Source: Omnitrophica bacterium GWA2_41_15 (lineage in GTDB: Bacteria; Omnitrophota; Gorgyraeia; Gygaellales; UBA12090). From it: a stretch of 64,000 bases of DNA. The stretch is from the NCBI GenBank assembly GCA_919902675.1, contig CAKKRH010000001.1:3-64002 (forward strand). The letters run 5' to 3'. The notes under the pieces were generated by a model, which saw nothing but the letters and a program-made list of their open reading frames with translations, did not search any database and was not told the origin of the DNA. Numbering within the stretch: position 1 is the first letter of the stretch; every line of letters begins with the position of its first letter. Shown here piece by piece: positions 1-64,000 of this stretch. The position numbers were made by a program, and so were the translations under genes.

Positions 1-1
1 G

Positions 2-457
2 GTTGCCTCTACCAGTGGAAATACCGCGGACAGGCTCTTTGAGCTGGCTAAGGCCGAAAAATTTAATATTATCGTGGTTACTCATGATGAAGGAAAAACG
101 GACGAGGAGCGCAGATTTAATGAAGATATCCGCAGAAAACTTCTGGCTAACAATATTACGGTGTATACCCATAATCAGAGCTTTATTTTCCTGCGCAAGG
201 TGATTAGTAAGCTTTTTGGCAGATTTGGCTTTCCCCGCTGGTATGGCCATTTAAGAAAAGCCAAAGAACAATACGGCAGCGGGATAAAGGTTTGTTATAT
301 CATCGCGCAGATGTTGATCGAGGGAAAGGTGTTAAGAGATGCTAAGGTAGTGGCGATTGCCGGTAGTAAAAGCGGGGCGGATAGCTGTGGGATATTTTCC
401 GTTAAGCCGGGTAATAAATGGCCGGTTTTAGAGGAGGTTATTCTAAATCGTTTATAG
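2..457 (+). CDS. pyruvate kinase C-terminal (alpha/beta) domain-like protein, 5' end outside window
   Basis: Frame 2 is open from the window edge (VASTSGNTADRLFELAKAEKFNIIVVTHDEG...). The track ORF 74..457 is only the GTG-internal part. VASTSG, VVTH and AIAGSKSGADS segments resemble stand-alone PK_C-like proteins. Confidence 0.55.
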   Translation, partial: VASTSGNTADRLFELAKAEKFNIIVVTHDEGKTDEERRFNEDIRRKLLANNITVYTHNQSFIFLRKVISKLFGRFGFPRWYGHLRKAKEQYGSGIKVCYIIAQMLIEGKVLRDAKVVAIAGSKSGADSCGIFSVKPGNKWPVLEEVILNRL

Positions 458-469
458 GAGGTTAAAACT

Positions 470-1102
470 ATGTGCGGAATTACGACAAAATGGAAGCAGG
501 CATTTTATGATGAGGTGGAGCCGATAAAGTTAAAAGATCCGCTCGCGGTATTCTTGGGGGCAATTAATGAGAATGAGGAGTTTATTTTTACCTATGAAGA
601 TGCGGTGAAGCTGGCCGGACACTCCTGCCCGGCAGTATCCGGGGCCTATAAGGTTACCGAAAAGGCGCTCAAGGCGCTCTACGGCAGTGAAATCCCAATC
701 AGGGGCGGAATCAGTGTCAAGGTTTTAGGCAGTATAGATAACGGGGCTAACGGGCCTATATCTCAAGTAATCAGCCTGATTACCGGAGCGGCTCCGGAAA
801 CCGGCTTTGCCGGCCTGGGTAATAGTTTTGTCCGTAAGAATAAGCTGATTTTTGATGAGCAGAATGAAGAGGCCAATGCCTTTATTTTTAGCCGGGATGA
901 CAATGGAAAATCAGTGAAGGTAACCTACCATCCGGAGAATGTCCCGGGAGATGAAGATATGCACAATCTTTTTACCAAATGCGTTGTGGGCACTGCCAAT
1001 GAGAAACAGAAAGAGAAATTCAAAGAAATGTGGCAGAAGCGGGTGAAGTGCGTCTTATTTGAAGAGGCAAAAGGCCTCTTTGACATTGAGAAGCTGAATT
1101 AA
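470..1102 (+). CDS. FmdE-like domain protein (hypothetical)
   Basis: 210-aa ORF with a GHSCPAVSGAY motif resembling the GHxCPG core of FmdE-family proteins. RBS GGAGG lies upstream. Confidence 0.35.
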   Translation: MCGITTKWKQAFYDEVEPIKLKDPLAVFLGAINENEEFIFTYEDAVKLAGHSCPAVSGAYKVTEKALKALYGSEIPIRGGISVKVLGSIDNGANGPISQVISLITGAAPETGFAGLGNSFVRKNKLIFDEQNEEANAFIFSRDDNGKSVKVTYHPENVPGDEDMHNLFTKCVVGTANEKQKEKFKEMWQKRVKCVLFEEAKGLFDIEKLN

Positions 1103-1104
1103 CA

Positions 1105-1479
1105 ATGAGTTGGAGCTGTCAGTATGAGGTTAAAGGTTCTTGTAAAAGGTTAAAACGGGATTGCCGGCCGGGGATGAAGGGCTGTGTCCTGGATCAAAAG
1201 GCGGAGTTTATCAGTTTTGAAACAGATGAAAAGGAGGTGCAGGCTATGGCGGAAAAAGTAGAAATCCTGGATTTGCGGCAGATGCCGCCGTTTCAGAGGC
1301 ATGAAAAGATATTCCAGACCTGGGACGCCTTAAAGCCCGGTGAGGCCTTAAAAATTATCAATGACCACGACCCCAAGCCATTATGGTATCAGTTTGAGGT
1401 GGAATATAAGGATAAGTATGCCTGGGAGTACGAACAGAAAGGCCCCAAGGATTGGATTGTAAAAATAAGCAAGAAATAA
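1105..1479 (+). CDS. DUF2249-like protein with Cys-rich N-terminus
   Basis: C-terminal DLRQMPPFQRHEKIFQTWDALKPGEALKIINDHDPKPLWYQFE matches the remembered DUF2249 pattern. The N-terminus carries 5 Cys. Confidence 0.5.
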   Translation: MSWSCQYEVKGSCKRLKRDCRPGMKGCVLDQKAEFISFETDEKEVQAMAEKVEILDLRQMPPFQRHEKIFQTWDALKPGEALKIINDHDPKPLWYQFEVEYKDKYAWEYEQKGPKDWIVKISKK

Positions 1480-2288
1480 GGTCGGCACTGGGCGCGTTTT
1501 ACTCCGCTGTCCCTAAACAGCACGGGGCCTGGATAGTGCTTATTGCCTGTTTTATCATCGGTTCCTGCGCGGGGGTAAGGTTTGGCCTGGAGTCAGTGAT
1601 TCTTTTGGTTTCGGTTATTGCCGCTTTCCTGGCCAGAGCCGCTCTGGGCCTGGGTTTGAGTCTTCCTGGAGAAGAAAAGGAAAGAAAAGGCTTGATTGCC
1701 TGGGTTATGTTTTACTCCGGGATGCTTTTGGTAAGCGGGATCTGGCTGGTAGCAGGGTATAAGCTATGGATTCTGGGGCTTATGGGTATTATCGGCTTGG
1801 GCCTGGCGGCATTTAGCCTGGTTTTAGAGAAAGTTAAAAAGGATATGACCCTATCAGGACAAATCATCAATATCATTGGACTTAGCTTGACTGCCCCGGC
1901 CGCGGAATATTGCGCCTCAGGTTCGTATTCGCCAAACACGCTTGGGGTATGGCTGGTCTGTGTTCTTTTTTTTCTGGGAAGCGTATTCTATGTGCGCTTT
2001 CTGGTGAGAAGGCGCCTTGAAGTAGCAGGGAAATTCGGCCAACGGCTGCGGGCAGGTTTTACTTCTCTGGTCTTTCATTTAAGCGCGTTGCTTGCGGTAA
2101 CGGCTTTAAGTAAATTTAGGGTGATTCCGTTATCCGCCCCGCTTGCCCTTGTTCCGGCCGCCTCTAAGGCGTTATGGCCGATAATCCGGCGCAGCCGAAA
2201 TTCCTATCCGGTCAAGCATATCGGCCGCTTAGAGCTTATCCATACCCTGGTTTTTTCGATTATTACGGTATTGGTTTTCACGGATTAA
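1452..2288 (+). CDS. YwiC-like polytopic membrane protein
   Basis: Multi-TM ORF with a PKQHGAWIVL N-terminal motif typical of YwiC-like proteins. The true start is probably downstream of the annotated overlap. Confidence 0.4.
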   Translation: MDCKNKQEIRSALGAFYSAVPKQHGAWIVLIACFIIGSCAGVRFGLESVILLVSVIAAFLARAALGLGLSLPGEEKERKGLIAWVMFYSGMLLVSGIWLVAGYKLWILGLMGIIGLGLAAFSLVLEKVKKDMTLSGQIINIIGLSLTAPAAEYCASGSYSPNTLGVWLVCVLFFLGSVFYVRFLVRRRLEVAGKFGQRLRAGFTSLVFHLSALLAVTALSKFRVIPLSAPLALVPAASKALWPIIRRSRNSYPVKHIGRLELIHTLVFSIITVLVFTD

Positions 2289-2309
2289 TAACAGAAAAGG
2301 AAGGCAAAA

Positions 2310-3515
2310 GTGAAACGTATAAATTTTGACCATCTGGCAGCCAGTCCGATCTTACCTGAGGTTCGAGAGGCGATGCTGCCATTTTTAGGCGGGGATTTCG
2401 GTAATCCTTTAAGCCGGCATTTCTTCGGGGAAAGGCCCAGAAAAGCCTTAGAAGAAGCCCGCGCCTCTACCGCCGGATTGATTAACGCGGCTTCGCCGGA
2501 AGAAATTATCTTTACCAGCTGCGGCAGTGAGTCTAATAATCTGGCAATTAAAGGCGCCTCAGGCGCCTGCGCCAAAAAAGGAAAGCATATTATTGCCAGC
2601 CCTATTGAGCATCACTCGGTGAGCCACCCATTAAAAAACCTGGAAAAGCAGGGTTACCGCATTTCCTGGCTTAAACCCGATGAAAAGGGCGGCATTAACC
2701 CGCGGGAGGCGTTATCCTTTATTAAGGAAGATACCATTTTAATTACCGTAACTTCCGCCTCAAACGAAATCGGGACCCTGGAGCCGATTAAGGAAATCGG
2801 CCGTATCGCCAGGGAAAAGGGGGTTGTTTTTCATACTGACGCGGTGGCCTGCGCCGGGCAGATACCCTTGGATGTTAAAGAGCTGAATGTGGACCTCTTG
2901 AGTCTGGCCGGAAATGTCTTTTACGGGCCATTAGGTTCCGGAGCCTTATATATAAGGAAGGGGGTAAGGATAGCGCCTCTAATAGAAGGTGGAATTCAGG
3001 AACGGTCCTTAAGGGCGGGGACGCATAATCTGGCCAACCTGGCAGGGATGGGTGTCGCGGCCAGGTTGGCCAAGGAAGAACTGCCTGAGCGCCAAAGACA
3101 TTTACTTAGCTTAAGAGAAAGGCTTATCACCGGAGTCTTGGAAAAGGTGCCTGATTGTTTTTTGACCGGAGAAAGGGATAGGCGCCTTCCCGGCCACGCC
3201 AGCTTCTGCGTTAAGTTTATTGAAGGAGAATCAATCCTTTTGCATTTGAATATGTTGGGCCTTGCCGCGACCAGCGGCTCAACCTGCTCATCGGAGGCGC
3301 TTAAGGTTTCCTCGGTCTTAGAGGCTATCGGGGTTGATCCTATCTGGGCCCAAGGTTCGCTGGTTTTTAGTTTAGGCATAGACAATACTCCGGAAGATAT
3401 AGAGGTGTTCTTGAAGGAGTTTCCCGGGGTAATTCAGAATTTACGGCTGATGTCGCCTTTGTTTGGCGAAGACATAGAGAAATTTCGCCAAATGAAGCAT
3501 CATCATGAACATTAA
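2310..3515 (+). CDS. cysteine desulfurase (NifS/IscS class V aminotransferase)
   Basis: 401 aa with end-to-end resemblance to NifS/IscS (FTSCGSESNN, SPIEHHSV, ATSGSTCSS active-site Cys loop). Confidence 0.85.
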   Translation: MKRINFDHLAASPILPEVREAMLPFLGGDFGNPLSRHFFGERPRKALEEARASTAGLINAASPEEIIFTSCGSESNNLAIKGASGACAKKGKHIIASPIEHHSVSHPLKNLEKQGYRISWLKPDEKGGINPREALSFIKEDTILITVTSASNEIGTLEPIKEIGRIAREKGVVFHTDAVACAGQIPLDVKELNVDLLSLAGNVFYGPLGSGALYIRKGVRIAPLIEGGIQERSLRAGTHNLANLAGMGVAARLAKEELPERQRHLLSLRERLITGVLEKVPDCFLTGERDRRLPGHASFCVKFIEGESILLHLNMLGLAATSGSTCSSEALKVSSVLEAIGVDPIWAQGSLVFSLGIDNTPEDIEVFLKEFPGVIQNLRLMSPLFGEDIEKFRQMKHHHEH

Positions 3516-3547
3516 CATATCGGCAGGTTAAAAGGAGGGTTAAGATA

Positions 3548-3766
3548 ATGAAAGAAAAAGTAGAAAAGGCTTTGGAGAGCATTCGCCCGGCTTTACAGGC
3601 AGACGGGGGAGATATACAATTAGTAAGCATTGAAGATGGAGTGGTTAAGGTGCGCCTTGAGGGTGCCTGCGGAGTCTGCCCTATGTCCAGCATGACTATG
3701 AGCCAGGGGGTGGAGCAGGCGGTGAAGAAGGCAGTGCCGGAAATAAAAAAGGTCATCGCGGTTTAA
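3548..3766 (+). CDS. NifU C-terminal domain (Nfu-type) Fe-S scaffold/carrier
   Basis: 72 aa with RPALQADGGD and GACGVCPMS (CxxC) motifs. Confidence 0.8.
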   Translation: MKEKVEKALESIRPALQADGGDIQLVSIEDGVVKVRLEGACGVCPMSSMTMSQGVEQAVKKAVPEIKKVIAV

Positions 3767-3814
3767 CCTGCCGGGGTAAACTCGCCGCAAGGAAAACAAA
3801 AATAAAAAATTTTC

Positions 3815-3872
3815 TTGACAAGTAATTATAGTGTGTTATTCTATTATTGATAACAGTAACTATTATTAATAA
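3815..3872 (+). promoter_or_regulatory. sigma70-like promoter plus two TTATTNATAA palindromes (candidate Fur/PerR operator)
   Basis: TTGACA 3815-3820, 16-nt spacer, TGtTATTCT extended -10 ending at 3842. TTATTGATAA at 3844-3853 and the perfect palindrome TTATTAATAA at 3863-3872 lie just before the fur-family start. Confidence 0.4.
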
Positions 3873-3873
3873 G

Positions 3874-4284
3874 ATGAAGACAAAAACCATAAGAAGAAAC
3901 ACGAGGCAAAGGCAGGTCATATTGGATGAGCTCTGTAAGGTCAAGACTCATCCCAGCGCGGATACCCTTTTTAAGATGGTCAGGAAGAAAATTCCCGATA
4001 TCAGCTACGGAACGGTATACCGCAACCTGAATCTGCTCAAGGAAGAAAATAAGGTATTGGAACTCAGCTTCGGCAAGCACAGCTGTCGTTATGACGGCAC
4101 AGTCAAAGAACACTTTCATTTCTTTTGCCTGGAATGTAAGAATGTTTTTGATGTGGAGGAAGCCGACATAGGGCAATTGGATAGAAAGATAGCTGATAAG
4201 ATGAATTTTAGGGTGGAGTATCACCGCTTGGAGTTTTTTGGATACTGCGATAGTTGCAAGGCCAAGGCAGCCGCGCGTATTTAA
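3874..4284 (+). CDS. Fur family transcriptional repressor (PerR-like by context)
   Basis: RNTRQRQVILDEL, HPSADTLF and two CxxC pairs (CLECK, CDSCK). ATG 3874 is preferred over the track TTG 3847. Confidence 0.8.
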   Translation: MKTKTIRRNTRQRQVILDELCKVKTHPSADTLFKMVRKKIPDISYGTVYRNLNLLKEENKVLELSFGKHSCRYDGTVKEHFHFFCLECKNVFDVEEADIGQLDRKIADKMNFRVEYHRLEFFGYCDSCKAKAAARI

Positions 4285-4314
4285 GGGAGCTTGAAAGAGA
4301 AAGGAGCTTGTGTA

Positions 4315-4533
4315 ATGGTAAAAGTGAAAACCTTTACTAATGAATTAAAGATTTTCCGCGCGATTAATGAGTTGAATGAATTGGATAAAAAGGCCAATGA
4401 TTTTATTAGAGAAAATAGTATCAAAAAGGTGATATCGGTAAGCGATACCTGCACGACTGATGATACCGGAGCGACTATCGGGATTATCCGGACGGTTGCG
4501 TATGAGGAAAATATTAAAGGGAGAAAACAATAG
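4315..4533 (+). CDS. small hypothetical protein (Cse60-like)
   Basis: MVKVKTF... ORF with AAAGGAG RBS. Loose resemblance to small Cse60/DUF2758-type proteins. Confidence 0.35.
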   Translation: MVKVKTFTNELKIFRAINELNELDKKANDFIRENSIKKVISVSDTCTTDDTGATIGIIRTVAYEENIKGRKQ

Positions 4534-4544
4534 GAGGAATAAAA

Positions 4545-5159
4545 ATGGAAGAGATAAAAGTTTTAAGCATAGGGCAGAAGGTTCCGGATTTTGAGATAAA
4601 CGTCTATTTCACCGAGAAAAAAGATTTTGGAAAGATAAGGTTTTCCGATATCTCCAAGAAAGGGAATTGGCTTGTTCTTTTCTTTTATCCGGCCGACTAC
4701 ACCTTTGTCTGCCCAACGGAGCTGGCCGATGCGGGCAGTATATATCCGGAGCTTAAAAAAGAGGGTATTGAGCTGGTTTCTATCTCTACCGATACCCATT
4801 TTGTGCATTATGCCTGGACAGGTTCAGAAAAACTTCTTGCGGATATAAAATATCCGATGGGCTCTGACCCTACCCATAACCTTTCCAGGGCTTTCGGGGT
4901 TTATGATGAGGAATCCGGCCTTTCTTTAAGAGGGACATTTATAATTGATCCCGACGGAAGACTTTTGGCCAGCGAGGTCAATTATTTCCCGGTGGGCAGG
5001 AATGCCGATGAGTTGTTAAGGAAAATCAAGGCCTTTAAGTATGTGCGGGAGAACCCGGCTAATGTTTGCCCGGCTAAATGGAGCCCGGGAAAGAAAACTT
5101 TAACTCCAGGCAAAGACTTAGTCGGCAAGGTCGGTGAAAGACTGGCCGCGGGAGTCTAG
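4545..5159 (+). CDS. peroxiredoxin (AhpC/Prx1-type 2-Cys)
   Basis: FFYPADYTFVCPTELA peroxidatic Cys motif and a C-terminal VCPAKW resolving Cys. Confidence 0.9.
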   Translation: MEEIKVLSIGQKVPDFEINVYFTEKKDFGKIRFSDISKKGNWLVLFFYPADYTFVCPTELADAGSIYPELKKEGIELVSISTDTHFVHYAWTGSEKLLADIKYPMGSDPTHNLSRAFGVYDEESGLSLRGTFIIDPDGRLLASEVNYFPVGRNADELLRKIKAFKYVRENPANVCPAKWSPGKKTLTPGKDLVGKVGERLAAGV

Positions 5160-5162
5160 TTA

Positions 5163-5218
5163 GTTTGCGGTTCACAGTCGACAGTTCAGAGTTGATGGTT
5201 GATAGTTCGCGGATAGCG
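5163..5218. repeat. degenerate heptanucleotide tandem array (8 units, GTTNANN type)
   Basis: GTTTGCG GTTCACA GTCGACA GTTCAGA GTTGATG GTTGATA GTTCGCG GATAGCG read directly after the peroxiredoxin stop. Confidence 0.7.
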
Positions 5219-5255
5219 GCGAAAAGAATTACTATTCGCGCGTGATTTAAATATT

Positions 5256-5311
5256 ATTTTGACAATGGGCTGGCTACGCGCTTAAGCCATGGTTGGCCCA
5301 TTGTCAAAATT
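5256..5311. promoter_or_regulatory. 15-bp perfect inverted repeat with 26-nt spacer, each arm containing TTGACA
   Basis: ATTTTGACAATGGGC (5256-5270) and GCCCATTGTCAAAAT (5297-5311). An inner TGGCT/AGCCA pairing is also present. Confidence 0.5.
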
Positions 5312-5322
5312 ATGAGGGTAAA

Positions 5323-5706
5323 ATGTTAAAAAGATTCTTTTTATATGTATTTCGCTGGCAATTAAGCACGCCAATATTATGGCTGGTAGTGCATAAACTG
5401 GGTGTAGGCTTAAGTGCCACTATTATTGCCAATTTGATCGGCGCGGGGATATTTTTCTGGGTGGATATATTTATTTTTGGCGGCCGTAAGAGCAAGAAAT
5501 CCGAAGGTATTGAGCTTTGGCATCTTAAGGAGGACGGCCGTTGCGGGGCTTGCGGAAAAAAAGACAGCCTTTGGCGTCTGGTAAAGACCGCCAACTATGA
5601 CCGCAGCGGCTCTAAGGCTGTTTTCTTGTGCCCGGATTGTTCTCGGGAAAAACTCGCCGAGTTAAAAAATAAGGGCATAGAAACAGCTTACCAGCAGGCG
5701 AGGTAA
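5323..5706 (+). CDS. hypothetical membrane protein with C-terminal zinc ribbon
   Basis: MLKRFFLYVF... with two predicted TM helices, then CGACG...CPDC. ATG 5323 with GAGGG RBS is preferred over track start 5293, which lies inside the inverted repeat. Confidence 0.45.
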   Translation: MLKRFFLYVFRWQLSTPILWLVVHKLGVGLSATIIANLIGAGIFFWVDIFIFGGRKSKKSEGIELWHLKEDGRCGACGKKDSLWRLVKTANYDRSGSKAVFLCPDCSREKLAELKNKGIETAYQQAR

Positions 5707-5708
5707 AG

Positions 5709-5948
5709 ATGAATAATGATTTTACTTGTTCGCTGTTAGTAGATACAAGCGGATTAGGGCTAAAGAAGCAGGAAGAAATTATTTCAGACAGGGTTAAATC
5801 CATGAACAGCGGAGAGAGTATCTGTTTTATTACCGATAACCGGGATTTCTCCGCCACAATCTCTTTTTTGTGTAAGGATATCAATGCCGGATTATCTGGA
5901 TTCACCGAATACGGCGATATGTATATGTTTGTTCTGGGTAAGCACTGA
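5709..5948 (+). CDS. hypothetical small protein
   Basis: 79-aa ORF translationally adjacent to the previous gene. No confident family. Confidence 0.3.
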   Translation: MNNDFTCSLLVDTSGLGLKKQEEIISDRVKSMNSGESICFITDNRDFSATISFLCKDINAGLSGFTEYGDMYMFVLGKH

Positions 5949-5975
5949 CTATAAGTAACGGTTTTTACCGTTGAT

Positions 5976-6749
5976 TTGGCCTTAAATTCTGCTATACTTA
6001 AATCTATGGTAGAAAAGACCCAAAGCTCGGTAGCCTCCCGGCTTAAATCCTGGCATGGGGAGGCCTGGCATACGCCCAAAGGAAGAATAATCCGGGATAT
6101 AGTCTATGCCCTGGACGCGGGTCTGGTTACTACGGTCTCTTTTGTGGCCGGGGCCTCGGCCTCTTTAGCGGTAAGAGAGAAGATAATCCTGGCTGGATTA
6201 ATCCAGATAGCTTCTGGCGTTTTGGCGATATTTTTCGGAGCGTATATTTCCACCAAGGCCCAGAAGCATTTTTTTGAAAGCCAGATTGAAAGAGAAAAGA
6301 AAGAAATAGAGGAAATGCCTCAGAAGGAAACCGCTGAAGTCAGGGAGATTTTCAGCGAAATGGGTTTTACTACAGAAGAGCAGGAAATCGCGGTTAAAAG
6401 GATTACTTCAGACAAGAAGCGCTGGCTTAAGTTTATGATTCAGGAAGAAATAGGTATTAGTCCGGAAAGCATTGATAATCCCCTGGAAATAGGTTTTGTT
6501 TCCAGCGTGTCTTTTTTTCTGGGAACGCTTCCGGCAATCGCGCCATTTTTTTTGGTAAATAATGTGTCTCTGGCCTTGTCCTTATCCGCGGTTTCGGTGC
6601 TTTTGTTTCTTTTTATCCTGGGAGCTGGGAAGACTAAATTCACTAAGGCGCATTGGTTTCTAAGCGGAATAGAAACTTTATTTCTCGGGGCCATATCCTG
6701 CGGCGCTGGGTTTTTATTGGGAAAGATTGCCGTCGCCTATTTCCATTAA
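5976..6749 (+). CDS. VIT1/CCC1 family iron (Fe2+/Mn2+) transporter
   Basis: DIVYALDAGLVTTVSFVAGAS N-terminal block, a central acidic helix region and C-terminal TM helices typical of VIT family. Confidence 0.7.
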   Translation: MALNSAILKSMVEKTQSSVASRLKSWHGEAWHTPKGRIIRDIVYALDAGLVTTVSFVAGASASLAVREKIILAGLIQIASGVLAIFFGAYISTKAQKHFFESQIEREKKEIEEMPQKETAEVREIFSEMGFTTEEQEIAVKRITSDKKRWLKFMIQEEIGISPESIDNPLEIGFVSSVSFFLGTLPAIAPFFLVNNVSLALSLSAVSVLLFLFILGAGKTKFTKAHWFLSGIETLFLGAISCGAGFLLGKIAVAYFH

Positions 6750-6795
6750 CTGTAACCGGAATTCCTCTCTTTGAGGCCGCGCGAGAACTTAAGAA

Positions 6796-7647
6796 ATGGA
6801 TAGAAAAATAACCTTTAAAGGCAATTCTTTAACTCTGGTTGGAAGAGGCATTAAGGCCGGCAATGCCGCTCCTTATTTCAGGGTAGTTGCCCAGGACTTA
6901 AAAGAGATTGGCCTCTCGGATTTTAGGAGCAAGGTTAAGCTTATTACCAGCTTTCCTTCAATAGATACCCCGGTGTGCGACCTGCAGGTTAAAGAGTTTA
7001 ATAGGAGGGCTGTGGGGCTGTCTTCGGATATCGTGATTATGGGAATAAGTAAAGACTTGCCTTTTGCCCAGGCCAGATTCTGCCAGGCCAATGATATTAA
7101 GAATATCTTAACTTTCTCGGATTATAAGTTTTCCTCTTTTGGCATTAATTATGGACTGCTGATAAAAGAGCTTAATCTTTTAGCCAGGGCGATAATTATC
7201 GTTGATAAAAATGACGTTCTCCGCTATATCCAAATAGTTGAAGAATTAACCACTGCCCCGGATTATAACGATGCCTTAAATAATTTAGAGCTGGTATTTA
7301 AAAACCCTCAAGGTGAAATTCAGACAGAACTTCCCGCTAAATGTAAGGCCTGCGAGGCAGGCGTCCCGGCTTTGGTCAAAGAAAAAATCGAAAAACTGCT
7401 GGCTAAATATCGGGGATGGGAGCTGATTGAGGATAAAAGAATAGTCAAAGAGTTTAAATTCAAGGATTTTACGGAAGCCAAGTATTTCCTGGATTTAGTT
7501 TCGGTTATCGCCCAAGAGCAAGGGCATCATCCCAATCTAACCTTAATTTACAACAAGCTTAAAATCACTCTAACCACCCATAGCTCAGGCGGCTTGACCG
7601 AAAACGATTTTATAATGGCTAAGATTATCGATGAGCTCCAAGGATGA
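6796..7647 (+). CDS. tpx: thiol peroxidase (Tpx) fused to pterin-4a-carbinolamine dehydratase (PCD/DCoH) domain
   Basis: Residues 1-165 align by eye with E. coli Tpx (SFPSIDTPVC, DLPFAQARFC, TTAPDYNDAL). Residues ~190-283 carry the PCD signature (GWEL...FKFKDFTEAKYFLDLV...GHHPNLTLIYNKLKITLTTH). Confidence 0.85.
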   Translation: MDRKITFKGNSLTLVGRGIKAGNAAPYFRVVAQDLKEIGLSDFRSKVKLITSFPSIDTPVCDLQVKEFNRRAVGLSSDIVIMGISKDLPFAQARFCQANDIKNILTFSDYKFSSFGINYGLLIKELNLLARAIIIVDKNDVLRYIQIVEELTTAPDYNDALNNLELVFKNPQGEIQTELPAKCKACEAGVPALVKEKIEKLLAKYRGWELIEDKRIVKEFKFKDFTEAKYFLDLVSVIAQEQGHHPNLTLIYNKLKITLTTHSSGGLTENDFIMAKIIDELQG

Positions 7648-7648
7648 T

Positions 7649-8158
7649 ATGAAAAAAGCGGCCGTATTAGTCGAAGACCAGTATCAGGTGCTGGAGGTCT
7701 GGTATCCTTATTTACGCCTGCGCGAAGAAGGCATAGAAACTGTCTTAGCCGGCACTGGCGCAAAAAAAGAATATAAGAGCAAGGAAGGCTATCCGGTTCA
7801 AGAGGATGTTCCTATAGATAAGATAAAGGTTGAGGATTTTAGCGCTGTGATTATTCCCGGAGGCTATGCCCCGGATATCCTGCGCCGTTATCCCAAGATA
7901 AATAGCTTTGTCCGGGATATGGATAGGACTGGGAAGATAGTGGCTTCCATTTGTCACGGCGGCTGGGTTTTGGCTTCCGCCGGAATACTAAAAGGAAGGA
8001 AGATAACCGCTTTCTCGGCCATCAAAGATGATATGGTCAACGCCGGAGCTGAGTTCTTTGACAGGGAAGTGGTGGTTGACGGGAATCTGATTACCTCGCG
8101 CAATCCCTATGACTTGCCAGCTTTCTGCCGGGAAATCATCAGAAAGATGAAAACTTAA
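7649..8158 (+). CDS. DJ-1/PfpI family protein
   Basis: AVIIPGG, the ICHGGWVLASAGIL nucleophile elbow, and TSRNPYDLPAF. Confidence 0.85.
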   Translation: MKKAAVLVEDQYQVLEVWYPYLRLREEGIETVLAGTGAKKEYKSKEGYPVQEDVPIDKIKVEDFSAVIIPGGYAPDILRRYPKINSFVRDMDRTGKIVASICHGGWVLASAGILKGRKITAFSAIKDDMVNAGAEFFDREVVVDGNLITSRNPYDLPAFCREIIRKMKT

Positions 8159-8171
8159 GGAGGGTTTACCT

Positions 8172-8585
8172 ATGGTCTGGATGGAATGGACTCAGGAATA
8201 CAGCGTTAATATCGCGGGAATAGATGATCAGCATAAAAAACTTATCGGGATTATTAATGAAGTTCACGAGGCTCTCTCTATTGAAGGCAGTAAAAAAGAG
8301 GCAATCAACAAAGTAATTAATGAGCTCTATGATTATACTAAATATCATTTTAGCGCCGAAGAAGAATTGATGCGTAAATTTTCTTACCCTCAGTATATCA
8401 ATCATAAATCAGCCCATGACAATTTTATAATGAAAGTAGTGGAGTTTCAGGATGAATTTCGTAAGGGGCGCATCCTGGTTTTGAACGTGGAGTTAAGCCA
8501 GTTCTTGAGGGATTGGCTGTTTAACCATATCTTAACCGTGGATAAGCTTTATTCGTCATTTTTTAACCAGCAGGGGGTCAAATAA
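8172..8585 (+). CDS. hemerythrin (bacteriohemerythrin)
   Basis: EWTQEYSVNIAGIDDQHKKL, HFSAEEELM, H...H and WLFNHI iron-ligand pattern. Confidence 0.85.
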   Translation: MVWMEWTQEYSVNIAGIDDQHKKLIGIINEVHEALSIEGSKKEAINKVINELYDYTKYHFSAEEELMRKFSYPQYINHKSAHDNFIMKVVEFQDEFRKGRILVLNVELSQFLRDWLFNHILTVDKLYSSFFNQQGVK

Positions 8586-8779
8586 TGAGCGCCTCAGATG
8601 CCGCAAAACAGGAATTAGCGCTTAAGCTCAGCCAATTGGAAGAGTTTAAGAAAAAACTGCCTTCCTACAAAGACAGGCAGTGCGGGGTGATTAAGCATAA
8701 TGACAGCGTGGAGCTGTGGGAGAAAATAGAGGAGTTGGAGGCGGAGATTGAAGATTTGAAACATAAGGAGGATAAATAA
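8585..8779 (+). CDS. hypothetical coiled-coil protein
   Basis: 64-aa charged ORF, start overlapping the hemerythrin stop. No family recognised. Confidence 0.3.
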   Translation: MSASDAAKQELALKLSQLEEFKKKLPSYKDRQCGVIKHNDSVELWEKIEELEAEIEDLKHKEDK

Positions 8780-8780
8780 T

Positions 8781-9176
8781 ATGGCAGAATTAAAAGAGTT
8801 GTATCAGAGCGCGGATTGGAAGAAGGAAAAGCATGTCCCGGTGATTGAGGCACCGCCAAAAGCAAAAAAAGGCGAGTGGATCGCGCTTACCGTAAGCGTA
8901 GGCAAGGAAATTCCCCATCCCAATACCACCGCCCACCATATCCGCTGGATAGAGGTGTATTTCCAGGCCAAGGGAGAAAAGTTCCCATATCAAGTGGCCA
9001 GGGCCGAATTTGTGGCTCACGGCGAGTCAGCCCAGGGCGCGGATACCAGCACTATATTTACTCATCCGGAAGCCGTTTTTAAGTTTAAGAGCGATAAGCC
9101 CGGTACTATTTTTACCTCTTCCTATTGCAATATTCACGGCCTATGGCAAGGCGCCAAAGATATTGAAATAGAATAG
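8781..9176 (+). CDS. superoxide reductase (1Fe-SOR / neelaredoxin type)
   Basis: EKHVPVIE, HPNTTAHHIRWIE, CNIHGLW ligand motifs. Confidence 0.85.
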   Translation: MAELKELYQSADWKKEKHVPVIEAPPKAKKGEWIALTVSVGKEIPHPNTTAHHIRWIEVYFQAKGEKFPYQVARAEFVAHGESAQGADTSTIFTHPEAVFKFKSDKPGTIFTSSYCNIHGLWQGAKDIEIE

Positions 9177-9189
9177 GTTACGGTTAAAA

Positions 9190-9252
9190 TTAGGGACACA
9201 CCCCATTTTCTCAGAAGCAAAACAAAAAAAGGGATGTGTCCCTAATTATTTC
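9190..9252 (+). terminator. long hairpin, probable terminator of the stress operon
   Basis: TTAGGGACACA (9190-9200) pairs with TGTGTCCCTAA (9235-9245). The stem extends through CCC/GGG and T/A runs and is followed by TTATTTCT. Confidence 0.5.
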
Positions 9253-9290
9253 TGCGTCCTTCCTCAAGTTAGGAAGTTATATGAAAAAAC

Positions 9291-9318
9291 TTGACAATTT
9301 TTGGATATATATTATACT
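9291..9318 (+). promoter_or_regulatory. sigma70-like promoter
   Basis: TTGACA 9291-9296, 16-nt spacer, TATACT 9313-9318. It lies about 190 nt upstream of the 982-aa ORF. Confidence 0.45.
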
Positions 9319-9505
9319 TTATATAATAATTTAAAATCATCTGTTTATGGCTGATTTATTTTTTGCTGAATAAGGTTCAGCGAAATGCCACGGAAATACT
9401 CCAGCCGGATTTGATTTTTTCTGCCTTAGGCAGGAGAGGTTAAGTCCGGCGTTTTATTTGTGTAAAGCGTAATATGCAATCTGAAGAATTCAGGAGGGAC
9501 TTAAG

Positions 9506-12454
9506 ATGATCCGTAAAATAATTAATTTAATCTTAATCTTGGGGTTGTTGTTCCAGCAGACAGGTTTCAGCTATGCCGCCGGAGAGCTGAACATAGCCAA
9601 TTACCTTAGCCAGGCGCGTAGCGCGATAGTCACGCCGGACCAATTCCGCCCTCCGCAGTTAAGGTTTATCTCCTATGACACTAAAAGCAACGATTTCAAG
9701 CTATTTTTAGACTCCCCAGCTCCTGAACTCCTAAACTCCCAAAACCCTTTGAACTCTCCAACTCCCAAACTTAACGACTCTACCCAGGAACTCTTTAACT
9801 ACTTCCTGACCGGTCTGGCCTTACCCAATGACACCTTCTGGGTGAACCTAAGGCCGGATGCCCCGGATAATATCATAGACCCGCTTTTAGAGAAGACTGA
9901 GATCGGTAAAATCTTCTTAGAGGCCGACCTGCAGTTAAAGAAGGACACCGCAAGCTACACCTCGCCCCAGAACCCGCAAGGCAGACAATATTGGGATAAG
10001 CTGTATAAGAAGGCCGGAGAGTTGTTTGGTAGTGAGAACATCACCATCCCCACCATCACCCGGCCCTGGATAGTGCCTAATGAAGTGATTGTGAGAGAGA
10101 CCGAGGATTCGGCGTATATCTACAAAGCCACCCTCAAAGTGATGCTGGAAGAGGACTATCTAAAAAACTATCAGCAATCCAATCCAAACCACCAACCTCT
10201 AACCTCCAACTATAGTTTCTCCGGCCCCAGGATGAAAGAGTTGAATCAGTATTCCACCCAGCTGATCAAGGAAACTATTATTCCTCAACTGACCAAAGAG
10301 GTCAATTCCTCAAAGAGATACGCCAAGCTAAGGCAGGTCTATTATTCCTTAGTCCTTTCCCGCTGGTTTAAGCAGAAATACAGTCGCGGGTCTGCGGTCT
10401 CGGGTCCCCAGTCAGCAGGACAAGATACTTCTTATGTCAAGCTTATAAATTCCAGGGATTTAACTAATCTTGCTTCCCATGAGCCTTGTGATAAGCAGGC
10501 CTACTTCCAGGCCTACCAGAAGTCCTTTAAAGACGGGGAATATAATCTCCAAGAGACCCTACCCACCCCCATCGGCCAGAGTATCCGCAGTTATGTCAGC
10601 GGAGGGATAGTTGCGAGCCCTATAACTTTTGCAGGGATAAATGCGGAAGAGAATATTGGAGTAACAAAGGCATTGACTGGCCAACCTCCGGCCACTACCG
10701 CCTCGCCGCTGGATATTGACGAGATAGTAAAAAATATTGGCGATATGTTTACAGGAAGAGGACTTAGAACAGCAAACCTTCTTGGCGTGAAATATCCGGA
10801 AAAACTTTCTGAAGAAATAAAAGTACTTATTAAAGACTATTATGCCAACCCCGATGATGCTGTTAAATTTAGCAAGGCAAGTAAGGCATTGAGGGAAGTT
10901 GTTAAAGTAGAAGGATATGATCAAGAGTCTAAGGAAATAATAGAAAAAGGAATAACATGGTCGATAATCGCTACTGGCGAATTAGTGAATTATTATCAGA
11001 AAAGTATCCCTCTGGGCTTAGAACTCATTTCAAAGTTAGAGGGTACATTAGATAAAAAAATTATATTTACAACTCAAAAAGGGCGTGAAGCATATAAAGA
11101 TGAATTTGGTAATGCTCAACGAGAACTTAAAAAGTATGTGGCGGTTGAGAAGGCGGGGGGATTTCTAGAAGAAATTATGGATAGAGGGGAGGACATATAT
11201 ATTTTAAAATATAAATTTATGGAAGCAGAAGCTAAATTTTCCGCCGGCTCGCCGCTGAATGGCGAAGCGTTAGAAGTTGAATTAGTAAAATTACCAAAGA
11301 CCGAAAAACTGCTAAGCGATTTAATCAAAATTTTCTCTAAGGTGGATAAGAGCGCTCAATTGGGACCTCAAATAGCTATTTTAATAGCAGAGATGCTCAC
11401 AGAGAGTGGGGTGACTCCCTTTCCCGGTGAAAGTCCTAATGTATATTTAATGCGCGGAGCTGTTATGAAATCCGTAACCACTTTTTTTTCTAGCAAAAAA
11501 TTATACAATTTATATTCCAAGGATAGATTTTCTATAACAGAAGTCTTAGATAAGATTAAAGAAGGGCTACTGTTAGAAAAGTCGACAAATATTCCAGGGA
11601 GAAAGATATCAGAGGAAACTAAAAAGTACATCATTGCGCTCATAGATTTATATATTGAGGCAGTAGATAATGCAAAAAATGCTATTGAGAAGCAAGGAGA
11701 AACTTCCGTCGCCTCGCCACTGACATTAGAAAAAATGAAAAGTATAGTTTTTGAACAGGCGGGCATTCTTAAGGACCAATATAGTTCTTCCAATAACGAA
11801 AGAAATGAAATTGAAAATATGGTTGCAAATGTCCCGAACATGAGAACAAAAAAAGAATTGAAGGAATTTGTGCTTACTGAGATGATTTCCGGTATAAACA
11901 GTTACATAAAAAAAAGAAATTCAGAAAGCGAAGAGGAATTGCGATCAAGAAACTTTGAGGCTTATAAAGAAATCTATCGTAAAGTAATGTTATTGATTTC
12001 AGTGAAGGAAGCATTGGTATTATTAACTAAAGGATATGCTAATCATTCTGGCGCAGCCTCGCCGGCTAAAGGAGTTTCTTCGTCTCTACAGACAAAACGC
12101 GGCGGTATTGACTTTACCGATCGGGCTTTGCAGATTAAGCTGGAGCGGGTGGGGAGCTTTGCGGATTTAAAAATGATGTTGCCGGGGATAAGCAATGTGG
12201 AGGCAATTGACCTGGATAATGAGTTTAAGCAGATCCAGGCGATGGTTAGCTCTAGCATTCGTCCTTCGGATACCCGGATCCTGGAATTCGCCGCGGCCTG
12301 CTATTACCGGGGCGAGTTTGACTACAGGCTCACCCAGGTAAGCTCCTGTATCAAAGCGGCCCACCTTGCCGATGAGCTCTTGGGCCGGGAAAGCTCGCAG
12401 GCCCTGCGCCTGGCCACCATACTGCCGGACGCGCCGTATGGTGGAAGAATTTGA
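9506..12454 (+). CDS. large secreted protein of unknown function
   Basis: 982-aa ORF with a signal peptide (MIRKIINLILILGLLFQQTGFSYAAG) and GGAGGG RBS. It has low-complexity P/N/S tracts, a K/E-rich AT-rich middle and a GGIDF-containing C-terminal domain. Confidence 0.6.
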   Translation: MIRKIINLILILGLLFQQTGFSYAAGELNIANYLSQARSAIVTPDQFRPPQLRFISYDTKSNDFKLFLDSPAPELLNSQNPLNSPTPKLNDSTQELFNYFLTGLALPNDTFWVNLRPDAPDNIIDPLLEKTEIGKIFLEADLQLKKDTASYTSPQNPQGRQYWDKLYKKAGELFGSENITIPTITRPWIVPNEVIVRETEDSAYIYKATLKVMLEEDYLKNYQQSNPNHQPLTSNYSFSGPRMKELNQYSTQLIKETIIPQLTKEVNSSKRYAKLRQVYYSLVLSRWFKQKYSRGSAVSGPQSAGQDTSYVKLINSRDLTNLASHEPCDKQAYFQAYQKSFKDGEYNLQETLPTPIGQSIRSYVSGGIVASPITFAGINAEENIGVTKALTGQPPATTASPLDIDEIVKNIGDMFTGRGLRTANLLGVKYPEKLSEEIKVLIKDYYANPDDAVKFSKASKALREVVKVEGYDQESKEIIEKGITWSIIATGELVNYYQKSIPLGLELISKLEGTLDKKIIFTTQKGREAYKDEFGNAQRELKKYVAVEKAGGFLEEIMDRGEDIYILKYKFMEAEAKFSAGSPLNGEALEVELVKLPKTEKLLSDLIKIFSKVDKSAQLGPQIAILIAEMLTESGVTPFPGESPNVYLMRGAVMKSVTTFFSSKKLYNLYSKDRFSITEVLDKIKEGLLLEKSTNIPGRKISEETKKYIIALIDLYIEAVDNAKNAIEKQGETSVASPLTLEKMKSIVFEQAGILKDQYSSSNNERNEIENMVANVPNMRTKKELKEFVLTEMISGINSYIKKRNSESEEELRSRNFEAYKEIYRKVMLLISVKEALVLLTKGYANHSGAASPAKGVSSSLQTKRGGIDFTDRALQIKLERVGSFADLKMMLPGISNVEAIDLDNEFKQIQAMVSSSIRPSDTRILEFAAACYYRGEFDYRLTQVSSCIKAAHLADELLGRESSQALRLATILPDAPYGGRI

Positions 12455-12488
12455 ATTAGAATGGAATTAGAAAGTTAGATATTCCAAC

Positions 12489-12517
12489 TTGACATACTTT
12501 CTAACTTATGGTATATT
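12489..12517 (+). promoter_or_regulatory. sigma70-like promoter
   Basis: TTGACA 12489-12494, 17-nt spacer, TATATT 12512-12517. Confidence 0.5.
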
Positions 12518-12538
12518 TGTCTTGGAGGTGAAGCAATA

Positions 12539-12802
12539 ATGACAATCACAAAGCTTAAAGCAAAGAATCAGTTAACTATTCCCAGCGCGATAGTCAGGCG
12601 CCTGCGTTTAAAGCCGCAGGAGTTGTTCGCGATAGACATAGAGGATAATTTCATAAAATTAATCCCGGTTAAAATGGAACCGCGTTATACCGCGGAGGAA
12701 TTGAGAGCCGTTGATAATATCGTAAGCAAGGAAAAGGGCAGGGCCAAGGTTTTAAGCCCGGGAAAAGACTTTTCCGGATACATTAAGAAAATTGCCGGAT
12801 GA
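12539..12802 (+). CDS. AbrB/MazE/SpoVT-type antitoxin
   Basis: N-terminal KAKNQLTIPSAIVRRLRLKPQELF swapped-hairpin motif. 4-nt ATGA overlap with the downstream toxin. Confidence 0.7.
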   Translation: MTITKLKAKNQLTIPSAIVRRLRLKPQELFAIDIEDNFIKLIPVKMEPRYTAEELRAVDNIVSKEKGRAKVLSPGKDFSGYIKKIAG

Positions 12803-13080
12803 AGAGAGTCTTAATACTGCCGTCTTTTGAGCGTTCGCTTAAAAGATTGACTCCCAAAGATAGAAATAAACTTTCGCGCAGTCTTGAGGCCTTTAACTCT
12901 TTTCTGTTTTCCGGCGACCTTCCTCCAGGATTAGGATTCAAAAAAATAAACCATGATAAGTATGAGTTTAGAGTTGACATAAGGTTGAGGGTTATTGTGA
13001 AGGCGGAAAACGACGATTATTGTTTGGTATTGGTTGGAAATCATAACGAGGTAAAAATGTATTTGCGTGATTTTAGATAA
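12799..13080 (+). CDS. RelE/ParE (YafQ-like) superfamily toxin
   Basis: 93 aa with FERSLKRLTPKDRNKL, KYEFRVDIRLRVI and LVGNHNEV, typical of RelE/ParE-fold toxins. Confidence 0.65.
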   Translation: MKRVLILPSFERSLKRLTPKDRNKLSRSLEAFNSFLFSGDLPPGLGFKKINHDKYEFRVDIRLRVIVKAENDDYCLVLVGNHNEVKMYLRDFR

Positions 13081-13088
13081 GAATTTTC

Positions 13089-13116
13089 TTGACATATTTT
13101 TTTTGTCTTGTATACT
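13089..13116 (+). promoter_or_regulatory. sigma70-like promoter of the sulfur cluster
   Basis: TTGACA 13089-13094, 16-nt spacer, TATACT 13111-13116. Confidence 0.5.
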
Positions 13117-13143
13117 CTACTATGTTAATGGAGATTATAGATT

Positions 13144-13584
13144 ATGCGGATAACTTATAGAGGGGATTATGCCCTGCGGGCGGTGCTGGATTTGGCAGCG
13201 CATTATAACCAGGGGGTGGTAACTATCCACCAGCTGGCCAAGAGGGCGGACGCCCCGGTGAAGTTTCTGGAGCAGGTGCTCTTGGACCTGAAGAAAGGAG
13301 GGTTTGTTGAGAGTAAGCGCGGCACAAACGGAGGGTATCTTTTATCCCGGCATCCTAAAAATATAAAGATGGGCGAGGTGGTCAGGTTCATAGATGGGCC
13401 GATTGAGCCGATTGCCTGTGTTGAGGAGCGCTATTCCGGCTGTAAGAGCATGCCGGCGTGTGTGTTAAGGAAGGTGTGCAAGGAGGTGGCCGTGGCTACC
13501 TCTAATATAGTGGATAAGGTAACATTTGAGGATTTAGCCAGCCAGGCCAAAACAGGGAAAAAGGAAGCGGTGTATTCTATTTAA
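13144..13584 (+). CDS. Rrf2 family transcriptional regulator (IscR/CymR-like, Cys-cluster type)
   Basis: MRITYRGDYALRAVLDLA wHTH N-terminus, GGYLLSR, and a CVEERYSGCKSMPAC cysteine triad. Confidence 0.85.
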   Translation: MRITYRGDYALRAVLDLAAHYNQGVVTIHQLAKRADAPVKFLEQVLLDLKKGGFVESKRGTNGGYLLSRHPKNIKMGEVVRFIDGPIEPIACVEERYSGCKSMPACVLRKVCKEVAVATSNIVDKVTFEDLASQAKTGKKEAVYSI

Positions 13585-13599
13585 GGAGGAGAAAGAGAA

Positions 13600-14334
13600 A
13601 TGAGTCTGTTGAACAATAAAGATGATTTAAAGGATTTGGTGGAAAAACTTAATTTTAAGGAGAAGGTGGATAGGTCGCTTGAGCTGATCAAAGAGGCATA
13701 TCAGAAATACGGCGATAGTATGGTAGTGGCTAACAGCTTAGGCAAGGATTCGGTCTGCGTCTGGGATTTGGCAATGAAGGTCAGCCCGAAAATCCGGGGG
13801 TTTATTGTTACTACCCGTTTTAAGCCGGCAGAGACCATCAAATTTATGAATGATGAAGTCCGTAAGTACCCCCAGCTTAAAATTTATAAGAATGATGTCA
13901 AAATTGCCGATAAGCTTTATGAGACCGATCCGGATAAATGCTGCGATCTTTTAAAAGTGGAGCCGGTCAGCCGGGCCATTGAGGAGATGCAGGTCAAATG
14001 CTGGGTTACCGGACTGCGCTGCACTGAGGGCCGCACCCGCACCGATTATAAAGAAGTTGAGGAGCGGGATAAGGGCCTGGTTAAACTTAATCCTATACTA
14101 ATTTGGAAGGAAAGAGAAGTCTGGCAGTATCTGGCAATTTACGGAGTCAGGGTTAATCTTTTATACGCCGAGGGATACCGTTCCTTAGGCTGTGCCCCTT
14201 GCACCAAGATTACCAGCGACGATAACGAACGGGCCGGACGCTGGCTGGGCACCAGTAAATGCGGCGGAGAATGCGGAATACACACCCGCCCCTTAAAGAA
14301 GGTGCGTTCAGATGACGCTTTGCAGTTAATATAA
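13600..14334 (+). CDS. cysH: phosphoadenosine/adenosine phosphosulfate reductase (CysH family)
   Basis: PP-loop-like SLGKDSVCV, LGCAPCT, and a C-terminal ECGIH catalytic motif. Confidence 0.8.
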   Translation: MSLLNNKDDLKDLVEKLNFKEKVDRSLELIKEAYQKYGDSMVVANSLGKDSVCVWDLAMKVSPKIRGFIVTTRFKPAETIKFMNDEVRKYPQLKIYKNDVKIADKLYETDPDKCCDLLKVEPVSRAIEEMQVKCWVTGLRCTEGRTRTDYKEVEERDKGLVKLNPILIWKEREVWQYLAIYGVRVNLLYAEGYRSLGCAPCTKITSDDNERAGRWLGTSKCGGECGIHTRPLKKVRSDDALQLI

Positions 14335-14342
14335 CGATTGAT

Positions 14343-15185
14343 ATGGGTTTAAAAGTTGAAAACCTGAGCAAGTCTTTCTGGCGTAAAGATGTGGGGAATA
14401 TCCCCGTCCTTGAGGATGTTAGTTTTGAGCTTAAGGACGGGGAATTTGCCTGCGTGCTTGGGCCTTCAGGGTGCGGTAAATCCACCCTGCTCAATATTGC
14501 CGGGGGCCTGGTTAAGCCGGATAAGGGCAGTGTCTGTGTTGACGGTTCCCGCGTGAGCGAACCCTCGCCGGAGCGGGTGATTATTTTTCAGGAGCCCACG
14601 CTTTTTCCCTGGATGACGGTTCTTGAGAATGTGCTTTTTGCTTTAAAGACTAAACCGATCAAGAAGCCGGATAAACAGGATATTGCCATTTCTTTCTTAA
14701 GGAAGGTGCACCTGGGGAAGTTTATTAACGCCCATCCCCATGAGCTTTCCGCGGGAATGAAACAGCGGGTGGCTATTGCCCGGGCCCTGGCCATGGAGCC
14801 GAAAATACTGCTTATGGATGAGCCGCTCAGTCTGGTTGATGACCAGACCCGTTTTATGCTTCACTATGAAATCCAGCAGATTTTTAAAGAGACCAAAAAG
14901 ACTGTTTTGTTTGTTACCAGTTCGGTGGAAGAGGCAGTATGCCTGGCGGATAGATTATTTGTTTTTTCCGCCCGGCCGGGAAAGATTTTATTTGAACAAA
15001 AAATAGGCTTTTCTCATCCCAGGAGAGAAACCGATCCCCAGTTGGTATTCTTGCAGGATAACATCAGCACTATATTGGAGAGAGAATTTGAAAAGACAGC
15101 CAAAGAGGAGATGGACATTGAATACGTTCTTACGAAGAGCGGCGTTTTGGTTCCTTTTGATCGTAATCTGGGAAGCAATATTTAG
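14343..15185 (+). CDS. ABC transporter ATP-binding protein (NitT/TauT, sulfonate/nitrate/taurine type)
   Basis: Walker A GPSGCGKST, signature LSAGMKQR, Walker B LLMDEP. Confidence 0.85.
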   Translation: MGLKVENLSKSFWRKDVGNIPVLEDVSFELKDGEFACVLGPSGCGKSTLLNIAGGLVKPDKGSVCVDGSRVSEPSPERVIIFQEPTLFPWMTVLENVLFALKTKPIKKPDKQDIAISFLRKVHLGKFINAHPHELSAGMKQRVAIARALAMEPKILLMDEPLSLVDDQTRFMLHYEIQQIFKETKKTVLFVTSSVEEAVCLADRLFVFSARPGKILFEQKIGFSHPRRETDPQLVFLQDNISTILEREFEKTAKEEMDIEYVLTKSGVLVPFDRNLGSNI

Positions 15186-15873
15186 GTTTAACGTATTTCC
15201 GGCCCGTAATTTTCCTTCCTTGTGTATGGTATTGGGAAAATTCGCCGAAGGATTTATCTCCGGAGAATATTTATTATCCCTTAAGACCAGCCTGTTGAGA
15301 ATCGGTATCGGATACAGCCTGGCAATTATTTTAGGTATTTTCTTAGGGTTAGCCATGGGCCTGGTGAAGTTTATTGACGAGGGTGTAAGCGGGATACTCC
15401 TGGGCCTGCAGTCAATGGGACACGCGGCCTGGGTGCCTTTCGCGGTTTTATTCTTTGGGGAAAATGAACTGGCGGTTATTTTTATTGTCCAGATAAGCGC
15501 GATGATTGTAATTACCCTGAATACCGAAAGCGGGATAAAGTTTGTTTCACCCCAGCTCATAAACCAGGCGCGCATCAGCGGGATAAAGGGGGTAAGCCTG
15601 TTTCGGGAGGTGGTGTTGCCGGCGGCAGTGCCTTCAATAATTACCGGGATGCGCTTAGGCTGGGCTTTTTCCTGGCGGGGATTGGTTACGGCGGAGATTT
15701 TGGTTTCGGGCTTGGGTATCGGCCACATCCTTATGCGGGCCAAGGAGCAGAAAGATATGGCCTATGTTATGGCGACAATGCTTTTGATTGCCTCTATTTC
15801 TATTATTGTGGACAATCTGATTTTTAAGAACCTAGAGAACAGCGTGCGTCGGCGCTGGGGAATAGCAAAGTAA
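15088..15873 (+). CDS. ABC transporter permease (SsuC/TauC-like)
   Basis: Six-TM BPD-transporter-like ORF. The track start overlaps the ATPase by 98 nt. A TTG at about 15118 behind AGGAGA is a more likely start. Confidence 0.75.
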   Translation: MKRQPKRRWTLNTFLRRAAFWFLLIVIWEAIFRFNVFPARNFPSLCMVLGKFAEGFISGEYLLSLKTSLLRIGIGYSLAIILGIFLGLAMGLVKFIDEGVSGILLGLQSMGHAAWVPFAVLFFGENELAVIFIVQISAMIVITLNTESGIKFVSPQLINQARISGIKGVSLFREVVLPAAVPSIITGMRLGWAFSWRGLVTAEILVSGLGIGHILMRAKEQKDMAYVMATMLLIASISIIVDNLIFKNLENSVRRRWGIAK

Positions 15874-15875
15874 AC

Positions 15876-15903
15876 CCAAAATCAAAATGCGAAAATCAAA
15901 ATT
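15876..15903. repeat. heptanucleotide array (CAAAATN x4)
   Basis: CCAAAAT CAAAATG CGAAAAT CAAAATT spanning the permease/JAMM junction and the first JAMM codons. Confidence 0.55.
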
Positions 15904-16306
15904 ATGGGTAAAAAGGGAGATTTACGATGAGCTTCTCCGGCACTGTCTGAGAGAGCCGGCAAAGGAGTCCTGCGGCATACTGGCCGGCCGCTCCGGCAGG
16001 ATAGAGAGGATTTTTCCCTTAGCCAATATCTCTGATACTCCCAAACTTTGTTATATGATTGACCCTAAGGAACAACTTTCAGTTTTTAAGGAACTGCGCG
16101 AGGATAATTTGGAGTTAACAGCGATATATCACTCCCATGTGGATGTTCAGGCTTACCCGTCAAAAAAAGATGTGGAGCTGGCTTTTTATCCGGAGAGTTC
16201 TTATGTTATAATTTCCCTAAGCAAACAAAAACCGCCTGAGACGCGCTCCTTTAGGATCATCGAGGGCAAGATTGAGGAAGAAGAATTAGAAATAGTTAGT
16301 AATTGA
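15887..16306 (+). CDS. JAMM/MPN+ (Mov34) metalloprotease, Mec/QbsD/HcyD-like
   Basis: ESCGIL (catalytic Glu) and HSHVDVQAYPSKKD (HxHx7Sx2D JAMM motif). Confidence 0.8.
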   Translation: MRKSKLWVKREIYDELLRHCLREPAKESCGILAGRSGRIERIFPLANISDTPKLCYMIDPKEQLSVFKELREDNLELTAIYHSHVDVQAYPSKKDVELAFYPESSYVIISLSKQKPPETRSFRIIEGKIEEEELEIVSN

Positions 16307-16309
16307 TTT

Positions 16310-17326
16310 ATGTATAAATTAAAGAGACTACGCGTGAGTAAAGCAATGAGAGATTTGACGGCTCAAGTCAACTTGGGCATTCACAATCTGGTTATGCCTT
16401 ATTTTGTCCGCGAGGGCAAAAAGATAAGACAGCCCATAGAGGCGATGCCCGGGGTTTTTCGTTTTTCGCGGGATGAATTATTGAAAGAAGTTGAACAGTT
16501 AAGGCTTGCCGGTGTCCATTCGCTTATCCTCTTTGGCCTGCCCGGGGAAAAAGATGATGCCGGTCTAAAGGCCTATTCTGAAAACGGGGTTATTCAAAAA
16601 GCGGTCCGGGCCTTAAAGAAAAATTTTGGCGATGAACTGGCAATAATTACCGATGTCTGTTTGTGCGGCTATACTAAGCATGGGCATTGCGGCATCTTAA
16701 AAAGGCAAAAGGCAAAAGGCAAAAGGCAAAAAGAATTTTCTATTGATAATGATGAGACGCTAAAGGTTTTGGTTAAGATTGCCCTTTCTCACGCCCGGGC
16801 TGGGGCGGATATTGTGGCTCCCAGCAGTATGATGGACGGCCAGGTTCAGGCCATTCGCCAAGAGCTGGATAAAAATGGTTTTAGCGAAACCGCGATTATG
16901 GGCTATTCCGCTAAGTTTGCCTCTAACTTTTACGGGCCTTTCAGGGAGGCCGCCGGTTCCGGGATGAAATTCGGTGATCGAAAAAGCTATCAAATGGACT
17001 TTAGAAATTCGGATGAGGCTTTAAGGGAAATTGAGGCGGATATTCAGGAAGGCGCGGATATACTGATGGTCAAGCCGGCGCTGGCCTATCTGGATATAAT
17101 CGCTAAAGCCAAAGAAAGATTCGCCGTTCCTTTAGCCGCGTTTAATGTCAGCGGGGAGTATAGTATGGTAAAAACATACTGTAAGTCCACAGTCCACAGT
17201 CCACAGTCCACAGGAATAGAAAAAGAGCTGGCTTTGGAGATTTTGACCGCGATAAAAAGAGCCGGCGCAGACATAATTATTACTTATTACGCGAAAGAAG
17301 CGGCTGGATGGCTGAAGAAAACCTAA
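16310..17326 (+). CDS. hemB: porphobilinogen synthase (delta-aminolevulinate dehydratase)
   Basis: CLCGYTKHGHCG zinc site, ADIVAPSSMMDGQV, VKPA active-site Lys, NVSGEYSM, KRAGADIIITYYA. Confidence 0.9.
   Translation: MYKLKRLRVSKAMRDLTAQVNLGIHNLVMPYFVREGKKIRQPIEAMPGVFRFSRDELLKEVEQLRLAGVHSLILFGLPGEKDDAGLKAYSENGVIQKAVRALKKNFGDELAIITDVCLCGYTKHGHCGILKRQKAKGKRQKEFSIDNDETLKVLVKIALSHARAGADIVAPSSMMDGQVQAIRQELDKNGFSETAIMGYSAKFASNFYGPFREAAGSGMKFGDRKSYQMDFRNSDEALREIEADIQEGADILMVKPALAYLDIIAKAKERFAVPLAAFNVSGEYSMVKTYCKSTVHSPQSTGIEKELALEILTAIKRAGADIIITYYAKEAAGWLKKT
16704..16731 (+). repeat. (GGCAAAA)x4 heptanucleotide array inside hemB
   Basis: GGC recurs at 16704, 16711, 16718 and 16725. The array is translated as KRQKAKGKRQK directly after the HGHCGIL zinc-site motif. 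Confidence 0.85.
17184..17212 (+). repeat. (AGTCCAC)x4 heptanucleotide array inside hemB
   Basis: GTCCACA at 17185, 17192, 17199 and 17206. The array is translated as KSTVHSPQST between NVSGEYSMVK and EKELALEIL. Confidence 0.85.
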
Positions 17327-18546
17327 CAAACTACAAATTACAAACTACAAACTACCACCTTTTTCGCGAAGCAAAAAAGGTTATCCCCGGCGGAGTAAAT
17401 AGCCCGGTGCGCTCGTTTAAGGCGGTGGGAGGCGCTCCGGTTTTTATCAAAAAGGCCTCCGGCTCAAAATTTCTCGCTGAAGACGGTAAAACCTATATAG
17501 ATTACTGTATGTCCTGGGGGGCGTTATTATTAGGCCATGCTCACTCTGAGGTTGTATCCGGGGTAAAAAAGGCGGTTGAAAAAGGCACCAGCTACGGCGC
17601 GGCTACCAAGGCCGAGACCGAATTCGCCAAGATTATTACTCGAGCCATTCCTTCCTGCGAGCTGGCGCGTTTGGTCTCATCAGGTACTGAAGCGGCGATG
17701 TCGGCAATCCGGGTTGCCCGGGGTTATACCAGGAAAAATAAAATCATTAAGTTTAAGGAATGTTATCACGGCCACAGCGATTATTTCTTATCGGGAAAAA
17801 GCGCCGGCATCCCGGAAAATATAAGCCGGGATGTCTATAGTCTTGATTATAATAACTTAGAGCAAGCGGAAGAAGCCTTAGAAAAAGATAAGGATATTGC
17901 CTGCGTGATTGTTGAACCGATCGCGGCCAATACCGGTTTGATCCTGCCTTTAAAAAGTTTCTTAGAAGGCCTGCGCAAGCTGACCTTAAAGCATAAAGCC
18001 CTGCTTATTTTTGATGAGGTGATTACCGGCTTTCGTTTTTGTTTTGGAGGCGTCCAGAATATCTTTGGGATTATCCCGGATTTGACCTGTTTAGGCAAGA
18101 TTATTGGCGGGGGTTTTCCTTTGGCCTGCTTTGGGGGAAAAAAAGAAATTATGCGCCACCTTGCTCCACTGGGAAGCGTTTATCAGGCCGGCACATTATC
18201 CGGAAACCCGGTCGCGGTCCAGGCCGGGCTTAAAACTTTAGAAATTATCAAAAAGCCCGGTTTTTATAAAAGGCTCAATGAAAAAGCCGGGTCTTTTTAT
18301 AAAAAAATAGACGGAATAATTGAAAATAAGAAAACGAATATTGTCTTAAACCGTTTTGGGGCGATGTTTCATTTCAGTTTTAAAGATAAAAAACAGTTCA
18401 GCGGATTTTTTCATAATCTATTAGCCCAAGGGATTTATCTTTCGCCGGCAGGCGATGAGGTGTGTTTTGTCTCGGCGGCGCATACGGATAAAGATTTTGA
18501 AATAACTTTAAAAGCATTGAATCATTTAAAAGAGAGGTTGGTATGA
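17308..18546 (+). CDS. hemL: glutamate-1-semialdehyde 2,1-aminomutase
   Basis: LFREAKKVIPGGVNSPVRSF, FDEVITGFR, LGKIIGGGFP (PLP Lys). Confidence 0.9.
   Translation: MAEENLTNYKLQTTNYHLFREAKKVIPGGVNSPVRSFKAVGGAPVFIKKASGSKFLAEDGKTYIDYCMSWGALLLGHAHSEVVSGVKKAVEKGTSYGAATKAETEFAKIITRAIPSCELARLVSSGTEAAMSAIRVARGYTRKNKIIKFKECYHGHSDYFLSGKSAGIPENISRDVYSLDYNNLEQAEEALEKDKDIACVIVEPIAANTGLILPLKSFLEGLRKLTLKHKALLIFDEVITGFRFCFGGVQNIFGIIPDLTCLGKIIGGGFPLACFGGKKEIMRHLAPLGSVYQAGTLSGNPVAVQAGLKTLEIIKKPGFYKRLNEKAGSFYKKIDGIIENKKTNIVLNRFGAMFHFSFKDKKQFSGFFHNLLAQGIYLSPAGDEVCFVSAAHTDKDFEITLKALNHLKERLV
17327..17354 (+). repeat. (CAAAYTA)x4 heptanucleotide array at hemB stop / hemL N-terminus
   Basis: CAAACTA CAAATTA CAAACTA CAAACTA, translated as the NLTNYKLQTTNYH extension of HemL. 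Confidence 0.8.
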
Positions 18547-18803
18547 TTACTATCGTCCTTAACGGAAAGAAAGAAGAATTGGAAAAAGAATTGACGGTTT
18601 TGGAATTATTAAAGAAGAAAAATATCCGCCCGGAAGTGGTGACAGTGGAATTAAACGAGAAAATCCTTGGCCGTCAGGAATTTGAGCAGACAATTATCCG
18701 GAATAATGATAAAATAGAGTTTGTTTATTTTATGGGAGGCGGCGGTTCGACTCAGCTGCCTTCGGCAGTTTTGCTCACCGTTGTAGAGTCGAAGGAGAGG
18801 TGA
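18543..18803 (+). CDS. ThiS-like sulfur-carrier (ubiquitin-fold) protein with 18-aa extension after the GG motif
   Basis: 68-aa ThiS-like core ending FVYFMGGGG, followed by STQLPSAVLLTVVESKER. ATGA overlap with hemL. Confidence 0.65.
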   Translation: MITIVLNGKKEELEKELTVLELLKKKNIRPEVVTVELNEKILGRQEFEQTIIRNNDKIEFVYFMGGGGSTQLPSAVLLTVVESKER

Positions 18804-18804
18804 T

Positions 18805-19737
18805 ATGCCATTTTCAGATAAAGTTGCCAATAATGTCTTAGAGCTTATTTGTAATACCCCGATTATCCGGCTTAACCGCTTGCCGGATAAGGATTCGGCG
18901 GTTATCTATGCCAAGTTAGAACAGTTTAATCCCGGAGGCTCGGTTAAAGACCGGATATGTTTGTCTATGATCCAGGAAGCTGAAAAAGAAGGCCTGCTTA
19001 AAAGCGGCTCAACCATAATTGAGCCGACCTCCGGTAACACCGGCATAGGCCTGGCAATGGTGGGAGCGGTAAAGGGTTGCCGGGTAATTCTGACTATGCC
19101 TGAGACTATGTCTATAGAGAGGATATATATCCTGAAATCTTTGGGCGCGGAAGTAGTGCTTACCCCGGGGATAGAGGGAATGAGCGGGGCAATCAAAAAG
19201 GCGGAGGAGCTTCTGAAGAATACCCCGAATAGCTTTATGCCGCAGCAATTTAAGAACAAGGCTAATCCCAAAATACACCGCGAAACCACCGCCAGGGAAA
19301 TCTTGAATGTTCTGGGAAATAAAATAGACGCCTTTGTATGCGGCGTAGGCACCGGCGGGACTATTACCGGTGTGGGGGAGGCCTTAAAAGAAAAGAATCC
19401 TAGGATAAGAGTTATCGCGGTTGAACCGGAGGCCTCGGCGGTCCTTTCCGGAGAAAAGCCGGGCGCGCATAAAATCCAGGGGATAGGCGCGGGATTTGTT
19501 CCTGAGATATTAAACCGCGAAGTTATTGACCGGATTATCAAGGTTTCAGATAACGATGCTTTTAAGACGGCCAGAAGATTAGCCAAAGAAGAAGGATTAT
19601 TCGTGGGGTTATCCAGCGGGGCCGCGGCCTGGGCCGCCTTAAAAATAGCCCAGGACTTAGGAAAAAATAAAACCGTAGTTACCATATTTCCGGATACCGG
19701 GGAAAGATACGGGAGTATGCAGCAATACTTTGAGTGA
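18805..19737 (+). CDS. cysK: cysteine synthase (O-acetylserine/O-phosphoserine sulfhydrylase, CysK/CysM family)
   Basis: NPGGSVKDR PLP-Lys motif, TSGNTG, GVGTGGTITG. Confidence 0.9.
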   Translation: MPFSDKVANNVLELICNTPIIRLNRLPDKDSAVIYAKLEQFNPGGSVKDRICLSMIQEAEKEGLLKSGSTIIEPTSGNTGIGLAMVGAVKGCRVILTMPETMSIERIYILKSLGAEVVLTPGIEGMSGAIKKAEELLKNTPNSFMPQQFKNKANPKIHRETTAREILNVLGNKIDAFVCGVGTGGTITGVGEALKEKNPRIRVIAVEPEASAVLSGEKPGAHKIQGIGAGFVPEILNREVIDRIIKVSDNDAFKTARRLAKEEGLFVGLSSGAAAWAALKIAQDLGKNKTVVTIFPDTGERYGSMQQYFE

Positions 19738-19744
19738 GAATAAA

Positions 19745-22102
19745 ATGTTTAAACTGCCTAACGAAGTAAAAGAGAGCATAAAAAATTACCGTAGTTCTTT
19801 GGAAGACCTGCTTAGCGGAAAAATCAGCCCGGCGCGCTTTACCGGCGTGCGGGTGCCCTGGGGGCTTTACAGCCATCGCGGGGGCAAGGTCTTTATGAGC
19901 CGCGTCCGGATTCCCGCAGGGCAGGTCAGCGCCGAACAGCTTAAGGCCATCGCGCGCTGCGCCCGCGCCTATGGGAATGGGATCACTCATATCACCACCA
20001 GGCAGGATATCCAAATCCATGAAGTAAAGATTGAAGATACGATTAAGGTTATTGAGTATCTGAAGGATTTTGAGCTTTCTCCCCGGGGCGGAGGAAGCAA
20101 TACCGTGAGGAATGTTACCGCTTGTGTTTTCTCCGGGATATGTCCGGATGAGGTCTTTGATACCGCCGGATACGCCATTTCTCTCACTGAATACCTTCTG
20201 GCCCAGGACAGTTCCTTTAACCTGCCGCGTAAATTCAAGGTTGCTTTCTCCGGATGCGCTAAGGACTGCGCGGCGATAGTGGTTAATGATGTCGGACTCT
20301 TAGCTAAAATAAAAGACGGGCAAAAAGGTTTTCAGGTTTTTGTCGGCGGAGGAATGGGCGCGGAGTCGCTTACCGGGCATCTCTTGGAGGAGTTTATCTC
20401 CGAGGCTGAGTTAGGTTATTGCGTCAGCGCCGTCAAAAATGTGTATTCCAAGCAAGGCGACCGCCGGAATAAGCACCATAACCGCTTAAGGTTTTTGATT
20501 AAAGATAACGGTATGGATGTTTTTAAGAAATGGTATCAGGAGGAGTTAAGAGTATTGAAAGAGGCCGAATACATCAACTTGAGGAATATTGAACCGGCGT
20601 CTCCTCAAGTCTCTGGCGGGGATATCCCTAAGGTGGAGGATAAAGACTTTAATGAATTTATAAAATACAATCTTATTGAACAGAAACAAAGCGGTTTAGT
20701 GATTGTGGAATTAAGGATTCCCCGGGGTGACCTTCCCGCGGATAGGCTGGAGAAAATCGCCGCGTTGGAAAATTATTTTCCCGGCCTGGAATACCGGGCT
20801 TCCCAGAATCAAAATCTTTGCCTTTGTAATATCCGAAAGTCCGATACCCATGAGTTGTTTTTAAAGCTGAAAGATATTTTAGAGGATTTTATCTATCCGG
20901 ACAGCCTCCAGGATGTGGTCTGCTGTAAGGGCGCGCTTACCTGTAATCTCGGCCTATGTAATTCACCGGCTTTGACCGAGGAGCTGGAGAAGCTGATAAG
21001 AGATAATTTTATCGCAAAGGCAGTGCTGAAAAAGATAAATATCAAGATAAACGGCTGTCCTAATGCCTGCGGCCAGCATCCCCTGGGGCTTATTTCCCTG
21101 CACGGAATGGTGCGCCGGGTAGGCGGGCATCCGGTTCCCTTTTATAAACTGCTTTTAGGAGGCAGGAAAGGCATTACCCTGACCCGCCTGGCTAAAGACA
21201 CCAAACTGATGATACCGGCTAAGAACTTGTTATTGTTCTTTAAGGACTTCCTGGATAAAATAAACAGCCAGATTGATGAAAATACGGATATCTATAGTTA
21301 TTTTGATGAACAGGCGGAAAGCGCGGCCAGAGAGATTACCCAGCGCTACGGCTATGTTCCGGCTTATTCGGAGAATAAGGATTATTACATTGATTGGGGC
21401 AGAAGCGAAGAGTTTTCCCTGGAGGGTATGGGGCCGGGTGAGTGCGGCTCAGGGGTTATGGATATGATTGATACGGATTTAAGCGATGCCAAAATTCATC
21501 TGGAAGCCGCGCGCGAAGATAATTATTCTGTCCAGGAAATAAAGAAGGCTTTATTCTTCAGCGCCCGGGCCCTTTTGGTGGTGCGCGGAGCTGACCCCCG
21601 GGATGAATTAAGCGCCTTAAATGATTTTGTGGAAAAGTTTGTCCGGGCAGGATTGGCTGATGGCAAATTTTCCCGGCTTAAAGAAGTATATGTCTCTTTA
21701 TCTGAAGGCCTAAGCCCTAAAGAGAAGGAAGAGAAATTTTTATACGCCCAGGAATATCTGGAACACATAAAAGAAGTATATAAAAATATGGACCCCCAGT
21801 TTAATTTTCCTAAATATTCCGCCCCTGTCTCTCAACAGGAGGTAAAAGTAGAAGTTGAGCCATCGGAAGTTAAATCTCCGGTTTTGGATTTAAAGGGGGT
21901 ACGTTGCCCGATGAATTATGTCCAGGCGAAATTATACTTAGAGAATATCAAGATCGGCGAGACGGTTGAGATATGTTTAGACGAGGGTGAGCCGATCCAG
22001 AATGTCCCGGTCAGCCTTAAAAACGACGGCCAGGAGATCTTAGGGATTACAAGAATAGAGAATTATTATAAGGTGCTGGTAAAAAAATTAGTTGATAGTT
22101 GA
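19745..22102 (+). CDS. assimilatory-type sulfite reductase (NIR_SIR siroheme/4Fe-4S) fused to C-terminal TusA/SirA-like domain
   Basis: TACVFSGIC...SGCAKDC and CCKGALTCNLGLC...NGCPNAC cluster motifs. C-terminal LDLKGVRCPMNYVQAKL...GETVEICLDEGEP is TusA-like. ATG 19745 is preferred over track GTG 19730. Confidence 0.75.
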   Translation: MFKLPNEVKESIKNYRSSLEDLLSGKISPARFTGVRVPWGLYSHRGGKVFMSRVRIPAGQVSAEQLKAIARCARAYGNGITHITTRQDIQIHEVKIEDTIKVIEYLKDFELSPRGGGSNTVRNVTACVFSGICPDEVFDTAGYAISLTEYLLAQDSSFNLPRKFKVAFSGCAKDCAAIVVNDVGLLAKIKDGQKGFQVFVGGGMGAESLTGHLLEEFISEAELGYCVSAVKNVYSKQGDRRNKHHNRLRFLIKDNGMDVFKKWYQEELRVLKEAEYINLRNIEPASPQVSGGDIPKVEDKDFNEFIKYNLIEQKQSGLVIVELRIPRGDLPADRLEKIAALENYFPGLEYRASQNQNLCLCNIRKSDTHELFLKLKDILEDFIYPDSLQDVVCCKGALTCNLGLCNSPALTEELEKLIRDNFIAKAVLKKINIKINGCPNACGQHPLGLISLHGMVRRVGGHPVPFYKLLLGGRKGITLTRLAKDTKLMIPAKNLLLFFKDFLDKINSQIDENTDIYSYFDEQAESAAREITQRYGYVPAYSENKDYYIDWGRSEEFSLEGMGPGECGSGVMDMIDTDLSDAKIHLEAAREDNYSVQEIKKALFFSARALLVVRGADPRDELSALNDFVEKFVRAGLADGKFSRLKEVYVSLSEGLSPKEKEEKFLYAQEYLEHIKEVYKNMDPQFNFPKYSAPVSQQEVKVEVEPSEVKSPVLDLKGVRCPMNYVQAKLYLENIKIGETVEICLDEGEPIQNVPVSLKNDGQEILGITRIENYYKVLVKKLVDS

Positions 22103-22117
22103 TAGTTTATGGTTTAT
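22090..22117. repeat. heptanucleotide array (GTTGATA GTTGATA GTTTATG GTTTATA)
   Basis: Read directly across the sulfite reductase stop codon. Confidence 0.75.
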
Positions 22118-22144
22118 AGCAAACCTAAACTAAAGGAGCAGGCT

Positions 22145-23419
22145 ATGAGCTATGTGTTAGGTTTAAAATGCCGGGAATGTGGCCGGGAATACCCTAAGGA
22201 TGTTTTGTTTGTCTGCGAGTATTGCTTTGGCTCTTTAGAAGTAAATTATGATTACAAAGCTATCAAGAAAAACCTGACCAAAGAAACTCTCTTGGGCCGT
22301 CCCAAAAATATGTGGCGCTATAAGGAGCTCCTGCCCATTGATAAAGACCCGGCAGTCGGGCTAGATTCAGGATATACTCCTTTGATTAAGGCGAATAATT
22401 TGGCCAGGGTTTTGGGAGTGAGAGAGCTTTATCTCAAAGACGATTCCGTAAATCATCCAACCTTGTCTTTTAAAGACAGGGTGGTCTCCGTGGCTATCTC
22501 CAAGGCCAGGGAATTTGGTTTTGACACCGTGGCCTGCGCCTCAACCGGCAATCTGGCTAATTCCGTCTCGGCCCAGGCCGCATCCTGCGGGCTAAAGGCT
22601 TATATTTTTATTCCGGCTGACCTGGAAACAGGTAAGGTGGTAGCCTCGCAGATTTATAATCCCAACCTTATCGGTATTGAAGGAAACTATGATGAGGTTA
22701 ACCGTCTTTGTTCGGAGATTGCCTCCAGATACCGCTGGGCCTTTGTGAACATCAATATCCGTCCCTTTTACGCCGAGGGCTCCAAGTCAATGGGGTATGA
22801 GATTGCCGAGCAATTGGATTGGAAATTGCCCAAACATATTGTGGTGCCGTCAGCAGGCGGCTCGTTGATTACTAAGCTTTGGAAGAGCTTTAAGGAATTG
22901 AAAGAGCTGGGATTTCTGGAGAAGGCGGATACTAAGGTTTACTGCGCCCAGGGCCAGGGCTGCGCCCCGATAGTTACCGCGATCAAGGAAAAGTCCGAGG
23001 TAATTCGGCCGGTTAAGCCCAAGACTATTGCCAAGAGCCTGGCGATCGGAAATCCCGCCGACGGATATTATGCCGTAGACACGGTGAGAAAATCCGGCGG
23101 TTTTGCTGAGGAGGCCTCTGACGAAGAAATTGTAGAGGCAATAAAATTATTAGCCAAAACCGAAGGAATTTTCACCGAGACCGCCGGAGGGGTTACTTTG
23201 GCGGCAGCCAAGAAGCTAATCGAGCAGGGGATTATTCCTAAAGACGAGTCAATTGTCATCTGCATTACCGGAAACGGCCTTAAGACCCTGGAAGTGGTTA
23301 CTAAGTCTTTGCCCAGGCTGGTGAAAATCAAACCAAACTTAGCCAGTTTTGAAGAGCATATTAAAAACGGCGCGCACCAGAAGATTTCCGAGAACAAGGT
23401 TATTGAGTATTATATTTAA
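22145..23419 (+). CDS. threonine synthase-like PLP enzyme with N-terminal zinc ribbon (MetM-like candidate)
   Basis: CRECG...CEYC zinc ribbon, HPTLSFKDR PLP-Lys motif, ASTGNLANS. ATG 22145 behind AAGGAG is preferred over track start 22109, which lies in the heptad array. Confidence 0.8.
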   Translation: MSYVLGLKCRECGREYPKDVLFVCEYCFGSLEVNYDYKAIKKNLTKETLLGRPKNMWRYKELLPIDKDPAVGLDSGYTPLIKANNLARVLGVRELYLKDDSVNHPTLSFKDRVVSVAISKAREFGFDTVACASTGNLANSVSAQAASCGLKAYIFIPADLETGKVVASQIYNPNLIGIEGNYDEVNRLCSEIASRYRWAFVNINIRPFYAEGSKSMGYEIAEQLDWKLPKHIVVPSAGGSLITKLWKSFKELKELGFLEKADTKVYCAQGQGCAPIVTAIKEKSEVIRPVKPKTIAKSLAIGNPADGYYAVDTVRKSGGFAEEASDEEIVEAIKLLAKTEGIFTETAGGVTLAAAKKLIEQGIIPKDESIVICITGNGLKTLEVVTKSLPRLVKIKPNLASFEEHIKNGAHQKISENKVIEYYI

Positions 23420-23430
23420 GGAGGAAAGAA

Positions 23431-23718
23431 ATGATGGCAAAAGTTAAGGTGAGGATTCCGGCGCCCCTGCAGAAGATTACCCAGAATAAACAGGAGGTAA
23501 TTGCTGAGGCAAAGAATATCAAAGAGCTGATTCTGGATTTAGAGAAACAGTTTCCGGGGATGAAAGACCGCCTGCTGGATGAAAGCGGGAAGATTCGGCG
23601 TTTTATTAATTTCTATGTTAATGATGAGGATATTCGTTTTCTGAAACAGGACGAAACCCAGTTAGTTGAGGGAAGTGAAGTTTCCATAATTCCCGCTATT
23701 GCCGGCGGCCTAAAATAG
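23431..23718 (+). CDS. MoaD/CysO-like sulfur-carrier protein with GG followed by 2 extra residues (LK)
   Basis: 95-aa beta-grasp-like ORF ending SIIPAIAGG-LK. GGAGG RBS. Confidence 0.65.
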   Translation: MMAKVKVRIPAPLQKITQNKQEVIAEAKNIKELILDLEKQFPGMKDRLLDESGKIRRFINFYVNDEDIRFLKQDETQLVEGSEVSIIPAIAGGLK

Positions 23719-23740
23719 TTTATAACTAAGAGGAAAAAAG

Positions 23741-24565
23741 ATGGCGTTAACTAATGAGCAGATTGACCGGTATTCCCGGCAGATAATTTTACCAAATGTC
23801 GGGGGTAAGGGCCAGGATAAGATTCTTAAAAGCAAAGTTTTGGTTATCGGAACCGGCGGCCTGGGGGCGCCCTGCAGTTTTTATCTGGCCGCCGCCGGGG
23901 TGGGAAAAATCGGTTTAGTGGATTCGGATAAGGTTGAGTTGAATAACCTGCAAAGACAGATTGTGCATACTACTTTGGATGTAGGCATACCCAAGGTTGA
24001 ATCCGGGAAGAAACGGTTGAACGCCTTAAATCCGGATACCGAGGTAGTTACCTATAATTTAAGGTTAGATTCCGGTAATATTCTGGATGTGATTAAAGAT
24101 TACGATATCGTGGTGGACGGCTCGGATAATTTCCCCACCCGTTATTTAGTCAATGATGCCTGCGTGATTGCTAAAAAACCTTTAGTGCATGCCGGAATTT
24201 TTCGTTACGACGGCCAGATTATGACTATCCTGCCGGGGAAAGGCCCTTGTTACCGCTGCCTGTTCCCGGAGCCGCCTCCGGCCGGGGCTGTGCCCAGTTG
24301 TCAGGAGGGAGGGATACTCGGGGCAGTGGCCGGGGTTTTGGGAGTGCTCCAGGCCAATGAGGCCCTGAAATTTATCCTGCAAAGCGGAGAGCTTTTATCC
24401 GGAAGGCTGTTGATATTTAACGCCTCAGATGCTTCTTTTAGGACAGTTAAAGTGCCTAAGGATAAAGATTGTCCGGTTTGCTCAGAACATCCCACAGTTA
24501 CCAAATTAATTGATTATCAGGAATTCTGCAGTTTGAAGCAGAATAAGGATTGCAGTATAAAATAG
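23741..24565 (+). CDS. ThiF/MoeB/HesA family E1-like adenylyltransferase (no rhodanese domain)
   Basis: RYSRQIILPNVG, GTGGLGAP nucleotide loop, DNFPTRY, CYRC and CPVC zinc pairs. Confidence 0.85.
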   Translation: MALTNEQIDRYSRQIILPNVGGKGQDKILKSKVLVIGTGGLGAPCSFYLAAAGVGKIGLVDSDKVELNNLQRQIVHTTLDVGIPKVESGKKRLNALNPDTEVVTYNLRLDSGNILDVIKDYDIVVDGSDNFPTRYLVNDACVIAKKPLVHAGIFRYDGQIMTILPGKGPCYRCLFPEPPPAGAVPSCQEGGILGAVAGVLGVLQANEALKFILQSGELLSGRLLIFNASDASFRTVKVPKDKDCPVCSEHPTVTKLIDYQEFCSLKQNKDCSIK

Positions 24566-24571
24566 GAGATA

Positions 24572-24814
24572 ATGATGGCAAAAAGAATAATAAAGCTTAC
24601 TTTCCCCAAGGATCTGATTAAAGAACCTTTAACCTTCACTATGGCTAAGAAATATAATATTATGCCCAATATCCGCCGGGCCAAGGTTACCGAGAGCGTG
24701 GGGGAGCTGGTTCTGGAGTTAGACGGCCAGGAGCAGGATTTGGATAAGGGCGTTGAGTTTTTGAAGAAGTCAGGGGTAATTGTGGAATCTATCGTCGGAG
24801 ATGTAATCGGGTAG
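24572..24814 (+). CDS. NIL domain protein
   Basis: 80 aa. The IIKLTFPKDLIKEPLTFTMAKKYNIMPNIRRAKV pattern resembles the NIL domain of MetN C-termini and methanogen homocysteine-synthesis partners. Confidence 0.6.
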   Translation: MMAKRIIKLTFPKDLIKEPLTFTMAKKYNIMPNIRRAKVTESVGELVLELDGQEQDLDKGVEFLKKSGVIVESIVGDVIG

Positions 24815-24837
24815 GGGCGAACGGACCTTCGCCCCTA
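24812..24837 (+). terminator. GC-rich hairpin at operon end
   Basis: TAGGGGCGAA cggacc TTCGCCCCTA, a 10-bp perfect stem that includes the stop codon. No T-run follows. Confidence 0.4.
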
Positions 24838-24852
24838 GCGTGAATTACTAAA

Positions 24853-25575
24853 ATGAATCTATACGGCAGAAATTCGATTTTTGAGCGTTTAAAGATAAAT
24901 CCTAAAAGCATAAAAAGGATACTTCTTGAAGAGGGTAAAGATTTAAGCAGTATCAGGCGCCTCTCTAAGTCTAATGGTATCCCTTTTAATTGTTTTCCTC
25001 AAGCCAGATTTGATAAGTTCTCCCGGAATATCCGTTCCCAGGGCGTGATTGCCGAAGTGGAGGAATTTCAATATGCCAACCTGGAGGATATACTTGATCC
25101 GGAAAAAGTAAAGCCCCCAATCATCTTATTTCTGGATAACCTAAACGACCCGCAAAATTTAGGGGCGATACTGCGAACCTGCGGCTGTTTTGGAGGATTC
25201 GCGGTAGTGCTTCCTAAACATGATTCGGTGGAGGTAACTGAGGCGGCTTTAAGGGTAGCCTCCGGCACGGAAAATTATGTTCCGGTGGCCAAGGTTAACG
25301 GTTTATTGCCGGCAGTTATTTTGGCCAAGGAGCGCGGTTTTTGGATTGGCGGGGCGATGACCACCGGAGGCCAGGACATTGCCTCAGTCAGATTAAACTT
25401 TCCCTTAGGCCTGATAATCGGCTCCGAGGCCAAAGGCATCCGGCAGTCTTTGACCAAGGAGTTGGATTTCGGGCTTTCCATCCCTATGCACACCGGAGGC
25501 TTGTCCTTTAACGCCGCCACAGCCGCCGCGATATTCGCTTACGAAGCCATACGCCAGAAAAGAAAACAAAGTTAA
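24853..25575 (+). CDS. rlmB: SpoU/TrmH family RNA 2'-O-methyltransferase (RlmB-like)
   Basis: LDNLNDPQNLGAILRTC, IIGSEAKGI, LSFNAATAAAI motifs. Confidence 0.8.
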   Translation: MNLYGRNSIFERLKINPKSIKRILLEEGKDLSSIRRLSKSNGIPFNCFPQARFDKFSRNIRSQGVIAEVEEFQYANLEDILDPEKVKPPIILFLDNLNDPQNLGAILRTCGCFGGFAVVLPKHDSVEVTEAALRVASGTENYVPVAKVNGLLPAVILAKERGFWIGGAMTTGGQDIASVRLNFPLGLIIGSEAKGIRQSLTKELDFGLSIPMHTGGLSFNAATAAAIFAYEAIRQKRKQS

Positions 25576-25639
25576 TCCGTCGGCACCACCATCTTAGCGC
25601 TTCCGCTGTTTTTATTATTAGATTATATGCAAATGTAGC

Positions 25640-25657
25640 GGTGCGATTTATCGCACC
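25640..25657. repeat. small hairpin repeat TGTAGCGG-YGCGATTTATCGCRC (copy 1)
   Basis: GGTGCGA ttta TCGCACC. A near-identical copy lies at 38198-38213. Confidence 0.6.
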
Positions 25658-25675
25658 CCACGAGCGGATTCTCAA

Positions 25676-26734
25676 ATGAAAAGCGAAGTCTATTTTATCC
25701 CGCTTAATTCTAAAGATATCCGGGAAAGAGTTTCGGCTTTAGAGAAACTCAATGACCGGCTCAGCCCGTTTTTAACCTATAAAAAAGATGAGCTGGTCCC
25801 GGTCAAGCTTACTATCGGGGATTCAACCTGCGTCTATAATATCAATCCCCAATTAGTTAAGGTAATCAGCGCGGGAATAAAAAAACGCTCCGCCAAGCCC
25901 TTTATTTTTGACACCTCGGTTATCTACAGCGGCAGGCGCCAGAATGCCTTTGACCATCTCACCTTGGCCCAAGACAAAGGATTTGGTTATGTTAAGGCGG
26001 GCGCGCCCTTTATAATTGCCGACGGCCTCCTGGGCCAGGACGGACGAGTTTATGAAACCGGTTCCCCGATTATCCCCAAGATTAAGGTCCCTTCCTTTGT
26101 GGGAATGTTGGACAGCCTGGTGGTCTTGACCCATGCCACCGGGCATATCGTTTCCGTATACGGAGGAGCGATCAAGAATGTGGCGATGGGGATGTCCTGC
26201 CGGGCCACTAAGCAACTTCAACATTCTTCGCTTAAACCCAGTGTCATCGCGAAAAAATGCTCCTCCTGCGGCTGTTGTATCGCCGTCTGCCCGGCCGGAG
26301 CCATTACCTATGATAAGGACAATAAGGCCCTGATAAACCAGGGGCTTTGCGTAGGCTGTGCCGAGTGTATCTGCGCCTGTAATTTTGACGCGGTCTACAT
26401 CAACTGGAAAGAAGACCCCCGCGTATTCTGCCGCCGGATGGCTGATACCGCCAAAACTATCCTCTCTAAATTCAAAAACAAAATCTTTATCACCTTCGCC
26501 CTGGATATCACCAAAGAATGCGACTGCATATCCACCAAAGATGAGAAAATGATTTCCCAGGATATCGGAATTTTGGCCTCTACCGATATCTTAAGCCTGG
26601 ATAAGGCAGTGGTAGACTTGATCAATCAGGACCAGCACCGCCATTTCAAAGACGCCGGGGTATACGAAGATATGTTCAGCTACGCCTCATCCCAAGGGCT
26701 GGGAAATTTAGAATATAACCTGATAAAAGTATAA
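25676..26734 (+). CDS. DUF362 domain protein with inserted 2x[4Fe-4S] ferredoxin motif
   Basis: N-terminal VYFIPL...VPVKLTIGD DUF362-like pattern. CSSCGCCIAVCP and CVGCAECICAC ferredoxin motifs. Confidence 0.65.
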   Translation: MKSEVYFIPLNSKDIRERVSALEKLNDRLSPFLTYKKDELVPVKLTIGDSTCVYNINPQLVKVISAGIKKRSAKPFIFDTSVIYSGRRQNAFDHLTLAQDKGFGYVKAGAPFIIADGLLGQDGRVYETGSPIIPKIKVPSFVGMLDSLVVLTHATGHIVSVYGGAIKNVAMGMSCRATKQLQHSSLKPSVIAKKCSSCGCCIAVCPAGAITYDKDNKALINQGLCVGCAECICACNFDAVYINWKEDPRVFCRRMADTAKTILSKFKNKIFITFALDITKECDCISTKDEKMISQDIGILASTDILSLDKAVVDLINQDQHRHFKDAGVYEDMFSYASSQGLGNLEYNLIKV

Positions 26735-26792
26735 GTGTCTTTTGTTCGTAGATAGGTTGGGTAGCCGGTTAATGGGATAACGGAAGATCTCA

Positions 26793-26862
26793 CTTTGGAT
26801 AGGCGGGACATTCTTGTCGTGCCGCCGTCGGGGCGGGGTTAGAAAACCCCATCTATCCAAAG
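26793..26862. repeat. Y-shaped double-hairpin repeat element (copy A, degenerate)
   Basis: CTTTGGATAG...CTATCCAAAG outer stem enclosing GGCGGGAC/GTC..GCCGCC and GGGGTT/AACCCC hairpins. Homologous to 42604-42666. Confidence 0.7.
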
Positions 26863-26909
26863 TCTCTCGTAGTAACTTTTACCCCATTTCTATGTTAGAG
26901 AAAATAGTA

Positions 26910-26954
26910 TTGACAGCAGTTTCTATTTTTGTTATATTGCTCCACAAAAGGAGC
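26910..26954 (+). promoter_or_regulatory. sigma70-like promoter plus small dyad
   Basis: TTGACA 26910-26915, 17-nt spacer, TATATT 26933-26938. GCTCC-N6-GGAGC dyad at 26939-26954. Confidence 0.5.
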
Positions 26955-26975
26955 ACGAGTTTAATTTATTGAGCA

Positions 26976-27542
26976 ATGATCAATCCATATCTTATTTCTA
27001 CTAATCATCAGAAAGTTTTAAGCTTCTTCGTCCTTCATCCGGGCGCGTCTTTTTATGAGAGGGAAATCGCGCGTAAGAGCGGCTTGAGCCCAAGTTCAAC
27101 CCACTATGTTTTGACGCGTCTTTATCGGGCGGGCGTGATTAACCGAAATCAAAATGGCCGGATGTATTTTTATTTTGTTGATGCGACAAACCCTTATCTT
27201 AAAGAGTTTAAGGGCTTGGCTAATTTGCTTTTAATTGAGCCTTTGGTGGAAAAGTTGAAAGGATTAAGCCATAAAATAGTCCTCTTTGGCAGCTGGGCAG
27301 AGGGAAGCGATAATAAGGATAGCGATATAGATCTATTTATTGTCAGTTTTGAAAAAGAAAAGGCGCTATCAGTAATCAATAAATTCTCTTATTCCGCTAA
27401 ACTCTGTAATCGCAAGGTCCAGCCGATTATCAAGTCTCCGGAAGAGCTTTTAAGAAAAGGTAAAGAAAAAAGCGTATTCTTTGAGCAAGTAGAGAAAGGG
27501 AAAGTCCTCTGGGAAAGGGAGATTAATGACGATATCCTTTAA
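26976..27542 (+). CDS. wHTH-fused minimal nucleotidyltransferase (MNT-type antitoxin)
   Basis: N-terminal wHTH (YEREIARKSGLSPSSTHYVLTRL) followed by the GSWAEGSDNKDSDIDLFIV NTase motif. Confidence 0.7.
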   Translation: MINPYLISTNHQKVLSFFVLHPGASFYEREIARKSGLSPSSTHYVLTRLYRAGVINRNQNGRMYFYFVDATNPYLKEFKGLANLLLIEPLVEKLKGLSHKIVLFGSWAEGSDNKDSDIDLFIVSFEKEKALSVINKFSYSAKLCNRKVQPIIKSPEELLRKGKEKSVFFEQVEKGKVLWEREINDDIL

Positions 27543-27966
27543 AGATTGCCTGGAGAAGAAAAGGATTTTTCGTTTTGAACCGGCAAAACAATTAGTCGAC
27601 TTTGAAATTAAAGACGCGGAAAGTGATTTGCGCTCTGCCCAGGAAGAATTCTCGGCATCCGGCTTTAAATGGGCCACCATCAAGGGTTATTATTCTATGT
27701 TTCACTGCGCGCGGGCGTTACTTTATTCTCGCGGCTATCGCGAGAAGGGCCATTATTGTCTTTACCTGGCGCTAAAGGAATTTTTCGTCCAAGAGAAAAA
27801 ATTAGACCCTAAGTTAGCCGAGGACTTTAATAATTCTATGATTCTTCGAGAAGACGCTGATTACCGGAGACATTTTTCCCGGGAGGGAGCTCAAGCGGTC
27901 ATTGAAAGCGCTAAGATATTCCTCAAAGCCGCGAAAGCGATACTTCCGAAAAAGGAAGGGAAATAA
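27526..27966 (+). CDS. HEPN domain protein (toxin partner of MNT)
   Basis: HEPN-like helices and an REDADYRR (RxxxxH-like region) motif. 17-nt overlap with the NTase gene. Confidence 0.7.
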   Translation: MTISFKDCLEKKRIFRFEPAKQLVDFEIKDAESDLRSAQEEFSASGFKWATIKGYYSMFHCARALLYSRGYREKGHYCLYLALKEFFVQEKKLDPKLAEDFNNSMILREDADYRRHFSREGAQAVIESAKIFLKAAKAILPKKEGK

Positions 27967-28237
27967 CGCGTCCGCAATTATTCTTGCCACGGCAATGCTC
28001 CGACTAATTTTTTCTCGTTTCATTAACGCGATTCTTTGATATTTAAGCATTGGCAACTCTTTTCCACCGCTATTATAGCAGATTAAGAATAATGTAGGAA
28101 TAATGGGGTCAGAGTGAATCTAGGATGACAGAATCGTGAGAGAAATGGAGAGAATGCTTAAAAATTAGGCTTAATCTCCTTGATGGGTGTGTACCCGGGG
28201 GAAAATTACTAATTGCTAGAAAGGTAAAAATAATATT

Positions 28238-29104
28238 ATGATACAACTTTTGATGGGAATCATAATTCTTGCAATTGGTGCTGTCTGTATGTGGATGGGT
28301 GGAAAAATGGCTGAAAAAGGTTTGGAGAAATTGTGCAATCAGACTAAAACTATTGAGCACGCGAATGAATCGATAGGATTTGACATAAAAGCAAAAAGGT
28401 CAGAAATTGAAGATAATACAGCAATGGACAACAAAATAGGTTTTAAAGTAAAAATGGAAGATTCCACTTTTAAAAGAAATACTTCAAAAGGCACTCTAAC
28501 TGATAAAAAAGGACAAGCAACAGAAACTAAGAATATGGAGATAGTAAAAACAAATAATCAAAATGACAAAAAGGGCAAAATAATCGGAAACTTAATAATA
28601 AATTGTAATGTTGGAGTTAGTGGCAGTTTTGACGATACTGAAATAAAGCATAACTTAACCGATAGTGATGTGTTAAATAAAAAAAGTGTAGTAGAAAAAA
28701 TTAATATTTTAGACAACAATTTGTTAAATTTTGAGAAAATAAAAGATAGTAAATCAATATTCGAGCAATCTAGTTTTTATCAGACTACTTCCGAAAGCTA
28801 TGGAGCCTATGGAGAATGGGAAAAAGCTATAACTTATGCCTATAAATCGTTTGAGTTGTATCTTAAAATCCCATTAGGAGATAACCCATTCATTAAAACA
28901 GAAAAAGATAAAGAGGATGCCGCCTTATTTCTATGTGCAAAGCTTAACTTTTATGCAAATACTGTTAGAAAAGAGAGCGGCAAAAATTACATTTATTTTT
29001 TAAATGAATTACTAAAATTAGCAAAAAGAAATAACAGTACCAAAGGAATAAAAATATTGGAAGAAAGAATAGCTTTAGAAAAATCGGGAGATTTAAAAAA
29101 ATAA
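28238..29104 (+). CDS. hypothetical membrane-anchored protein, AT-rich gene
   Basis: 288-aa ORF with one N-terminal TM helix and a K/N/I-rich composition. The DNA is visibly more AT-rich than its surroundings. Confidence 0.45.
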   Translation: MIQLLMGIIILAIGAVCMWMGGKMAEKGLEKLCNQTKTIEHANESIGFDIKAKRSEIEDNTAMDNKIGFKVKMEDSTFKRNTSKGTLTDKKGQATETKNMEIVKTNNQNDKKGKIIGNLIINCNVGVSGSFDDTEIKHNLTDSDVLNKKSVVEKINILDNNLLNFEKIKDSKSIFEQSSFYQTTSESYGAYGEWEKAITYAYKSFELYLKIPLGDNPFIKTEKDKEDAALFLCAKLNFYANTVRKESGKNYIYFLNELLKLAKRNNSTKGIKILEERIALEKSGDLKK

Positions 29105-29234
29105 GAGTTATGGAGTTATCCCCTGGACGTTAGACATCAATTGACAGCGTGCCAAGATAAGCTCTTTGTAAACTAATTGAATAGAAGGTATCTGTAATTT
29201 AACAGTGCACTAGTATGGCTAGTGATTAGGGCGG

Positions 29235-30575
29235 TTAAGAAGTGAAGGTGAAATCTTTGATATAAAGGCTTGGGGCGTAGATTGAACCTAAGGTTTCTAA
29301 GTGGTCGGCAATGAGTTTTCTTTCCTTGGAGATATGTGTAATCCGCGAGAAGGCTTCAAGTATGCATTCGGTAAAGCGCATATCTTTCAGGGCGGACTTT
29401 ATTTTCCCTTCTTCAATCAGAAACGTCCCGTCGCGGGTCATCCCGGTCATCAGTGCCCGCGGGGTATCCAGAAAGCCGTTGATATAGTGAAAACGGGTGA
29501 TCAGGATTGCTTTCTTGGTTGATTTTATTATCTTTTCTTCAGGCAGTGTTCCGCCTTCCATCACCAGATTCTGCCCCAAGGGACCGTCAACATCATCGGG
29601 AAAGTTGGCGTGGCCGCTGGATCTGGTTTTGAGAATCTTCGCGTAATAGCTGTCGCGTAAGGGTTGTCCGGCAATGCCTTTTTTAATCAGGTATGTTTTC
29701 TCGCGGCTTAGGCCTTCAAAATCAAAAGGCAGAATAAAGGTATTCTTGTCCTTACCGTAATCATAAATACTTACGCGATTTCCGCAGACGCGTTTTCCCG
29801 CCTTATTATAGAGAAAGCTGGTTTCTCCGGCTACGGATTTGGCCCCAAAGCCGATATAATTAAGCCAATGAACAAGCTCTGCCACCGCCGCCGGCTCTAA
29901 AATTACGTCGTAACGGCCCGGCTCAAGGCCCGTCTTTTTAAGCCCCAAGAGGCATTTTTTAATCGCTCTCCCGGCAATTTCCTCAGGCCTTAATTTTTCA
30001 ATATCATAATCCGTGTTCCCGGCGTAGGCGCTTGATTCTCCTCGCGCGGCGATAAGCTTTATCCCGGCAAAGGAATAATCCTGATAATTCATTTTTCCTT
30101 CCGGCGAGATAACTGCCAGCTGGGTGAGGCCGTTATGAAAATTACCCGAAAAACTTACTTTCATATTTTCTGCGCCGGTAAATATTTTCCGCAGTATTTT
30201 CGCGCGCTCGGCGCTTGAGGCGCGGACGGTTTTTTTAAAATTGACTCCGGTTAATGCCTTAAGCGGTTTAAATGAAACAATAGCCTTATTTTCCCGAATG
30301 TCTATTTTTATCTTTGCCATATGCAGGGCCTTTTTAAAGGTTTCTTTAAGGTTTTGCTCATCCAGGGAATTGGTTGAGGCCAGCCCCATACGGCCGTCTA
30401 AAAGCACCTTGAAATAGATAATTTGATTTTCATCGCTTAGGTGCTGGTGGATTTGCGAGTTGGCGAAACGGCTTACCTCAAGGCCGGCGCGAAAGTATAC
30501 CACCCCGACTTTATCCGCTTCTTTGGTTTTTGTAAAGGGCTTTAATCTTCTCTTAAGATATTCTGGAGTAATCAT
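29235..30575 (-). CDS. pmbA: TldE/PmbA family metallopeptidase subunit
   Basis: 446 aa of PmbA_TldD family architecture. 4-nt overlap with upstream tldD on the minus strand. Confidence 0.8.
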   Translation of the reverse strand: MITPEYLKRRLKPFTKTKEADKVGVVYFRAGLEVSRFANSQIHQHLSDENQIIYFKVLLDGRMGLASTNSLDEQNLKETFKKALHMAKIKIDIRENKAIVSFKPLKALTGVNFKKTVRASSAERAKILRKIFTGAENMKVSFSGNFHNGLTQLAVISPEGKMNYQDYSFAGIKLIAARGESSAYAGNTDYDIEKLRPEEIAGRAIKKCLLGLKKTGLEPGRYDVILEPAAVAELVHWLNYIGFGAKSVAGETSFLYNKAGKRVCGNRVSIYDYGKDKNTFILPFDFEGLSREKTYLIKKGIAGQPLRDSYYAKILKTRSSGHANFPDDVDGPLGQNLVMEGGTLPEEKIIKSTKKAILITRFHYINGFLDTPRALMTGMTRDGTFLIEEGKIKSALKDMRFTECILEAFSRITHISKERKLIADHLETLGSIYAPSLYIKDFTFTS

Positions 30576-32053
30576 CGTTTTATCCCCACGGTGATTTTCT
30601 CAAAACGAGCCGGGCTGGTAAGGTGCCCGACATGCATTGCCTGGCCGGGCTCGCCCTTGCCGCAGGTGGGGATTCCCCAGAGATACGCGGAGTCCTTATT
30701 CGCCACGCCGCTGCAGTTATTCCAGAAATAGGCGGTTGTGGAAGCATATACCGGATTTTTGTAGGCGCGGCCTAATTTTCCGTTTTTGATTTCCCAGGCG
30801 ATCTCGGTGCCGAATTGAAAGTTCAGGCGCAGGTCATCAATACTCCAGCTTTTGTTGGTGCATAGGTATAGGCCGTTCTTGGTATCGGCGATGAGTTCAA
30901 AAAGGCTGGGCCTGCCCGGCTCTAAGTTTATATTGGTCATTCGGATGAGAGGGATATGGTTCCATGAGTCAGCGCGCATACAGCCGTTGCTTTCCTCTTT
31001 AACGGCAAGAGCGGTTTCTCTGGAAGTAAGATAGCCGCAAAATATGCCCTGTTTGACCAGTTCTATTTTTTGGGCCTTTATCCCTTCGTCATCATAGGCA
31101 AAGCTTCCCACTCCGCCGGGCAGGGTCGCGTCAGCGTTGATATTTACGTGTTTTGAGCCATAGCGGAATTTGCCGTATTTTTCTATAGTTAAGAAACTCC
31201 CCCCGGCATAACTAAGTTCAGCGCCGAGCACGCGGTCTAATTCTACCGGGTGTCCGCAGGATTCATGGACTTGGAGCGCTGTTTGGTAGCTGTCTAATAT
31301 AATAGTGTTTTTACCCACAGGGCAATCGGGGGCGCCTAAAAGCATAATTGCCTCATCGCGCGCGCGCGGGGCGTTTGCGGGGAAATTAAGCTCTTTGATG
31401 TATTCATAGCCTGACTGACGAATCTGCGAGTGGTGTGAAATGGGAAAGGAACGCTTTTGTATATGAGATCCTTCAGAGGCAGTTACTTCAAAAAAACCGC
31501 CGCTTTCAATAACGGATTGCTCAATTTCCGAGCCTTCGGTATTCACGAAGAATTTATCGGTTTTATAGAAATCAAGGGTAGACTGAGCGAATTTTATTTT
31601 TGGCGATTGCAGGAGTATCTCATTGGCGCGGAAGAGATAATGTAGTTTAGTTTCGGCTGAGACCTCAAAGGGGTTTATTTCATAATTAGAGGCATGGCTT
31701 ATGTGTGATGCCGGATGTGAGGGGAATACGGCTTTTATTTTATTGACAGTGCTTGAGGCCCGGGCAATCTCAAGGGCGAGTTTTATGTTTTTTTCAATTT
31801 CTTTCTCGCTAAAGACGCTCCCGCAGGCAAAGCCCCAGGCGCCGTTATAGAGCGCGCGGATGCCGTAGCCTTCGTCAATATGATGGGAGAGGTTTTCCAC
31901 GCTCCGGTTAAATACCGAGATGTTCTCATGCTGTTTTCTTACCCAGCGGATGTCCGCGTAGAGAGCGCCCTTTGATTTAAGTTTATGTATCATCGCGCGC
32001 AGGATGTTTTTCTTCATACGCGCTACTATAACACCCCGGGGAGCGCGCCGCAA
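30572..32053 (-). CDS. tldD: TldD family metallopeptidase
   Basis: HESCGHPVELDR metal-binding motif and GGSF, GxC motifs. The start may be the internal MKKNIL near 32017. Confidence 0.85.
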   Translation of the reverse strand: MRRAPRGVIVARMKKNILRAMIHKLKSKGALYADIRWVRKQHENISVFNRSVENLSHHIDEGYGIRALYNGAWGFACGSVFSEKEIEKNIKLALEIARASSTVNKIKAVFPSHPASHISHASNYEINPFEVSAETKLHYLFRANEILLQSPKIKFAQSTLDFYKTDKFFVNTEGSEIEQSVIESGGFFEVTASEGSHIQKRSFPISHHSQIRQSGYEYIKELNFPANAPRARDEAIMLLGAPDCPVGKNTIILDSYQTALQVHESCGHPVELDRVLGAELSYAGGSFLTIEKYGKFRYGSKHVNINADATLPGGVGSFAYDDEGIKAQKIELVKQGIFCGYLTSRETALAVKEESNGCMRADSWNHIPLIRMTNINLEPGRPSLFELIADTKNGLYLCTNKSWSIDDLRLNFQFGTEIAWEIKNGKLGRAYKNPVYASTTAYFWNNCSGVANKDSAYLWGIPTCGKGEPGQAMHVGHLTSPARFEKITVGIKR

Positions 32054-32095
32054 TAGATTTTGCGTTTTTTAAGGTTGTATATTATAATATTTCCT

Positions 32096-33496
32096 ATGAG
32101 AAAGCAGATAGTTCAAAAGCTAAGCCGCTATTTTAATTCCCTCAAGGCGCGAGAAATAAGGGACCTTTCGCTGGCCCTTAATCAGGAAATCCGGCGCCTG
32201 AATATCCACTATTTGAATGACTCAGGAAGCAAGCGCGACATCAAATTGGTGCTTCGGCCCTGGTTTATTAAACCTAAAGAGCTTGCCTTCTTTCACCGGC
32301 TTATCTATGCCTTTAAGGCGGCTAACCATAAGCTTTTCGCGCTGTATCTTGCCGATGCGAGGATCCGGGAAATAATGCCTTTACGGCGCCAGGAATGGAA
32401 GTGGTTTCAGCTGATTAATAAGCGCAGGCTCCAGAGGCATCAGGTGGTTTTTGGCAGGTGGGATACCAATGTCTCTTTTGATGAGCGGGAGAATATTACC
32501 GATATAAAATTCTTGGAAACCAACACCGTGGGAATCGGTGGGATTCATTATATCCCCGTGGTTTCTGAGGCCATAAAGAAGCTTTTAAAAACAGGCTTTG
32601 AGAAAACCATACATCCGTATTCTTTGAGATTTCAGGCAGACCCCAGGCAGCTTTTGGCCGAAGAAATCAAGCTTCATGCCCGGCGCATCGGCAGAAAGGG
32701 CCTTAATGTGGCATTCCTGGAAAACCGCGACTACGCCGGAGGCACGGTTGAAATCCCGGAGCTAAGCAAATATTTCCTAAAGTTAGGAATTAACGCCCTT
32801 GCCGCTGACCCCCGCCAGTTACACCTTAAAGGAAAGGAAATTTATTGCCGCGATACAAGAATAGACATAATGTATCGGGATTCGGAACTGCAGGAGTTAA
32901 TTGATATAGAAAGAAAAGGCCACAATATGGAGGTGCTTAAGCAGGCCTTTATCAATAATCAGGTTATTTCCTCCATAGAAGGAGAGCTTGACCACAAGAG
33001 CGGATTTGAGATATTCAGCTCTCCGGAATTTTCGCGCCTTTTTACCGCTCAGGAAAGGGCCTTGTTTAAAAAATACATCCCCTGGACTCGCCTTTTAAAA
33101 GATAGGAAAACCACGGATACCCAGTCGCGCATAGTTGACCTTGTGCCTTATGTGATAAAGCATAAAGACGCCCTGACTATTAAGCCCAACCGCGCCTACG
33201 GCGGGAAAGGGGTGGTTATCGGCCACACGGTGAGCAAGAATAAATGGCAGGAGTATATCGTCAAGGCCTTATCCGCCAGGGATGAGTATGTAGCGCAGAG
33301 CTTTGTCAACATCCGCGAAGAAACATTTCCCTGGTTTACTCCGGATGGCCGCGTAGCCTTTGATAAGTTTTATTCGGTTTCAGGTTTTGTGGTCAATCAT
33401 CATTCCACCGCGGTCTTAGGCAGGTTCTCTAAAGAGATGGTAGTAAACGTGGCCCGTAAAGGCGGGATTATCCCGACATTGGTGCTTGAGGCATGA
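32096..33496 (+). CDS. ATP-grasp-like protein (circularly permuted ATP-grasp / glutathionylspermidine-synthase-like), putative amide ligase
   Basis: FGRWDTNVSF...IKFLETNTVGIGG resembles the R-x-D...LE-x-N core of pre-ATP-grasp ligases. C-terminal KPNRAYGGKGVVIG is also consistent. This is a remembered motif only. Confidence 0.4.
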   Translation: MRKQIVQKLSRYFNSLKAREIRDLSLALNQEIRRLNIHYLNDSGSKRDIKLVLRPWFIKPKELAFFHRLIYAFKAANHKLFALYLADARIREIMPLRRQEWKWFQLINKRRLQRHQVVFGRWDTNVSFDERENITDIKFLETNTVGIGGIHYIPVVSEAIKKLLKTGFEKTIHPYSLRFQADPRQLLAEEIKLHARRIGRKGLNVAFLENRDYAGGTVEIPELSKYFLKLGINALAADPRQLHLKGKEIYCRDTRIDIMYRDSELQELIDIERKGHNMEVLKQAFINNQVISSIEGELDHKSGFEIFSSPEFSRLFTAQERALFKKYIPWTRLLKDRKTTDTQSRIVDLVPYVIKHKDALTIKPNRAYGGKGVVIGHTVSKNKWQEYIVKALSARDEYVAQSFVNIREETFPWFTPDGRVAFDKFYSVSGFVVNHHSTAVLGRFSKEMVVNVARKGGIIPTLVLEA

Positions 33497-33559
33497 TATC
33501 GTCTAGCACATCCGGCGCATAATCTTGTTGCAAAGAGGAATAAATTATGACGAATCTCC

Positions 33560-33640
33560 TTGACAAATCTGAATAAATATTGTATATTTTAATACAGATA
33601 GTTGTATAATAACATACAATAGATTGTATATATAAATTTG
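33560..33640 (+). promoter_or_regulatory. sigma70-like promoter followed by TTGTATA repeats
   Basis: TTGACA 33560-33565, 17-nt spacer, TATATT 33583-33588. TTGTATA occurs three times downstream, plus the inverted ATACAA. Confidence 0.45.
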
Positions 33641-33648
33641 CAGGCGAG

Positions 33649-34221
33649 ATGGAATACCGCATTGATAAAGATGGGCTGTTGAATAGGTTGAGCGCCTGGA
33701 ATGATTATCTTAAAAGAAGGGTGCGCCTAATTGCCTGCGGAGGCACCGCCCTTACTCTGCTTAATATAAAGGATTCTACTAAAGATATTGATCTGCTTGT
33801 CCCTGATATCAAGGAATACGAATATTTAGTAAAGGTTTTAAAACAATTAGGTCATAAGCCAGTCAGCGGCTGGGGTTTGAGCCGGGATGACGGATTTATC
33901 TTTGACTTATTCAGAGGCAAGGTAATCCATACTACGGAGTTATTGGATTCGCCGTTAAAGAAGGATAAGTATATCCCAATTAAGGAGTTTAGCCGTATTT
34001 ATTTAGGCGTCTTGAATTGCTATGATTTAATCATCAGTAAATTATTCAGGGCAACAGCGGTTGACCTTGAAGATTGCCTGCTTTTATTTAAAAACAGGCA
34101 TAGGGAAATAAGCCTGGACTATTTAGAGAGCCGCTTCTATGAAACTGCTTCTTATGATGTTTCTGAGGATAGGGTTATTAAAAACTGGAAGCATTTCTTG
34201 AAACTTATTAAAAAAGAGTAA
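33649..34221 (+). CDS. nucleotidyltransferase-fold protein (DUF6036-like)
   Basis: IACGGTALTLLNIKDSTKDIDLLV resembles a GG...DxD NTase-fold motif. Confidence 0.45.
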   Translation: MEYRIDKDGLLNRLSAWNDYLKRRVRLIACGGTALTLLNIKDSTKDIDLLVPDIKEYEYLVKVLKQLGHKPVSGWGLSRDDGFIFDLFRGKVIHTTELLDSPLKKDKYIPIKEFSRIYLGVLNCYDLIISKLFRATAVDLEDCLLLFKNRHREISLDYLESRFYETASYDVSEDRVIKNWKHFLKLIKKE

Positions 34222-34230
34222 ATAAAGCGA

Positions 34231-34902
34231 TTGATGAGCGAAAATCTTCTTAAGGAGTTGAGTGAATTAGGATTCCCTTTATTTAAAAGGGAAGAAAAGT
34301 CCCGCGCTGACTCTGTTTTGGCGCGCCTTGCCAAAAGTGGCGATTCCCGGCTCTGGGAGGGTTTTCCAGTGGTTTTGGCCAATAGCGTTGAAAAAGGCCT
34401 GCTTAATTACGAAAATGTCCTGCGTCAACTTAAACGAGCTTCTGATAAGTCAAAACTCAACGCCTTATTGGCAATGTCTTTGGCATTATATGAGGTTTTG
34501 GGTTTAAAATTTTCCTGGACAAAAAAGCTGTTAAATTCACTTTCCCCCCGGGAAAAGAAAGATTTTGATGATTTTAAAGAGAATCTGAAACGCGATTGCC
34601 TATTTACGGTTGCCGGGAGGGAAATGTCTGTCCAGCGGCTCAAAACAACTTTTAGTAATTATTTCTGGAAAAACCAAAGCGGCCTCAATGAATTGCTTTT
34701 GGTAAAGGAAGAATTAGGAGTGGAATACGCGTTATCCCAGGTATTTTCGCCGAAACAAAAAGAATTGTTTTTAAAGAAGTTAAAGAGCGAGAAGCTTACC
34801 AAGACAGAAAAAGAATACTTTTCCCGCTCGGTAAAAAAGAAGGCTCTGGCATTAGCCAATCCCGAACTGCACCGCCTTGCGCGAAAACTATTAGAAGCCT
34901 AA
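34231..34902 (+). CDS. hypothetical protein (partner of NTase-fold gene)
   Basis: 223-aa helical K/E-rich ORF 10 nt after the NTase gene. No family recognised. Confidence 0.35.
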   Translation: MMSENLLKELSELGFPLFKREEKSRADSVLARLAKSGDSRLWEGFPVVLANSVEKGLLNYENVLRQLKRASDKSKLNALLAMSLALYEVLGLKFSWTKKLLNSLSPREKKDFDDFKENLKRDCLFTVAGREMSVQRLKTTFSNYFWKNQSGLNELLLVKEELGVEYALSQVFSPKQKELFLKKLKSEKLTKTEKEYFSRSVKKKALALANPELHRLARKLLEA

Positions 34903-35077
34903 TGAAAAATAGGGGTTAGCGTAAATTCAGGTTGGCAGAATTGTGTGGGGAATGGAGAGAAGGCTTAGAAAACAGGTTGTGCCTCCATATCCTGATTGTT
35001 TTGACTCTGAGAATTATTGAAAGAAGCGAGAAAAATGTTTAGCGATCAATATGAAAATTCAATAAGATGTATTTTCC

Positions 35078-35305
35078 TTGATGCCGAATCAGCATAAGAA
35101 CCACAGGGTTAATCATTTGCGTGGTATTATAGCCGCGCGCAAGGGGTTTCGCTTTATGAGAGTGAATTGGAACAAGGTATATGTAGGGAAAGTATCGAAG
35201 AATGATGAGGGTTTCGCCAGGATGTCCCCGGCAGAAATGGTCTCTTTTATGTGGGAGCTTACGGCGGAAGTCTGGTCACTAAGAAAATCGCCTTATGTTG
35301 AATGA
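35078..35305 (+). CDS. small hypothetical protein (possible remnant)
   Basis: ORF ending ...FARMSPAEMVSFMWELTAEVWSLRKSPYVE. Its stop overlaps the fragment that follows (ATGTTGAATGA). Confidence 0.25.
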   Translation: MMPNQHKNHRVNHLRGIIAARKGFRFMRVNWNKVYVGKVSKNDEGFARMSPAEMVSFMWELTAEVWSLRKSPYVE

Positions 35306-35387
35306 AGACTACAAAGAGATATTACAAACCTTATTAAGCAATAAGGCGAAATTCCTCGTTGCCGTCCCGCCGTTTTTGTATGTTCTG
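35295..35387 (+). pseudogene. 5' fragment of a nucleotidyltransferase-type gene
   Basis: MLNEDYKEILQTLLSNKAKFLVAV looks like the N-terminus of small NTase proteins, but the frame ends after 30 codons. Confidence 0.35.
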
Positions 35388-35439
35388 CGGTAGTTGTGGG
35401 CAGGAAAGATATTATGAACGCGCCAAAACAGGGACAGCG

Positions 35440-36132
35440 ATGATTGCTTTTCTTAATTTAATTTTTTTGTTTATCTTAACACCTTCATTTATTTTTGCCC
35501 AAGAGCAGCAGATTGGGGGAAAAATTATTGAACACAATCTGCTCGATAATAAATATTTCTTGTCGACCCCTGAAAATTATATGCAAAATCACGGCCAACA
35601 AGACAAATATCCTTTAATTATAGGTCTGCATGGTTTTGGCGGACAGGCAAAAGGTTTTTTGTCTTTATGGTTTTATCCGGCCAAAGGAAGGGGATATTTT
35701 ATCGCGTGTCCCCAAATAGAGTATCGAACAGACAGGCGTTTAAATGAGAATTTTGTAAAGGATATGTTAAATCAAATAACAAAGGAATACCCTATAGATC
35801 AGCGTAGGATATTTCTAACAGGACATTCAGCGGGGGCACACTTTTCTTATTATTTATATTTAAAGAATTCCCTTTTATTTACGGCGAGCGCCCCTGTCAG
35901 CGGTATGTTGAGGGATTGGGTTGTTCCTTATATGCATAACGCAAAAGGTTTAAAGTTTTATCTTATCCAAGGCACAAAAGATAGCACTAATACAATGTCA
36001 GAGTTTGAAGGAACGTTATCTATATTAAAGGCAAATAAGGCGGATGTGATTTATGAAACATACGAAGGCGGCCATGAATATCCAAGGAATATAAGCGATA
36101 AAATTATTGATTGGTTTGATACATTTAAATGA
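35440..36132 (+). CDS. secreted alpha/beta hydrolase (esterase/dienelactone-hydrolase-like)
   Basis: Signal peptide MIAFLNLIFLFILTPSFIFAQ, GLHGFGG oxyanion region, and the TGHSAGA nucleophile elbow. Confidence 0.65.
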   Translation: MIAFLNLIFLFILTPSFIFAQEQQIGGKIIEHNLLDNKYFLSTPENYMQNHGQQDKYPLIIGLHGFGGQAKGFLSLWFYPAKGRGYFIACPQIEYRTDRRLNENFVKDMLNQITKEYPIDQRRIFLTGHSAGAHFSYYLYLKNSLLFTASAPVSGMLRDWVVPYMHNAKGLKFYLIQGTKDSTNTMSEFEGTLSILKANKADVIYETYEGGHEYPRNISDKIIDWFDTFK

Positions 36133-36171
36133 AAAGATATTATTGGTTCACTACTTTGAAACGCGCGAGGT

Positions 36172-36888
36172 ATGAAAGATTTTGAGGTTATTTTTGGTAT
36201 TCCTAAGCAAGAAGTAAAAAAGACCTGCGTGTTGATGCCTTTTCTCTTAAAAGAGGCCTTGAGGGAATTTAAGATAGGCCGTTTTTCAAGAGGAAAATTA
36301 TACGGCGCGGGTAATGGCCGGGATTTTACTCTAATTCATAGCGGTCCGGGTCCGGCTTTGACCGGGGATGTTGTATTGTATTTGAAAGATGCTGGCTGTA
36401 AAAACCTGATTCTCTTTGGTTCCTGCGGATTATTGGCAGAGAATAACGGCCTGGGTATAGGAAGTTTAGTCAGCCCGTCAAAGGTCTATTCTTTAGAAAG
36501 TTTCAGCCGGATGCTGGCTAACCAGGATATTGCTTCGGATGTTTATTATCCGGATAAAAAACTCTTAGAGGATTGGATTTCTGCCGCCGGAAGCTCAATA
36601 AAACAAATAACCTGCGCCACAGTCTCTTCCTTGAAATTAGAGGAGGAAAGAAAAGACATCTGGCTTAATCAGGGCATAGAGGCAGTGGATATGGAGTGTT
36701 CCGCCTTTTTTTCCGCCGCCAGCCACAGCGGCCTTAAGGCTATGGCTGTTTTCTATGTTACCGATATAATTGGGGTTAAGCCTTTCTATCAGGAGATAGG
36801 ATTAAAAGATAAAGCTAAAATCTCTCTGGCCAGAAAGATGGCCGCTGGTCTCTTATGCAAGTTTATTCAAGAGAATCTTCTCGCCTAA
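36172..36888 (+). CDS. nucleoside phosphorylase superfamily (PNP_UDP_1) protein
   Basis: HSGPGPALTGDVV, FGSCGLL, VDMECSAFF motifs resemble MTA/SAH nucleosidase and purine phosphorylase folds. Confidence 0.55.
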   Translation: MKDFEVIFGIPKQEVKKTCVLMPFLLKEALREFKIGRFSRGKLYGAGNGRDFTLIHSGPGPALTGDVVLYLKDAGCKNLILFGSCGLLAENNGLGIGSLVSPSKVYSLESFSRMLANQDIASDVYYPDKKLLEDWISAAGSSIKQITCATVSSLKLEEERKDIWLNQGIEAVDMECSAFFSAASHSGLKAMAVFYVTDIIGVKPFYQEIGLKDKAKISLARKMAAGLLCKFIQENLLA

Positions 36889-38195
36889 AGTCCGCCGAGG
36901 CATTGGTAAGAGAGAATTTCCCGCGATTCGGGGTGAACAAGAAACAGGAAATCACCCGCCTGCTTTATGAAATCTCCAAGCGCGAAGGGATTTTGCCGGT
37001 GGAGATCCTTGGGCCGCAAGATTTATCCGCGTCTTACCCGTGGATTAAGAAAACCCTCTTACAACGTCGTTATCCCTTAACTTATCAGGATCAGCCCAGC
37101 CTAAAAACCTATCTGCCTAAGCTCCGATTCCAGGCCTATCCGCTCAATAGCACTTTAGCGAAGAATAAAAAGTTTTATCCAAAAAAAGTTTTTATAGAGA
37201 AGTCGGTTATTTCCTCAGCCCTGGCCGCAAGGTTTAAGGGTTTTTTCCCTAAGGCTGATTTTGAGGAGATAGGGTCATTCAAAGAATACCGGGCGCAGAA
37301 TAAGGATTCCGGGATAGCCGATTACAATAAAAGACAGGAAACGGTCTTTATCGTCCGGGAAAACTACGACTTCTTCAAGAAATGCCCCTGCACCAAGTGC
37401 GCCTCGGCCTGCGGCTATCATATTTTTAACCTGGGCTTCGGCTGTATCTATGAATGCGTTTATTGTTACCTCCAGGAATACACCAATACCCCGGGGATAA
37501 TCCTGCCGGCGAATATCGGGGATTTTTTTAACGCCTTTAACGCTTATAAGAAAGAAGGTATGCGTATCGGAAGCGGCGAGTTTACCGATTCTCTGGCTTT
37601 GGACAGCTGGACCGGATATTCCCTTGAGCTGATAGATTTTTTCAATAAACACCCCCAGGTTACTTTTGAATTTAAGACCAAGAGCATAGAAATAGATAAC
37701 CTGCTTAGAACAAAACATGCCGGCAATATCGTAGTTTCCTGGTCGCTGAATCCCCAGAGGGTGATTGATGAGAACGAGTTTTTCTCCTCATCGCTTGAGG
37801 AAAGGCTGGCGGCGGCAAAAAGGTGTGTCGCCCGCGGATACAAAGTGGGTTTTCATTTTGATCCGATTATTTATTTCTCCGGCTGGCAGGATGAATACGC
37901 GCGGTTGATGGAGTCCTTATTTGCCGGGATAAAACCAAAAGATATTGCCTGGATAAGCTTAGGCACCTTGCGCTTTCGTCCGGAATTAAAGACGGTGATA
38001 GAGAGCCGTTTTCCGAATAATAAAATCCTTGATGAAGAGCTTTTATTGGGGTATGATAATAAATTAAGGTATTCGGATAAGATACGTTATAGCGTATATA
38101 GCTATATGATTAGCGCCATACGCGGTTATTCAAATGATATTGAACTGTACCTGTGTATGGAAGACAAAAATATGCGTTTGGATTTTAATTTGTAG
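36855..38195 (+). CDS. spore-photoproduct-lyase family radical SAM protein with about 105-aa N-terminal extension
   Basis: GCIYECVYCYLQ (CxxxCxxC). FYPKKVFIEKSV matches the usual SPL-family N-terminus but sits about 105 aa into the ORF. Confidence 0.65.
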   Translation: MQVYSRESSRLKSAEALVRENFPRFGVNKKQEITRLLYEISKREGILPVEILGPQDLSASYPWIKKTLLQRRYPLTYQDQPSLKTYLPKLRFQAYPLNSTLAKNKKFYPKKVFIEKSVISSALAARFKGFFPKADFEEIGSFKEYRAQNKDSGIADYNKRQETVFIVRENYDFFKKCPCTKCASACGYHIFNLGFGCIYECVYCYLQEYTNTPGIILPANIGDFFNAFNAYKKEGMRIGSGEFTDSLALDSWTGYSLELIDFFNKHPQVTFEFKTKSIEIDNLLRTKHAGNIVVSWSLNPQRVIDENEFFSSSLEERLAAAKRCVARGYKVGFHFDPIIYFSGWQDEYARLMESLFAGIKPKDIAWISLGTLRFRPELKTVIESRFPNNKILDEELLLGYDNKLRYSDKIRYSVYSYMISAIRGYSNDIELYLCMEDKNMRLDFNL

Positions 38196-38197
38196 CG

Positions 38198-38213
38198 GCG
38201 CGATTTATCGCGC
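38198..38213. repeat. small hairpin repeat TGTAGCGG-YGCGATTTATCGCRC (copy 2)
   Basis: GCGCGA ttta TCGCGC. It differs from copy 1 by a paired T-A to C-G change in the stem. Confidence 0.6.
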
Positions 38214-38224
38214 GGGGAGGCGAT

Positions 38225-38446
38225 ATGCGAGATAAGGTTTTAAAAGCGTTAGAAAAGGTAAAAACAATGCTTTCCGCCGACGGTGGTTCCGCCGAGCTGG
38301 TGGATGTAACTGCCGACGGCATAGTCAAGATAAGGCTGACCGGAGCCTGCGGGGGATGTCCGATGAGTTCAATGACCCTGAAGATGGGCGTGGAGCGGAT
38401 AATCAAGCAGGAAGTTCCGGAAGTAAAGAGCGTGGTGGCGGTTTAG
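38225..38446 (+). CDS. NifU C-terminal domain (Nfu-type) protein, second copy
   Basis: LSADGGSAELV and GACGGCPMS. Paralog of 3548..3766. Confidence 0.8.
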   Translation: MRDKVLKALEKVKTMLSADGGSAELVDVTADGIVKIRLTGACGGCPMSSMTLKMGVERIIKQEVPEVKSVVAV

Positions 38447-38623
38447 CCTATTCTTAAAATTGTCAGTTAATACTATAACCCCATATCTTAAGATAATTTT
38501 TTGTTATCAATGAGGTGTGGGGTTATTTTGTTAAAAAGAAGAATAGTGCTGTTTGCGCGTAATCATTTTATTAGATAAAATCAGAGAGGTATTTCTGTTA
38601 TAGGTTGAGGGGAGGCAGGGGAT

Positions 38624-39928
38624 ATGTTAAATAAAAGCGTTTTTGGATTTATGACGGTAGTTTTATCGTTAGGTATAGTTATTACTACTCCGGGAAAAAG
38701 TCCGGCTCAAGGTAATTCGCCGCCTAAATTATTCGATGCCGTTAAAGAGGATGTTAATAATCAGCCGACAAGTAAGGATAATCTGCAGGCGCGCCATCAT
38801 GTTTTGAGAATTTTATCCGGGATTCTTCTTAAGGAAACCGGCAGGGAGGACTTTGATAAGGTTTTTTCCCGGGAGAAAAATGATAAAATTATGGCCCTTA
38901 GCGAAGCCGGTAATTTTAAAGAGGCGGGAGAAATGATTGATTCCGCGCTCTTAGGATTATGCCGGTTAGGGGAAAAGACCTGGCTTGCGGATATCCGCAA
39001 GGTTAGTTTTGTGAGCCTGGAGGGGGTGAAAGTGGTTGGCTATCTTTTTATTCCCCCAAAACCGGTAAAAGCGGCTTTTATCTTTGGTCATGGGGGTTTC
39101 GGCTATAAGGAGAATTGGATTGACCTGATCAGGGAGATATCAAACAAGGCAAATGTTTACGCCTTGGCCATAGATTTCCAGGGCTGTGGCGAAAGCCAGG
39201 GTTATACCAAATGGCAGGGCCGGATCAAGGATTTCAGTTACGCGATAGATTATTTAGAAAAGGAATTCGGATTAACTAAGTTCGCTGTCGGCGGACACAG
39301 CGGCGGCGGGGCGTATCCGGCGGCCTGCGCGGCAATTAACGATGTCAGGATCTCGGCGCTTACGCTTTGGGATTGTCCCTTTGATTTCTACGATATGCAT
39401 ATAATTGAAGGGGCAACGGATCCCGGAGGAAATCCGGCTCCGCTGGTAGAGAGGACATATCTGGCGAATAAAGATAAAATATTGGTTCCCACAGAGGTCT
39501 TTAAATTCAGGGATATCCCCGGGCATTTAAACGAAATCTATGATGAGATTGAGGGAATTCTTAAAAACTACCGCCACCCCGCCAAGATGCTCGGGGAAGC
39601 CCAGAAGAAAAGGAAATTGGCGGTCTTACATATCATTGCCGAGGATGTGCTTAAGCCGATAGGGGATAATCGTATGGGCGAAACCTATTTTCTTCCTTTT
39701 GAAGATACCCAAGGAAGCCGTAAGCGTTTTCTGAACCGTCCTCTGGCGTTTTTTGCTTCCGGACTTTTTAATCGTCCGCAAGGGGCATGGAAGGAGTGGG
39801 AGGCGGATTTGTCTGAGCCGAAAAAATTTGTGATTATTGAGAACACCACCCACGGCTTTGAACCTCCGGGGAGAAACCAGGCCATAGAAGAAACCATATC
39901 CTGGCTTAAGCTTTATCTGGCTGCTTAG
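38624..39928 (+). CDS. secreted alpha/beta hydrolase
   Basis: Signal peptide, GHGGFG oxyanion region, and the GGHSGGG nucleophile elbow. Confidence 0.6.
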   Translation: MLNKSVFGFMTVVLSLGIVITTPGKSPAQGNSPPKLFDAVKEDVNNQPTSKDNLQARHHVLRILSGILLKETGREDFDKVFSREKNDKIMALSEAGNFKEAGEMIDSALLGLCRLGEKTWLADIRKVSFVSLEGVKVVGYLFIPPKPVKAAFIFGHGGFGYKENWIDLIREISNKANVYALAIDFQGCGESQGYTKWQGRIKDFSYAIDYLEKEFGLTKFAVGGHSGGGAYPAACAAINDVRISALTLWDCPFDFYDMHIIEGATDPGGNPAPLVERTYLANKDKILVPTEVFKFRDIPGHLNEIYDEIEGILKNYRHPAKMLGEAQKKRKLAVLHIIAEDVLKPIGDNRMGETYFLPFEDTQGSRKRFLNRPLAFFASGLFNRPQGAWKEWEADLSEPKKFVIIENTTHGFEPPGRNQAIEETISWLKLYLAA

Positions 39929-39968
39929 AAATTAGGTAAAATCATACATGTCCAAATTATGACATTGT

Positions 39969-40076
39969 CTCCGACGGGAATGCTATTTTGAGATTCGATT
40001 TTTAAAGTGTCATTGCGAGGCACGAAGTGCCGAAGCAATCCCGTCGGAGAGATTGCTTCGCTTCGCTCGCAATGAC
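39969..40076. repeat. nested inverted-repeat element (GTCATTGCGAG...CTCGCAATGAC type)
   Basis: CTCCGACGGGA/TCCCGTCGGAG (39969-79 / 40040-50), GTCATTGCGAG/CTCGCAATGAC (40009-19 / 40066-76), GAAGCAATC/GATTGCTTC (40032-40 / 40051-59). Confidence 0.65.
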
Positions 40077-40106
40077 GCTAATTTGGACAGCAATGAGGTA
40101 AAATCT

Positions 40107-40628
40107 ATGGAAGTTAAGATTGTCCGCAGTCCCAGGCGCAGGAGAACCGTCAGCGCCAGGTTGGTAAAGGATGTGCTTCTGGTGAATGCCCCGGTATTTA
40201 TGCCTGAGGCGCGTCTGGAAAAGATGGTGGCTAATTTTAAGGAGAGATTTCAGCGTAAAAGGCTGAAAGATGAGTTAAGCCGGAAGGAAAATTTGATCTC
40301 CGTTGCTCAAAGACTGAATGAGAAGTATTTTGAGAATAAGCTGAGTGTCAAGGTGATAGAGTATTCTATTAACCAGAACAGCAAATTTGGCTGCTGTAAT
40401 TACCGGACAGGGCATATCCGCATCTCGCATAGGTTGAGCCTGATGCCGGCCTGGGTGCGGGACTATGTGATAGTCCATGAGATGGCTCATCTGATTGAGC
40501 CGAATCACAGCCAGTCCTTCTGGGATATTGTGAAGCGCTACGAACTCTATGAAAGGGCCAAAGGCTATCTTATGGCTGTGGGGTTAGAGCGCGAGGGCCA
40601 GCCCGATGACGATTTAAACGATGAGTGA
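40107..40628 (+). CDS. M48/YgjP-like (DUF45) metallopeptidase
   Basis: VIVHEMAHLIEPNHSQSFW HExxH motif. ATG 40107 behind GAGG is preferred, because the track N-terminus MLRFARNDA... is translated repeat. Confidence 0.75.
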   Translation: MEVKIVRSPRRRRTVSARLVKDVLLVNAPVFMPEARLEKMVANFKERFQRKRLKDELSRKENLISVAQRLNEKYFENKLSVKVIEYSINQNSKFGCCNYRTGHIRISHRLSLMPAWVRDYVIVHEMAHLIEPNHSQSFWDIVKRYELYERAKGYLMAVGLEREGQPDDDLNDE

Positions 40629-41037
40629 TTTTGGGGTAAGCCTGGAAAAAGAAGACGCCTTGCGTCAAAAGATGGCCCGTTTAGGCATTCACAAACAGGA
40701 CATTATTGAGAGTTTTATTCGCTCCAAGGGCCCGGGCGGGCAGAATGTGAATAAGACCTCAACCTGCGTATACCTGAAACATATCCCCACCGGCACAGAA
40801 GTAAAGTGCCAAAAAGAAAGGACCCAGGTTTTAAACCGCTATATCGCCCGCAAGATTCTGGTAAATAAGATTGAAACTCTGGTCTTGGGAAAATTATCCG
40901 AAGAGCAAAAGCGTATTGAAAAACTACGCCGTCAGAAGCGCAAGCGTTCAAAAAGGGCCAAGATAAAAGTGCTGGAGGCCAAGCGCAGGCAGGGCCAGAT
41001 AAAGGCCCTGCGCGCCCCGGTGCGGGAGATTGGATGA
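40621..41037 (+). CDS. RF-1 domain protein (ArfB-like peptidyl-tRNA hydrolase / release-factor-like)
   Basis: SKGPGGQNVNKTST GGQ motif and a basic C-terminal tail. Confidence 0.75.
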   Translation: MSDFGVSLEKEDALRQKMARLGIHKQDIIESFIRSKGPGGQNVNKTSTCVYLKHIPTGTEVKCQKERTQVLNRYIARKILVNKIETLVLGKLSEEQKRIEKLRRQKRKRSKRAKIKVLEAKRRQGQIKALRAPVREIG

Positions 41038-41054
41038 ATAAGAATCCGGAATTG

Positions 41055-41063
41055 TGGTATAAT
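41055..41063 (+). promoter_or_regulatory. extended -10 promoter element
   Basis: TGgTATAAT (TG at 41055-56, TATAAT at 41058-63), about 60 nt upstream of azoR. Confidence 0.4.
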
Positions 41064-41121
41064 ATTTTAAAAGTAAATCGAAATAAGGTATATACGGGAA
41101 TAAAAGTCCAGGAGGCGGAAT

Positions 41122-41751
41122 ATGAAAAAGTTATTACATATCGTTGCCACTCCCAGGGGTGAGGACTCTCGGACTCTTAAGGTAAGCAGGGTCTTTTTAG
41201 AGGCCTTTATCAGAAAGAATCCCGATTGCGAAATTGACGAATTGAATCTGGCCGCGGAAAATCTTTCCAGCCTTAGCCTGAAGATGATTTCCGGTAAATA
41301 CGTTTTATTGGGCGGCAAAGAACTGGATGATAAGCTCAAAGAGGCCTGGAAGCCCATTGAGCGCCAGATCGAGCGTTTTTTGTCCGCTGAGGGATACTTG
41401 ATCAGCGCCCCGATGTGGAATTTTAGCATTCCCTATTCCTTAAAGCACTATATTGACCTGATTATCCAGCCAAAATATCTCTTTCGCTATACGGACAAAG
41501 GTGTTGAGGGTTTAGCCAAAAATAAAAAGATGGCGGTCATCACCAGCCGGGGAGGCGACTACAGCCCGGGGAGCGCTTTTAACAGTTATGATTTTCAGGA
41601 GCCGTATCTGCGCGCCGTATTCGGATTTGTGGGGATAAGCGATATTACCTTTATCAATGCCCAGCCGATGGACGCGTTAGGTGTAGAGGCGCAAAATGAA
41701 AAGATTGAGCAAGCTAAAGCATTAGCCGGAAAAATGGCGGAAGGTTTTTAA
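41122..41751 (+). CDS. azoR: FMN-dependent NADH-azoreductase
   Basis: MKKLLHIVATPRGEDS, ISAPMWNFSIP, ITSRGG motifs. Confidence 0.8.
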   Translation: MKKLLHIVATPRGEDSRTLKVSRVFLEAFIRKNPDCEIDELNLAAENLSSLSLKMISGKYVLLGGKELDDKLKEAWKPIERQIERFLSAEGYLISAPMWNFSIPYSLKHYIDLIIQPKYLFRYTDKGVEGLAKNKKMAVITSRGGDYSPGSAFNSYDFQEPYLRAVFGFVGISDITFINAQPMDALGVEAQNEKIEQAKALAGKMAEGF

Positions 41752-41910
41752 CCCGGAATTTGCAATAGTAATGGCATTCGCCGCCAAATAAGGGCGCATC
41801 TTCGTCAGAAAAAAGCGCTTACATACTAAAAGTATGCGCGCACTTTTTTCTGCCAAATCTGCATCCTTCTTTGGAGTCTCGGTGCCGCATTCCTATTGCA
41901 AAATCCGGGT
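41751..41910. repeat. 160-bp imperfect palindrome (MITE-like / long hairpin)
   Basis: ACCCGGAATTTGCAATAG at the left end pairs with CTATTGCAAAATCCGGGT at the right end. Inner CAGAAAAAAG...CTTTTTTCTG and the centre AGTATG region continue the dyad. Confidence 0.65.
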
Positions 41911-41929
41911 TTAACGAAAGGAGACAAAA

Positions 41930-42544
41930 ATGCAGGATGAAATGGATATTTTAAAAGAGGTGGGAACCATTGCCGCGGCCCACGGCGGAATCGCCCTGTC
42001 CGAGATTTTGGATAGAAGGATAAATCTGATTATCCCCTCGGTGGATATGGTTTCCTGCTCCCAGATGTCTAACAAATTAGGCAAGGGAAAATTAGGTATC
42101 GCGGTCATCTTTAAACTGCTTACCGGACTTAAAGGGGACGCGGTGTTTATTTTGGATGAGCAAAATGCCTTTAAACTGATAAGTATGTCTCATAAAACTA
42201 AAAATGACGAGAGAAGCCCGGCTGTCCTTACTGAGGTAGGCTTATCAACGCTGAAGGAAATAGGTAACATTGTTACCGGCGCCTACTTAAGCGCCATAGG
42301 CATAATGCTTAAGAAGGTGATCTTGACCTATCCTCCGACTCTGATTTCGGGAACCGTGGATGAGGTTTTTAATTTAGCCCTTTCTTCTTCAAAATCCGAC
42401 GATTACGCCCTGCTTATTGAGGCGATATTTGAAGAAGAGAATGAAAAGATAGAAGGCGGATTTTACCTGATAATATCCCAGGAATCCGCCGGGGATATTA
42501 AGAAGGCCTGCAAGCAAATGTTGGAAGACATAAACAAGAAGTAA
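41930..42544 (+). CDS. CheC/CheX-like chemotaxis phosphatase family protein
   Basis: DILKEVGTIAAAHGGIALSEIL and LKEIGNIVTGAYLSAI duplicated CheC-type motifs. Confidence 0.5.
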   Translation: MQDEMDILKEVGTIAAAHGGIALSEILDRRINLIIPSVDMVSCSQMSNKLGKGKLGIAVIFKLLTGLKGDAVFILDEQNAFKLISMSHKTKNDERSPAVLTEVGLSTLKEIGNIVTGAYLSAIGIMLKKVILTYPPTLISGTVDEVFNLALSSSKSDDYALLIEAIFEEENEKIEGGFYLIISQESAGDIKKACKQMLEDINKK

Positions 42545-42603
42545 ATCTTTAGCGCTCAAGAGGTAATACGTCAGTCATCGGGGGTATTTTTCTTCTCTGA
42601 TTC

Positions 42604-42666
42604 GGATAGGCGGGACATTCTTGTCCCGCCAGCTTCGGAGGCGGGGTTGGAAAACCCCGCCTATCC
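42604..42666. repeat. Y-shaped double-hairpin repeat element (copy B, intact)
   Basis: GGATA/TATCC outer stem, GGCGGGAC-attctt-GTCCCGCC, linker AGCTTCGGA, GGCGGGGTT-ggaa-AACCCCGCC. Confidence 0.75.
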
Positions 42667-42726
42667 AGAATTTTACAATGATTTTCCCCTATTCACTGAC
42701 CGGTTACCTCAAGAGGCAGATTTTAC

Positions 42727-42756
42727 TTGACATAGGGTGGGGGGGTATGGTATATT
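42727..42756 (+). promoter_or_regulatory. sigma70-like promoter with G-tract candidate CsoR operator in the spacer
   Basis: TTGACA 42727-42732, spacer TAGGGTGGGGGGTATGG, TATATT 42751-42756. The G-rich ...GGGGGGTAT resembles remembered CsoR operator cores. Confidence 0.45.
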
Positions 42757-42801
42757 TGAGTTAGGGAGTTCGGGGAGTTTAAGAGTTAGAGGGTTAAGCA
42801 G

Positions 42802-43086
42802 ATGGCCGCTAAAACTACACATATAGAGCAGATCGCTTTTTTAAAGAAGATAGAGGGGCAGGTGCGCGGGGTGCAGAAGATGATTGAGGAGGGGCGCTAC
42901 TGCGTGGATATTATTACCCAGGTGCATTCGGTCATTGGCGCGCTTTACCGGGTGGAAGACCAGATACTTAAGAAGCATCTTGACCACTGCGTGGCCAATG
43001 CCCTGAAAGGAAGTTCCGAAAAAGAAAAACAGGAAAAAATCAATGAGATTATGGAGTTGATTTCCAGGTTCAGGAAAACCGGATAA
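42802..43086 (+). CDS. csoR: CsoR/RcnR family metal-sensing repressor
   Basis: RYCVDIITQVHSVIGAL and LDHC give the C-H-C ligand pattern. Confidence 0.8.
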   Translation: MAAKTTHIEQIAFLKKIEGQVRGVQKMIEEGRYCVDIITQVHSVIGALYRVEDQILKKHLDHCVANALKGSSEKEKQEKINEIMELISRFRKTG

Positions 43087-43090
43087 GAAA

Positions 43091-44401
43091 ATGCAAAAGT
43101 CAAAAGTCAAAAGTCAAAATGGCAAGTCAAAAATAAAAATCGGTAAAACAATTCTAACGTGGGGCCTATTAGTGTGGGCATTAATGCTTGGAGTTGGAAT
43201 TAACGCCGTTTATCCGCAAGATGAGGTATTGAATTTAGATATGCTGATCAAGGAGGCCGAGGCCAATAATCCCGAAATCCTGGCCGCCAAGAAGCGCTTG
43301 GAGGCGGCTAAGGCCCGCATTCCCCAGGCCAAGGCCTGGGAAGACCCTAAAGTCGGTATCTCTGTAGAAAAGATACCCAAGGGAAGCCTAAAATTAGACC
43401 GGACCATGGCTGAGGACAGGATGCTTTCGGTGTCTCAAGCCTTTCCTTTATCCGGGAGGCTTTCTCTGAAAGGTAAGATTGCGGTGGTTGAATCCCAGAT
43501 ATCCGCCAGCGAATATAAAGGAATAGAGCTTGAGGTCATTAATGAAGTGAAAAAGGCCTATTATAGCCTGTTTCTGAATTATGAGGAGAGCGAGTTAAAG
43601 AAAAACAGCGTCCAACTGCTTGAAGATTCCTCCCGGGTCGCCGAAGCCAAGTACGGCTTGGGCAAGCTTGGGCAGGGTGAGGTTCTGAAACTGCATTTAG
43701 AGATAGCCAGGATGAATAATGATATAGCCAGCCTTAAAGAGGAAAGAAAGGCCCAAGAGACTGAATTAAATACCTTGTTAAACCGGCCCGCGCAGGCGCC
43801 CCTGGGATTGTTTGTCTTAGAAGAAGACGCATCCTTTAAGGCGGATATGGAGGCCTTTTATCAGCTGGCCCTTAAAAACCAGCCGGAACTATCAACCTTT
43901 GCTTATGCCATAGAGAAAAATCAATACGCTAAGAAGCTGGCTAAGAGGAGCGCATTCCCGGATTTGATGGCCGAGATAGGCTTGAGGGGGATAACTGCCG
44001 GGGGCATAGGCCCCTGGGATTTGGCTATGGCAATAAGCTTGCCTTTTTGGTTCTGGACCAAACAGCGCTATGAGATAAAAGAGGCGGTATTTAATCTGGA
44101 GGAGGCTAAGAGCGCCTATGAGGCGATGCGCAATAAGATGTTTGCCCAGGTGAGGGATATTGTCAGTAAAATAGAGATTGCCAAAAATAAAATGAACCTC
44201 TCTAAAACCAATCTTATGCCCATATTAGAAAGTTCTATCTCTTCATCCCTGGCCGCCTTTAGGGCGGGAAGATATGATTTTATGATGCTGATAGATAACG
44301 AAAGGATGTATATTGAGGCCAAGTTGGACTATTACCGCGCGCTGGCGGAATATCACATCAATCTGGCGGACTTGGAAAGGGCTACAGGAGGAAAAATATG
44401 A
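43091..44401 (+). CDS. TolC/CusC-type outer membrane efflux protein
   Basis: 436 aa with duplicated OEP-type coiled-coil repeats. The N-terminus MQKSKVKSQNGKSK is encoded by a (CAAAAGT)n heptad array at 43094-43121. Confidence 0.8.
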   Translation: MQKSKVKSQNGKSKIKIGKTILTWGLLVWALMLGVGINAVYPQDEVLNLDMLIKEAEANNPEILAAKKRLEAAKARIPQAKAWEDPKVGISVEKIPKGSLKLDRTMAEDRMLSVSQAFPLSGRLSLKGKIAVVESQISASEYKGIELEVINEVKKAYYSLFLNYEESELKKNSVQLLEDSSRVAEAKYGLGKLGQGEVLKLHLEIARMNNDIASLKEERKAQETELNTLLNRPAQAPLGLFVLEEDASFKADMEAFYQLALKNQPELSTFAYAIEKNQYAKKLAKRSAFPDLMAEIGLRGITAGGIGPWDLAMAISLPFWFWTKQRYEIKEAVFNLEEAKSAYEAMRNKMFAQVRDIVSKIEIAKNKMNLSKTNLMPILESSISSSLAAFRAGRYDFMMLIDNERMYIEAKLDYYRALAEYHINLADLERATGGKI

Positions 44402-45648
44402 TACCGAGGATTTTCTTTATAATATCTTTATCATTTCTCATTTCTAATTTCTCATTCTTCATTCCTTATTCTTTTTCCCAGCACGAAGCTCATCAAAAGC
44501 AGGAGAAGCCGGTATATTACTGCCCGATGCATCCTTCCTATACCTCGGATAAACCCGGAGACTGCCCTATTTGCAATATGAAACTTGTTCTTAAAGAGGA
44601 GGTTCGGGAAAAGGCCAAGGAAGATTCTTCTCTAACAGCTAAAGGCGGATTAAGCCCGGCTAAGGAAAAGGATTTGCAGGAGGTCTGTGTTGAACACAAC
44701 TGCACGATGGAAGGCTGTCCGATGCATGTGCGGGTGAATATCAAGCCCGGAGAAAGGCTGATTTGTCCGGTCTGCGGTGAGGTGATTTCTACAGCCGCGG
44801 GTAAGGTGGTAGAAATCGGCAAGGCCTCGGTAAGGCCGTTTCGTCCGGTAATGGTCAGCGCTAAAAAACAGCAGTTAATCGGGGTCCGGACCGAGGAAGT
44901 TAAAAGAATGCCTTTATCTAAAACTATCCGGGCCGCCGGCAGGATAGCCTATGATCCGGAGCTGGCTATTGCCCAGGAGGAATTTATCCAGGCCTTAAAA
45001 AATGAAGAAAATCTAAAAAGTTCATCGCTCGCGGAAAGGGCCGAGAGCCTGACCGGGGCCTCCCGGCGCAGGCTTAAGCTTTTAGGGATGAGTGATGAAC
45101 AGATTGATACAATTAAAGAAAAAAAGAGCGCCCAAACTAACCTTTATCTGCCGGAGAAAGGGGAAAACCTTTGGGCTTATTTATCTATTTATGAATATGA
45201 GATAGGCATGATTAAAATAGGCCTACCGGTGGAGATTGAGGCGGTGGCCTATCCGGGAGAGATGTTTAAGGGAGAAGTAGTGGCTATAAGCCCGGTCCTG
45301 GATGCCGTAAGCCGCACCAATCAAGCGCGGGTGGAGATTAAAGACCCGGCAGGTAAACTTAAGCCGGAGATGTTTGTTAATGCCCAAATCCAGGCGGACT
45401 TAGGCGTAAAAATAGCGCTTAAGGATTCCGCGGTCATTGATACCGGATTAAGGAAGATTGTCTATTTGTCTTTAGAGGATGATACCCTGGAGGCCAGGGA
45501 GGTGCGCCTGGGCCAGAAGGTAGAGGATTATTATGAGGTCCTTGAGGGTTTAGAGGAAGGGGATATTGTGGTAACCAGCGGTAATTTCCTGATTGATTCG
45601 GAGAGTAAACTCAAGTCGGCATTAGAGGGCGCACAGCATAAACATTAA
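44398..45648 (+). CDS. RND efflux periplasmic adaptor (CusB-like) with N-terminal metal-binding zinc-ribbon modules
   Basis: YYCPMHPSYTSDKPGDCPICNMKL and CPMH...CPVCG modules, followed by HlyD/MFP barrel-sandwich sequence. Confidence 0.8.
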   Translation: MIPRIFFIISLSFLISNFSFFIPYSFSQHEAHQKQEKPVYYCPMHPSYTSDKPGDCPICNMKLVLKEEVREKAKEDSSLTAKGGLSPAKEKDLQEVCVEHNCTMEGCPMHVRVNIKPGERLICPVCGEVISTAAGKVVEIGKASVRPFRPVMVSAKKQQLIGVRTEEVKRMPLSKTIRAAGRIAYDPELAIAQEEFIQALKNEENLKSSSLAERAESLTGASRRRLKLLGMSDEQIDTIKEKKSAQTNLYLPEKGENLWAYLSIYEYEIGMIKIGLPVEIEAVAYPGEMFKGEVVAISPVLDAVSRTNQARVEIKDPAGKLKPEMFVNAQIQADLGVKIALKDSAVIDTGLRKIVYLSLEDDTLEAREVRLGQKVEDYYEVLEGLEEGDIVVTSGNFLIDSESKLKSALEGAQHKH

Positions 45649-48600
45649 TGAGAAGCTTTATTGAAAAGGTCATAGAATATTGCGCCAGGAATAAGTTTAT
45701 TGTCTTTATTCTGGCAACAGCCGCGGTCCTGGCCGGGGTTTTGGCTTTAAAGAGCCTGCCTTTGGATGCCCTGCCTGACCTTTCAGATACCCAGGTAATC
45801 ATTTATTCCCGTTGGGACCGCTCCCCGGATATCCTGGAGGACCAGGTAACCTATCCGATAGTAACCGCCTTATTGGGCGCGCCTAAGGTCAAGGCCATCC
45901 GGGGATTTTCGGATTTCGGCTATTCCTATGTGTATGTCATTTTCCAGGATGGAACCGATATCTATTGGGCCAGGAGCCGGGTCTTAGAGTATCTTTCTAA
46001 AATCACCTCTCGTCTTCCCGAGGGGGTGCGCACGGAATTGGGCCCGGATGCCACTGGTGTGGGCTGGGTCTTTCAATACGCCTTGGTGGATGAAACCGGC
46101 CAGAACTCTTTAGCTGACCTGCGCACTTTCCAGGATTGGTACCTGCGTTATTACCTGCAAAGCGTTCCGGGCGTGGCGGAGGTAGCCACTGTGGGCGGGT
46201 TCCTCCGGCAGTATCAGGTTAATATTGACCCCAACAAACTCCTGATTTACAACATTCCCATTACCGAGGTGGCAGAGGCCATTCGTAAAGGCAATAATGA
46301 TGTGGGCGGCCGGTTATTGGAATTTTCCGGGACTGAATATATGGTTCGGGGCCGGGGCTATGCCAAATCGGTTAAAGACCTGGAAGAAATTGTAGTAGGA
46401 GTGGATGCCAAAAGTGGAATTCCTATTTTGGTAAAGAATATCGCCAGCGTTTCCTTAGGCCCGGATATCCGCCGGGGAGTGGCGGAATTAGACGGCAAAG
46501 GGGACTGCGTAGGCGGGATTGTGGTAATGCGCCACGGTGAAAGCGCCTTAGCAGTGATTAAAAGAGTCAAAGAAAAACTGAAAGAAATAGAGCCGGCGCT
46601 GCCTGCCGGAGTAAAGATTGTTACCGCCTATGACCGCACTGAGTTGATCAATAAATCAATTGATACTATCAGTGAGGTCTTGATTGAGGATTTCCTGATT
46701 GTCGGGGCGATGATTATCTTTTTCCTCCTGCATATTCCCTCGGCAATGATGCCGATAATACTTCTCCCCGCGGGAGCCTTGATTGCCTTTATCCCGATGC
46801 TGGGGATGCGCCTGACTGTGAATATTATGTCCATAATGGGCATAGTCCTGGCTATCGGGGATATGGTGGATGTGGGGGTGGTTTTGGTTGAAAATGTCCA
46901 TTCCAAGTTATGCGACCTGCGGGACGGGAAAATCAGCGGTGAGCGCGCTCAAATTATGATTGAGGCGATGAAAGAGGTGGGCCCGCCGATATTTTCATCG
47001 CTGATGGTTACGGTTATCGGTTTTCTTCCCCTTTTTAGTTTGGTCGGCCAGGAAGGCCGGCTCTTTCGGCCAATGGCCGCGACCCAGATATTTTCGGTTT
47101 TCTTCGGGGCAGTGCTTTCAATTACTTTGATCCCGGCCTTGATTATGGTATTTTTGCGTAAGACTAAACCCCGATCATTGGAGGAACATTTTGCCTCGCG
47201 TTTCTTAACCAAATGCCATAAAAGAGTTCTTGCCTGGGCATTCAGGGGGCGTAAGGCGGTGATTTTGATATTAATTGTCCTCCTGGCTGTAACTGTCCCG
47301 GTTTTTATGAAATTAGGCTCGGAGTTTATGCCGCCTTTATACGAAGGAAGTATTCTTTATATGCCTACTACACTTCCGGGGCTGTCGGTTACCGAGGCCT
47401 CTAAACTGCTCCAGGCCCAGGATAAGATCTTAAAGAGTTTCCCGGAGGTAGAAAGGGTCTTTGGTAAGGCTGGACGGGCCGAGACCTCTACTGACCCGGC
47501 TCCTTTTTCAATGATGGAGACCACGGTAATACTTAAACCAAAAAGTGAGTGGAGAAAGGTTCCGCTGTTTGGGAAAACTCTGCCTTTTCTTAAACGGCCG
47601 ATGAGCTTTGAAGAGTTGACTTCCGATATGGATGCCCAAATGCAGTTTCCCGGCTCAACCAATGCCTGGACTATGCCGATTAAGGCCCGGATTGATATGT
47701 TGACTACCGGGGTGCGCACCCCGGTAGGGATAAAAATCTTCGGCGCGGACTTAAAAGAGATTGAGAAGACCGGCGAGCATATTGAAATGGTTTTAAAAGA
47801 TGTCCCGGGCACCCGTAGTATCTACGCCGAGCGCACTGCCGGAGGATACTTTGTGGATTTTGACTTAAAGCGGGAGCAGTTGGCCCGTTACGGCTTGAGC
47901 ATAGAGGAAGCCGAAATGGTGATAATGTCGGCAGTGGGGGGAGAAAATATCACTACTATCATTGCCGGCCGGGAGCGCTATCCGGTAAACCTGCGTTATG
48001 CCCGGGAACTGCGCGATGACTTGGATAAGTTAAGGCGGGTGTTAGTCCCCACCAAAAGCGGAGCCCAGGTGCCTTTAGAGCAATTGGCGGATATCAAGGT
48101 AAGCTTAGGCCCGTCAATGATCCGCAATGAAAATGGGATGCTTTCCGGATATGTCTATGTGGATATGGCCGGCCGGGACATTGGCAGTTATGTCAAGGAT
48201 GCCAAAAAGGCGGTGCGGGAAAAGGTGAAACTGCCTCCCGGATATTCCCTGGCCTGGAGCGGGCAGTATGAATATATGGAGCGGGTCCGGCAAAGATTGA
48301 CTATTTTTATTCCGGCCACACTTTTGATTATTTTTCTTTTATATTATTTTAATTTCAAGTCGGTTATTTCCACGGTTTTTATTATGCTGGCGATGCCTTT
48401 TACCGCTATTGGAGCGGCCTGGAGCATCAGGCTTTTGGGTTTTAATAAATCCATCGCCGTCTATGCCGGGATGATGGAGGTTATCGGCATAGGCGCGGCC
48501 TTATGCGCTCTTGTTGTTACCTTTATTACCGCCGCCTATGACAAACGCAAAAATGAGGGTAAAATTAAGGCTAAAGAAGATATTTACGCGGCCATTATCG

Positions 48601-48827
48601 AAGGGGCTTCCCGGGCCCTTCGTCCGGCAATGATGACCTGCTCCGCGGATATCCTGGGGCTTATGCCGGCAATGTGGGCCAGCGGCATCGGCGGGGAGTT
48701 CTTAAAGCGTTATACCACCCCAATAATTTTTGGGCTGGTTACGGCCTTAGCCTTATCTTTGATTGTGATACCGGTTTTTTATGTAATCTGGAAGGTGGAT
48801 TTCGCGAGGAGAGATGTTAATGGCTAA
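45648..48827 (+). CDS. cusA: CusA/CzcA family heavy-metal efflux RND pump
   Basis: 1059 aa with a 12-TM RND architecture and N-terminus IEKVIEYCARNKFIVF...LPDLSDTQVII, typical of the HME-RND family. Confidence 0.9.
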   Translation: MRSFIEKVIEYCARNKFIVFILATAAVLAGVLALKSLPLDALPDLSDTQVIIYSRWDRSPDILEDQVTYPIVTALLGAPKVKAIRGFSDFGYSYVYVIFQDGTDIYWARSRVLEYLSKITSRLPEGVRTELGPDATGVGWVFQYALVDETGQNSLADLRTFQDWYLRYYLQSVPGVAEVATVGGFLRQYQVNIDPNKLLIYNIPITEVAEAIRKGNNDVGGRLLEFSGTEYMVRGRGYAKSVKDLEEIVVGVDAKSGIPILVKNIASVSLGPDIRRGVAELDGKGDCVGGIVVMRHGESALAVIKRVKEKLKEIEPALPAGVKIVTAYDRTELINKSIDTISEVLIEDFLIVGAMIIFFLLHIPSAMMPIILLPAGALIAFIPMLGMRLTVNIMSIMGIVLAIGDMVDVGVVLVENVHSKLCDLRDGKISGERAQIMIEAMKEVGPPIFSSLMVTVIGFLPLFSLVGQEGRLFRPMAATQIFSVFFGAVLSITLIPALIMVFLRKTKPRSLEEHFASRFLTKCHKRVLAWAFRGRKAVILILIVLLAVTVPVFMKLGSEFMPPLYEGSILYMPTTLPGLSVTEASKLLQAQDKILKSFPEVERVFGKAGRAETSTDPAPFSMMETTVILKPKSEWRKVPLFGKTLPFLKRPMSFEELTSDMDAQMQFPGSTNAWTMPIKARIDMLTTGVRTPVGIKIFGADLKEIEKTGEHIEMVLKDVPGTRSIYAERTAGGYFVDFDLKREQLARYGLSIEEAEMVIMSAVGGENITTIIAGRERYPVNLRYARELRDDLDKLRRVLVPTKSGAQVPLEQLADIKVSLGPSMIRNENGMLSGYVYVDMAGRDIGSYVKDAKKAVREKVKLPPGYSLAWSGQYEYMERVRQRLTIFIPATLLIIFLLYYFNFKSVISTVFIMLAMPFTAIGAAWSIRLLGFNKSIAVYAGMMEVIGIGAALCALVVTFITAAYDKRKNEGKIKAKEDIYAAIIEGASRALRPAMMTCSADILGLMPAMWASGIGGEFLKRYTTPIIFGLVTALALSLIVIPVFYVIWKVDFARRDVNG

Positions 48828-51528
48828 GGAGTGGTGGCATCTTAATATTAATGAGACAGCGCAAGCCTTAGGAGCGAATTCGTCTCTTGGGTTGGCAGCA
48901 TCTGAGGCTCAGACAAGGCTTCAGAAATTCGGCCCTAATCAACTGAAAGAGAAAAAGCCGATAAGCCCTTTGAGTATTTTCTTAAGCCAATTTCAGAATT
49001 TTATTGTCTGGATTTTAATTGCCGCGGCTTTGGTTTCCGGATTTCTTAAGGAATGGGTTGACGCGTGTGCCATTATTGTTATTGTTATTCTTAATGCTAT
49101 CTTAGGTTTTGTTCAGGAATACCGGGCGGAAAAGTCGCTTGCCGCGTTAAAAAAATTATCTTCGCCGGCTTCGAAGGTTATCAGGGACGGCCAGCACAAC
49201 ATTATTGCCTCGCAGGAGCTTGTTCCGGGAGATTTGATTGCCTTGGAGGCTGGGGATAATGTGCCGGCAGACAGCCGCATGGTCTGGCTTACGGCTAATT
49301 TTTCGGCCCAAGAGGCCAGCCTCACAGGAGAATCTACGCCGGTAGCAAAGATAAATGCTTCGTTAGAAGAAAAAGAAATCCCTCTGGCAGAGCGCGCCAA
49401 TATGGTCTATATGGGGACTTCAGTTGCCGCGGGTAAAGCCAGGGCGCTGGTTTGTGAAACCGGCATGCGGACAGAATTAGGCAAAATCGCCGGGATGATT
49501 CAGGATGTCCAGGAAGAGACCACGCCATTACAGAAAAAGTTAGAGGAGTTCGGGAAATGGATAGTTTACTTGTGTTTTATCCTGGTAGGCCTGGTATTTC
49601 TGTTAGAGTGGCTGCGCGGCGGAAAACTTATTGAGGTATTTCTTACCGCGGTAAGCCTGGCAGTCGCGGCTATACCCGAAGGGCTTCCAGCGGTAGTAAC
49701 CATTGCCTTAGCTCTTGGGGTTCAGCGGATGGTCAGGCGTCATACCCTTATTCGAAAACTGCCTTCAGTTGAAACCTTAGGCTGCACCACAGTGATTTGC
49801 TCGGATAAGACAGGCACGCTTACCAAGAATGAAATGACGGTGCAGGCGGTTTCCGCGGACAGCGCCTTATTTAAGGTAACCGGTGTCGGTTATGAACCAA
49901 AGGGAGAATTTTTATTTAATGAAAAGGCGGTGAATACGGCTGATTATCCCGGCTTACATACGGCGTTACGTTGCGCGGTATTGTGTAACGGCGCGGAACT
50001 ACAAAAGAATAATGGCAATTATAAAATTGTCGGTGACCCTACCGAAGGAGCGCTTTTGAGCGCGGCCGCGAAAGCCGGTTTATGGAAAGAAAAGCTTGAA
50101 GAAGAGTTTCCTTTCGCGCAAGAAATCCCTTTTGACTCAGAGCGCAAGAAAATGACCATCGTGCGAAAAGATAAAGAAAGGTTAGTTGCCTTTGTTAAAG
50201 GAGCTCCGGATATTTTGCTTGGTGATTGCGTGGCAATTGAAGAAAAAGGCAGCGTGCGCGCGCTTACCGAAGAGGATAGGAAAAAAATACTTTCCGTAAA
50301 CAGTGATTTGGCTGACTCCGCGCTGAGGGTTTTGGCAGTTGCCTATCGCAGGCTGGATACGCCGCCGCGAGCTTATGAGGCAGCGCTTATTGAGCGTGAG
50401 CTTACCTTCGCCGGATTGATTGCCATGATTGATCCTCCGAGAGAAGAAGTGAAAAAAGCGATTGCCGAATGCGCGCTGGCAGGGATAAAAAGCGTGATGA
50501 TTACCGGTGACCACAAGAATACCGCGGTAGCCATTGCTAAAGAATTAGGGTTCTTTAAAGAGGGTTCTTTGGCTTTGACCGGAGAAGAATTGGACAGGCT
50601 CAGTGATGAGCAGTTTGCCCAGGTGGTAGAGAGGATTCCTGTGTATGCCAGGGTTTCTCCTGAACATAAACTACGTATTGTCAGGGCCTGGCGCTCAAAA
50701 GGCGAAATCGCGGCCATGACCGGTGACGGCGTCAACGATGCCCCGGCGGTTAAAGAGGCGGACATTGGGGTGGCAATGGGGATTACCGGGACCGATGTAA
50801 CCAAAGAAGTATCGGATATGGTGATTACCGACGATAATTTTGCTTCAATCGTGGCGGCGGTAGAAGAGGGAAGGGGTATCTACGACAACATTAAGAAATT
50901 CGTGCACTATCTTTTATCCTGTAATGCCGGGGAAATACTGGTGATGTTTGTTTCTTCGCTGGTGGGGCTTCCTGTCCCGCTTTTACCTATCCATATCCTT
51001 TGGATTAACCTGGTTACCGACGGTTTTCCTGCCTTAGCCTTAGGAATTGATCCCGTAAGCCCGAATATTATGCAGAGGACTCCTCGTAAAATCAATGAAA
51101 AGGTGGTTACTAAACAGAGGGCATTTTTGATGCTCGCGCAAGGAGCGTTTATTGCCTTTTGCAGTTTATTGGCCTTTACCTTTGTGCTGTTTATTGAAAA
51201 AGAAGGCATTGAGCGGGCGCGCACCGCGGCATTCATTGTCCTTTCTTGTTCGCAACTATTCCATTCCTATAATTGCCGCAGTATCAGCGTATCATTGTTT
51301 AAAATAGGGATATTCACCAATAAAAAGCTTATCCTGGCCACCGGAGTATCGTTCTTCCTGCAGATGGCGGTGGTTTATGTTCCGTTCTTGCAGAAGGTAT
51401 TTAAAACCGAGGCCTTGGGTATATTTGATTGGGTTTTAGTGGTCGGCATTTCATCGTTTCCGCTTTGGGCGATGGAGGTAGTAAAGCTTATCAATAAAAA
51501 GAAAGATTTCTTAAAGGGGCTTTATTGA
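48814..51528 (+). CDS. P2-type (SERCA/PMCA-like) cation-transporting ATPase
   Basis: CSDKTGTLT, PEGLPAVVT, TGDGVNDAPA and a Cation_ATPase_N-like N-terminus. No HMA domain or CPx motif. 14-nt overlap with cusA. Confidence 0.85.
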   Translation: MLMAKEWWHLNINETAQALGANSSLGLAASEAQTRLQKFGPNQLKEKKPISPLSIFLSQFQNFIVWILIAAALVSGFLKEWVDACAIIVIVILNAILGFVQEYRAEKSLAALKKLSSPASKVIRDGQHNIIASQELVPGDLIALEAGDNVPADSRMVWLTANFSAQEASLTGESTPVAKINASLEEKEIPLAERANMVYMGTSVAAGKARALVCETGMRTELGKIAGMIQDVQEETTPLQKKLEEFGKWIVYLCFILVGLVFLLEWLRGGKLIEVFLTAVSLAVAAIPEGLPAVVTIALALGVQRMVRRHTLIRKLPSVETLGCTTVICSDKTGTLTKNEMTVQAVSADSALFKVTGVGYEPKGEFLFNEKAVNTADYPGLHTALRCAVLCNGAELQKNNGNYKIVGDPTEGALLSAAAKAGLWKEKLEEEFPFAQEIPFDSERKKMTIVRKDKERLVAFVKGAPDILLGDCVAIEEKGSVRALTEEDRKKILSVNSDLADSALRVLAVAYRRLDTPPRAYEAALIERELTFAGLIAMIDPPREEVKKAIAECALAGIKSVMITGDHKNTAVAIAKELGFFKEGSLALTGEELDRLSDEQFAQVVERIPVYARVSPEHKLRIVRAWRSKGEIAAMTGDGVNDAPAVKEADIGVAMGITGTDVTKEVSDMVITDDNFASIVAAVEEGRGIYDNIKKFVHYLLSCNAGEILVMFVSSLVGLPVPLLPIHILWINLVTDGFPALALGIDPVSPNIMQRTPRKINEKVVTKQRAFLMLAQGAFIAFCSLLAFTFVLFIEKEGIERARTAAFIVLSCSQLFHSYNCRSISVSLFKIGIFTNKKLILATGVSFFLQMAVVYVPFLQKVFKTEALGIFDWVLVVGISSFPLWAMEVVKLINKKKDFLKGLY

Positions 51529-51556
51529 ATAAAACCAAGAAATTGAGCGGGCATCT

Positions 51557-52852
51557 ATGATGAGTTTCACAGAAACAAAAACAATCGCGCTTTTAATCTT
51601 TATCACCGCGTATATCCTTTTTGTTTTCTTACCAAAGAAAAGAACGCTTATTGCTGTTATAGGCGCCTTGCTTTTGGTTTTGTTAGGGGTGATGAGCCCT
51701 AAGGAGGCATTTTTTGCCATTAATTGGAATGTGATGGGGATATTTGTAGGGACATTGGTAGTCGCGGATATTTTTATGGAAAGCCGCGTTCCCGCCTATA
51801 TCGCGGAGATAATCGTGGATAAGGCCAAGAATACCGCCTGGTCTATACTTCTGATTTGCGCGCTTGCCGGTTTTATCTCGGCGTTTGTGGAAAACGTGGC
51901 CACGGTCTTGATTGTCGCGCCTATCGCCTTATCCTTAGCCAAAAAACTAAAAATAAACCCGGCTAATATGATGATAGCTATTGCTATTTCCAGTAACTTG
52001 CAGGGATGCGCGACCTTAATCGGTGACCCACCCAGCATGCTCTTGGGCGGTTTTGCCAAGATGACCTTTTGGGATTTCTTTCTTTATAAAGGACGGCCCA
52101 GTATCTTTTTCGCGGTGGAGTTAGGGGCCATCACTTCTTTTTTTGTGTTATATTTTATTTTTAGGAACCTTAAGGAAAAAACTAAGCTTGTTCCGGTTGA
52201 AAAAGTGCGCTCATGGGTTCCTACAATACTTTTAGTAAGCCTCGTTGTCTTGCTGGCGCTGTCTTCTTTTCTTGACACGGGCTTTTCCTATGCCGCGGGC
52301 ATTATTTGTATGGTGTTTGGCATAATCGCAATCTTATGGGAAAAATTTATCAATAAGGGTTCTGTTATTGAGGGAATAAAGTCTTTGGACTGGGAAACTA
52401 CCTTGTTTTTAGCAGGGATTTTCATTTTGGTAGGCAGTATCAGTTCAACCGGATGGATTGAGGCTATCTCCGGTTTCCTCTCCGGGCAGATAGGGGAAAA
52501 TATATTCTTAGGCTATACCGTGATAGTCTTTATTTCAGTTTTACTTTCGGCTTTTATTGACAATGTTCCGTTTTTGGCGGCAATGCTGCCGGTGGCGGTA
52601 TCAATGTCCAATAAGCTTGGAATCAATCCATCGCTCTTTCTTTTTGGCCTGCTTATCGGAGCGAGCTTAGGTGGGAATATTACTCCAATTGGGGCATCAG
52701 CCAATATTGTTGCCTGCGGCCTGCTGAAAAAAGAAGGCTATGAGGTAAAATTTTCTCATTTTGTAAAAATAGGACTGCCTTTTACCCTGGCGGCAGTTAT
52801 CCCGGCTTATCTTTTGATATGGTTTGTTTGGAGCTCCCGCCTCGTAAGATAA
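51557..52852 (+). CDS. ArsB/NhaD (CitMHS/SLC13-like) permease
   Basis: 431-aa polytopic protein with internal duplication and motifs such as FVENVATVLIV and IDNVPF. Confidence 0.55.
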   Translation: MMSFTETKTIALLIFITAYILFVFLPKKRTLIAVIGALLLVLLGVMSPKEAFFAINWNVMGIFVGTLVVADIFMESRVPAYIAEIIVDKAKNTAWSILLICALAGFISAFVENVATVLIVAPIALSLAKKLKINPANMMIAIAISSNLQGCATLIGDPPSMLLGGFAKMTFWDFFLYKGRPSIFFAVELGAITSFFVLYFIFRNLKEKTKLVPVEKVRSWVPTILLVSLVVLLALSSFLDTGFSYAAGIICMVFGIIAILWEKFINKGSVIEGIKSLDWETTLFLAGIFILVGSISSTGWIEAISGFLSGQIGENIFLGYTVIVFISVLLSAFIDNVPFLAAMLPVAVSMSNKLGINPSLFLFGLLIGASLGGNITPIGASANIVACGLLKKEGYEVKFSHFVKIGLPFTLAAVIPAYLLIWFVWSSRLVR

Positions 52853-52924
52853 GGCAAAATTTTCTTCGATAAGTCCCTTCCTTAATTGGTACAGGAAGGA
52901 CTATCCTCTGGATAATTTTGCCTT
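52851..52924. other. composite hairpin after permease stop
   Basis: AAGGCAAAATT (52851-61) pairs with AATTTTGCCTT (52914-24). An inner GTCCCTTCCT/AGGAAGGAC hairpin is present. Confidence 0.5.
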
Positions 52925-52956
52925 ACTCGGCGGGATTAATTCGCAGACGCTTCGCT

Positions 52957-52993
52957 ATAACTTATATCGCACTTTTCGTGCGATATAAGTTAT
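52957..52993. promoter_or_regulatory. perfect 16-bp inverted repeat (N5 spacer) upstream of DUF1622 gene
   Basis: ATAACTTATATCGCAC ttttc GTGCGATATAAGTTAT, ending 23 nt before ATG 53017. Confidence 0.5.
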
Positions 52994-53016
52994 CTGCTCA
53001 TTAAGGAGGAAATAAA

Positions 53017-53352
53017 ATGGACATTTTCCATGCCCTTATTAATGCCATAGCTTTTAGTTTAAACATTATTGGCGCTTTAATTGTTCTGCGGGGCGTGGTA
53101 ATCGCGTTAGGAGAATTCTTAAAAAAAGAATTCTCCGGGAAAAAAGATGTCGTCGGGCTTCATGAGTCTATCCGTATTACCTTAGGCAGCTATCTGGTGT
53201 TGGCGTTAGAGTTTTTTATTGCCGGCGATATTATCAAAACCATTATTACTCCTACATGGGAAAGCTTGGCTGTCCTGGGGGCGATAGTGGTGATCAGGAC
53301 GATATTGAGTTATTTTCTAACTAAGGAGGTGAGAAAATATGGCGTGCAATAG
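53017..53352 (+). CDS. DUF1622-like small membrane protein
   Basis: 111 aa. LALEFFIAGDIIKTI and IVVIRTILSYFL match the remembered DUF1622 pattern. Confidence 0.5.
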   Translation: MDIFHALINAIAFSLNIIGALIVLRGVVIALGEFLKKEFSGKKDVVGLHESIRITLGSYLVLALEFFIAGDIIKTIITPTWESLAVLGAIVVIRTILSYFLTKEVRKYGVQ

Positions 53353-53405
53353 TATACGTTGGATGATCAGACCTGTGGCCCATTGCAAAGAGGGCTGTTA
53401 GCTTT

Positions 53406-53458
53406 GCCTCGCCATCCGTTAAATATGTCAATGTTTACGGATGGCGGGGCTGTTTTTT
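53406..53458 (+). terminator. intrinsic terminator
   Basis: GCCTCGCCATCCGT (53406-19) pairs with ACGGATGGCGGGGC (53437-50). The 14-bp stem has one G-U pair and is followed by TGTTTTTT. Confidence 0.7.
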
Positions 53459-53476
53459 AAAATAAGGAGGAGAGAG

Positions 53477-53860
53477 ATGAAAAGAATTGTTGCTTTTCAG
53501 GTAATAGGTATTTTTGTCTTGGCTTCGGCCGGCGTTTCCCAGGCGATGCCGCATTGCGGGATGGAGATGCGAATGGCCCAGGCTGAAGGTGTTAAAGAAA
53601 CCGCTGACATAACCCAAAAAGCGGTTGATGTTGGGAATAAGATTTGTCCGGTGGGAGGAGAAAAGATTGATGAGAAAATGAAGGCGACCTATGAATATGA
53701 AGGGAAAATCTATAACTTCTGCTGCGCGATGTGTATTGATGATTTTAAAAAAGATCCCCAAAAATACATCAAGAAAATAGAGGAAGAAAAAGCGAAAGAA
53801 CCAGCGGCAGAAAACACCCAGCACCGGCAGGAAGAAGGCCATGGCCATATACACGATTGA
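53477..53860 (+). CDS. secreted YHS/TRASH-domain metal-binding protein with His-rich tail
   Basis: Signal peptide MKRIVAFQVIGIFVLASAGVSQA, CPVGGEKI...YNFCCAMC YHS-like motif, C-terminal HRQEEGHGHIHD. ATG 53477 behind AGGAGG lies after the terminator. Confidence 0.65.
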   Translation: MKRIVAFQVIGIFVLASAGVSQAMPHCGMEMRMAQAEGVKETADITQKAVDVGNKICPVGGEKIDEKMKATYEYEGKIYNFCCAMCIDDFKKDPQKYIKKIEEEKAKEPAAENTQHRQEEGHGHIHD

Positions 53861-53881
53861 TTCTTGAAAGGAGACAGTTTG

Positions 53882-54928
53882 ATGAAGAGGATTATGTTGT
53901 TCTTTTTAGCCGCGGGTTTTATATGCAGCGCGGTATTTGCCCAGGATGTTGGCGCCTTAAGGACGGAAATTCATTCTAAACTCCGGGACAAGCGCTGTAA
54001 TATGCCTTTATCTGAGTGCAATTGCCCGGAGGCCAAAGAGATGAAGGGTTATATTGACGCCCTGCTGGAAACCGGGACGCCCAAGGATGAGATTTATTAC
54101 AAAGTGGCCAAGAAGTTTTCTTTGAAGACGATCCTGGATAAGGATGTAAAAAAAGAGATGGAAAAGCGATTAACTACTGAGGCTGGTTCAAAAATGCCAC
54201 AGATAGTTTTAGAAACTACCTCGTTTAACTTTGGTGAAGTGAATAAAACCCAAGGCAAGGTGAGCACGGTATTTAAACTACGGAATAAGGGAAGCGCGGA
54301 TTTGGTAATCACTAATCTTCGGGCCTCCTGCGTCTGCACCACTATTTCTTTAGCCGTGGATAAGCAAAAGAGCCCTTATTTTGACAATAAGGGCGCGCCC
54401 AAAGATTGGAAAATGGAATTAAAGCCGAATCAGGCCGGCGAGCTGGAGGTGGTCTTGGATTTGGCGCATAAAGCCATCAACGCGGGAGATTTGACCCGGG
54501 AAGTAGATATTATCAGTAACGACCCGTTATATCCTGAAACCTCAGTCAGGGTAGAGGCCAAGGTTATCGCTGTTGAAAATCCTCAAAAAAATGAAAATAC
54601 GCCTTTTTCCGGCAGTCTGGAAAATGGAGTAAGGGTTGTTGAGCTAAAAGCTTCTCAATATAAGTTCGCGCCTGACCCGATTGTAGTAAAAAAAGGCGAG
54701 CGGGTCCGTCTGGTGGCCAAGAGTTTAGATGTGGGTCATGGTATTTCCATCCCGGAATTTAACCTGAATCTGGCGATTCCCACCGGCAAAGAGTCCACAG
54801 GTGAGTTTATCGCGGATAAAGAAGGAACCTTTACCTCTTACTGCAGTGTCTACTGCGGCACCGGCCACGGCAAGATGCAAGGGAAGCTGATTGTGCTAGT
54901 GGGGTCAGACCCGGACAATAGACATTAA
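53882..54928 (+). CDS. secreted CcmH-like / DUF1573 / cupredoxin three-domain protein
   Basis: RCNMPLSECNCPEAKEMKGYI (CcmH-like), FNFGEVNK...NLRASCVCTT (DUF1573), H...CSVYCGTGHGKM (CuA-like Cx3Cx3Hx2M). Confidence 0.65.
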   Translation: MKRIMLFFLAAGFICSAVFAQDVGALRTEIHSKLRDKRCNMPLSECNCPEAKEMKGYIDALLETGTPKDEIYYKVAKKFSLKTILDKDVKKEMEKRLTTEAGSKMPQIVLETTSFNFGEVNKTQGKVSTVFKLRNKGSADLVITNLRASCVCTTISLAVDKQKSPYFDNKGAPKDWKMELKPNQAGELEVVLDLAHKAINAGDLTREVDIISNDPLYPETSVRVEAKVIAVENPQKNENTPFSGSLENGVRVVELKASQYKFAPDPIVVKKGERVRLVAKSLDVGHGISIPEFNLNLAIPTGKESTGEFIADKEGTFTSYCSVYCGTGHGKMQGKLIVLVGSDPDNRH

Positions 54929-55078
54929 GTAATGAAAGATTAAAAATAAATTTATAATATGCATAATTACCGTCGTTTTTGCCTAATGCCTTTATTGATA
55001 GGAAGTTACCGAATAATTAGGGCGTAATATGCGGTTATAATGGTGAGCGGGTAAAGAAACAAAAGCTTTAATTTTCTA

Positions 55079-55125
55079 TTGACAGATGAATAAAAATATT
55101 ATACAATTGAATAGTAATGCTATTC
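55079..55125 (+). promoter_or_regulatory. sigma70-like promoter plus small dyad
   Basis: TTGACA 55079-55084, 17-nt spacer, TACAAT 55102-55107. GAATAG-taatg-CTATTC dyad at 55109-55125. Confidence 0.5.
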
Positions 55126-55180
55126 AGCAGGCCAGCAGGCCGTGGTTTGGTTTCCAATAGCCAGAGCCGTTAGGAGTGTT

Positions 55181-55777
55181 ATGCTAAGCGCGATCATTTC
55201 TTCTAAAACTAAACGTAAGCTTTTAACCTTATTACTTACCAACCCTAAACGCAGATTTTATGTGAGGGAGATTTCCAGGGGCATTGAAGAAAACATCAAC
55301 TCTGTCCGGTGTGAGCTGAGGAAGCTGGCCTCTATTGGATTAGTATCTTCAGAAAAAGAGGCAAATCTATTGTATTATAAAATAAACCCGGGTTGCCCGC
55401 TTTATAAAGAGCTGAAGAATCTTATATACAAAACCGAAGCCTTCGGCCCATACCTTAAAGAAATATCAAATTTTTCTAAGGATATTCAGATCGCCTTTAT
55501 TTATGGCTCCACGGCTTATAACCAGGAGCGGGAAAAGAGCGATATTGATCTTTTTGTCCTGGGGGATACAGATGGAGAGAAACTCCATAGATATATCTTC
55601 GAACTTGAAGAGAAAATCGGTCGGGAGATCAATACTGTTTATATGACTCTTAGCGAATTTAAAGACAAAATCAAAAGAAAGAACGCGTTTTTAAAGAGAG
55701 TTCTTTCTGGAGAGAAGATATTCATAAGAGGAGATGAGGATGCTTTATCGGGAATTACTAAAGGAAAAGAAGATTAA
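55181..55777 (+). CDS. wHTH-fused minimal nucleotidyltransferase (MNT-type antitoxin), second copy
   Basis: FYVREISRGIEENINSVRCELRKL wHTH followed by the GSTAYNQEREKSDIDLFVLG NTase motif. Paralog of 26976..27542. Confidence 0.7.
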   Translation: MLSAIISSKTKRKLLTLLLTNPKRRFYVREISRGIEENINSVRCELRKLASIGLVSSEKEANLLYYKINPGCPLYKELKNLIYKTEAFGPYLKEISNFSKDIQIAFIYGSTAYNQEREKSDIDLFVLGDTDGEKLHRYIFELEEKIGREINTVYMTLSEFKDKIKRKNAFLKRVLSGEKIFIRGDEDALSGITKGKED

Positions 55778-56162
55778 AGTTCATCAAGCTTCACCTGAAG
55801 AAATTAAAGATATTATTGAAATAGCTGACAGGGATTTAAGTTTTGCTAAAGAAGCTATGGCGCATAATTGGGATTGGGCTTTTACTATTACTTATAACGC
55901 GGCTCTGAGTGCTTCACGGGCATATATGTATAAAATAGGTTATCGTCCATCGTCTGCCGAGAGCCATAAGACAGTATGGAGTTTTATGTTATTAGCTTTG
56001 CCTGAAGGTCAGCACGATCGTATCCATTTCTTTAATCATATGCGTGTCAAACGAAATAAGAATCTCTATGACCACGCAGGCCTTATCTCTGAGACAGAAG
56101 GCAAGCAGATAATTAATTCGGCTGAAAAACATATTGTGGTAATTAAAAAACTTCTCTTATAG
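55734..56162 (+). CDS. HEPN domain protein, second copy
   Basis: HEPN-like helical protein overlapping the NTase gene by 44 nt. RVKRNKNLY region. Confidence 0.65.
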   Translation: MRMLYRELLKEKKIKVHQASPEEIKDIIEIADRDLSFAKEAMAHNWDWAFTITYNAALSASRAYMYKIGYRPSSAESHKTVWSFMLLALPEGQHDRIHFFNHMRVKRNKNLYDHAGLISETEGKQIINSAEKHIVVIKKLLL

Positions 56163-56261
56163 AGTAAGCGGCCACATTTAGAGAATAGAGAGAATAGGAG
56201 AATAGGGGTCAGAGTGGTTTTATTGGCCGTCTCCTTTTCGCGTGATATATTGAGGATTTAA

Positions 56262-56855
56262 TTGTCAGTCCACGCCTTACAGAAACATTCTATATCAAAA
56301 AAAGAGATAAGCGTTTTGCCTCTCAAACATTATACCGGCTCTATCCATCTGATAGATTCGGACGCGAAGATGAGAGCGGCCGCGCGGTCTCTGGGCAGAG
56401 AGAAGGTCTTGGGTTTTGATACGGAGACCAGGCCCGCTTTTAAGAAGGGCGAATCTTATCCACCGTCTCTCATCCAGCTTGCCGCCGCGGACGGGGTATA
56501 CATATTCCAGATAAGGCGTATTAATTCTCATAAAGCGCTTGCCGGTATTTTGGCCGATCGGAATGTGCTGAAAGCCGGTATTGGAGTATCGGAGGATATA
56601 AAAAAACTGAACGATATATTGCCCTTTGAGCCGTCAGGTTTTATCGGATTGGCAGGCCTGGCGGCTAGGGCCGGAATAAAGAACGCGGGTATCCGCGGCC
56701 TGGCGGCACTGCTATTCGGTTTTAGGATATCCAAACAGACGCAGTGCTCCCGCTGGGACGCGCCGGCGCTTACGCGCGCGCAGATAGTTTACGCGGCTAC
56801 CGACGCCTGGATATGCAGAGAGATATATTTCGCCTTGTTCGAGAAAAAGGGGTAA
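56262..56855 (+). CDS. DEDD 3'-5' exonuclease domain protein (RNase D / WRN-exo-like)
   Basis: LGFDTETRP (ExoI), a NVLKAGIGVSEDIKKL (ExoII-like) region, and YAATDAW (ExoIII). Confidence 0.7.
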   Translation: MSVHALQKHSISKKEISVLPLKHYTGSIHLIDSDAKMRAAARSLGREKVLGFDTETRPAFKKGESYPPSLIQLAAADGVYIFQIRRINSHKALAGILADRNVLKAGIGVSEDIKKLNDILPFEPSGFIGLAGLAARAGIKNAGIRGLAALLFGFRISKQTQCSRWDAPALTRAQIVYAATDAWICREIYFALFEKKG

Positions 56856-56874
56856 GCCTTTGAAATCCGAAAAG

Positions 56875-56892
56875 ATTATTCTAAATATCTCC
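56875..56892 (+). repeat. 18-bp direct repeat identical to the copA 5' end (left copy)
   Basis: ATTATTCTAAATATCTCC, identical to 62932-62949. The flanks are also similar (GAAA.. before, CC.GGGA after). Confidence 0.75.
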
Positions 56893-56900
56893 TGGGAAAA

Positions 56901-57004
56901 GATAGGGTCAAACCTCAAAACTCCAAAATAGCCATTAACGCTGGAATTGGTAAGAGATTAGATAAATTGTAAGTTTGAGGTTTGACCTTATCAGTGACCC
57001 TATC
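56901..57004. other. nested inverted repeats adjacent to the left direct repeat
   Basis: GATAGGGTCA (56901-10) / TGACCCTATC (56995-57004), and GGTCAAACCTCAAA (56906-19) / TTTGAGGTTTGACC (56974-87). Confidence 0.6.
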
Positions 57005-57144
57005 AACATTCTATGAAATCCCAGACGCGAAGAATATCTATAACAATATGAGCAATAAAGAGATATTAAAAAAGAAGGTTTTTGTCCGTACTTTCGGCTG
57101 GCCAGTGGCAGGATTATAGTAATGCGATGAGGAGCTTGGCCGAG

Positions 57145-57714
57145 GCTATATTAGGCTAGAGGCGATAGATAAAAGGCTATAGGCGATAGGCAATGGGCTA
57201 TAGAAAAACCTATAGCCTCTCGCCTATAGCCTATAGCCTGGAGTGAAACTCATGGGCAAAGGGTTTGAGCAATTACAGGTTTGGCAGAAAGCGAAAGACA
57301 TTGCGGTTTTGATTTACAAGGTCACGGCTGATGGGAAAATCGCTAAGGACTTCAGCTTGCGCGATCAAATGCGGCGCTCGGCTATAAGCATAGCCAGCAA
57401 TATCGCTGAAGGCGACGAAAGAGATACAGACAAGAAATCGGTACGATTTTTCTTTATTGCAAAAGGTTCACTTGCGGAATTACGGACTCAGCTCAGGATC
57501 GCACTGGAAGTCAATTTCTTGGATAAAGATGAATTTGCCAAGATCAAACAGGATTGTTTGGAAATTGGCAAGATGTTGGGCGGATTAATAAAGCATAGAA
57601 TAGGCGATAGGCAATAGGCGATAGGACGGGAAAATCCTATAGGCTATGGCGTGATGTCTCTCGCTTTTTTTATTACCTATAGCCTATCGCCTCGCGTCTA
57701 TAGCCTAATATAGG
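57145..57714 (+). mobile_element. inverted-repeat-bounded four-helix-bundle gene module (rRNA-IVS-like)
   Basis: The left flank CTATATTAGGCTA..GGCGATAG is the reverse complement of the right flank CTATCGCC..TAGCCTAATATAG (57676-57714). ATAGGCN heptad arrays fill both flanks. Confidence 0.5.
57252..57617 (+). CDS. four-helix-bundle protein (23S rRNA intervening-sequence protein family)
   Basis: FEQLQVWQKAKDIAVLIYKV, RDQMRRSAISIASNIAEG, AKGSLAELRTQL. Confidence 0.75.
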   Translation: MGKGFEQLQVWQKAKDIAVLIYKVTADGKIAKDFSLRDQMRRSAISIASNIAEGDERDTDKKSVRFFFIAKGSLAELRTQLRIALEVNFLDKDEFAKIKQDCLEIGKMLGGLIKHRIGDRQ

Positions 57715-57780
57715 GTCGGGCGAGGCGCGGTTGTCAGTGATTGTGGTCAAAAAAATCGATGTCAATGTCAATTCAATCGA

Positions 57781-57856
57781 GGCAATAGGCGATAGGCTTT
57801 TGGCGATAGGATTAATAACCTATAGCCTATGACCTATCGCCTATTGCCTTTTTTAG
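57781..57856 (+). terminator. long heptad-built hairpin with T-run
   Basis: GGCAATAGGCGATAGG...CCTATCGCCTATTGCC (outer 16 bp perfect) followed by TTTTTT. Confidence 0.6.
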
Positions 57857-58006
57857 GCATCAATGGTCAAACTGGCTAAAATAAGCGCCCAGCGTCGGAA
57901 GACAGGCGATTTTAGGGGTGTTTTAGGGGCGTCTGGAGAGGTCAAAAATAGGCGTTTTGATGGACATCTATGGACATCATTTTGTCTACAGCGAGAGTGA
58001 TTATTC

Positions 58007-58090
58007 TTGACTCTCAGGCGTTTCATGGTAAAATGTCCACTAATTGGAAATGTCCACTAAATAGTGGACATTTAGGAGTAGTGGACATTT
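58007..58090 (+). promoter_or_regulatory. promoter plus four-copy 12-mer operator array
   Basis: TTGACT 58007-12, 16-nt spacer, TAAAAT 58029-34. AAATGTCCACTA at 58031 and 58048, with its complement TAGTGGACATTT at 58062 and 58079. Confidence 0.6.
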
Positions 58091-58093
58091 AAT

Positions 58094-58822
58094 ATGCCTT
58101 GGCTTTTCAGACAGTCAAGTAATGGATCGCATGAAGGAGTTACTACGATGAAAATACTTTCAGGAGATAAGGCGAACATAATCATTCGCGCCATGCTATC
58201 TCAACCCGATAGGAAATGGGTCGCTAGGGATTTCGAGAAAGAATTTGGCGTGGGACGCGCGCGCGCGGCAAAAGTACTATCAGAACTGCGCGCCAAGGGG
58301 TTTGTCGGAGGGGTTCGGTCTGGCAGGCTCGCGCATAGCATATTGCAAAATAAAGAAGAACTTCTTGAGGAATGGCTTAAAGTCTATAAGTTTGAGCTTA
58401 ACGAAGCCCATCTTTATTACTCAACCCGAGAGGATATTCTTCCCCGGCTAAAGGAATATTTTGCAGGGAAGAAAGATCCCAATCAATACGCCCTGACGCT
58501 TCATACCGGAGCCAATCTCATTACCAGCTACGTGAACACGCAGACAATATATTGTTACCTGCCGGTAGAGAATTTCAAGAGCGCTTCATTGGACCTGCGG
58601 CAGGTTCTTGATCTGAAGGAATTAAAAACGGGCGGCAATTTTTATTTAATAAACCCGTATTATAGAAGCGCCACTTTTTTCAATACTCAGATAATCAAAG
58701 GCTACAATGTTGTTTCGGATCTCCAGCTTTATTTGGATCTGTATCATTTCCCGCAGAGGGGCCGAGACCACGCCGAGTATTTACTTAAAACATTAAAAGA
58801 GGAAGGAAAACCAATTGCTTAA
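58094..58822 (+). CDS. wHTH protein, AbiEi-like antitoxin candidate
   Basis: wHTH region DFEKEFGVGRARAAKVLSELRAKGFV. Positioned upstream of, and overlapping, an NTase-fold gene. Confidence 0.5.
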   Translation: MPWLFRQSSNGSHEGVTTMKILSGDKANIIIRAMLSQPDRKWVARDFEKEFGVGRARAAKVLSELRAKGFVGGVRSGRLAHSILQNKEELLEEWLKVYKFELNEAHLYYSTREDILPRLKEYFAGKKDPNQYALTLHTGANLITSYVNTQTIYCYLPVENFKSASLDLRQVLDLKELKTGGNFYLINPYYRSATFFNTQIIKGYNVVSDLQLYLDLYHFPQRGRDHAEYLLKTLKEEGKPIA

Positions 58823-59606
58823 AGAATTCCCGGGAGAAAAACTCCTCATCAAAGTCATAGATGATCTGGCTGATTTTTTGCCGTATCTTGTTCTGGTAGG
58901 CGGTTGGGTGCCGTACATCTATGCCAGACATATGTGGAAAGACGTTCCCAATATGGCAGTGACTACTGGAGATATTGATTTTGGTGTCGGTGATCATGAT
59001 TTTAACGGCAAGGATACGGTTGCTTCTCGGGTGCAACGATTGGGATATGGAGAGCGCCACGTTTCAATGGATCGACCATATCCGTTCGTTCCTATTGCGA
59101 AAGACGCAACCGGTGAGACAAAAACCGAAGTTGAGTTTATAACTGACCCCAAGGTTTCCCGGAAAGTCATCAATAAAATCGTTGGCAAAGAGATCAAGAT
59201 CAATGAAATCCAGCATTTCAGTTTATTGCTTGGTTCTGTCATGCCGGTAAAAATGAACGGCAAAAGCATCCAGATACCGACAGAATCGATGTTTGTTTTT
59301 CATAAACTGTTGACGTTTGTGGATCGGGAAAATAAAGCTAAACTCAGGAAAGATCTTTATTACGTTTACTATATGATCAGATTCAGCCCGACAAAGGCAC
59401 AGCTTTGTGACGATGTGGTCGGCCTTATCAAAAAACTTAAAGAAGGCAAACAAGTCAAAGAGAATCTCAAAGAGTATTTTAGCAGTGTTGATTCAAAGGG
59501 GCCTTTATTTGTCGAACAGGAAAACGGCCCGGACGCTTATGTCGCGAATGTGAGAGAAGACGCGTTTGAGAAATTTAGCGACATTAGGCGAAGGGTTGAG
59601 GGATGA
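58815..59606 (+). CDS. nucleotidyltransferase-fold protein (GSU2403/AbiEii-like toxin candidate)
   Basis: LVLVGGWVPYIY and TGDIDFGVGD NTase motifs. 8-nt overlap with the upstream wHTH gene. Confidence 0.6.
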   Translation: MLKEFPGEKLLIKVIDDLADFLPYLVLVGGWVPYIYARHMWKDVPNMAVTTGDIDFGVGDHDFNGKDTVASRVQRLGYGERHVSMDRPYPFVPIAKDATGETKTEVEFITDPKVSRKVINKIVGKEIKINEIQHFSLLLGSVMPVKMNGKSIQIPTESMFVFHKLLTFVDRENKAKLRKDLYYVYYMIRFSPTKAQLCDDVVGLIKKLKEGKQVKENLKEYFSSVDSKGPLFVEQENGPDAYVANVREDAFEKFSDIRRRVEG

Positions 59607-59848
59607 AAACCTTCGCTATCGGCGACATCCACGGCGCCTATAAGGCGATGATGCAGTGCTTTGAGCGCTCAAAGTTCGATTATAAGAAAGACCGAACATT
59701 ACAACCAATTCATGTTTGCAATGTTTGGAATATCGATACCGGTGCTGGATGGTCAGGCAAGCTCACGATCATAGATGTTGATACAAAGGAATATTGGCAG
59801 TCGGATTTGACGCCGGACTTATACGGCGGAACGCCGGATAAATTATAA
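59603..59848 (+). pseudogene. internally deleted metallophosphoesterase (Ser/Thr phosphatase-like)
   Basis: N-terminal FAIGDIHG joins directly to C-terminal NIDTGAGWSGKLTIIDV. The GDxxDRG, GNHE and HGH blocks are absent, leaving 81 aa. Confidence 0.55.
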
Positions 59849-59884
59849 ATTGTGGCAGATTTTTTGAAATGAGGAGTATTTTTT

Positions 59885-60352
59885 ATGCCAATGATTAAAT
59901 GTACTGACGAGCAGGCTTATTTAATCGAATTATGTTTAGACACTATGTGCAGAGCCACTATGGGTCAATTAACGCATGTTATCGAATCTATGGAGCAGAT
60001 TAGGGGAAAATTATTTAAAGTGAAATGCCCGGATGGGGAGGTTAGGAGTTTTTATTCGCTTGGGACATACATTGAAGAGATGATAAAACCAATCCTTTTC
60101 CCGGAGCTGGCTTCTAACGCAAGCTACGGAGTCGGGCAAAAGGCCATTGGAAACGGGCAGGTGCTGTACGAGATGGTAAAGGTTTTGCAAAATTACAGAG
60201 CTGAAAAAGAGAATCATTCTAAGCACTCGGTTACTTGGCACAAACCTTTACATTACAGTAAAAAACCATTGATTGAGGTTATGAGCTTGCAAAACGAGAA
60301 GAAGCCGATTAAGCGGCGTGTCGCAGTTAAGGAGAAGAGCAGGAAGAAATAA
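59885..60352 (+). CDS. hypothetical protein
   Basis: 155-aa ORF with GAGGAG RBS and a basic C-terminal tail. No family recognised. Confidence 0.4.
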   Translation: MPMIKCTDEQAYLIELCLDTMCRATMGQLTHVIESMEQIRGKLFKVKCPDGEVRSFYSLGTYIEEMIKPILFPELASNASYGVGQKAIGNGQVLYEMVKVLQNYRAEKENHSKHSVTWHKPLHYSKKPLIEVMSLQNEKKPIKRRVAVKEKSRKK

Positions 60353-60401
60353 GCGGCTTTAGGCGAAACAGTTTTTTAAGCGAAGAACAGAGAAGAGAAG
60401 A

Positions 60402-60848
60402 ATGGCGAAGGAAAGAAAAATCACAGGTATAAGGTCTTGGCCGGAGGATGACAGGCCGAGAGAAAAACTCCTCAAAAAGGGCGCGGGAGCTTTGAGTAAT
60501 TCCGAGCTTCTGGCCATTCTTCTTCGCACCGGAACGCAGGGCACCAGCGCAATTGACCTCGCCCGCAAAATCTTAAAGAAATTCAGCACATTCCGCAATA
60601 TGGCCCACACCGACGCCCGGGACTGGAAAGAGTTCAAGGGTTTAGGCGGGGCCAAGATCGCCCATATTCAGGCCGCGCTTGAAATCGGGCGGCGCTATCG
60701 ACAGGACGATGTGTCCACCGGGAAGCAGAAAATCGCCTCTGCAAAAGATATTGTGGATATCGTCATGCCTCAGCTTCGGGACCTTAAATATCAAAAAATA
60801 TCAAAAGACGCTCTATATAATTCAAATATCAAAAGACGCTCTATATAA
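60402..60848 (+). pseudogene. radC: radC (UPF0758) truncated before the JAB/MPN domain
   Basis: RSWPEDDRPREKLLKKGAGALSNSELLAILLRTGTQG and HhH KGLGGAKIAHIQAALEIGRR are intact. Homology stops at MPQLRDLK (~60785), where the repeat tract begins. No HNHPSG motif is present. Confidence 0.7.
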
Positions 60849-60852
60849 TTCA
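60798..60852 (+). repeat. 28-nt tandem duplication of the left end of the 127-bp repeat
   Basis: ATATCAAAAGACGCTCTATATAATTCA at 60798-60824 and 60826-60852, with a further partial ATATCAAAA at about 60788. Confidence 0.8.
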
Positions 60853-60954
60853 TTGCGTTGCAATAGGTTGCAAAACAATTCCATGGAATACATAAAGTAT
60901 AATTGTTTTGTAATTCATTCAGCGTGATAAGGTTAGATAAAGCGTCTTGTGAGT
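60828..60954 (+). repeat. 127-bp perfect direct repeat, copy 1
   Basis: Identical base for base to 62253-62379. Internal dyads AAGACGCT/AGCGTCTT and CAAAACAATT/AATTGTTTTG. Confidence 0.9.
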
Positions 60955-60957
60955 GTA

Positions 60958-61063
60958 CGGGGTAAAGCTTCTGCCGCTCATAATGAGCAAGAGAACCTTT
61001 ACCCCGCGGCGGCTCGGACACGACAGCCGAAGGTCTTTATAAAGACCTTCGGCTGGCCGGTGG
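60958..61063 (+). repeat. hairpin element A (GGGGTAAAG stem plus 26-nt perfect palindrome)
   Basis: GGGGTAAAG (60959-67) / CTTTACCCC (60997-61005). CCGAAGGTCTTTATAAAGACCTTCGG at 61027-61052. A 51-bp core is identical to 62819-62869. Confidence 0.8.
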
Positions 61064-61176
61064 TTCCGTTTCCACAGGACTATGTTGTCTTTTCTGGAGT
61101 ACGCATATGAAGATGAGCTTAATAAGGTATCTACTTATATACCAAAAGGTTAATATAAATAGAATGGGATTAAGCT

Positions 61177-62184
61177 ATGAAAAATAAGATTACTGAAATA
61201 CCGTCAAAGGGCGAAATTATCATTTACCGGACCAAAGACAAGAAAATCCAGCTTGAAGTTAAATTGGAGCAGGAAACGGTTTGGCTTTCTCAGAAACAAA
61301 TTGCCGACTTGTTTATTAAAGATATCCGTACGATTAATGAGCATATACAAAACATATTCAAAGAAAAGGAGTTAAAGAAAAATTCAGTTATCCGGAATTT
61401 CCGGATAACTGCCGCTGATGGTAAAAGCTACGAGACAAATTTCTATAATCTCGATGTAATTATTTCAGTTGGGTACCGTATAAAATCCCAGAACGGCACA
61501 CGGTTCCGTATTTGGGCTACGAATGTACTAAGAAGGCATCTTATAGATGGCTATACATTGAATGAAAAGCGCTTAAAGGAGCAAACTCTAAAACTTCAGG
61601 CCTTGCAACGGGCAGTAAAGCTTATTGGCAGCATGAAGGATCGTAAACAACTTGAATATAAAGAGGCCATGGGATTGCTTGAAGTTATCAGCGATTATAA
61701 TTACGCACTAGGCCTCTTGGATGATTATGATTACAAGCGGCTCAAGGTGTCGCATACTTCTAAAGAAGAGAAATTCATATTAAGCCAGGAAGCCGCATTG
61801 AGGGCGGTTGAAAAGTTAAAAGAAAAAATTGGCTGCTCTGACCTTTTTGGCGTGATGCGCGATAAATCTTTTGAAAGCTCAATTTCTTCAATTTATCAGA
61901 CATTCAGTGGAAGGGACTTGTACCCAAGCGTTGAGGAGAAAGCGGCTAATCTTCTTTACTTTATTGTCAAGAACCATTCGTTTGTTGATGGTAATAAGCG
62001 GATCGCTGCCTCAATATTTTTATGGTTTTTAGGGAAAAATGGTATCTTGTATAAAGAAGATGGTTCAAAGCGCATTGCCGATAATGCTTTAGTCTCCTTG
62101 ACTTTAATAACTGCTGAAAGCAAGCCCAGCGAGCGCAACGTTATCGTTACTCTGGTTGTGAATCTGATAAACAGGAATAATTAA
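61177..62184 (+). CDS. RhuM-like N-terminal domain fused to Fic/Doc domain protein
   Basis: N-terminus ...ETVWLSQKQIADLF...NLDVIISVGYRIKS..GTRFRIWAT is RhuM-like. The C-terminal HSFVDGNKRIAA is the Fic/Doc HxFxDGNKR motif. Confidence 0.8.
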   Translation: MKNKITEIPSKGEIIIYRTKDKKIQLEVKLEQETVWLSQKQIADLFIKDIRTINEHIQNIFKEKELKKNSVIRNFRITAADGKSYETNFYNLDVIISVGYRIKSQNGTRFRIWATNVLRRHLIDGYTLNEKRLKEQTLKLQALQRAVKLIGSMKDRKQLEYKEAMGLLEVISDYNYALGLLDDYDYKRLKVSHTSKEEKFILSQEAALRAVEKLKEKIGCSDLFGVMRDKSFESSISSIYQTFSGRDLYPSVEEKAANLLYFIVKNHSFVDGNKRIAASIFLWFLGKNGILYKEDGSKRIADNALVSLTLITAESKPSERNVIVTLVVNLINRNN

Positions 62185-62252
62185 CAATAAGGACACAGTT
62201 CCAGTGTAATTATAGTTATCGTATAGATATAAAATAAAACGGCCCCAGTAAG

Positions 62253-62379
62253 ATCAAAAGACGCTCTATATAATTCATTGCGTTGCAATAGGTTGCAAAA
62301 CAATTCCATGGAATACATAAAGTATAATTGTTTTGTAATTCATTCAGCGTGATAAGGTTAGATAAAGCGTCTTGTGAGT
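62253..62379 (+). repeat. 127-bp perfect direct repeat, copy 2
   Basis: Identical to 60828-60954 and 1425 bp downstream of it. Confidence 0.9.
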
Positions 62380-62414
62380 TTCTTTTGTGAGTTAAGCGTC
62401 CTGAGGATATTTGC

Positions 62415-62669
62415 ATGACGCATCGGGCAGAGGACGCGGACCCAAATGTGCCTTGGAATTTCTGCGGACATGTCCATGAAAAATATAAGGTGAAACGATT
62501 AAGCGAGAATTCTTTGGTTGTGAATCTCTGCGTCAAGGTGTGGAATTATTATCCGGTTTCATTTGAAGAGATTGGTTCCGCTGTCTCCGCGTTCTTGAAG
62601 GAAGAAAAGAAAGCCTGTGCCCAAAGGGACAAACGGGACATGAACAGGACAAACGCGACAAAGGCGTAA
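62415..62669 (+). pseudogene. 3' fragment of a metallophosphoesterase gene
   Basis: FCGHVHEKYKV...VVNLCVKVWNYYPVSFEEI resembles the C-terminal third of calcineurin-like phosphoesterases. No N-terminal metal motifs are present. It starts just after repeat copy 2. Confidence 0.45.
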
Positions 62670-62731
62670 TTGGCTCAGATAAAAAGCTTATGAATGATTC
62701 TAACAAGGAAAGTAAAAATATATCCGAAGGC

Positions 62732-62787
62732 CAAACGTGCGGGCTGCCAAGTCCGGCTGCAAACGTGCGGGCTGCCAAGTCCGGCCG
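62732..62787 (+). repeat. 28-nt tandem direct repeat (2 units)
   Basis: CAAACGTGCGGGCTGCCAAGTCCGGCTG followed by the same unit with one T-to-C change. Confidence 0.8.
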
Positions 62788-62796
62788 CCAAGCATG

Positions 62797-62878
62797 CGGG
62801 GTAAAGCTTGCTGCTCAACCTTTACCCCGCGGCGGCTCGGACACGACAGCCGAAGGTCTTTATAAAGACTTTTGGCTG
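62797..62878 (+). repeat. hairpin element B (shorter copy of element A)
   Basis: GGGGTAAAG (62798-806) / CTTTACCCC (62820-28) with a 13-nt loop. The palindrome is degraded to ...AAAGACTTTTGG. Confidence 0.8.
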
Positions 62879-62922
62879 ACGAATGTCTGTGATTCGCCGG
62901 CAGGGGAAAATAGGATAGGTTG

Positions 62923-64000
62923 ATGGAAAGAATTATTCTAAATATCTCCGGGATGCATTGCGCTTCTTGCGCGGGGAATATTGAGGGCGCGCTGAAGAAT
63001 GCCGCAGGCGTCCAAGGTGCCCGGGTGAATTTTGCCTTGGAGAAGGCGGAGATTGAGTTTGATCCGCGGGTGTTAAGGGCCAAAGATGCCATTACCGTAA
63101 TAGAAAAGGCAGGGTATAAAGCCTTTATTCCCGAAGAAGGTATTGATCGGGAAAGGGAATCGCGGGAAAAAGAGGTCCGAAGCCTTAAAATACGTTTTAT
63201 TATTGCCGCTATTTTATCCGGAATTTTAATGTATGTGGCAATGGGGCATTGTCTGGGGTTGTGCCTGGCGCATTGTATCACCCAGAATAGCCCGCTTATC
63301 CAGTTTATCCTGGCCAGCGCCGTGCTGGCCGCGGGCGGGCAATTCTTCAGCCGGGGGCTAAGAGCGGTCTTTAAAAACCGCCAGGCCTCAATGGATACCC
63401 TGGTGGCATTAGGGGTAGGTAGCGCCTATCTTTACAGCGTATTTGTAAGCCTGGCTATTTGGAGAGGTAATGCCGCTTTCAGCTCAAATGACCTTTACTA
63501 TGAGGTGGCTGCTTTTTTGATTACCTTTATCCTCTTAGGTAAATACCTGGAGGCCATTACCAAACGCAAGACCTCTCAGGCCATTCGCAGGCTCTGGGGT
63601 CTGCGGCCAAAGACCGCCCTGGTGATCCAGCAGGGCCGGGAAATAGAGGCGCGGCTTGAGGATTTAAGGGTGGGCGATTTGATCGCGATTAAGCCCGGAG
63701 GGAGGATCCCGGTTGACGGTGAGATTATTGAAGGCTATTCCAGCGTGGATGAATCGGTGATAACCGGGGAGAGCATCCCGGTGGAAAAGAATGCCGGGGA
63801 CGCGGTGATTGCCGGATCTATCAATAAGCACGGGGCCTTTACCTTTAGGGCCCAAAAGGTAGGCCGGGAAACTACTCTCGCCCAAATCATAAAATTAGTG
63901 GAAGATGCCCAAATGTCCAAGGCCCCTATCCAGGAGCTGGCGGATAAAGTTGCCTCCATTTTTGTCCCGGTAGTCTTAGTCATTGCCTTTTTGGCCTTTT
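62923..64000 (+). CDS. copA: copper-translocating P1B-type ATPase, 3' end outside window
   Basis: Open frame from ATG 62923 to the window edge. HMA domain ILNISGMHCASCAGNIEGAL, and an actuator region DESVITGESIPVEK in frame at about 63745. Confidence 0.9.
   Translation, partial: MERIILNISGMHCASCAGNIEGALKNAAGVQGARVNFALEKAEIEFDPRVLRAKDAITVIEKAGYKAFIPEEGIDRERESREKEVRSLKIRFIIAAILSGILMYVAMGHCLGLCLAHCITQNSPLIQFILASAVLAAGGQFFSRGLRAVFKNRQASMDTLVALGVGSAYLYSVFVSLAIWRGNAAFSSNDLYYEVAAFLITFILLGKYLEAITKRKTSQAIRRLWGLRPKTALVIQQGREIEARLEDLRVGDLIAIKPGGRIPVDGEIIEGYSSVDESVITGESIPVEKNAGDAVIAGSINKHGAFTFRAQKVGRETTLAQIIKLVEDAQMSKAPIQELADKVASIFVPVVLVIAFLAF
62932..62949 (+). repeat. 18-bp direct repeat (right copy, inside copA codons 4-9)
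   Basis: ATTATTCTAAATATCTCC, identical to 56875-56892. Confidence 0.75.

Follow-up and report, generated by a model that had tools for sequence, protein, structure and literature searches.

Perfect four-copy heptanucleotide arrays in frame within hemB of an Omnitrophota bacterium and recurrent 7-nt arrays across the phylum

Non-triplet microsatellites are usually regarded either as forbidden in essential coding sequences or as devices of phase variation. Summaries of the prokaryotic heptanucleotide SSRs portray them as dispersed and often situated beside gene ends, with a proposed origin by slippage (PMC4679880, PMC4692102); in the summary of the work of Mrazek and colleagues given by one of these sources, they form the most abundant class of long SSRs in prokaryotes, for which polymerase slippage is the rationale (PMC4679880). 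Two narrower systems have also been described. Geobacter metallireducens carries 49 copies of an element made of four tandem heptanucleotides, GGACCGG (PMC2700814), and direct repeats of TAACTGA occur in two to six copies at gene starts and stops in Beggiatoaceae, cyanobacteria and Bacteroidetes (PMC4679880). A literature search combining Omnitrophota and heptamer returned no paper.

In the 64 kb stretch of Omnitrophota DNA analyzed here (hereafter the window), hemB was confirmed by TRF and by our own periodicity scan to contain two four-copy heptanucleotide arrays in frame, as a preliminary description of the sequence had claimed. Array 1 is a perfect 32-nt (AAAAGGC)x4.6 repeat at positions 16700–16731 of the + strand (100% matches in TRF), encoding KRQKAKGKRQK at codons 131–141; the GGCAAAA x4 repeat previously placed at 16704–16731 is the same array read in another register. 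Array 2 is a perfect 30-nt (AGTCCAC)x4.3 repeat on the + strand (100% matches in TRF) that encodes KSTVHSPQSTG at codons 292–302; its start at 17184 agrees with the earlier description, and its end lies at 17213 in the scan instead of 17212. Both hemB arrays thus consist of perfect 7-nt units joined head to tail, as do heptanucleotide SSRs and STRRs. Over the whole window, three perfect arrays of at least three copies were found for periods 4–15, all of them of period 7 and none of period 4–6 or 8–15, and 100 Markov shuffles of the window produced zero perfect arrays of at least three copies. Period 7 was in excess over other periods and over chance in the 64 kb window together with ~115 kb from relatives.

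The host gene, hemB (positions 16310–17326, + strand), encodes an intact zinc-type porphobilinogen synthase of 338 aa. Residues 3–334 match PF00490 (ALAD) with an E-value of 8e-135 over profile positions 3–317 of 317, that is, over its full length, and 5lzl is its best relative among PDB structures (E 6e-102). The zinc triad Cys117/119/127 and the active-site lysines Lys202 and Lys255 are present in invariant alignment columns, and judging by these features the product is a conserved, intact and apparently functional zinc-dependent enzyme. In the predicted structure, the array 1 site forms the tip of a β-hairpin (E130–132/E143–145), with pLDDT below 50 at residues 139–141, and the array 2 site is the loop joining helices 282–293 and 299–318. 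Both sites are modeled as low-confidence surface elements away from the active-site lid, which settles in favor of a hairpin tip and an inter-helix loop, as far as the prediction goes, the alternative of surface loop or lid raised in the preliminary description. HMMER alignments showed that the site-1 loop is 10 residues longer, and the site-2 loop about 6 residues longer, than in E. coli HemB. The earlier figure of about ten extra residues at site 1 is hence correct as a total relative to E. coli, but only 7 of them come from the array, because Omnitrophota with an empty site already exceed E. coli by 3 residues. Likewise, array 2 does not replace the AAxxGW(I/L)DE segment, as had been proposed; instead, 7 aa are inserted into a lineage-specific loop, AYxQSxxxEK.

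Comparison with other Omnitrophota resolved these sites into empty and filled alleles. Array 1 differs from the empty site of L084 and L088, TTAAAAAGGCAAAAAGAATTT, by exactly three additional units of the local AAAAGGC(AAAA) (+21 nt, +7 aa), and array 2 likewise adds 21 nt (+7 aa) to empty sites that bear a 1.4-copy proto-repeat, CAGTCGTCAG. Across 10 orthologous protein pairs of the window and L084, the two hemB arrays account for every internal indel of 2 aa or more. Among the terminal length differences, two affected the N-termini of JAB and HemL, both within short-unit tandem arrays, and a third the second PALP gene, where it is an ORF-start call inside the TAGTTGA array; a search of the HemL and JAB alignments for further internal array sites yielded terminal differences only. 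Among 120 Omnitrophota HemB homologs, loop lengths were quantized to a base length or to that length plus 7 or 8 aa: the site-2 loop measured 8–9 aa in 59 proteins and 15, 16 or 17 aa in 39, with lengths of 10–12 or 14 aa absent, and the site-1 loop had a base length of 9 or 10 aa and a filled length of 16, 17 or 18 aa.

The contents of the two sites in these 120 proteins comprise many different 7- or 8-nt units. AGTCCAC, which fills site 2 in the window, occupies site 1 in L086; P0021 carries KPET-type arrays at both sites; site 1 of P0022 and P0026 reads SYQLSAISYQ; and site 2 of L087 is the window's array 2 with one substitution. Larger inserts were also found at site 1, namely a 45-nt hairpin-bearing insert within the array of L087, an 87-nt inverted-heptamer hairpin in L212 and seven other proteins, and a 39-nt duplication in L213. 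We looked for close relatives having the same residues as the window without repeat structure, which would have spoken against the preliminary description, and found none. Allele combinations are mosaic among lineages (P0124 versus the window; P0143 versus P0020), and homologous recombination is therefore proposed; the sequence patterns suggest that it underlies the mosaic array alleles. Clustered mismatches occupy a 100-bp tract at 17260–17357.

Both arrays are real and stably inherited alleles. They were unchanged and gap-free in three further assemblies from different samples (L081–L083; 99.4–99.7% identical), without any copy-number variation among these, and the four assemblies, including the window, represent both Illumina-style and long-read types. 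In the 90% cluster, the products of the remaining four members (P0121–P0124) are full length, at 326 or 338 aa. The statement that a one-unit change would shift the frame is borne out by the related MAG L004, which misses one 8-nt unit at site 2 and has the HemB C-terminus out of frame. The fragility or switching which that statement implied found no support, as the three near-identical assemblies show no copy-number difference and the four cluster members are full length; no sign of genetic-switch behavior at the window's arrays was found in the assemblies and cluster members. A 106-aa protein that stops at site 1 (P0126) was considered as a frameshift allele and rejected as long-read noise: its contig, L209, comes from a long-read assembly shared with L081, and every gene on it is broken by 1-nt deletions.

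Further 7-nt arrays are distributed over the window. Array 3, (ACAAACT)x4.3 with one mismatch (17326–17355, + strand; TRF and junction comparison across loci), starts within the hemB stop codon, at its last base, and specifies approximately residues 7–16 of HemL (LTNYKLQTTNY). The hemL gene, encoding glutamate-1-semialdehyde aminomutase (17308–18546, + strand; PF00202, E 1e-69), overlaps the end of hemB, and the HemL alignment showed that its N-terminus is 10 aa longer than in relatives lacking array 3. An imperfect (TAGTTGA)x4.4 array identified by TRF (22089–22119, + strand) overlaps the stop codon of a sulfite reductase-TusA fusion; since a perfect TAGTTGA unit has stops in all three forward frames, such an array is possible only at a gene end. 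The periodicity scan located a perfect (CAAAAGT)x3.7 array (43094–43119, + strand) running from codon 2 of an outer-membrane efflux protein (MQKSKVKSQN...), and TRF a degenerate TTTCTCA-like array (44427–44473, + strand) in the N-terminal signal/TM region of a CusB/HlyD-family protein. In addition, a cluster of inverted heptamer arrays (TAGGCGA/TAGGCTA; TRF, 57140–57849) forms long hairpins, with DNA folding z-scores of -5.5 and -3.9, that flank a small 23S_rRNA_IVP-family gene (PF05635, E 2e-36); a search of 55–62 kb for a reverse transcriptase or other candidate enzyme near this cluster revealed only toxin-antitoxin-like and 23S_rRNA_IVP genes. Stop-containing units occur only at gene ends, and arrays within coding sequences are stop-free in all three coding-strand frames. 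Fifteen of 22 arrays are 28–32 nt long. Unit sequences all differ within the window, and among Omnitrophota contigs the same units turn up at loci that are not homologous. The Rfam search of the window gave no known RNA family, and RNA folding of the hemB arrays gave no significant structure (z +1.17 and -0.07). A G-quadruplex explanation, which takes four tracts of at least three G, was rejected because AAAAGGC and AGTCCAC lack GGG.

Amplification of 7-nt units is a phylum-wide habit and is not peculiar to hemB. In hemB-centered loci, period-7 arrays reached 8.95 per 100 kb in Omnitrophota versus 0.46 per 100 kb in other phyla, and 11 of 13 such arrays had copy numbers of 4.1–4.6. In FabD, three Omnitrophota contigs carry perfect x4 arrays of AGTCCAC, AGTCAAC or AAGTATC at an identical position and with identical total length; of 120 homologs, 78 have a corresponding loop of 25 aa and four have one of 32 aa (+7). 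In-frame AGTCCAC arrays were also present on metagenome contigs in LeuRS, MoeA, GltD-like, MiaB-like, Fmt and PyrD genes; the LeuRS, Fmt and PyrD cases stand on metagenome contigs of similar base composition, and the HemB and FabD cases are confirmed Omnitrophota. A metagenome scan for (AGTCCAC)x3 returned matches from very mixed taxa (GC 0.26–0.70) with broad lengths of 21–34 nt, and a universal four-copy peak, which these lengths do not show, was discarded as unsupported. As a separate observation, AGTC/AGTT cores seem enriched among the units of this small sample, which was partly ascertained through the searched pattern.

With a probability of about 0.68, we attribute both hemB arrays to slippage-type tandem amplification of a short native sequence, filtered by reading frame. 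The starting point would be a native 7-nt unit flanked by a 3–4 nt direct repeat (about 1.4–1.6 copies), to which three further units would have been added in situ, probably via slipped-strand or microhomology-mediated mispairing at replication. Because 7 is not a multiple of 3, an essential gene keeps its frame only in three-unit steps (21 nt, 7 aa), and selection therefore leaves one-copy empty and four-copy filled alleles. The process is common throughout Omnitrophota, with 7-nt and less often 8-nt units, and is visible only where extra residues are tolerated, as at the β-hairpin tip after the zinc site, in the inter-helix surface loop and at gene termini. Arrays also turn over in concert, the unit sequence changing wholesale between lineages with position and length kept. 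Most probably, the extra peptides are passengers of near-neutral effect, neither functional modules nor an on/off switch of haem synthesis. We infer both the slippage mechanism and the route between the one-copy and four-copy states, and several observations weigh against them. A stepwise route needs alleles with one or two added units, which would frameshift essential single-copy genes, and the window's arrays showed none of these intermediates. Relative to L084, the hemL N-terminal array and, in relatives, some site-1 arrays are longer by 30 nt, a whole array, with no visible proto-unit. The recurrence of one unit at non-homologous sites (HemB sites, FabD and others) is not predicted by a purely local origin. 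Non-coding arrays, too, cluster near four copies, as reported for Geobacter, Xanthomonas and Nostoc (PMC2700814, PMC4692102), and for this frame selection offers no explanation.

In an unlikely alternative, arrays of four 7-nt units, ~28–30 bp, are written and erased in one step by a process that is dedicated or sequence-biased, with reiterative copying at nicks or breaks and a factor with a 7-nt footprint as candidates; the arrays and not the peptides would be selected or mechanistically favored, possibly as DNA or RNA binding sites. Such a process would fit copy numbers of 4.0–4.6 inside and outside coding sequences, the exchange of perfect x4 arrays at constant length in FabD, identical units at unrelated loci, the assembly of hairpin elements from inverted array pairs, and the four-unit preference reported for Geobacter, within and between genes (PMC2700814), and for Xanthomonas and Nostoc (PMC4692102). 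However, site 1 is fully accounted for by three added units of local sequence, AGTCCAC arrays on metagenome contigs span 21–34 nt without a four-copy peak, and L004 represents a single-unit deletion allele; moreover, the neighborhood of the arrays revealed neither a reverse transcriptase nor another candidate enzyme, the arrays lack G-tracts and significant RNA structure, and the sample of non-coding arrays is small. A broader and more speculative version, to which we give slightly less credence, would have an unrecognized DNA transaction in Omnitrophota create, homogenize and collapse four-copy arrays by three-unit jumps, perhaps shared by other heptamer-rich lineages such as Geobacter, Xanthomonas, Nostoc and Beggiatoaceae. 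If so, it would rewrite the surface loops of essential proteins in concert, bypassing frameshifted intermediates, and the four-unit size of ~28–30 bp would reflect the footprint of a machinery and not reading-frame selection.

That the arrays are phase-variation tracts, in which adding or removing one unit would turn hemB, and hence the supply of haem and sirohaem, reversibly on and off, appears improbable. Non-triplet repeats within a coding sequence and the frameshifting deletion of L004 would suit it, and Omnitrophota may depend on hosts and be capable of tetrapyrrole scavenging; yet the tracts have only four units, no array indel occurred over the three assemblies, the cluster members are full length, and the only other truncated product examined (P0126) is long-read noise. 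The frame is kept in empty as well as in differently filled alleles, and LeuRS, FabD, Fmt and PyrD, which also harbor arrays, are implausible switch targets. Loci of this kind would be expected to show copy-number polymorphism, absent from L081–L083 and P0121–P0124, and to involve a dispensable or conditionally useful gene, such as one for a surface, restriction-modification or host-interaction function; the hosts are hemB here and LeuRS, FabD, Fmt and PyrD in other Omnitrophota. Small mobile or foreign insertions (MITE/REP/SDR-like cassettes) in permissive sites, which we hold to be very improbable, might be read from the clearly different site-1 inserts of other lineages (L087, L212 and L213) and from the occurrence of one unit at unrelated loci. 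Such elements have terminal inverted repeats or hairpins and multiple identical copies; hairpin-type elements do occur at HemB site 1 of relatives, but the window's hemB arrays have neither inverted repeats nor significant structure, the empty site already holds one copy of their unit, and the inserted length is an exact multiple of that unit. BLAST searches of the available Omnitrophota sequence with the L087 and L212 inserts gave no further full copies. Finally, short repeats are prone to mis-assembly, and the preliminary description had allowed for this; the chance of an assembly or sequencing artifact is nevertheless negligible, given identical arrays in the three independent assemblies as well as the window, across Illumina-style and long-read data, an intact ORF, arrays shorter than a read, and homologous arrays in dozens of database proteins.

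In Omnitrophota, non-triplet arrays are a routine, phylum-wide source of in-frame +7 aa loop insertions in core enzymes, and empty and filled alleles, together with the concerted replacement of units, amount to a natural experiment in loop tolerance. They also offer a tractable system for the old question of why many bacteria favor 7-nt units, in about four copies. Annotation should treat low-complexity segments with a 7-aa period in Omnitrophota proteins as genuine, and single-unit errors or variants will appear as pseudogenes.

Among known systems, the Omnitrophota arrays resemble the heptanucleotide SSRs, including the cyanobacterial STRRs of Calothrix PCC 7601, in their tandem 7-nt units, period-7 excess and frequent proximity to gene ends, and probably in their dispersal over the genome. 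One FabD unit, AGTCAAC, is a rotation of the STRR unit CAACAGT. STRR-type repeats comprise two or three families per genome, whereas Omnitrophota have many different units, and their arrays differ from heptanucleotide SSRs in being documented within conserved enzymes, where alleles are either empty or filled and loops are quantized at +7 aa. Contingency loci such as the tetra- and heptanucleotide SSRs of Haemophilus likewise have a non-triplet SSR within or beside a gene, where a one-unit change alters frame or expression, but they consist of long tracts that differ between close isolates and lie in surface or host-interaction genes (PMC2651432, PMC8262952), whereas those of the window are short, do not vary between close strains and lie in housekeeping genes. 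The forward TAACTGA unit has stops in all frames, as does TAGTTGA at 22089, and in reverse orientation it encodes a 7-aa periodic peptide, LSVISYQ, comparable to the site-1 peptide of P0022 and P0026; its within-ORF cases fall mainly at the protein periphery, a further likeness. That family, however, has one dominant unit, mostly intergenic upstream of start codons, for which translational regulation was proposed (PMC4679880), whereas in Omnitrophota many units occur and internal loops of essential enzymes are filled. The GGGNATC repeats of Xanthomonas and Nostoc (PMC4692102) differ from the hemB arrays, which lack G-tracts and lie within a coding sequence. The Geobacter metallireducens elements have four units, as do the window's arrays, but constitute one GC-rich family interpreted as regulatory RNA, in contrast to the varied, locally derived and AT-rich units seen here. 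The preference for about four units noted in Geobacter, Xanthomonas and Nostoc is shared by the Omnitrophota arrays. The hemB arrays belong to the known, poorly understood class of heptanucleotide repeats, to which Omnitrophota adds a new phylum.

In this Candidatus Omnitrophota bacterium, the hemB gene at 16310–17326 (+) encodes a full-length porphobilinogen synthase of 338 residues (PF00490, E 8e-135), whose best solved relative is 5lzl (E 6e-102). The zinc ligands C117, C119 and C127 and the active-site residues K202 and K255 are all kept, in columns that are invariant in the alignment. Both TRF and a direct periodicity scan recovered two perfect period-7 runs within the gene: AAAAGGC x4.6 at 16700–16731 (site 1; residues 131–141, KRQKAKGKRQK) and AGTCCAC x4.3 at 17184–17213 (site 2; residues 292–302, KSTVHSPQSTG). 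Within the 64 kb window, period 7 was the only one of periods 4–15 to yield perfect arrays with three or more copies (n = 3), and no such period-7 array arose in 100 Markov shuffles of the window. In an alignment-based AlphaFold model (pTM 0.87), site 1 forms a β-hairpin tip (strands 130–132 and 143–145; pLDDT <50 at 139–141) immediately after the third zinc cysteine, and site 2 the loop joining helices 282–293 and 299–318. The preliminary description had left open whether the insertions lie in loops or in the active-site lid; the model points to the hairpin tip and the inter-helix loop, with the flexible lid (~203–230) predicted as a segment apart from both. Site-1 length differs already between the solved HemBs 5lzl and 1b4e.

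Three independent assemblies (L081–L083; a 2.15 Mb contig plus, from other samples, two short-read contigs) span the region at 99.4–99.7% identity. Alignment of both short-read contigs to the window gave no gaps, 1-nt indels were the sole differences reported for the long-read contig, and all arrays were unchanged. Together with TRF, the periodicity scan and the shuffles, these assemblies establish the two in-frame HemB arrays as real and statistically exceptional, and rule out an assembly artefact. Four further proteins of the 90% cluster are full-length, at 326 or 338 residues. The arithmetic by which one 7-nt unit would shift the frame is correct, and one natural single-unit example was found, in an 8-nt array; the reading of hemB as a fragile essential gene or switch is unsupported, since close strains lack array polymorphism. 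Of the ~45 mismatches that separate the window from the 99.5%-identical L081–L083, 24 fall in a 100-bp tract at 17260–17357, which comprises the hemB 3′ end and an ACAAACT array. The window version is like that of the relative L087 and the L081–L083 version like that of L085, so that the tract looks like a short recombination tract with arrays as its bounds.

In an alignment of 40 Omnitrophota HemBs both sites are hypervariable, and they carry arrays of differing unit. Site 1 of the relatives L084 and L088 reads TTAAAAAGGCAAAAAGAATTT (ILKRQKEFSI), and the window equals this sequence plus three AAAAGGC units (+21 nt, +7 aa). Site 2 of L084 reads ACGCAGTCGTCAGCTATTGAA, within which CAGTCGTCAG already repeats a 7-mer 1.4 times; the window has AAG(TCCACAG)x4, +21 nt relative to L084. 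Across ten orthologous proteins, the two HemB arrays are the sole internal indels of at least two residues between window and L084. N-terminal length differences in JAB and HemL also fall in short-unit tandem arrays, a CAAAAT/AAAATCA array at 15877–15902, just 5′ of and across the JAB-domain gene start, accounting for the 6-aa difference in JAB; the 12-aa difference in the second PALP gene comes from an ORF start called within a TAGTTGA array.

Elsewhere site 1 is filled by (AGTCCAC)x4.6 in L086, (CGTCCAT)x4 in L002 and 8-nt arrays in L001, L004 and L085 (AGTCACAA), and site 2 by (AGTCACA)x4.3 in L002, (GAAGTTN)x4 in L085 and L088, (AGCCAGA)x4-5 in L013 and L213, and (GTCACCAA)x3.75 in L086. 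Loop lengths at both sites are quantised among 120 HemB homologs: the site-2 loop has 8–9 residues in 59 and 15, 16 or 17 in 39, with none at 10–12 or 14, and the site-1 loop has a base length of 9–10 and filled lengths of 16, 17 and 18. Alleles combine as a mosaic even inside 90% clusters; P0124 joins a window-type site 1 to an L085-type site 2, and site 2 is filled in one and empty in the other of P0143 and P0020. The single-unit example is L004 (DOMD01000141.1, MAG UBA12090), with 2.75 copies of (GTCACCAA) at site 2 versus 3.75 in L086 and the 14-member P0012 cluster; without those 8 nt the final ~45 residues are out of frame, which may reflect a genuine null allele or a fault of assembly. 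Site 1 accepts other kinds of insertion too, as L213 carries a 39-nt tandem duplication (PAGSGLPSDRQSH x2) at the same hairpin tip. In the homolog P0021, a KPET(R/S)xQKPE peptide (AACCAGA-type array) occupies both sites.

Period-7 arrays reach 8.95 per 100 kb in Omnitrophota hemB-centred loci versus 0.46 in those of other phyla, a comparison that, being centred on hemB, speaks mainly for its neighbourhood; in the Omnitrophota loci period 8 ranks second and copy numbers gather at 4.1–4.6. A metagenome scan for (AGTCCAC)x3 matched at least 120 contigs. Among the matches listed, GC ranged from 0.26 to 0.70 and array lengths spread across 21–34 nt, and other heptamer arrays were abundant (79 in 682 kb). 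On contigs of about 41–48% GC, AGTCCAC arrays lay in frame in a leucyl-tRNA synthetase editing domain, MoeA, a GltD-like oxidoreductase, FabD, a MiaB-like radical-SAM enzyme, Fmt and PyrD. Named relatives of the array-bearing FabD are Omnitrophota without exception. Its loop has 25 residues in 78 of 120 homologs and 32 in four. At the DNA level, the perfect four-copy arrays of three FabD genes share one position and one total length but are built from AGTCCAC, AGTCAAC or AAGTATC, a pattern of whole, concerted replacement rather than independent point mutation. This phylum-wide, quantised and concerted behaviour inside core enzymes is a more interesting fact than the switch idea.

TRF found further 7-nt arrays in the window, imperfect at 10187–10210, 17326–17355 (hemB stop codon to hemL N-terminus), 22089–22119 (over the stop codon of a sulfite reductase-TusA fusion), 44427–44473 and in a cluster at 57.1–57.9 kb, and one at 43094–43119 from codon 2 of an outer-membrane efflux protein. 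It also reported 28-nt tandem repeats near the window end (60796–60852, x2.0, perfect; 62730–62800, x2.5 at 88%). hemB and hemL sit amid a sulfur-assimilation and sulfur-carrier cluster (13144–25575) with genes for an Rrf2 regulator, PAPS reductase, an ABC transporter, a JAB peptidase, two PLP-dependent (cysteine-synthase-like) proteins, the fusion and ThiS/ThiF. This context, syntenic in L084 and L212, supports the proposed sirohaem demand of the neighbouring sulfite reductase.

Inverted heptamer arrays (TAGGCGA/TAGGCTA and complements) at 57140–57245, 57595–57700 and 57780–57849 fold as long hairpins (DNA fold z -5.5 and -3.9), and heptamer arrays therefore exist as palindromic elements too; they flank a small 23S_rRNA_IVP-family gene (57255–57614; PF05635, with a weaker bAvd-like match). 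At hemB site 1, L212 carries an 87-nt in-frame insert (10391–10477; ..AVDSLSFMVDGKKKNK..LSAINDKL..), also present in P0023, P0049, P0050, P0052 and P0146. It consists of two inverted, hairpin-forming TAGTTKA-type arrays (z -4.3), one arm matching the window array at 22095–22112 in 17 of 18 nt. In L087, a ~45-nt in-frame insert (871–916) containing the hairpin CCCGCAAAAGCGGG (z -2.8) splits a window-type AAAAGGC array; no second copy was found in the Omnitrophota sequence searched. HemL of L086 and L210 is extended at its C-terminus by 26 aa (GVIASEAKQSQKRDCFVADAPRNDKVVSKR) that the window and other relatives lack; the extension gives the impression of read-through into a palindromic intergenic repeat.

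The best-supported explanation of the HemB arrays is tandem amplification, of slippage type or mediated by microhomology, combined with a reading-frame filter. A local sequence of 7 nt, at times 8 nt, would be amplified in tandem; in an essential gene only three-unit changes would survive, which would account for the states with one and with four copies and for loop lengths quantised at +7/+8 aa, and hot spots would mark places where the protein tolerates added residues. Units of arrays inside genes are stop-free in all three frames, and stop-containing units (TAGTTGA, TAGGCGA) occur at gene ends only. Purely local amplification does not explain one unit at two non-homologous sites, as with the P0021 peptide, or with AGTCCAC, which fills site 1 in L086 and site 2 in the window. 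An unrecognised intrinsic mechanism, jumping by three units or building four-unit arrays, is an unlikely, minority hypothesis that we keep alive because slippage leaves four points unexplained: passage between in-frame states without lethal intermediates, the gathering of non-coding arrays near four copies, the return of identical units at unrelated sites, and the +30 nt of the hemL array and some site-1 arrays without a visible proto-unit. If true, it would be considerably more interesting than amplification with a frame filter.

Our literature search found no paper on heptamer arrays in Omnitrophota. The window arrays do not behave as contingency loci, as close strains lack polymorphism and the host genes are housekeeping; nor are they G-quadruplex repeats, G-tracts being absent, or miniature mobile elements, given their local origin and lack of a hairpin. 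Heptanucleotide repeats are described, in summaries given by PMC4679880 and PMC4692102, as the most abundant prokaryotic long-SSR class, with a polymerase-slippage rationale. In Beggiatoaceae, TAACTGA repeats are placed where genes start and stop, and those inside ORFs fall mostly on the periphery of the protein (PMC4679880); in Xanthomonas and Nostoc, GGGNATC repeats favour four units and occur near ORF ends (PMC4692102). Unlike the latter, the HemB arrays lack G-tracts. The window arrays belong to this known but poorly understood class of prokaryotic heptanucleotide repeats.

Follow-up and report, generated by a model that had tools for sequence, protein, structure and literature searches.

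A probable mobile-cassette remnant behind the Gly-Gly of a ThiS-like sulfur carrier in an Omnitrophota operon

Gene content of the operon

The window, that is, the whole 64,000-nucleotide stretch of DNA analysed here, contains an operon with two small sulfur-carrier genes, a JAMM metalloprotease gene, two pyridoxal-phosphate (PLP) enzymes and an E1-type adenylyltransferase (Table 1).

Table 1. Features of the operon and of the ThiS/CysK junction in the window
Feature	Position	Strand	Evidence
JAMM/MPN+ metalloprotease, candidate carrier-processing and adduct-hydrolysing enzyme	15887..16306	+	Pfam Prok-JAB 1.4e-23
hemB and hemL, conserved inside the operon	16310..18546	+	ORFs; order recurs in most related loci
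ThiS-type sulfur-carrier core M1-G67, end ...EFVYFMGGG	18543..18743	+	PF02597, TIGR01683, AlphaFold2, MGGG invariance
19-codon C-terminal extension GSTQLPSAVLLTVVESKER and TGA stop	18744..18803	+	Read directly; predicted disordered; missing in nearest fused relatives
61-nt insertion at the putative ancestral ThiS/CysK fusion junction; probable GIY-YIG cassette leader remnant and first codons	18744..18804	+	Indel, profile, alignments
8-bp inverted repeat TTCGACTC (18746-53) / GAGTCGAA (18786-93), leader outer stem	18746..18793	+	
Small hairpin CUGCC-UUC-GGCAG (arms 18756-60, 18764-68), then UUUUG; variable inner hairpin of the leader	18756..18768	+	
Conserved leader block TTGCTCACCGTT, consensus TCGCTCACCATT	18771..18782	+	Alignment of copies
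GAGTCGAAGGA, probable vestige of the opening codons (M-SESKD) of the GIY-YIG ORF	18786..18796	+	Comparison with L091 ORF start, alignment
CysK-type PLP cysteine synthase, ThiS fusion partner in most relatives	18805..19737	+	TIGR01139 452.6 bits
Siroheme-type sulfite reductase with C-terminal TusA domain	19730..22102	+	NIR_SIR 1.2e-48, TusA 3e-15; conserved in operon
Threonine-synthase paralog, candidate MetM-like homocysteine synthase	22109..23419	+	PALP and ThrC models
CysO/MoaD-type carrier core, end IPAIAGG	23431..23709	+	PF02597 1.3e-15; CysO 3dwg_C
Two-residue extension L-K and stop	23710..23718	+	Read directly
ThiF/MoeB-type E1 adenylyltransferase, no rhodanese domain	23741..24565	+	PF00899 7.6e-83
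NIL-domain protein, last conserved operon gene	24572..24814	+	PF09383 1.5e-16

Two known layouts can be recognised. A carrier, a PLP cysteine synthase, a JAMM protease and an E1 lie together as in the CysO/CysM/Mec+ type, and a ThrC-homologous synthase, a small carrier, a JAMM protease and an E1 lie together as in the MetM/MetO type. The cysteine synthase passes the cysK model (cut-off 350.95) and falls below the cysM model (304.5 against 394.2). The carrier beside it is ThiS-like, while the CysO-like carrier adjoins the threonine-synthase paralog. Across the related loci this paralog is always followed by the CysO-like carrier, and the order ThrC paralog, carrier, ThiF is conserved. NCBIfam labels the paralog threonine synthase, which GapMind lists as a common misannotation of MetM; by analogy with MetM, it is a candidate user of the adjacent CysO-like carrier.

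Homology and synteny suggest that the operon makes cysteine and homocysteine via protein thiocarboxylates. The ThiS-type carrier would work with CysK and the CysO-type carrier with the MetM-like ThrC paralog, and both would share one E1 (ThiF/MoeB), the sulfite reductase-TusA protein and one JAMM protease. The sulfite reductase-TusA protein is presumed to be the sulfide source and relay, and hemB and hemL presumably supply tetrapyrrole for its siroheme.

Where the carrier folds end

The ThiS-like ORF encodes 86 amino acids (18543..18803, + strand) and its translation ends in ...EFVYFMGGGGSTQLPSAVLLTVVESKER. The original prediction had read residues past the Gly-Gly motif in this carrier and in its MoaD-like counterpart; both readings are borne out, and alignment to the families places the ends of the two folds at residues 67 and 93. 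For the ThiS-like protein, the full-length matches to Pfam ThiS (PF02597, 1.5e-11) and to NCBIfam TIGR01683 (6.8e-20) both finish at residue 67, the third Gly, and the solved ThiS chain 1tyg_B aligns through its own last residue to the same end. The AlphaFold2 model has its last strand at residues 57-62 and a pLDDT of about 95 over residues 1-60; beyond the core the pLDDT falls to 67, 46 and 42, so the tail is predicted to be disordered. Matches found by phmmer between the ThiS-like protein and designer pentatricopeptide repeats in the PDB were low-complexity matches to GKKEELEKELTVLELLKKKNIRPEVVTV and were disregarded.

For the MoaD-like ORF (23431..23718), which ends IPAIAGG-LK, the models finish at residue 93; its best solved relative, M. 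tuberculosis CysO (3dwg_C, 5.6e-17), ends exactly at GG. Both proteins thus match beta-grasp models of the ThiS/MoaD group and carry Gly-Gly at the fold end (G67 and G93). In neither is Gly-Gly the free C-terminus of the translated protein, because 19 residues follow G67 and two follow G93; processing would therefore be required before adenylation.

The tail had been counted as 18 residues, which holds if counting begins after the fourth Gly; from the GGG end of the family it has 19 (G68-R86). Its TGA stop (18801-18803) lies one base ahead of the cysK ATG (18805), and the cysK ribosome-binding site AAGGAGAGG (18792-18800) lies inside the tail-coding stretch, as had been noticed earlier. The hairpin with CUGCC/GGCAG arms and a following U-run is also present, but its loop is UUC (3 nt) rather than UUCG, so that the earlier reading had counted one G twice.

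Carrier-enzyme fusions among related loci

Eighty species-level loci carrying the same operon were compared. In 59/80 species ThiS and the CysK that follows it form an in-frame fusion; 19/80 loci are unfused with tails of 1 to 27 residues, and in 2/80 the protein stops right at GGG. The motif MGGG is invariant in 81 loci. An ATG follows GGG at only 15 of the 59 fusion junctions, the other 44 having no start codon there, so most of these CysK enzymes can be made as a fusion only. Many ThiS+PALP proteins of 375-379 residues come from independent gene callers, and databases label them only ‘cysteine synthase A’. The second carrier behaves similarly: it is fused in 12 species, to ThiF in nine and to the NIL protein in three (L071, L078 and L080), its tails range from 0 to 56 residues, and its IPAIAGG end is invariant except for an I-to-V change of the first residue in two loci.

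Against this background the tail in the window is not ‘unusually long’, as had been supposed: tail length among relatives varies between 0 and 27 residues, and the extension exceeds 300 in the fusions. Tails do exist in orthologs, but they share no common sequence, and most orthologs are whole-enzyme fusions. The nearest relatives (75% identity) are fused and have no tail. Parsimony over the 80 loci, on an unrooted basis, favours a ThiS-CysK fusion that came first and was split later.

The prevalence of fusions, together with an insert length (61) not divisible by three, is also what would be seen if an assembly error, sequencing read-through or frameshift error had disrupted a true ThiS-CysK fusion, and the original prediction had named orthologs that stop right after GG as a sign of such an artefact. 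Only the two loci already mentioned stop there. Three species-level metagenome-assembled genomes (MAGs), each from a different study, have the same layout (61-nt spacer, TGA, one base, ATG), as do several further metagenome clusters: besides the window, the tail-coding stretch is found in two species-level MAGs (L001 and L002) and in five further protein clusters from independent assemblies. In addition, homologs of the insert that come with intact GIY-YIG genes can be recognised elsewhere. An artefact is hardly credible on these grounds.

The TIGR01683 score (71.2 bits against a cut-off of 37.45, an equivalog model named ‘sulfur carrier protein ThiS’) would fit an ordinary thiamine carrier whose cysK neighbourhood is incidental, with the JAMM protease serving the CysO-like carrier only. 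Such a carrier would not be expected beside cysK in 80/80 loci, fused to it in 59 and with a JAMM gene directly upstream in 20, and a tail or fusion would hinder thiamine-type use equally; this explanation is quite improbable.

Anatomy and probable origin of the 61-nt insert

Alignment of the window with its nearest fused relatives, L003 and L034, shows a clean 61-nt indel. The 8-bp inverted repeat that frames most of it is found once in the window, against a chance expectation of 0, and the same outer-stem pairing appears in the minimum-free-energy (MFE) folds of full cassette copies. The arms of the inner hairpin covary among copies (CCGCC/GGCGG, ACGACCC/GGGUCGU and GUCCUUC/GAAGGAC). The conserved leader block TTGCTCACCGTT is present in the window without its 3' pairing partner CCTGAGCGA. 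Farther downstream, GAGTCGAAGGA exactly matches the opening of the GIY-YIG ORF of L091, which begins ATG AGC GAG TCG AAG GAT; in the window the ThiS-tail residues ESKE are now read from it, and part of it is shared with the Shine-Dalgarno sequence of cysK.

A cassette-leader profile, obtained by E-INS-i alignment, was searched with nhmmer. Built without the window clade, it matches 18744-18793 (E = 0.0046), its sole match in the window. In a search space of 1.06 Mb of related loci it matches, beyond the training sequences and the window, only L001, L002 and L081, and all its matches there are copies at the two carrier junctions. The insert is single-copy, with no further copies in the 64-kb window.

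Elsewhere the ThiS/CysK junction is found both with and without the cassette, a presence/absence polymorphism, and the copies there form a decay series: intact GIY-YIG genes in L086 and L091/L092, a frameshifted gene in L090, stubs in L082, L087 and L089, and leader-only copies. The cassette occupies the ThiS/CysK junction in at least eight lineages and the CysO/ThiF junction in one. Copies away from the ThiS/CysK junction include those behind the MoaD GG (L004/L085) and one that follows tRNA-Gln (L094); in L093 a related GIY-YIG gene has an unrelated context. The cassette ORF, of about 90 residues, encodes the nuclease domain and no recognisable DNA-binding domain; some copies of this ORF have lost their own start codon or are in frame with ThiS (L086 and the L087 stub). 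A tblastn search of the window with the L086 nuclease found no GIY-YIG nuclease ORF. With a remnant only and no nuclease ORF, the window holds a scar rather than a member of the cassette family.

Selection on the peptide itself is one way to explain the tail. It might be a dedicated propeptide that, for example, keeps the carrier inactive or serves as a handle for the JAMM protease; the tail is indeed little changed in the closest relatives (P0001-P0005, L001 and L002), and several long tails of other lineages also start G-S-T. That shared start, however, reflects a shared nucleotide block, GGTTCGACTC. Blocks downstream of it are shared among lineages yet read in different frames (LLTVV in the window, FVRSPF elsewhere), so it is not the peptide that is conserved. 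Nor does a propeptide fit ortholog extensions that range from 0 to 27 residues up to whole enzymes without a common sequence, the absence of the tail from the nearest relatives or its predicted disorder. This possibility is very improbable, slightly more so than an ordinary thiamine carrier.

Between the insert and its counterparts in L001 and L002 there are only 1-2 base differences, whereas flanking third codon positions are about 85% identical; better conserved than its surroundings, it is not drifting freely and may have gained a role, e.g. as a ribosome-binding site, in translational coupling or through RNA structure. The 61 nt could accordingly be a functional cis-acting RNA whose translation into a tail is incidental, an explanation compatible with JAMM trimming. 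The UUCGACUC/GAGUCGAA stem could mask the Shine-Dalgarno sequence and couple cysK to ThiS, or the insert could act as a weak terminator or an mRNA stabiliser. The overlap of the 3' arm of the 8-bp stem with AAGGAG favours this, as do the covarying hairpin arms and the fold energies of full-length copies, which beat shuffles (z -2.2 to -2.8). The window copy, having lost the 3' half of the second hairpin, does not outdo shuffled sequences in its fold (z = -0.84 for 18738-18810, -1.93 for 18725-18825), and a base change in L001 breaks the small hairpin while being synonymous in the ThiS frame. A terminator scan did not list the hairpin (5-bp stem, UUUUG run), and terminator-like sites show no excess between 15000 and 25500 (12 against 14.7 expected). 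Rfam searches of the window and eight related loci, at gathering and permissive thresholds, gave chance-level matches only, and most relatives have no spacer at all. A present-day cis-acting role as the main explanation is therefore rather unlikely, though it is the most plausible of the competing readings.

Several other candidates were discarded. GGTTCGACTC resembles a tRNA T-arm, but its flanking bases cannot form a T-stem, and Rfam gave no tRNA-family match in the window. A CGCUCA/UGAGCG pseudoknot is unneeded, because GAGUCGAA is present twice and the MFE folds of full copies are nested hairpins. Three modes of recoding that would regenerate the ThiS-CysK fusion were considered, and there was no evidence for any of them: a +1 frameshift at AGG-UGA-U has a spacing and slip codon unlike those of prfB, a gene-60-like hop between GGU codons would have no stop after the take-off codon, and TGA read-through would add YAIFR only, as in cluster P0004.

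The JAMM protease and predicted exposure of the Gly-Gly

An intact JAMM motif had been reported upstream, and it was found: KESCG...YHSHVDVQAYPSKKD corresponds to E...HSHx7SxxD (E...HxHx7Sx2D). The best solved relatives are 2kks_A and PfJAMM1 (5ld9), and the score against the NCBIfam desampylase model (77.7) is under its cut-off of 130. JAMM homologs occur in 48/80 loci and lie directly upstream of ThiS, within 213 nt, in 20. Where at least 6 kb of upstream sequence is available, a JAMM gene is present in 27/27 fused and 6/8 unfused loci. Two Elusimicrobia/Endomicrobia loci (L006 and L009), each with more than 6 kb upstream, have no JAMM gene nearby, yet the second carrier of L009 is fused to ThiF; there the protease gene could lie at another site, or another enzyme could take its role.

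A protease would have to uncover the Gly-Gly of the carriers, with the operon JAMM as the candidate; this view agrees with the fusions, the invariant GG and the linkage of JAMM genes. These comparisons strongly support the prediction that GG is exposed by JAMM, and one JAMM protease apparently serves two carriers. The mature ThiS-like carrier is predicted to end ...FMGGG, the tail peptide having no function of its own.

Taken together, the tail is probably the translated 61-nt remnant of a mobile cassette that split a carrier-enzyme fusion, in a thiocarboxylate-based operon whose JAMM protease would trim it. The ancestor would have been a ThiS-CysK fusion with GGG directly followed by MPFSD. 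A GIY-YIG nuclease cassette would have entered exactly at the GGG/MPFSD junction and decayed later, leaving most of its structured 5' leader and its first ORF codons. All 19 tail residues, the TGA stop and the Shine-Dalgarno sequence of cysK would come from the 61 nt left over, so that the fusion would have become two translationally coupled cistrons.

Both carriers would need a free Gly-Gly for adenylation, as known chemistry indicates. Since a JAMM protease would be needed in each catalytic cycle for the carrier-Gly-Gly-amino-acid adduct, it should also remove anything past GG, and there would then be no selection for a stop after GG. Such relaxed selection would fit the pattern in the family, where the carrier is fused to the protein encoded next or bears an overlap tail or a long one. 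In the window, the tail is probably tolerated because trimming of residues past GG is expected from the JAMM protease encoded nearby.

Implications for carrier evolution and annotation

A broader interpretation is tentative. The GIY-YIG cassette may repeatedly colonise carrier Gly-Gly junctions, with the JAMM protease making them a safe harbour; its nuclease may be releasable by JAMM, and a cleavable ThiS-CysK precursor may be the default in many candidate phyla. If so, insertions past GG would be translated and then cut off by the host JAMM, and a nuclease of the L086/L087 type could be translated as part of a carrier fusion and freed by the same enzyme. A selfish element would thus exploit a prokaryotic system like that of ubiquitin fusions and deubiquitinases, and the ThiS-CysK precursor would be analogous to eukaryotic ubiquitin-ribosomal-protein fusions. 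Where a processing protease is present, the C-terminus of a ubiquitin-like carrier would be evolutionarily free to accept fusions, overlaps and mobile-element insertions; the same logic applies in eukaryotes, where ubiquitin is encoded as fusions.

For annotation, a stop at GG is not to be expected in carrier genes of this operon family, and ‘cysteine synthase A’ proteins of 375-379 residues would be carrier-enzyme precursors. The operon also offers a test system in which one JAMM has the natural candidate substrates GG-19mer, GG-LK, GG-CysK and GG-ThiF, and which could define JAMM specificity in uncultivated phyla such as Omnitrophota. In the papers searched, no description was found of the prevalent ThiS-CysK fusion or of the cassette scar.

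Comparison with known systems

The HcyS/HcyD pair of Wolinella methionine synthesis, a carrier trimmed by a clustered JAMM, was reportedly described by Krishnamoorthy and Begley in 2011. The HcyS extension past GG is one residue. The HcyS/HcyD precedent is cited in PMC5764234. QbsE carries the extension CF, trimmed by QbsD, and CxnE a decapeptide, trimmed by CxnF (PMC5925218); MetO is matured by Mec in the MetM/MetO homocysteine pathway (10.1101/2024.10.14.618325). Operons combining ThiS/MoaD, JAB, E1 and cysteine synthase have been catalogued (PMC1779556). Among fused carriers, M. tuberculosis MoaX (MoaD-MoaE) must be cleaved after Gly82 (PMC4326299), and DRJAMM cleaves the MoaD-MoaE fusion DR2607 of D. 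radiodurans (PMC8832034). Trimming or cleavage of carriers by JAMM proteases is thus already known as a principle from QbsE/QbsD, CxnE/CxnF, MetO/Mec and MoaD-MoaE/DRJAMM.

Like the window, the QbsE/QbsD (thioquinolobactin), CxnE/CxnF (chuangxinmycin), HcyS/HcyD and MetO/Mec (Streptomyces homocysteine) systems combine a ThiS/MoaD carrier bearing residues past GG with a clustered JAMM of the E...HxHx7Sx2D type and an E1-type adenylase, and the ThrC paralog beside the CysO-like carrier matches the MetM/MetO layout. The extensions of QbsE, CxnE and HcyS are short, whereas that of the window ThiS has 19 residues, probably comes from a mobile cassette and would replace the whole-enzyme fusion of its relatives. 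One JAMM apparently serves two carriers here, unlike in those systems, and carrier trimming in the window is predicted.

The M. tuberculosis CysO/CysM/Mec+ pathway shares a carrier thiocarboxylate for a PLP cysteine synthase and a JAMM that hydrolyses the carrier-Cys adduct. CysO, however, ends exactly at GG, while the window carriers do not. The window synthase adjoins the ThiS-like carrier and scores as CysK rather than CysM, and the E1 has no rhodanese domain, a TusA domain being found on the sulfite reductase instead.

In the MoaD-MoaE fusions (MoaX and DR2607) the carrier lies upstream of its partner enzyme and is cut after GG, by DRJAMM in the case of DR2607. Fusion of ThiS to CysK and of CysO to ThiF or NIL in the relatives looks like this solution with other partners (cysteine synthase, E1 and NIL), whereas the window itself would be a split derivative rather than a fusion.

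Like free-standing GIY-YIG cassettes that resemble homing endonucleases, the present cassette is either present or absent at a single exact position flanked by conserved coding sequences, its copies range from intact through frameshifted and truncated to ORF-less, and related copies are found in other contexts, among them right behind a tRNA gene. It differs in its ORF of about 90 residues and in its conserved structured leader without an Rfam match; it would be a putative homing element only, and the window retains a 61-nt remnant of it.

End of the ThiS fold and length of its tail

The ThiS-like ORF of the window encodes 86 residues ending in ...EFVYFMGGGGSTQLPSAVLLTVVESKER, and NCBI has a protein of 100% identity to it under the name 'sulfur carrier protein ThiS'. 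Full-length matches to both Pfam ThiS and NCBIfam TIGR01683 end at residue 67, and B. subtilis ThiS (chain 1tyg_B) has its last residue aligned at the third Gly. An AlphaFold2 model (37 homologs) has its last strand at residues 57-62, with pLDDT of ~95 through residue 60, then 67, 46 and 42. By family models, solved chain and predicted structure alike, the fold thus ends at the third Gly, and the extension is accordingly 19 residues past the family's GGG end; the 18 residues of the original prediction hold if counting starts after the fourth Gly. The predicted cysK ribosome-binding site (AAGGAGAGG) does lie in the tail region, and one base separates the ThiS stop TGA from the cysK ATG. The predicted CUGCC/GGCAG hairpin is also present, with a loop of UUC, not UUCG; UUUUG follows the hairpin.

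Positions of the carriers, cassette copies and neighbouring features in the window and in related loci (L numbers)
Locus	Positions	Feature	Remarks
Window	15887..16306	JAMM gene	Prok-JAB protein with E...HSHx7SxxD
Window	16310-18546	hemB and hemL	between JAMM and ThiS; position kept in most loci
Window	18543..18803	ThiS-like ORF	
Window	18744..18804	61-nt insertion	
Window	18744-18793	match to six-copy profile	E = 0.0046
Window	23431..23718	second (CysO/MoaD-like) carrier	C-terminus IPAIAGG-LK
L001	3005-3065	61-nt insert	
L002	10202-10262	61-nt insert	
L003	3173-4306	ThiS-CysK fusion	GGG, then CysK N-terminus without spacer
L004	15473-15565	cassette leader directly 3' of second carrier's GG	= L085:2181-2267, minus strand
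L017	5960-6300	tandem ~100-nt repeat and run of N	between hemL and ThiS; GGGCTTCACAAAATGTCCCCTCACCTTAATCCTCTCCCC...GGGGAGAGGAGATGA...
L029	8360-8715	small selfish-looking insert	between hemB and hemL
L062	8230-8590	small selfish-looking insert	between hemB and hemL
L086	1581-2135	intact GIY-YIG ORF	no ATG, GTG or TTG of its own; 184-aa ThiS-leader-nuclease ORF in frame
L087	221-1120	JAMM domain fused to low-molecular-weight phosphatase-like domain (LMWPc)	
L087	3255-3602	nuclease stub	likewise in frame with ThiS
L087	7311-7505	tautomerase gene	between ThiF and NIL
L094	67-490	homologous leader and GIY-YIG gene	starts immediately after tRNA-Gln 3' end

Sequence after the GG motifs in related loci

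A pattern scan, restricted to one genome per species, yielded 80 loci from Omnitrophota and from MAGs labelled Saganbacteria, Margulisiibacteriota, WOR-1, Ratteibacteria, Zixiibacteriota, Caldisericota, Dictyoglomaceae, Poribacteria, Sumerlaeota, Elusimicrobia and Endomicrobia. CysK lies directly 3' of ThiS in all 80, and the MGGG of ThiS shows no variation. After GGG, 59 loci run in frame into CysK (typically GGG-(M/S/L)PFSD...), ten have a tail of 10-27 residues, nine a tail of 1-5 residues, and two stop immediately; tails are thus a feature of 19 loci, and fusion is the commoner state. Among the short tails, YAF, GYAF and RYAF come from reading the cysK start in another frame (GYAF = GGN TAT GCN TTT, overlapping ATG CCN TTT...). 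Just 15 of the 59 fusions have ATG after GGG; the other 44 junctions have no start codon, so in most lineages CysK can be made only as a fusion. Junctions like that of L003 occur in the other 58 loci too, among them L016, L019, L035 and L044-L046.

Assembly error as the source of these fusions is ruled out by at least 120 distinct protein-database clusters of 375-379 aa that combine a ThiS with a PALP domain (P0113-P0232), called by independent pipelines under the sole name 'cysteine synthase A'.

The second carrier, whose residues past GG were correctly predicted, behaves in the same way. Its IPAIAGG is constant save for I-to-V at the first residue in two loci, and its tails range from 0 to 56 residues. 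In nine loci (L007, L008, L009, L012, L015, L024, L033, L067, L073) it continues in frame into ThiF, and in three (L071, L078, L080) into NIL, both kinds of fusion beginning directly after IPAIAGG. The GG motifs are invariant, and the sequence past them is unconstrained.

Origin of the window tail

Compared with L003 and L034, the nearest fused relatives (ThiS identity 75%), the window and its two sister species have 61 extra nt, a clean insertion that begins right after the GGG codons and ends right before the MPFSD ATG. At least seven other lineages also have its nucleotide blocks 3' of the ThiS GGG codons: the conserved block GGTTCGACTC, a variable hairpin with covarying arms (CUGCC/GGCAG, CCGCC/GGCGG, ACGACCC/GGGUCGU, GUCCUUC/GAAGGAC), and the conserved blocks TCGCTCACCATT, GAGTCGAACCATCCTGAGCGA and GAGTCGAAGGA. 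The reading frame of such blocks differs between lineages (TCGCTCACC is translated as LLTVV or SLTI in one frame, as FVRSPF in another), so it is the nucleotides that are conserved and not the peptide. A profile built from six copies, all outside the window's clade, recovers the window insert; in the 1.06 Mb searched (window and loci), the only other matches, training sequences and duplicates aside, are in L001, L002 and L081.

The inserted element is recognisable as leader sequence from the 5' end of a small GIY-YIG nuclease gene. At the ThiS/CysK junction the nuclease ORF is intact in L086 (continuing the ThiS frame; Pfam GIY-YIG 9e-20) and in L091/L092 (nuclease 76% identical, own ATG, JAMM upstream), a frameshifted pseudogene in L090, and a stub of the first 7-13 codons in L082, L087 and L089; only the leader is left in the window clade, L081 and L005. 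Since the L091 ORF begins ATG AGC GAG TCG AAG GAT, block GAGTCGAAGGA corresponds to the first nuclease codons, and the ...ESKER ending the window tail is their remainder. Leader homology and this decay series together argue that the ThiS tail is read-through of a decayed mobile cassette, which split an ancestral ThiS-CysK fusion; the fusion-then-split polarity is read from the distribution across loci, not from a rooted tree. The remnant supplies a stop codon and a Shine-Dalgarno sequence, giving separate but coupled cysK translation. The L086 nuclease might be made as a fusion to the carrier, from which JAMM would then release it.

The 61-nt remnant could also be kept for a present role, which is compatible with its origin as a remnant. 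It shows 1-2 differences between the window and L001 or L002, whereas about 9 are predicted from the ~85% third-position identity in the adjacent ThiS core and cysK codons; this suggests some nucleotide-level constraint or recent spread. The constraint could be the cysK ribosome-binding site, or coupling via the UUCGACUC/GAGUCGAA stem, which overlaps AAGGAG. However, the second hairpin of the leader is missing its 3' half in the window copy, which folds no more stably than shuffles (z = -0.84, against -2.2 to -2.8 for full copies), a terminator scan does not call the small hairpin, and Rfam has no family match for the element in the window or related loci.

The cassette occurs at other sites as well. 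In the L004/L085 genome its leader gives the second carrier a 34-residue tail (SSTRLRSLTIVELNHPERVRNVVTNESKEFQIWL), and ThiS-CysK remains fused; L094 has it next to a tRNA gene. The family may prefer sites past structured or conserved 3' ends (tRNA; carrier GGNGG). L093 has a related GIY-YIG gene in unrelated context, with upstream blocks similar by eye; the profile search gives no match upstream of it. Of the inserts in L062 and L029, one is a frameshifted GIY-YIG gene within ~30-bp inverted repeats (CATTGCGAG...GAAGCAATCTC / GAGATTGCTTC...CTCGCAATG) and the other a ~115-aa ORF.

JAMM linkage and proposed pathway

The predicted JAMM gene has its motif intact, its product scoring under the NCBIfam desampylase cut-off. 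Of the 80 loci, 48 have a homolog, and in 20 the distance from it to the downstream ThiS is at most 213 nt; where at least 6 kb upstream of ThiS is available, it is found in 27/27 fused and 6/8 unfused loci. The two exceptions, L006 and L009 (Elusimicrobia and Endomicrobia), have no JAMM nearby, and none is seen in the available sequence (upstream flank 1.7-10 kb) of L006, L007, L008 and L009, all Elusimicrobia/Endomicrobia loci. In these loci the protease may be encoded elsewhere, or another enzyme may act. L007-L009, where the second carrier is fused to ThiF, have a ThiS tail of one residue (N); that of L006 has 11.

Most loci share the order [JAMM]-hemB-hemL-ThiS-CysK-sulfite reductase/TusA-ThrC paralog-CysO-like carrier-ThiF-NIL, a single operon holding E1, sulfite reductase with TusA, cysteine synthase, ThrC paralog and a linked JAMM gene. 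Adenylation of ThiS/MoaD carriers requires a free C-terminal glycine. One JAMM would both act on the carrier-GG-Cys or carrier-GG-Hcy adduct, hydrolysing it every cycle, and expose GG in the primary product, in which case there would be no selection for a stop codon at GG. By analogy with known carriers, the JAMM of this operon probably exposes GG in both primary products. ThiS and CysK would lead to cysteine, and the CysO-like carrier and ThrC paralog to homocysteine, as in the MetM/MetO pathway. The hemB/hemL position fits joint expression of sulfite reductase and tetrapyrrole (siroheme) precursor supply.

Comparison with known systems

Operons joining a carrier, JAB, E1 and cysteine synthase or sulfur-assimilation genes were catalogued in 2006 (PMC1779556), with ThiS-ThiG, MoaD-MoaE and sulfite-reductase-ThiS fusions; a term search of that paper found no mention of a ThiS-CysK fusion. 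The literature searched yielded no description of ThiS-CysK as the predominant arrangement in this operon over many candidate phyla, of a second carrier fused to its own E1 or NIL, or of a GIY-YIG cassette repeatedly at the GG junction. The window itself appears to be a split derivative with a scar, neither fusion nor cassette carrier.

The principle of a carrier extension with a JAMM protease is already known. QbsE loses its CF to QbsD, and CxnF is the proposed protease for the CxnE decapeptide (PMC5925218); Mec matures MetO (10.1101/2024.10.14.618325). The best solved relative of the second carrier, M. tuberculosis CysO, stops exactly at GG, whereas the window protein has LK beyond. A carrier that is joined to its partner enzyme and has to be cleaved from it likewise has a precedent in MoaD-MoaE: cutting of MoaX after Gly82 is obligatory (PMC4326299), and one MoaD-MoaE fusion is cut by DRJAMM (PMC8832034).
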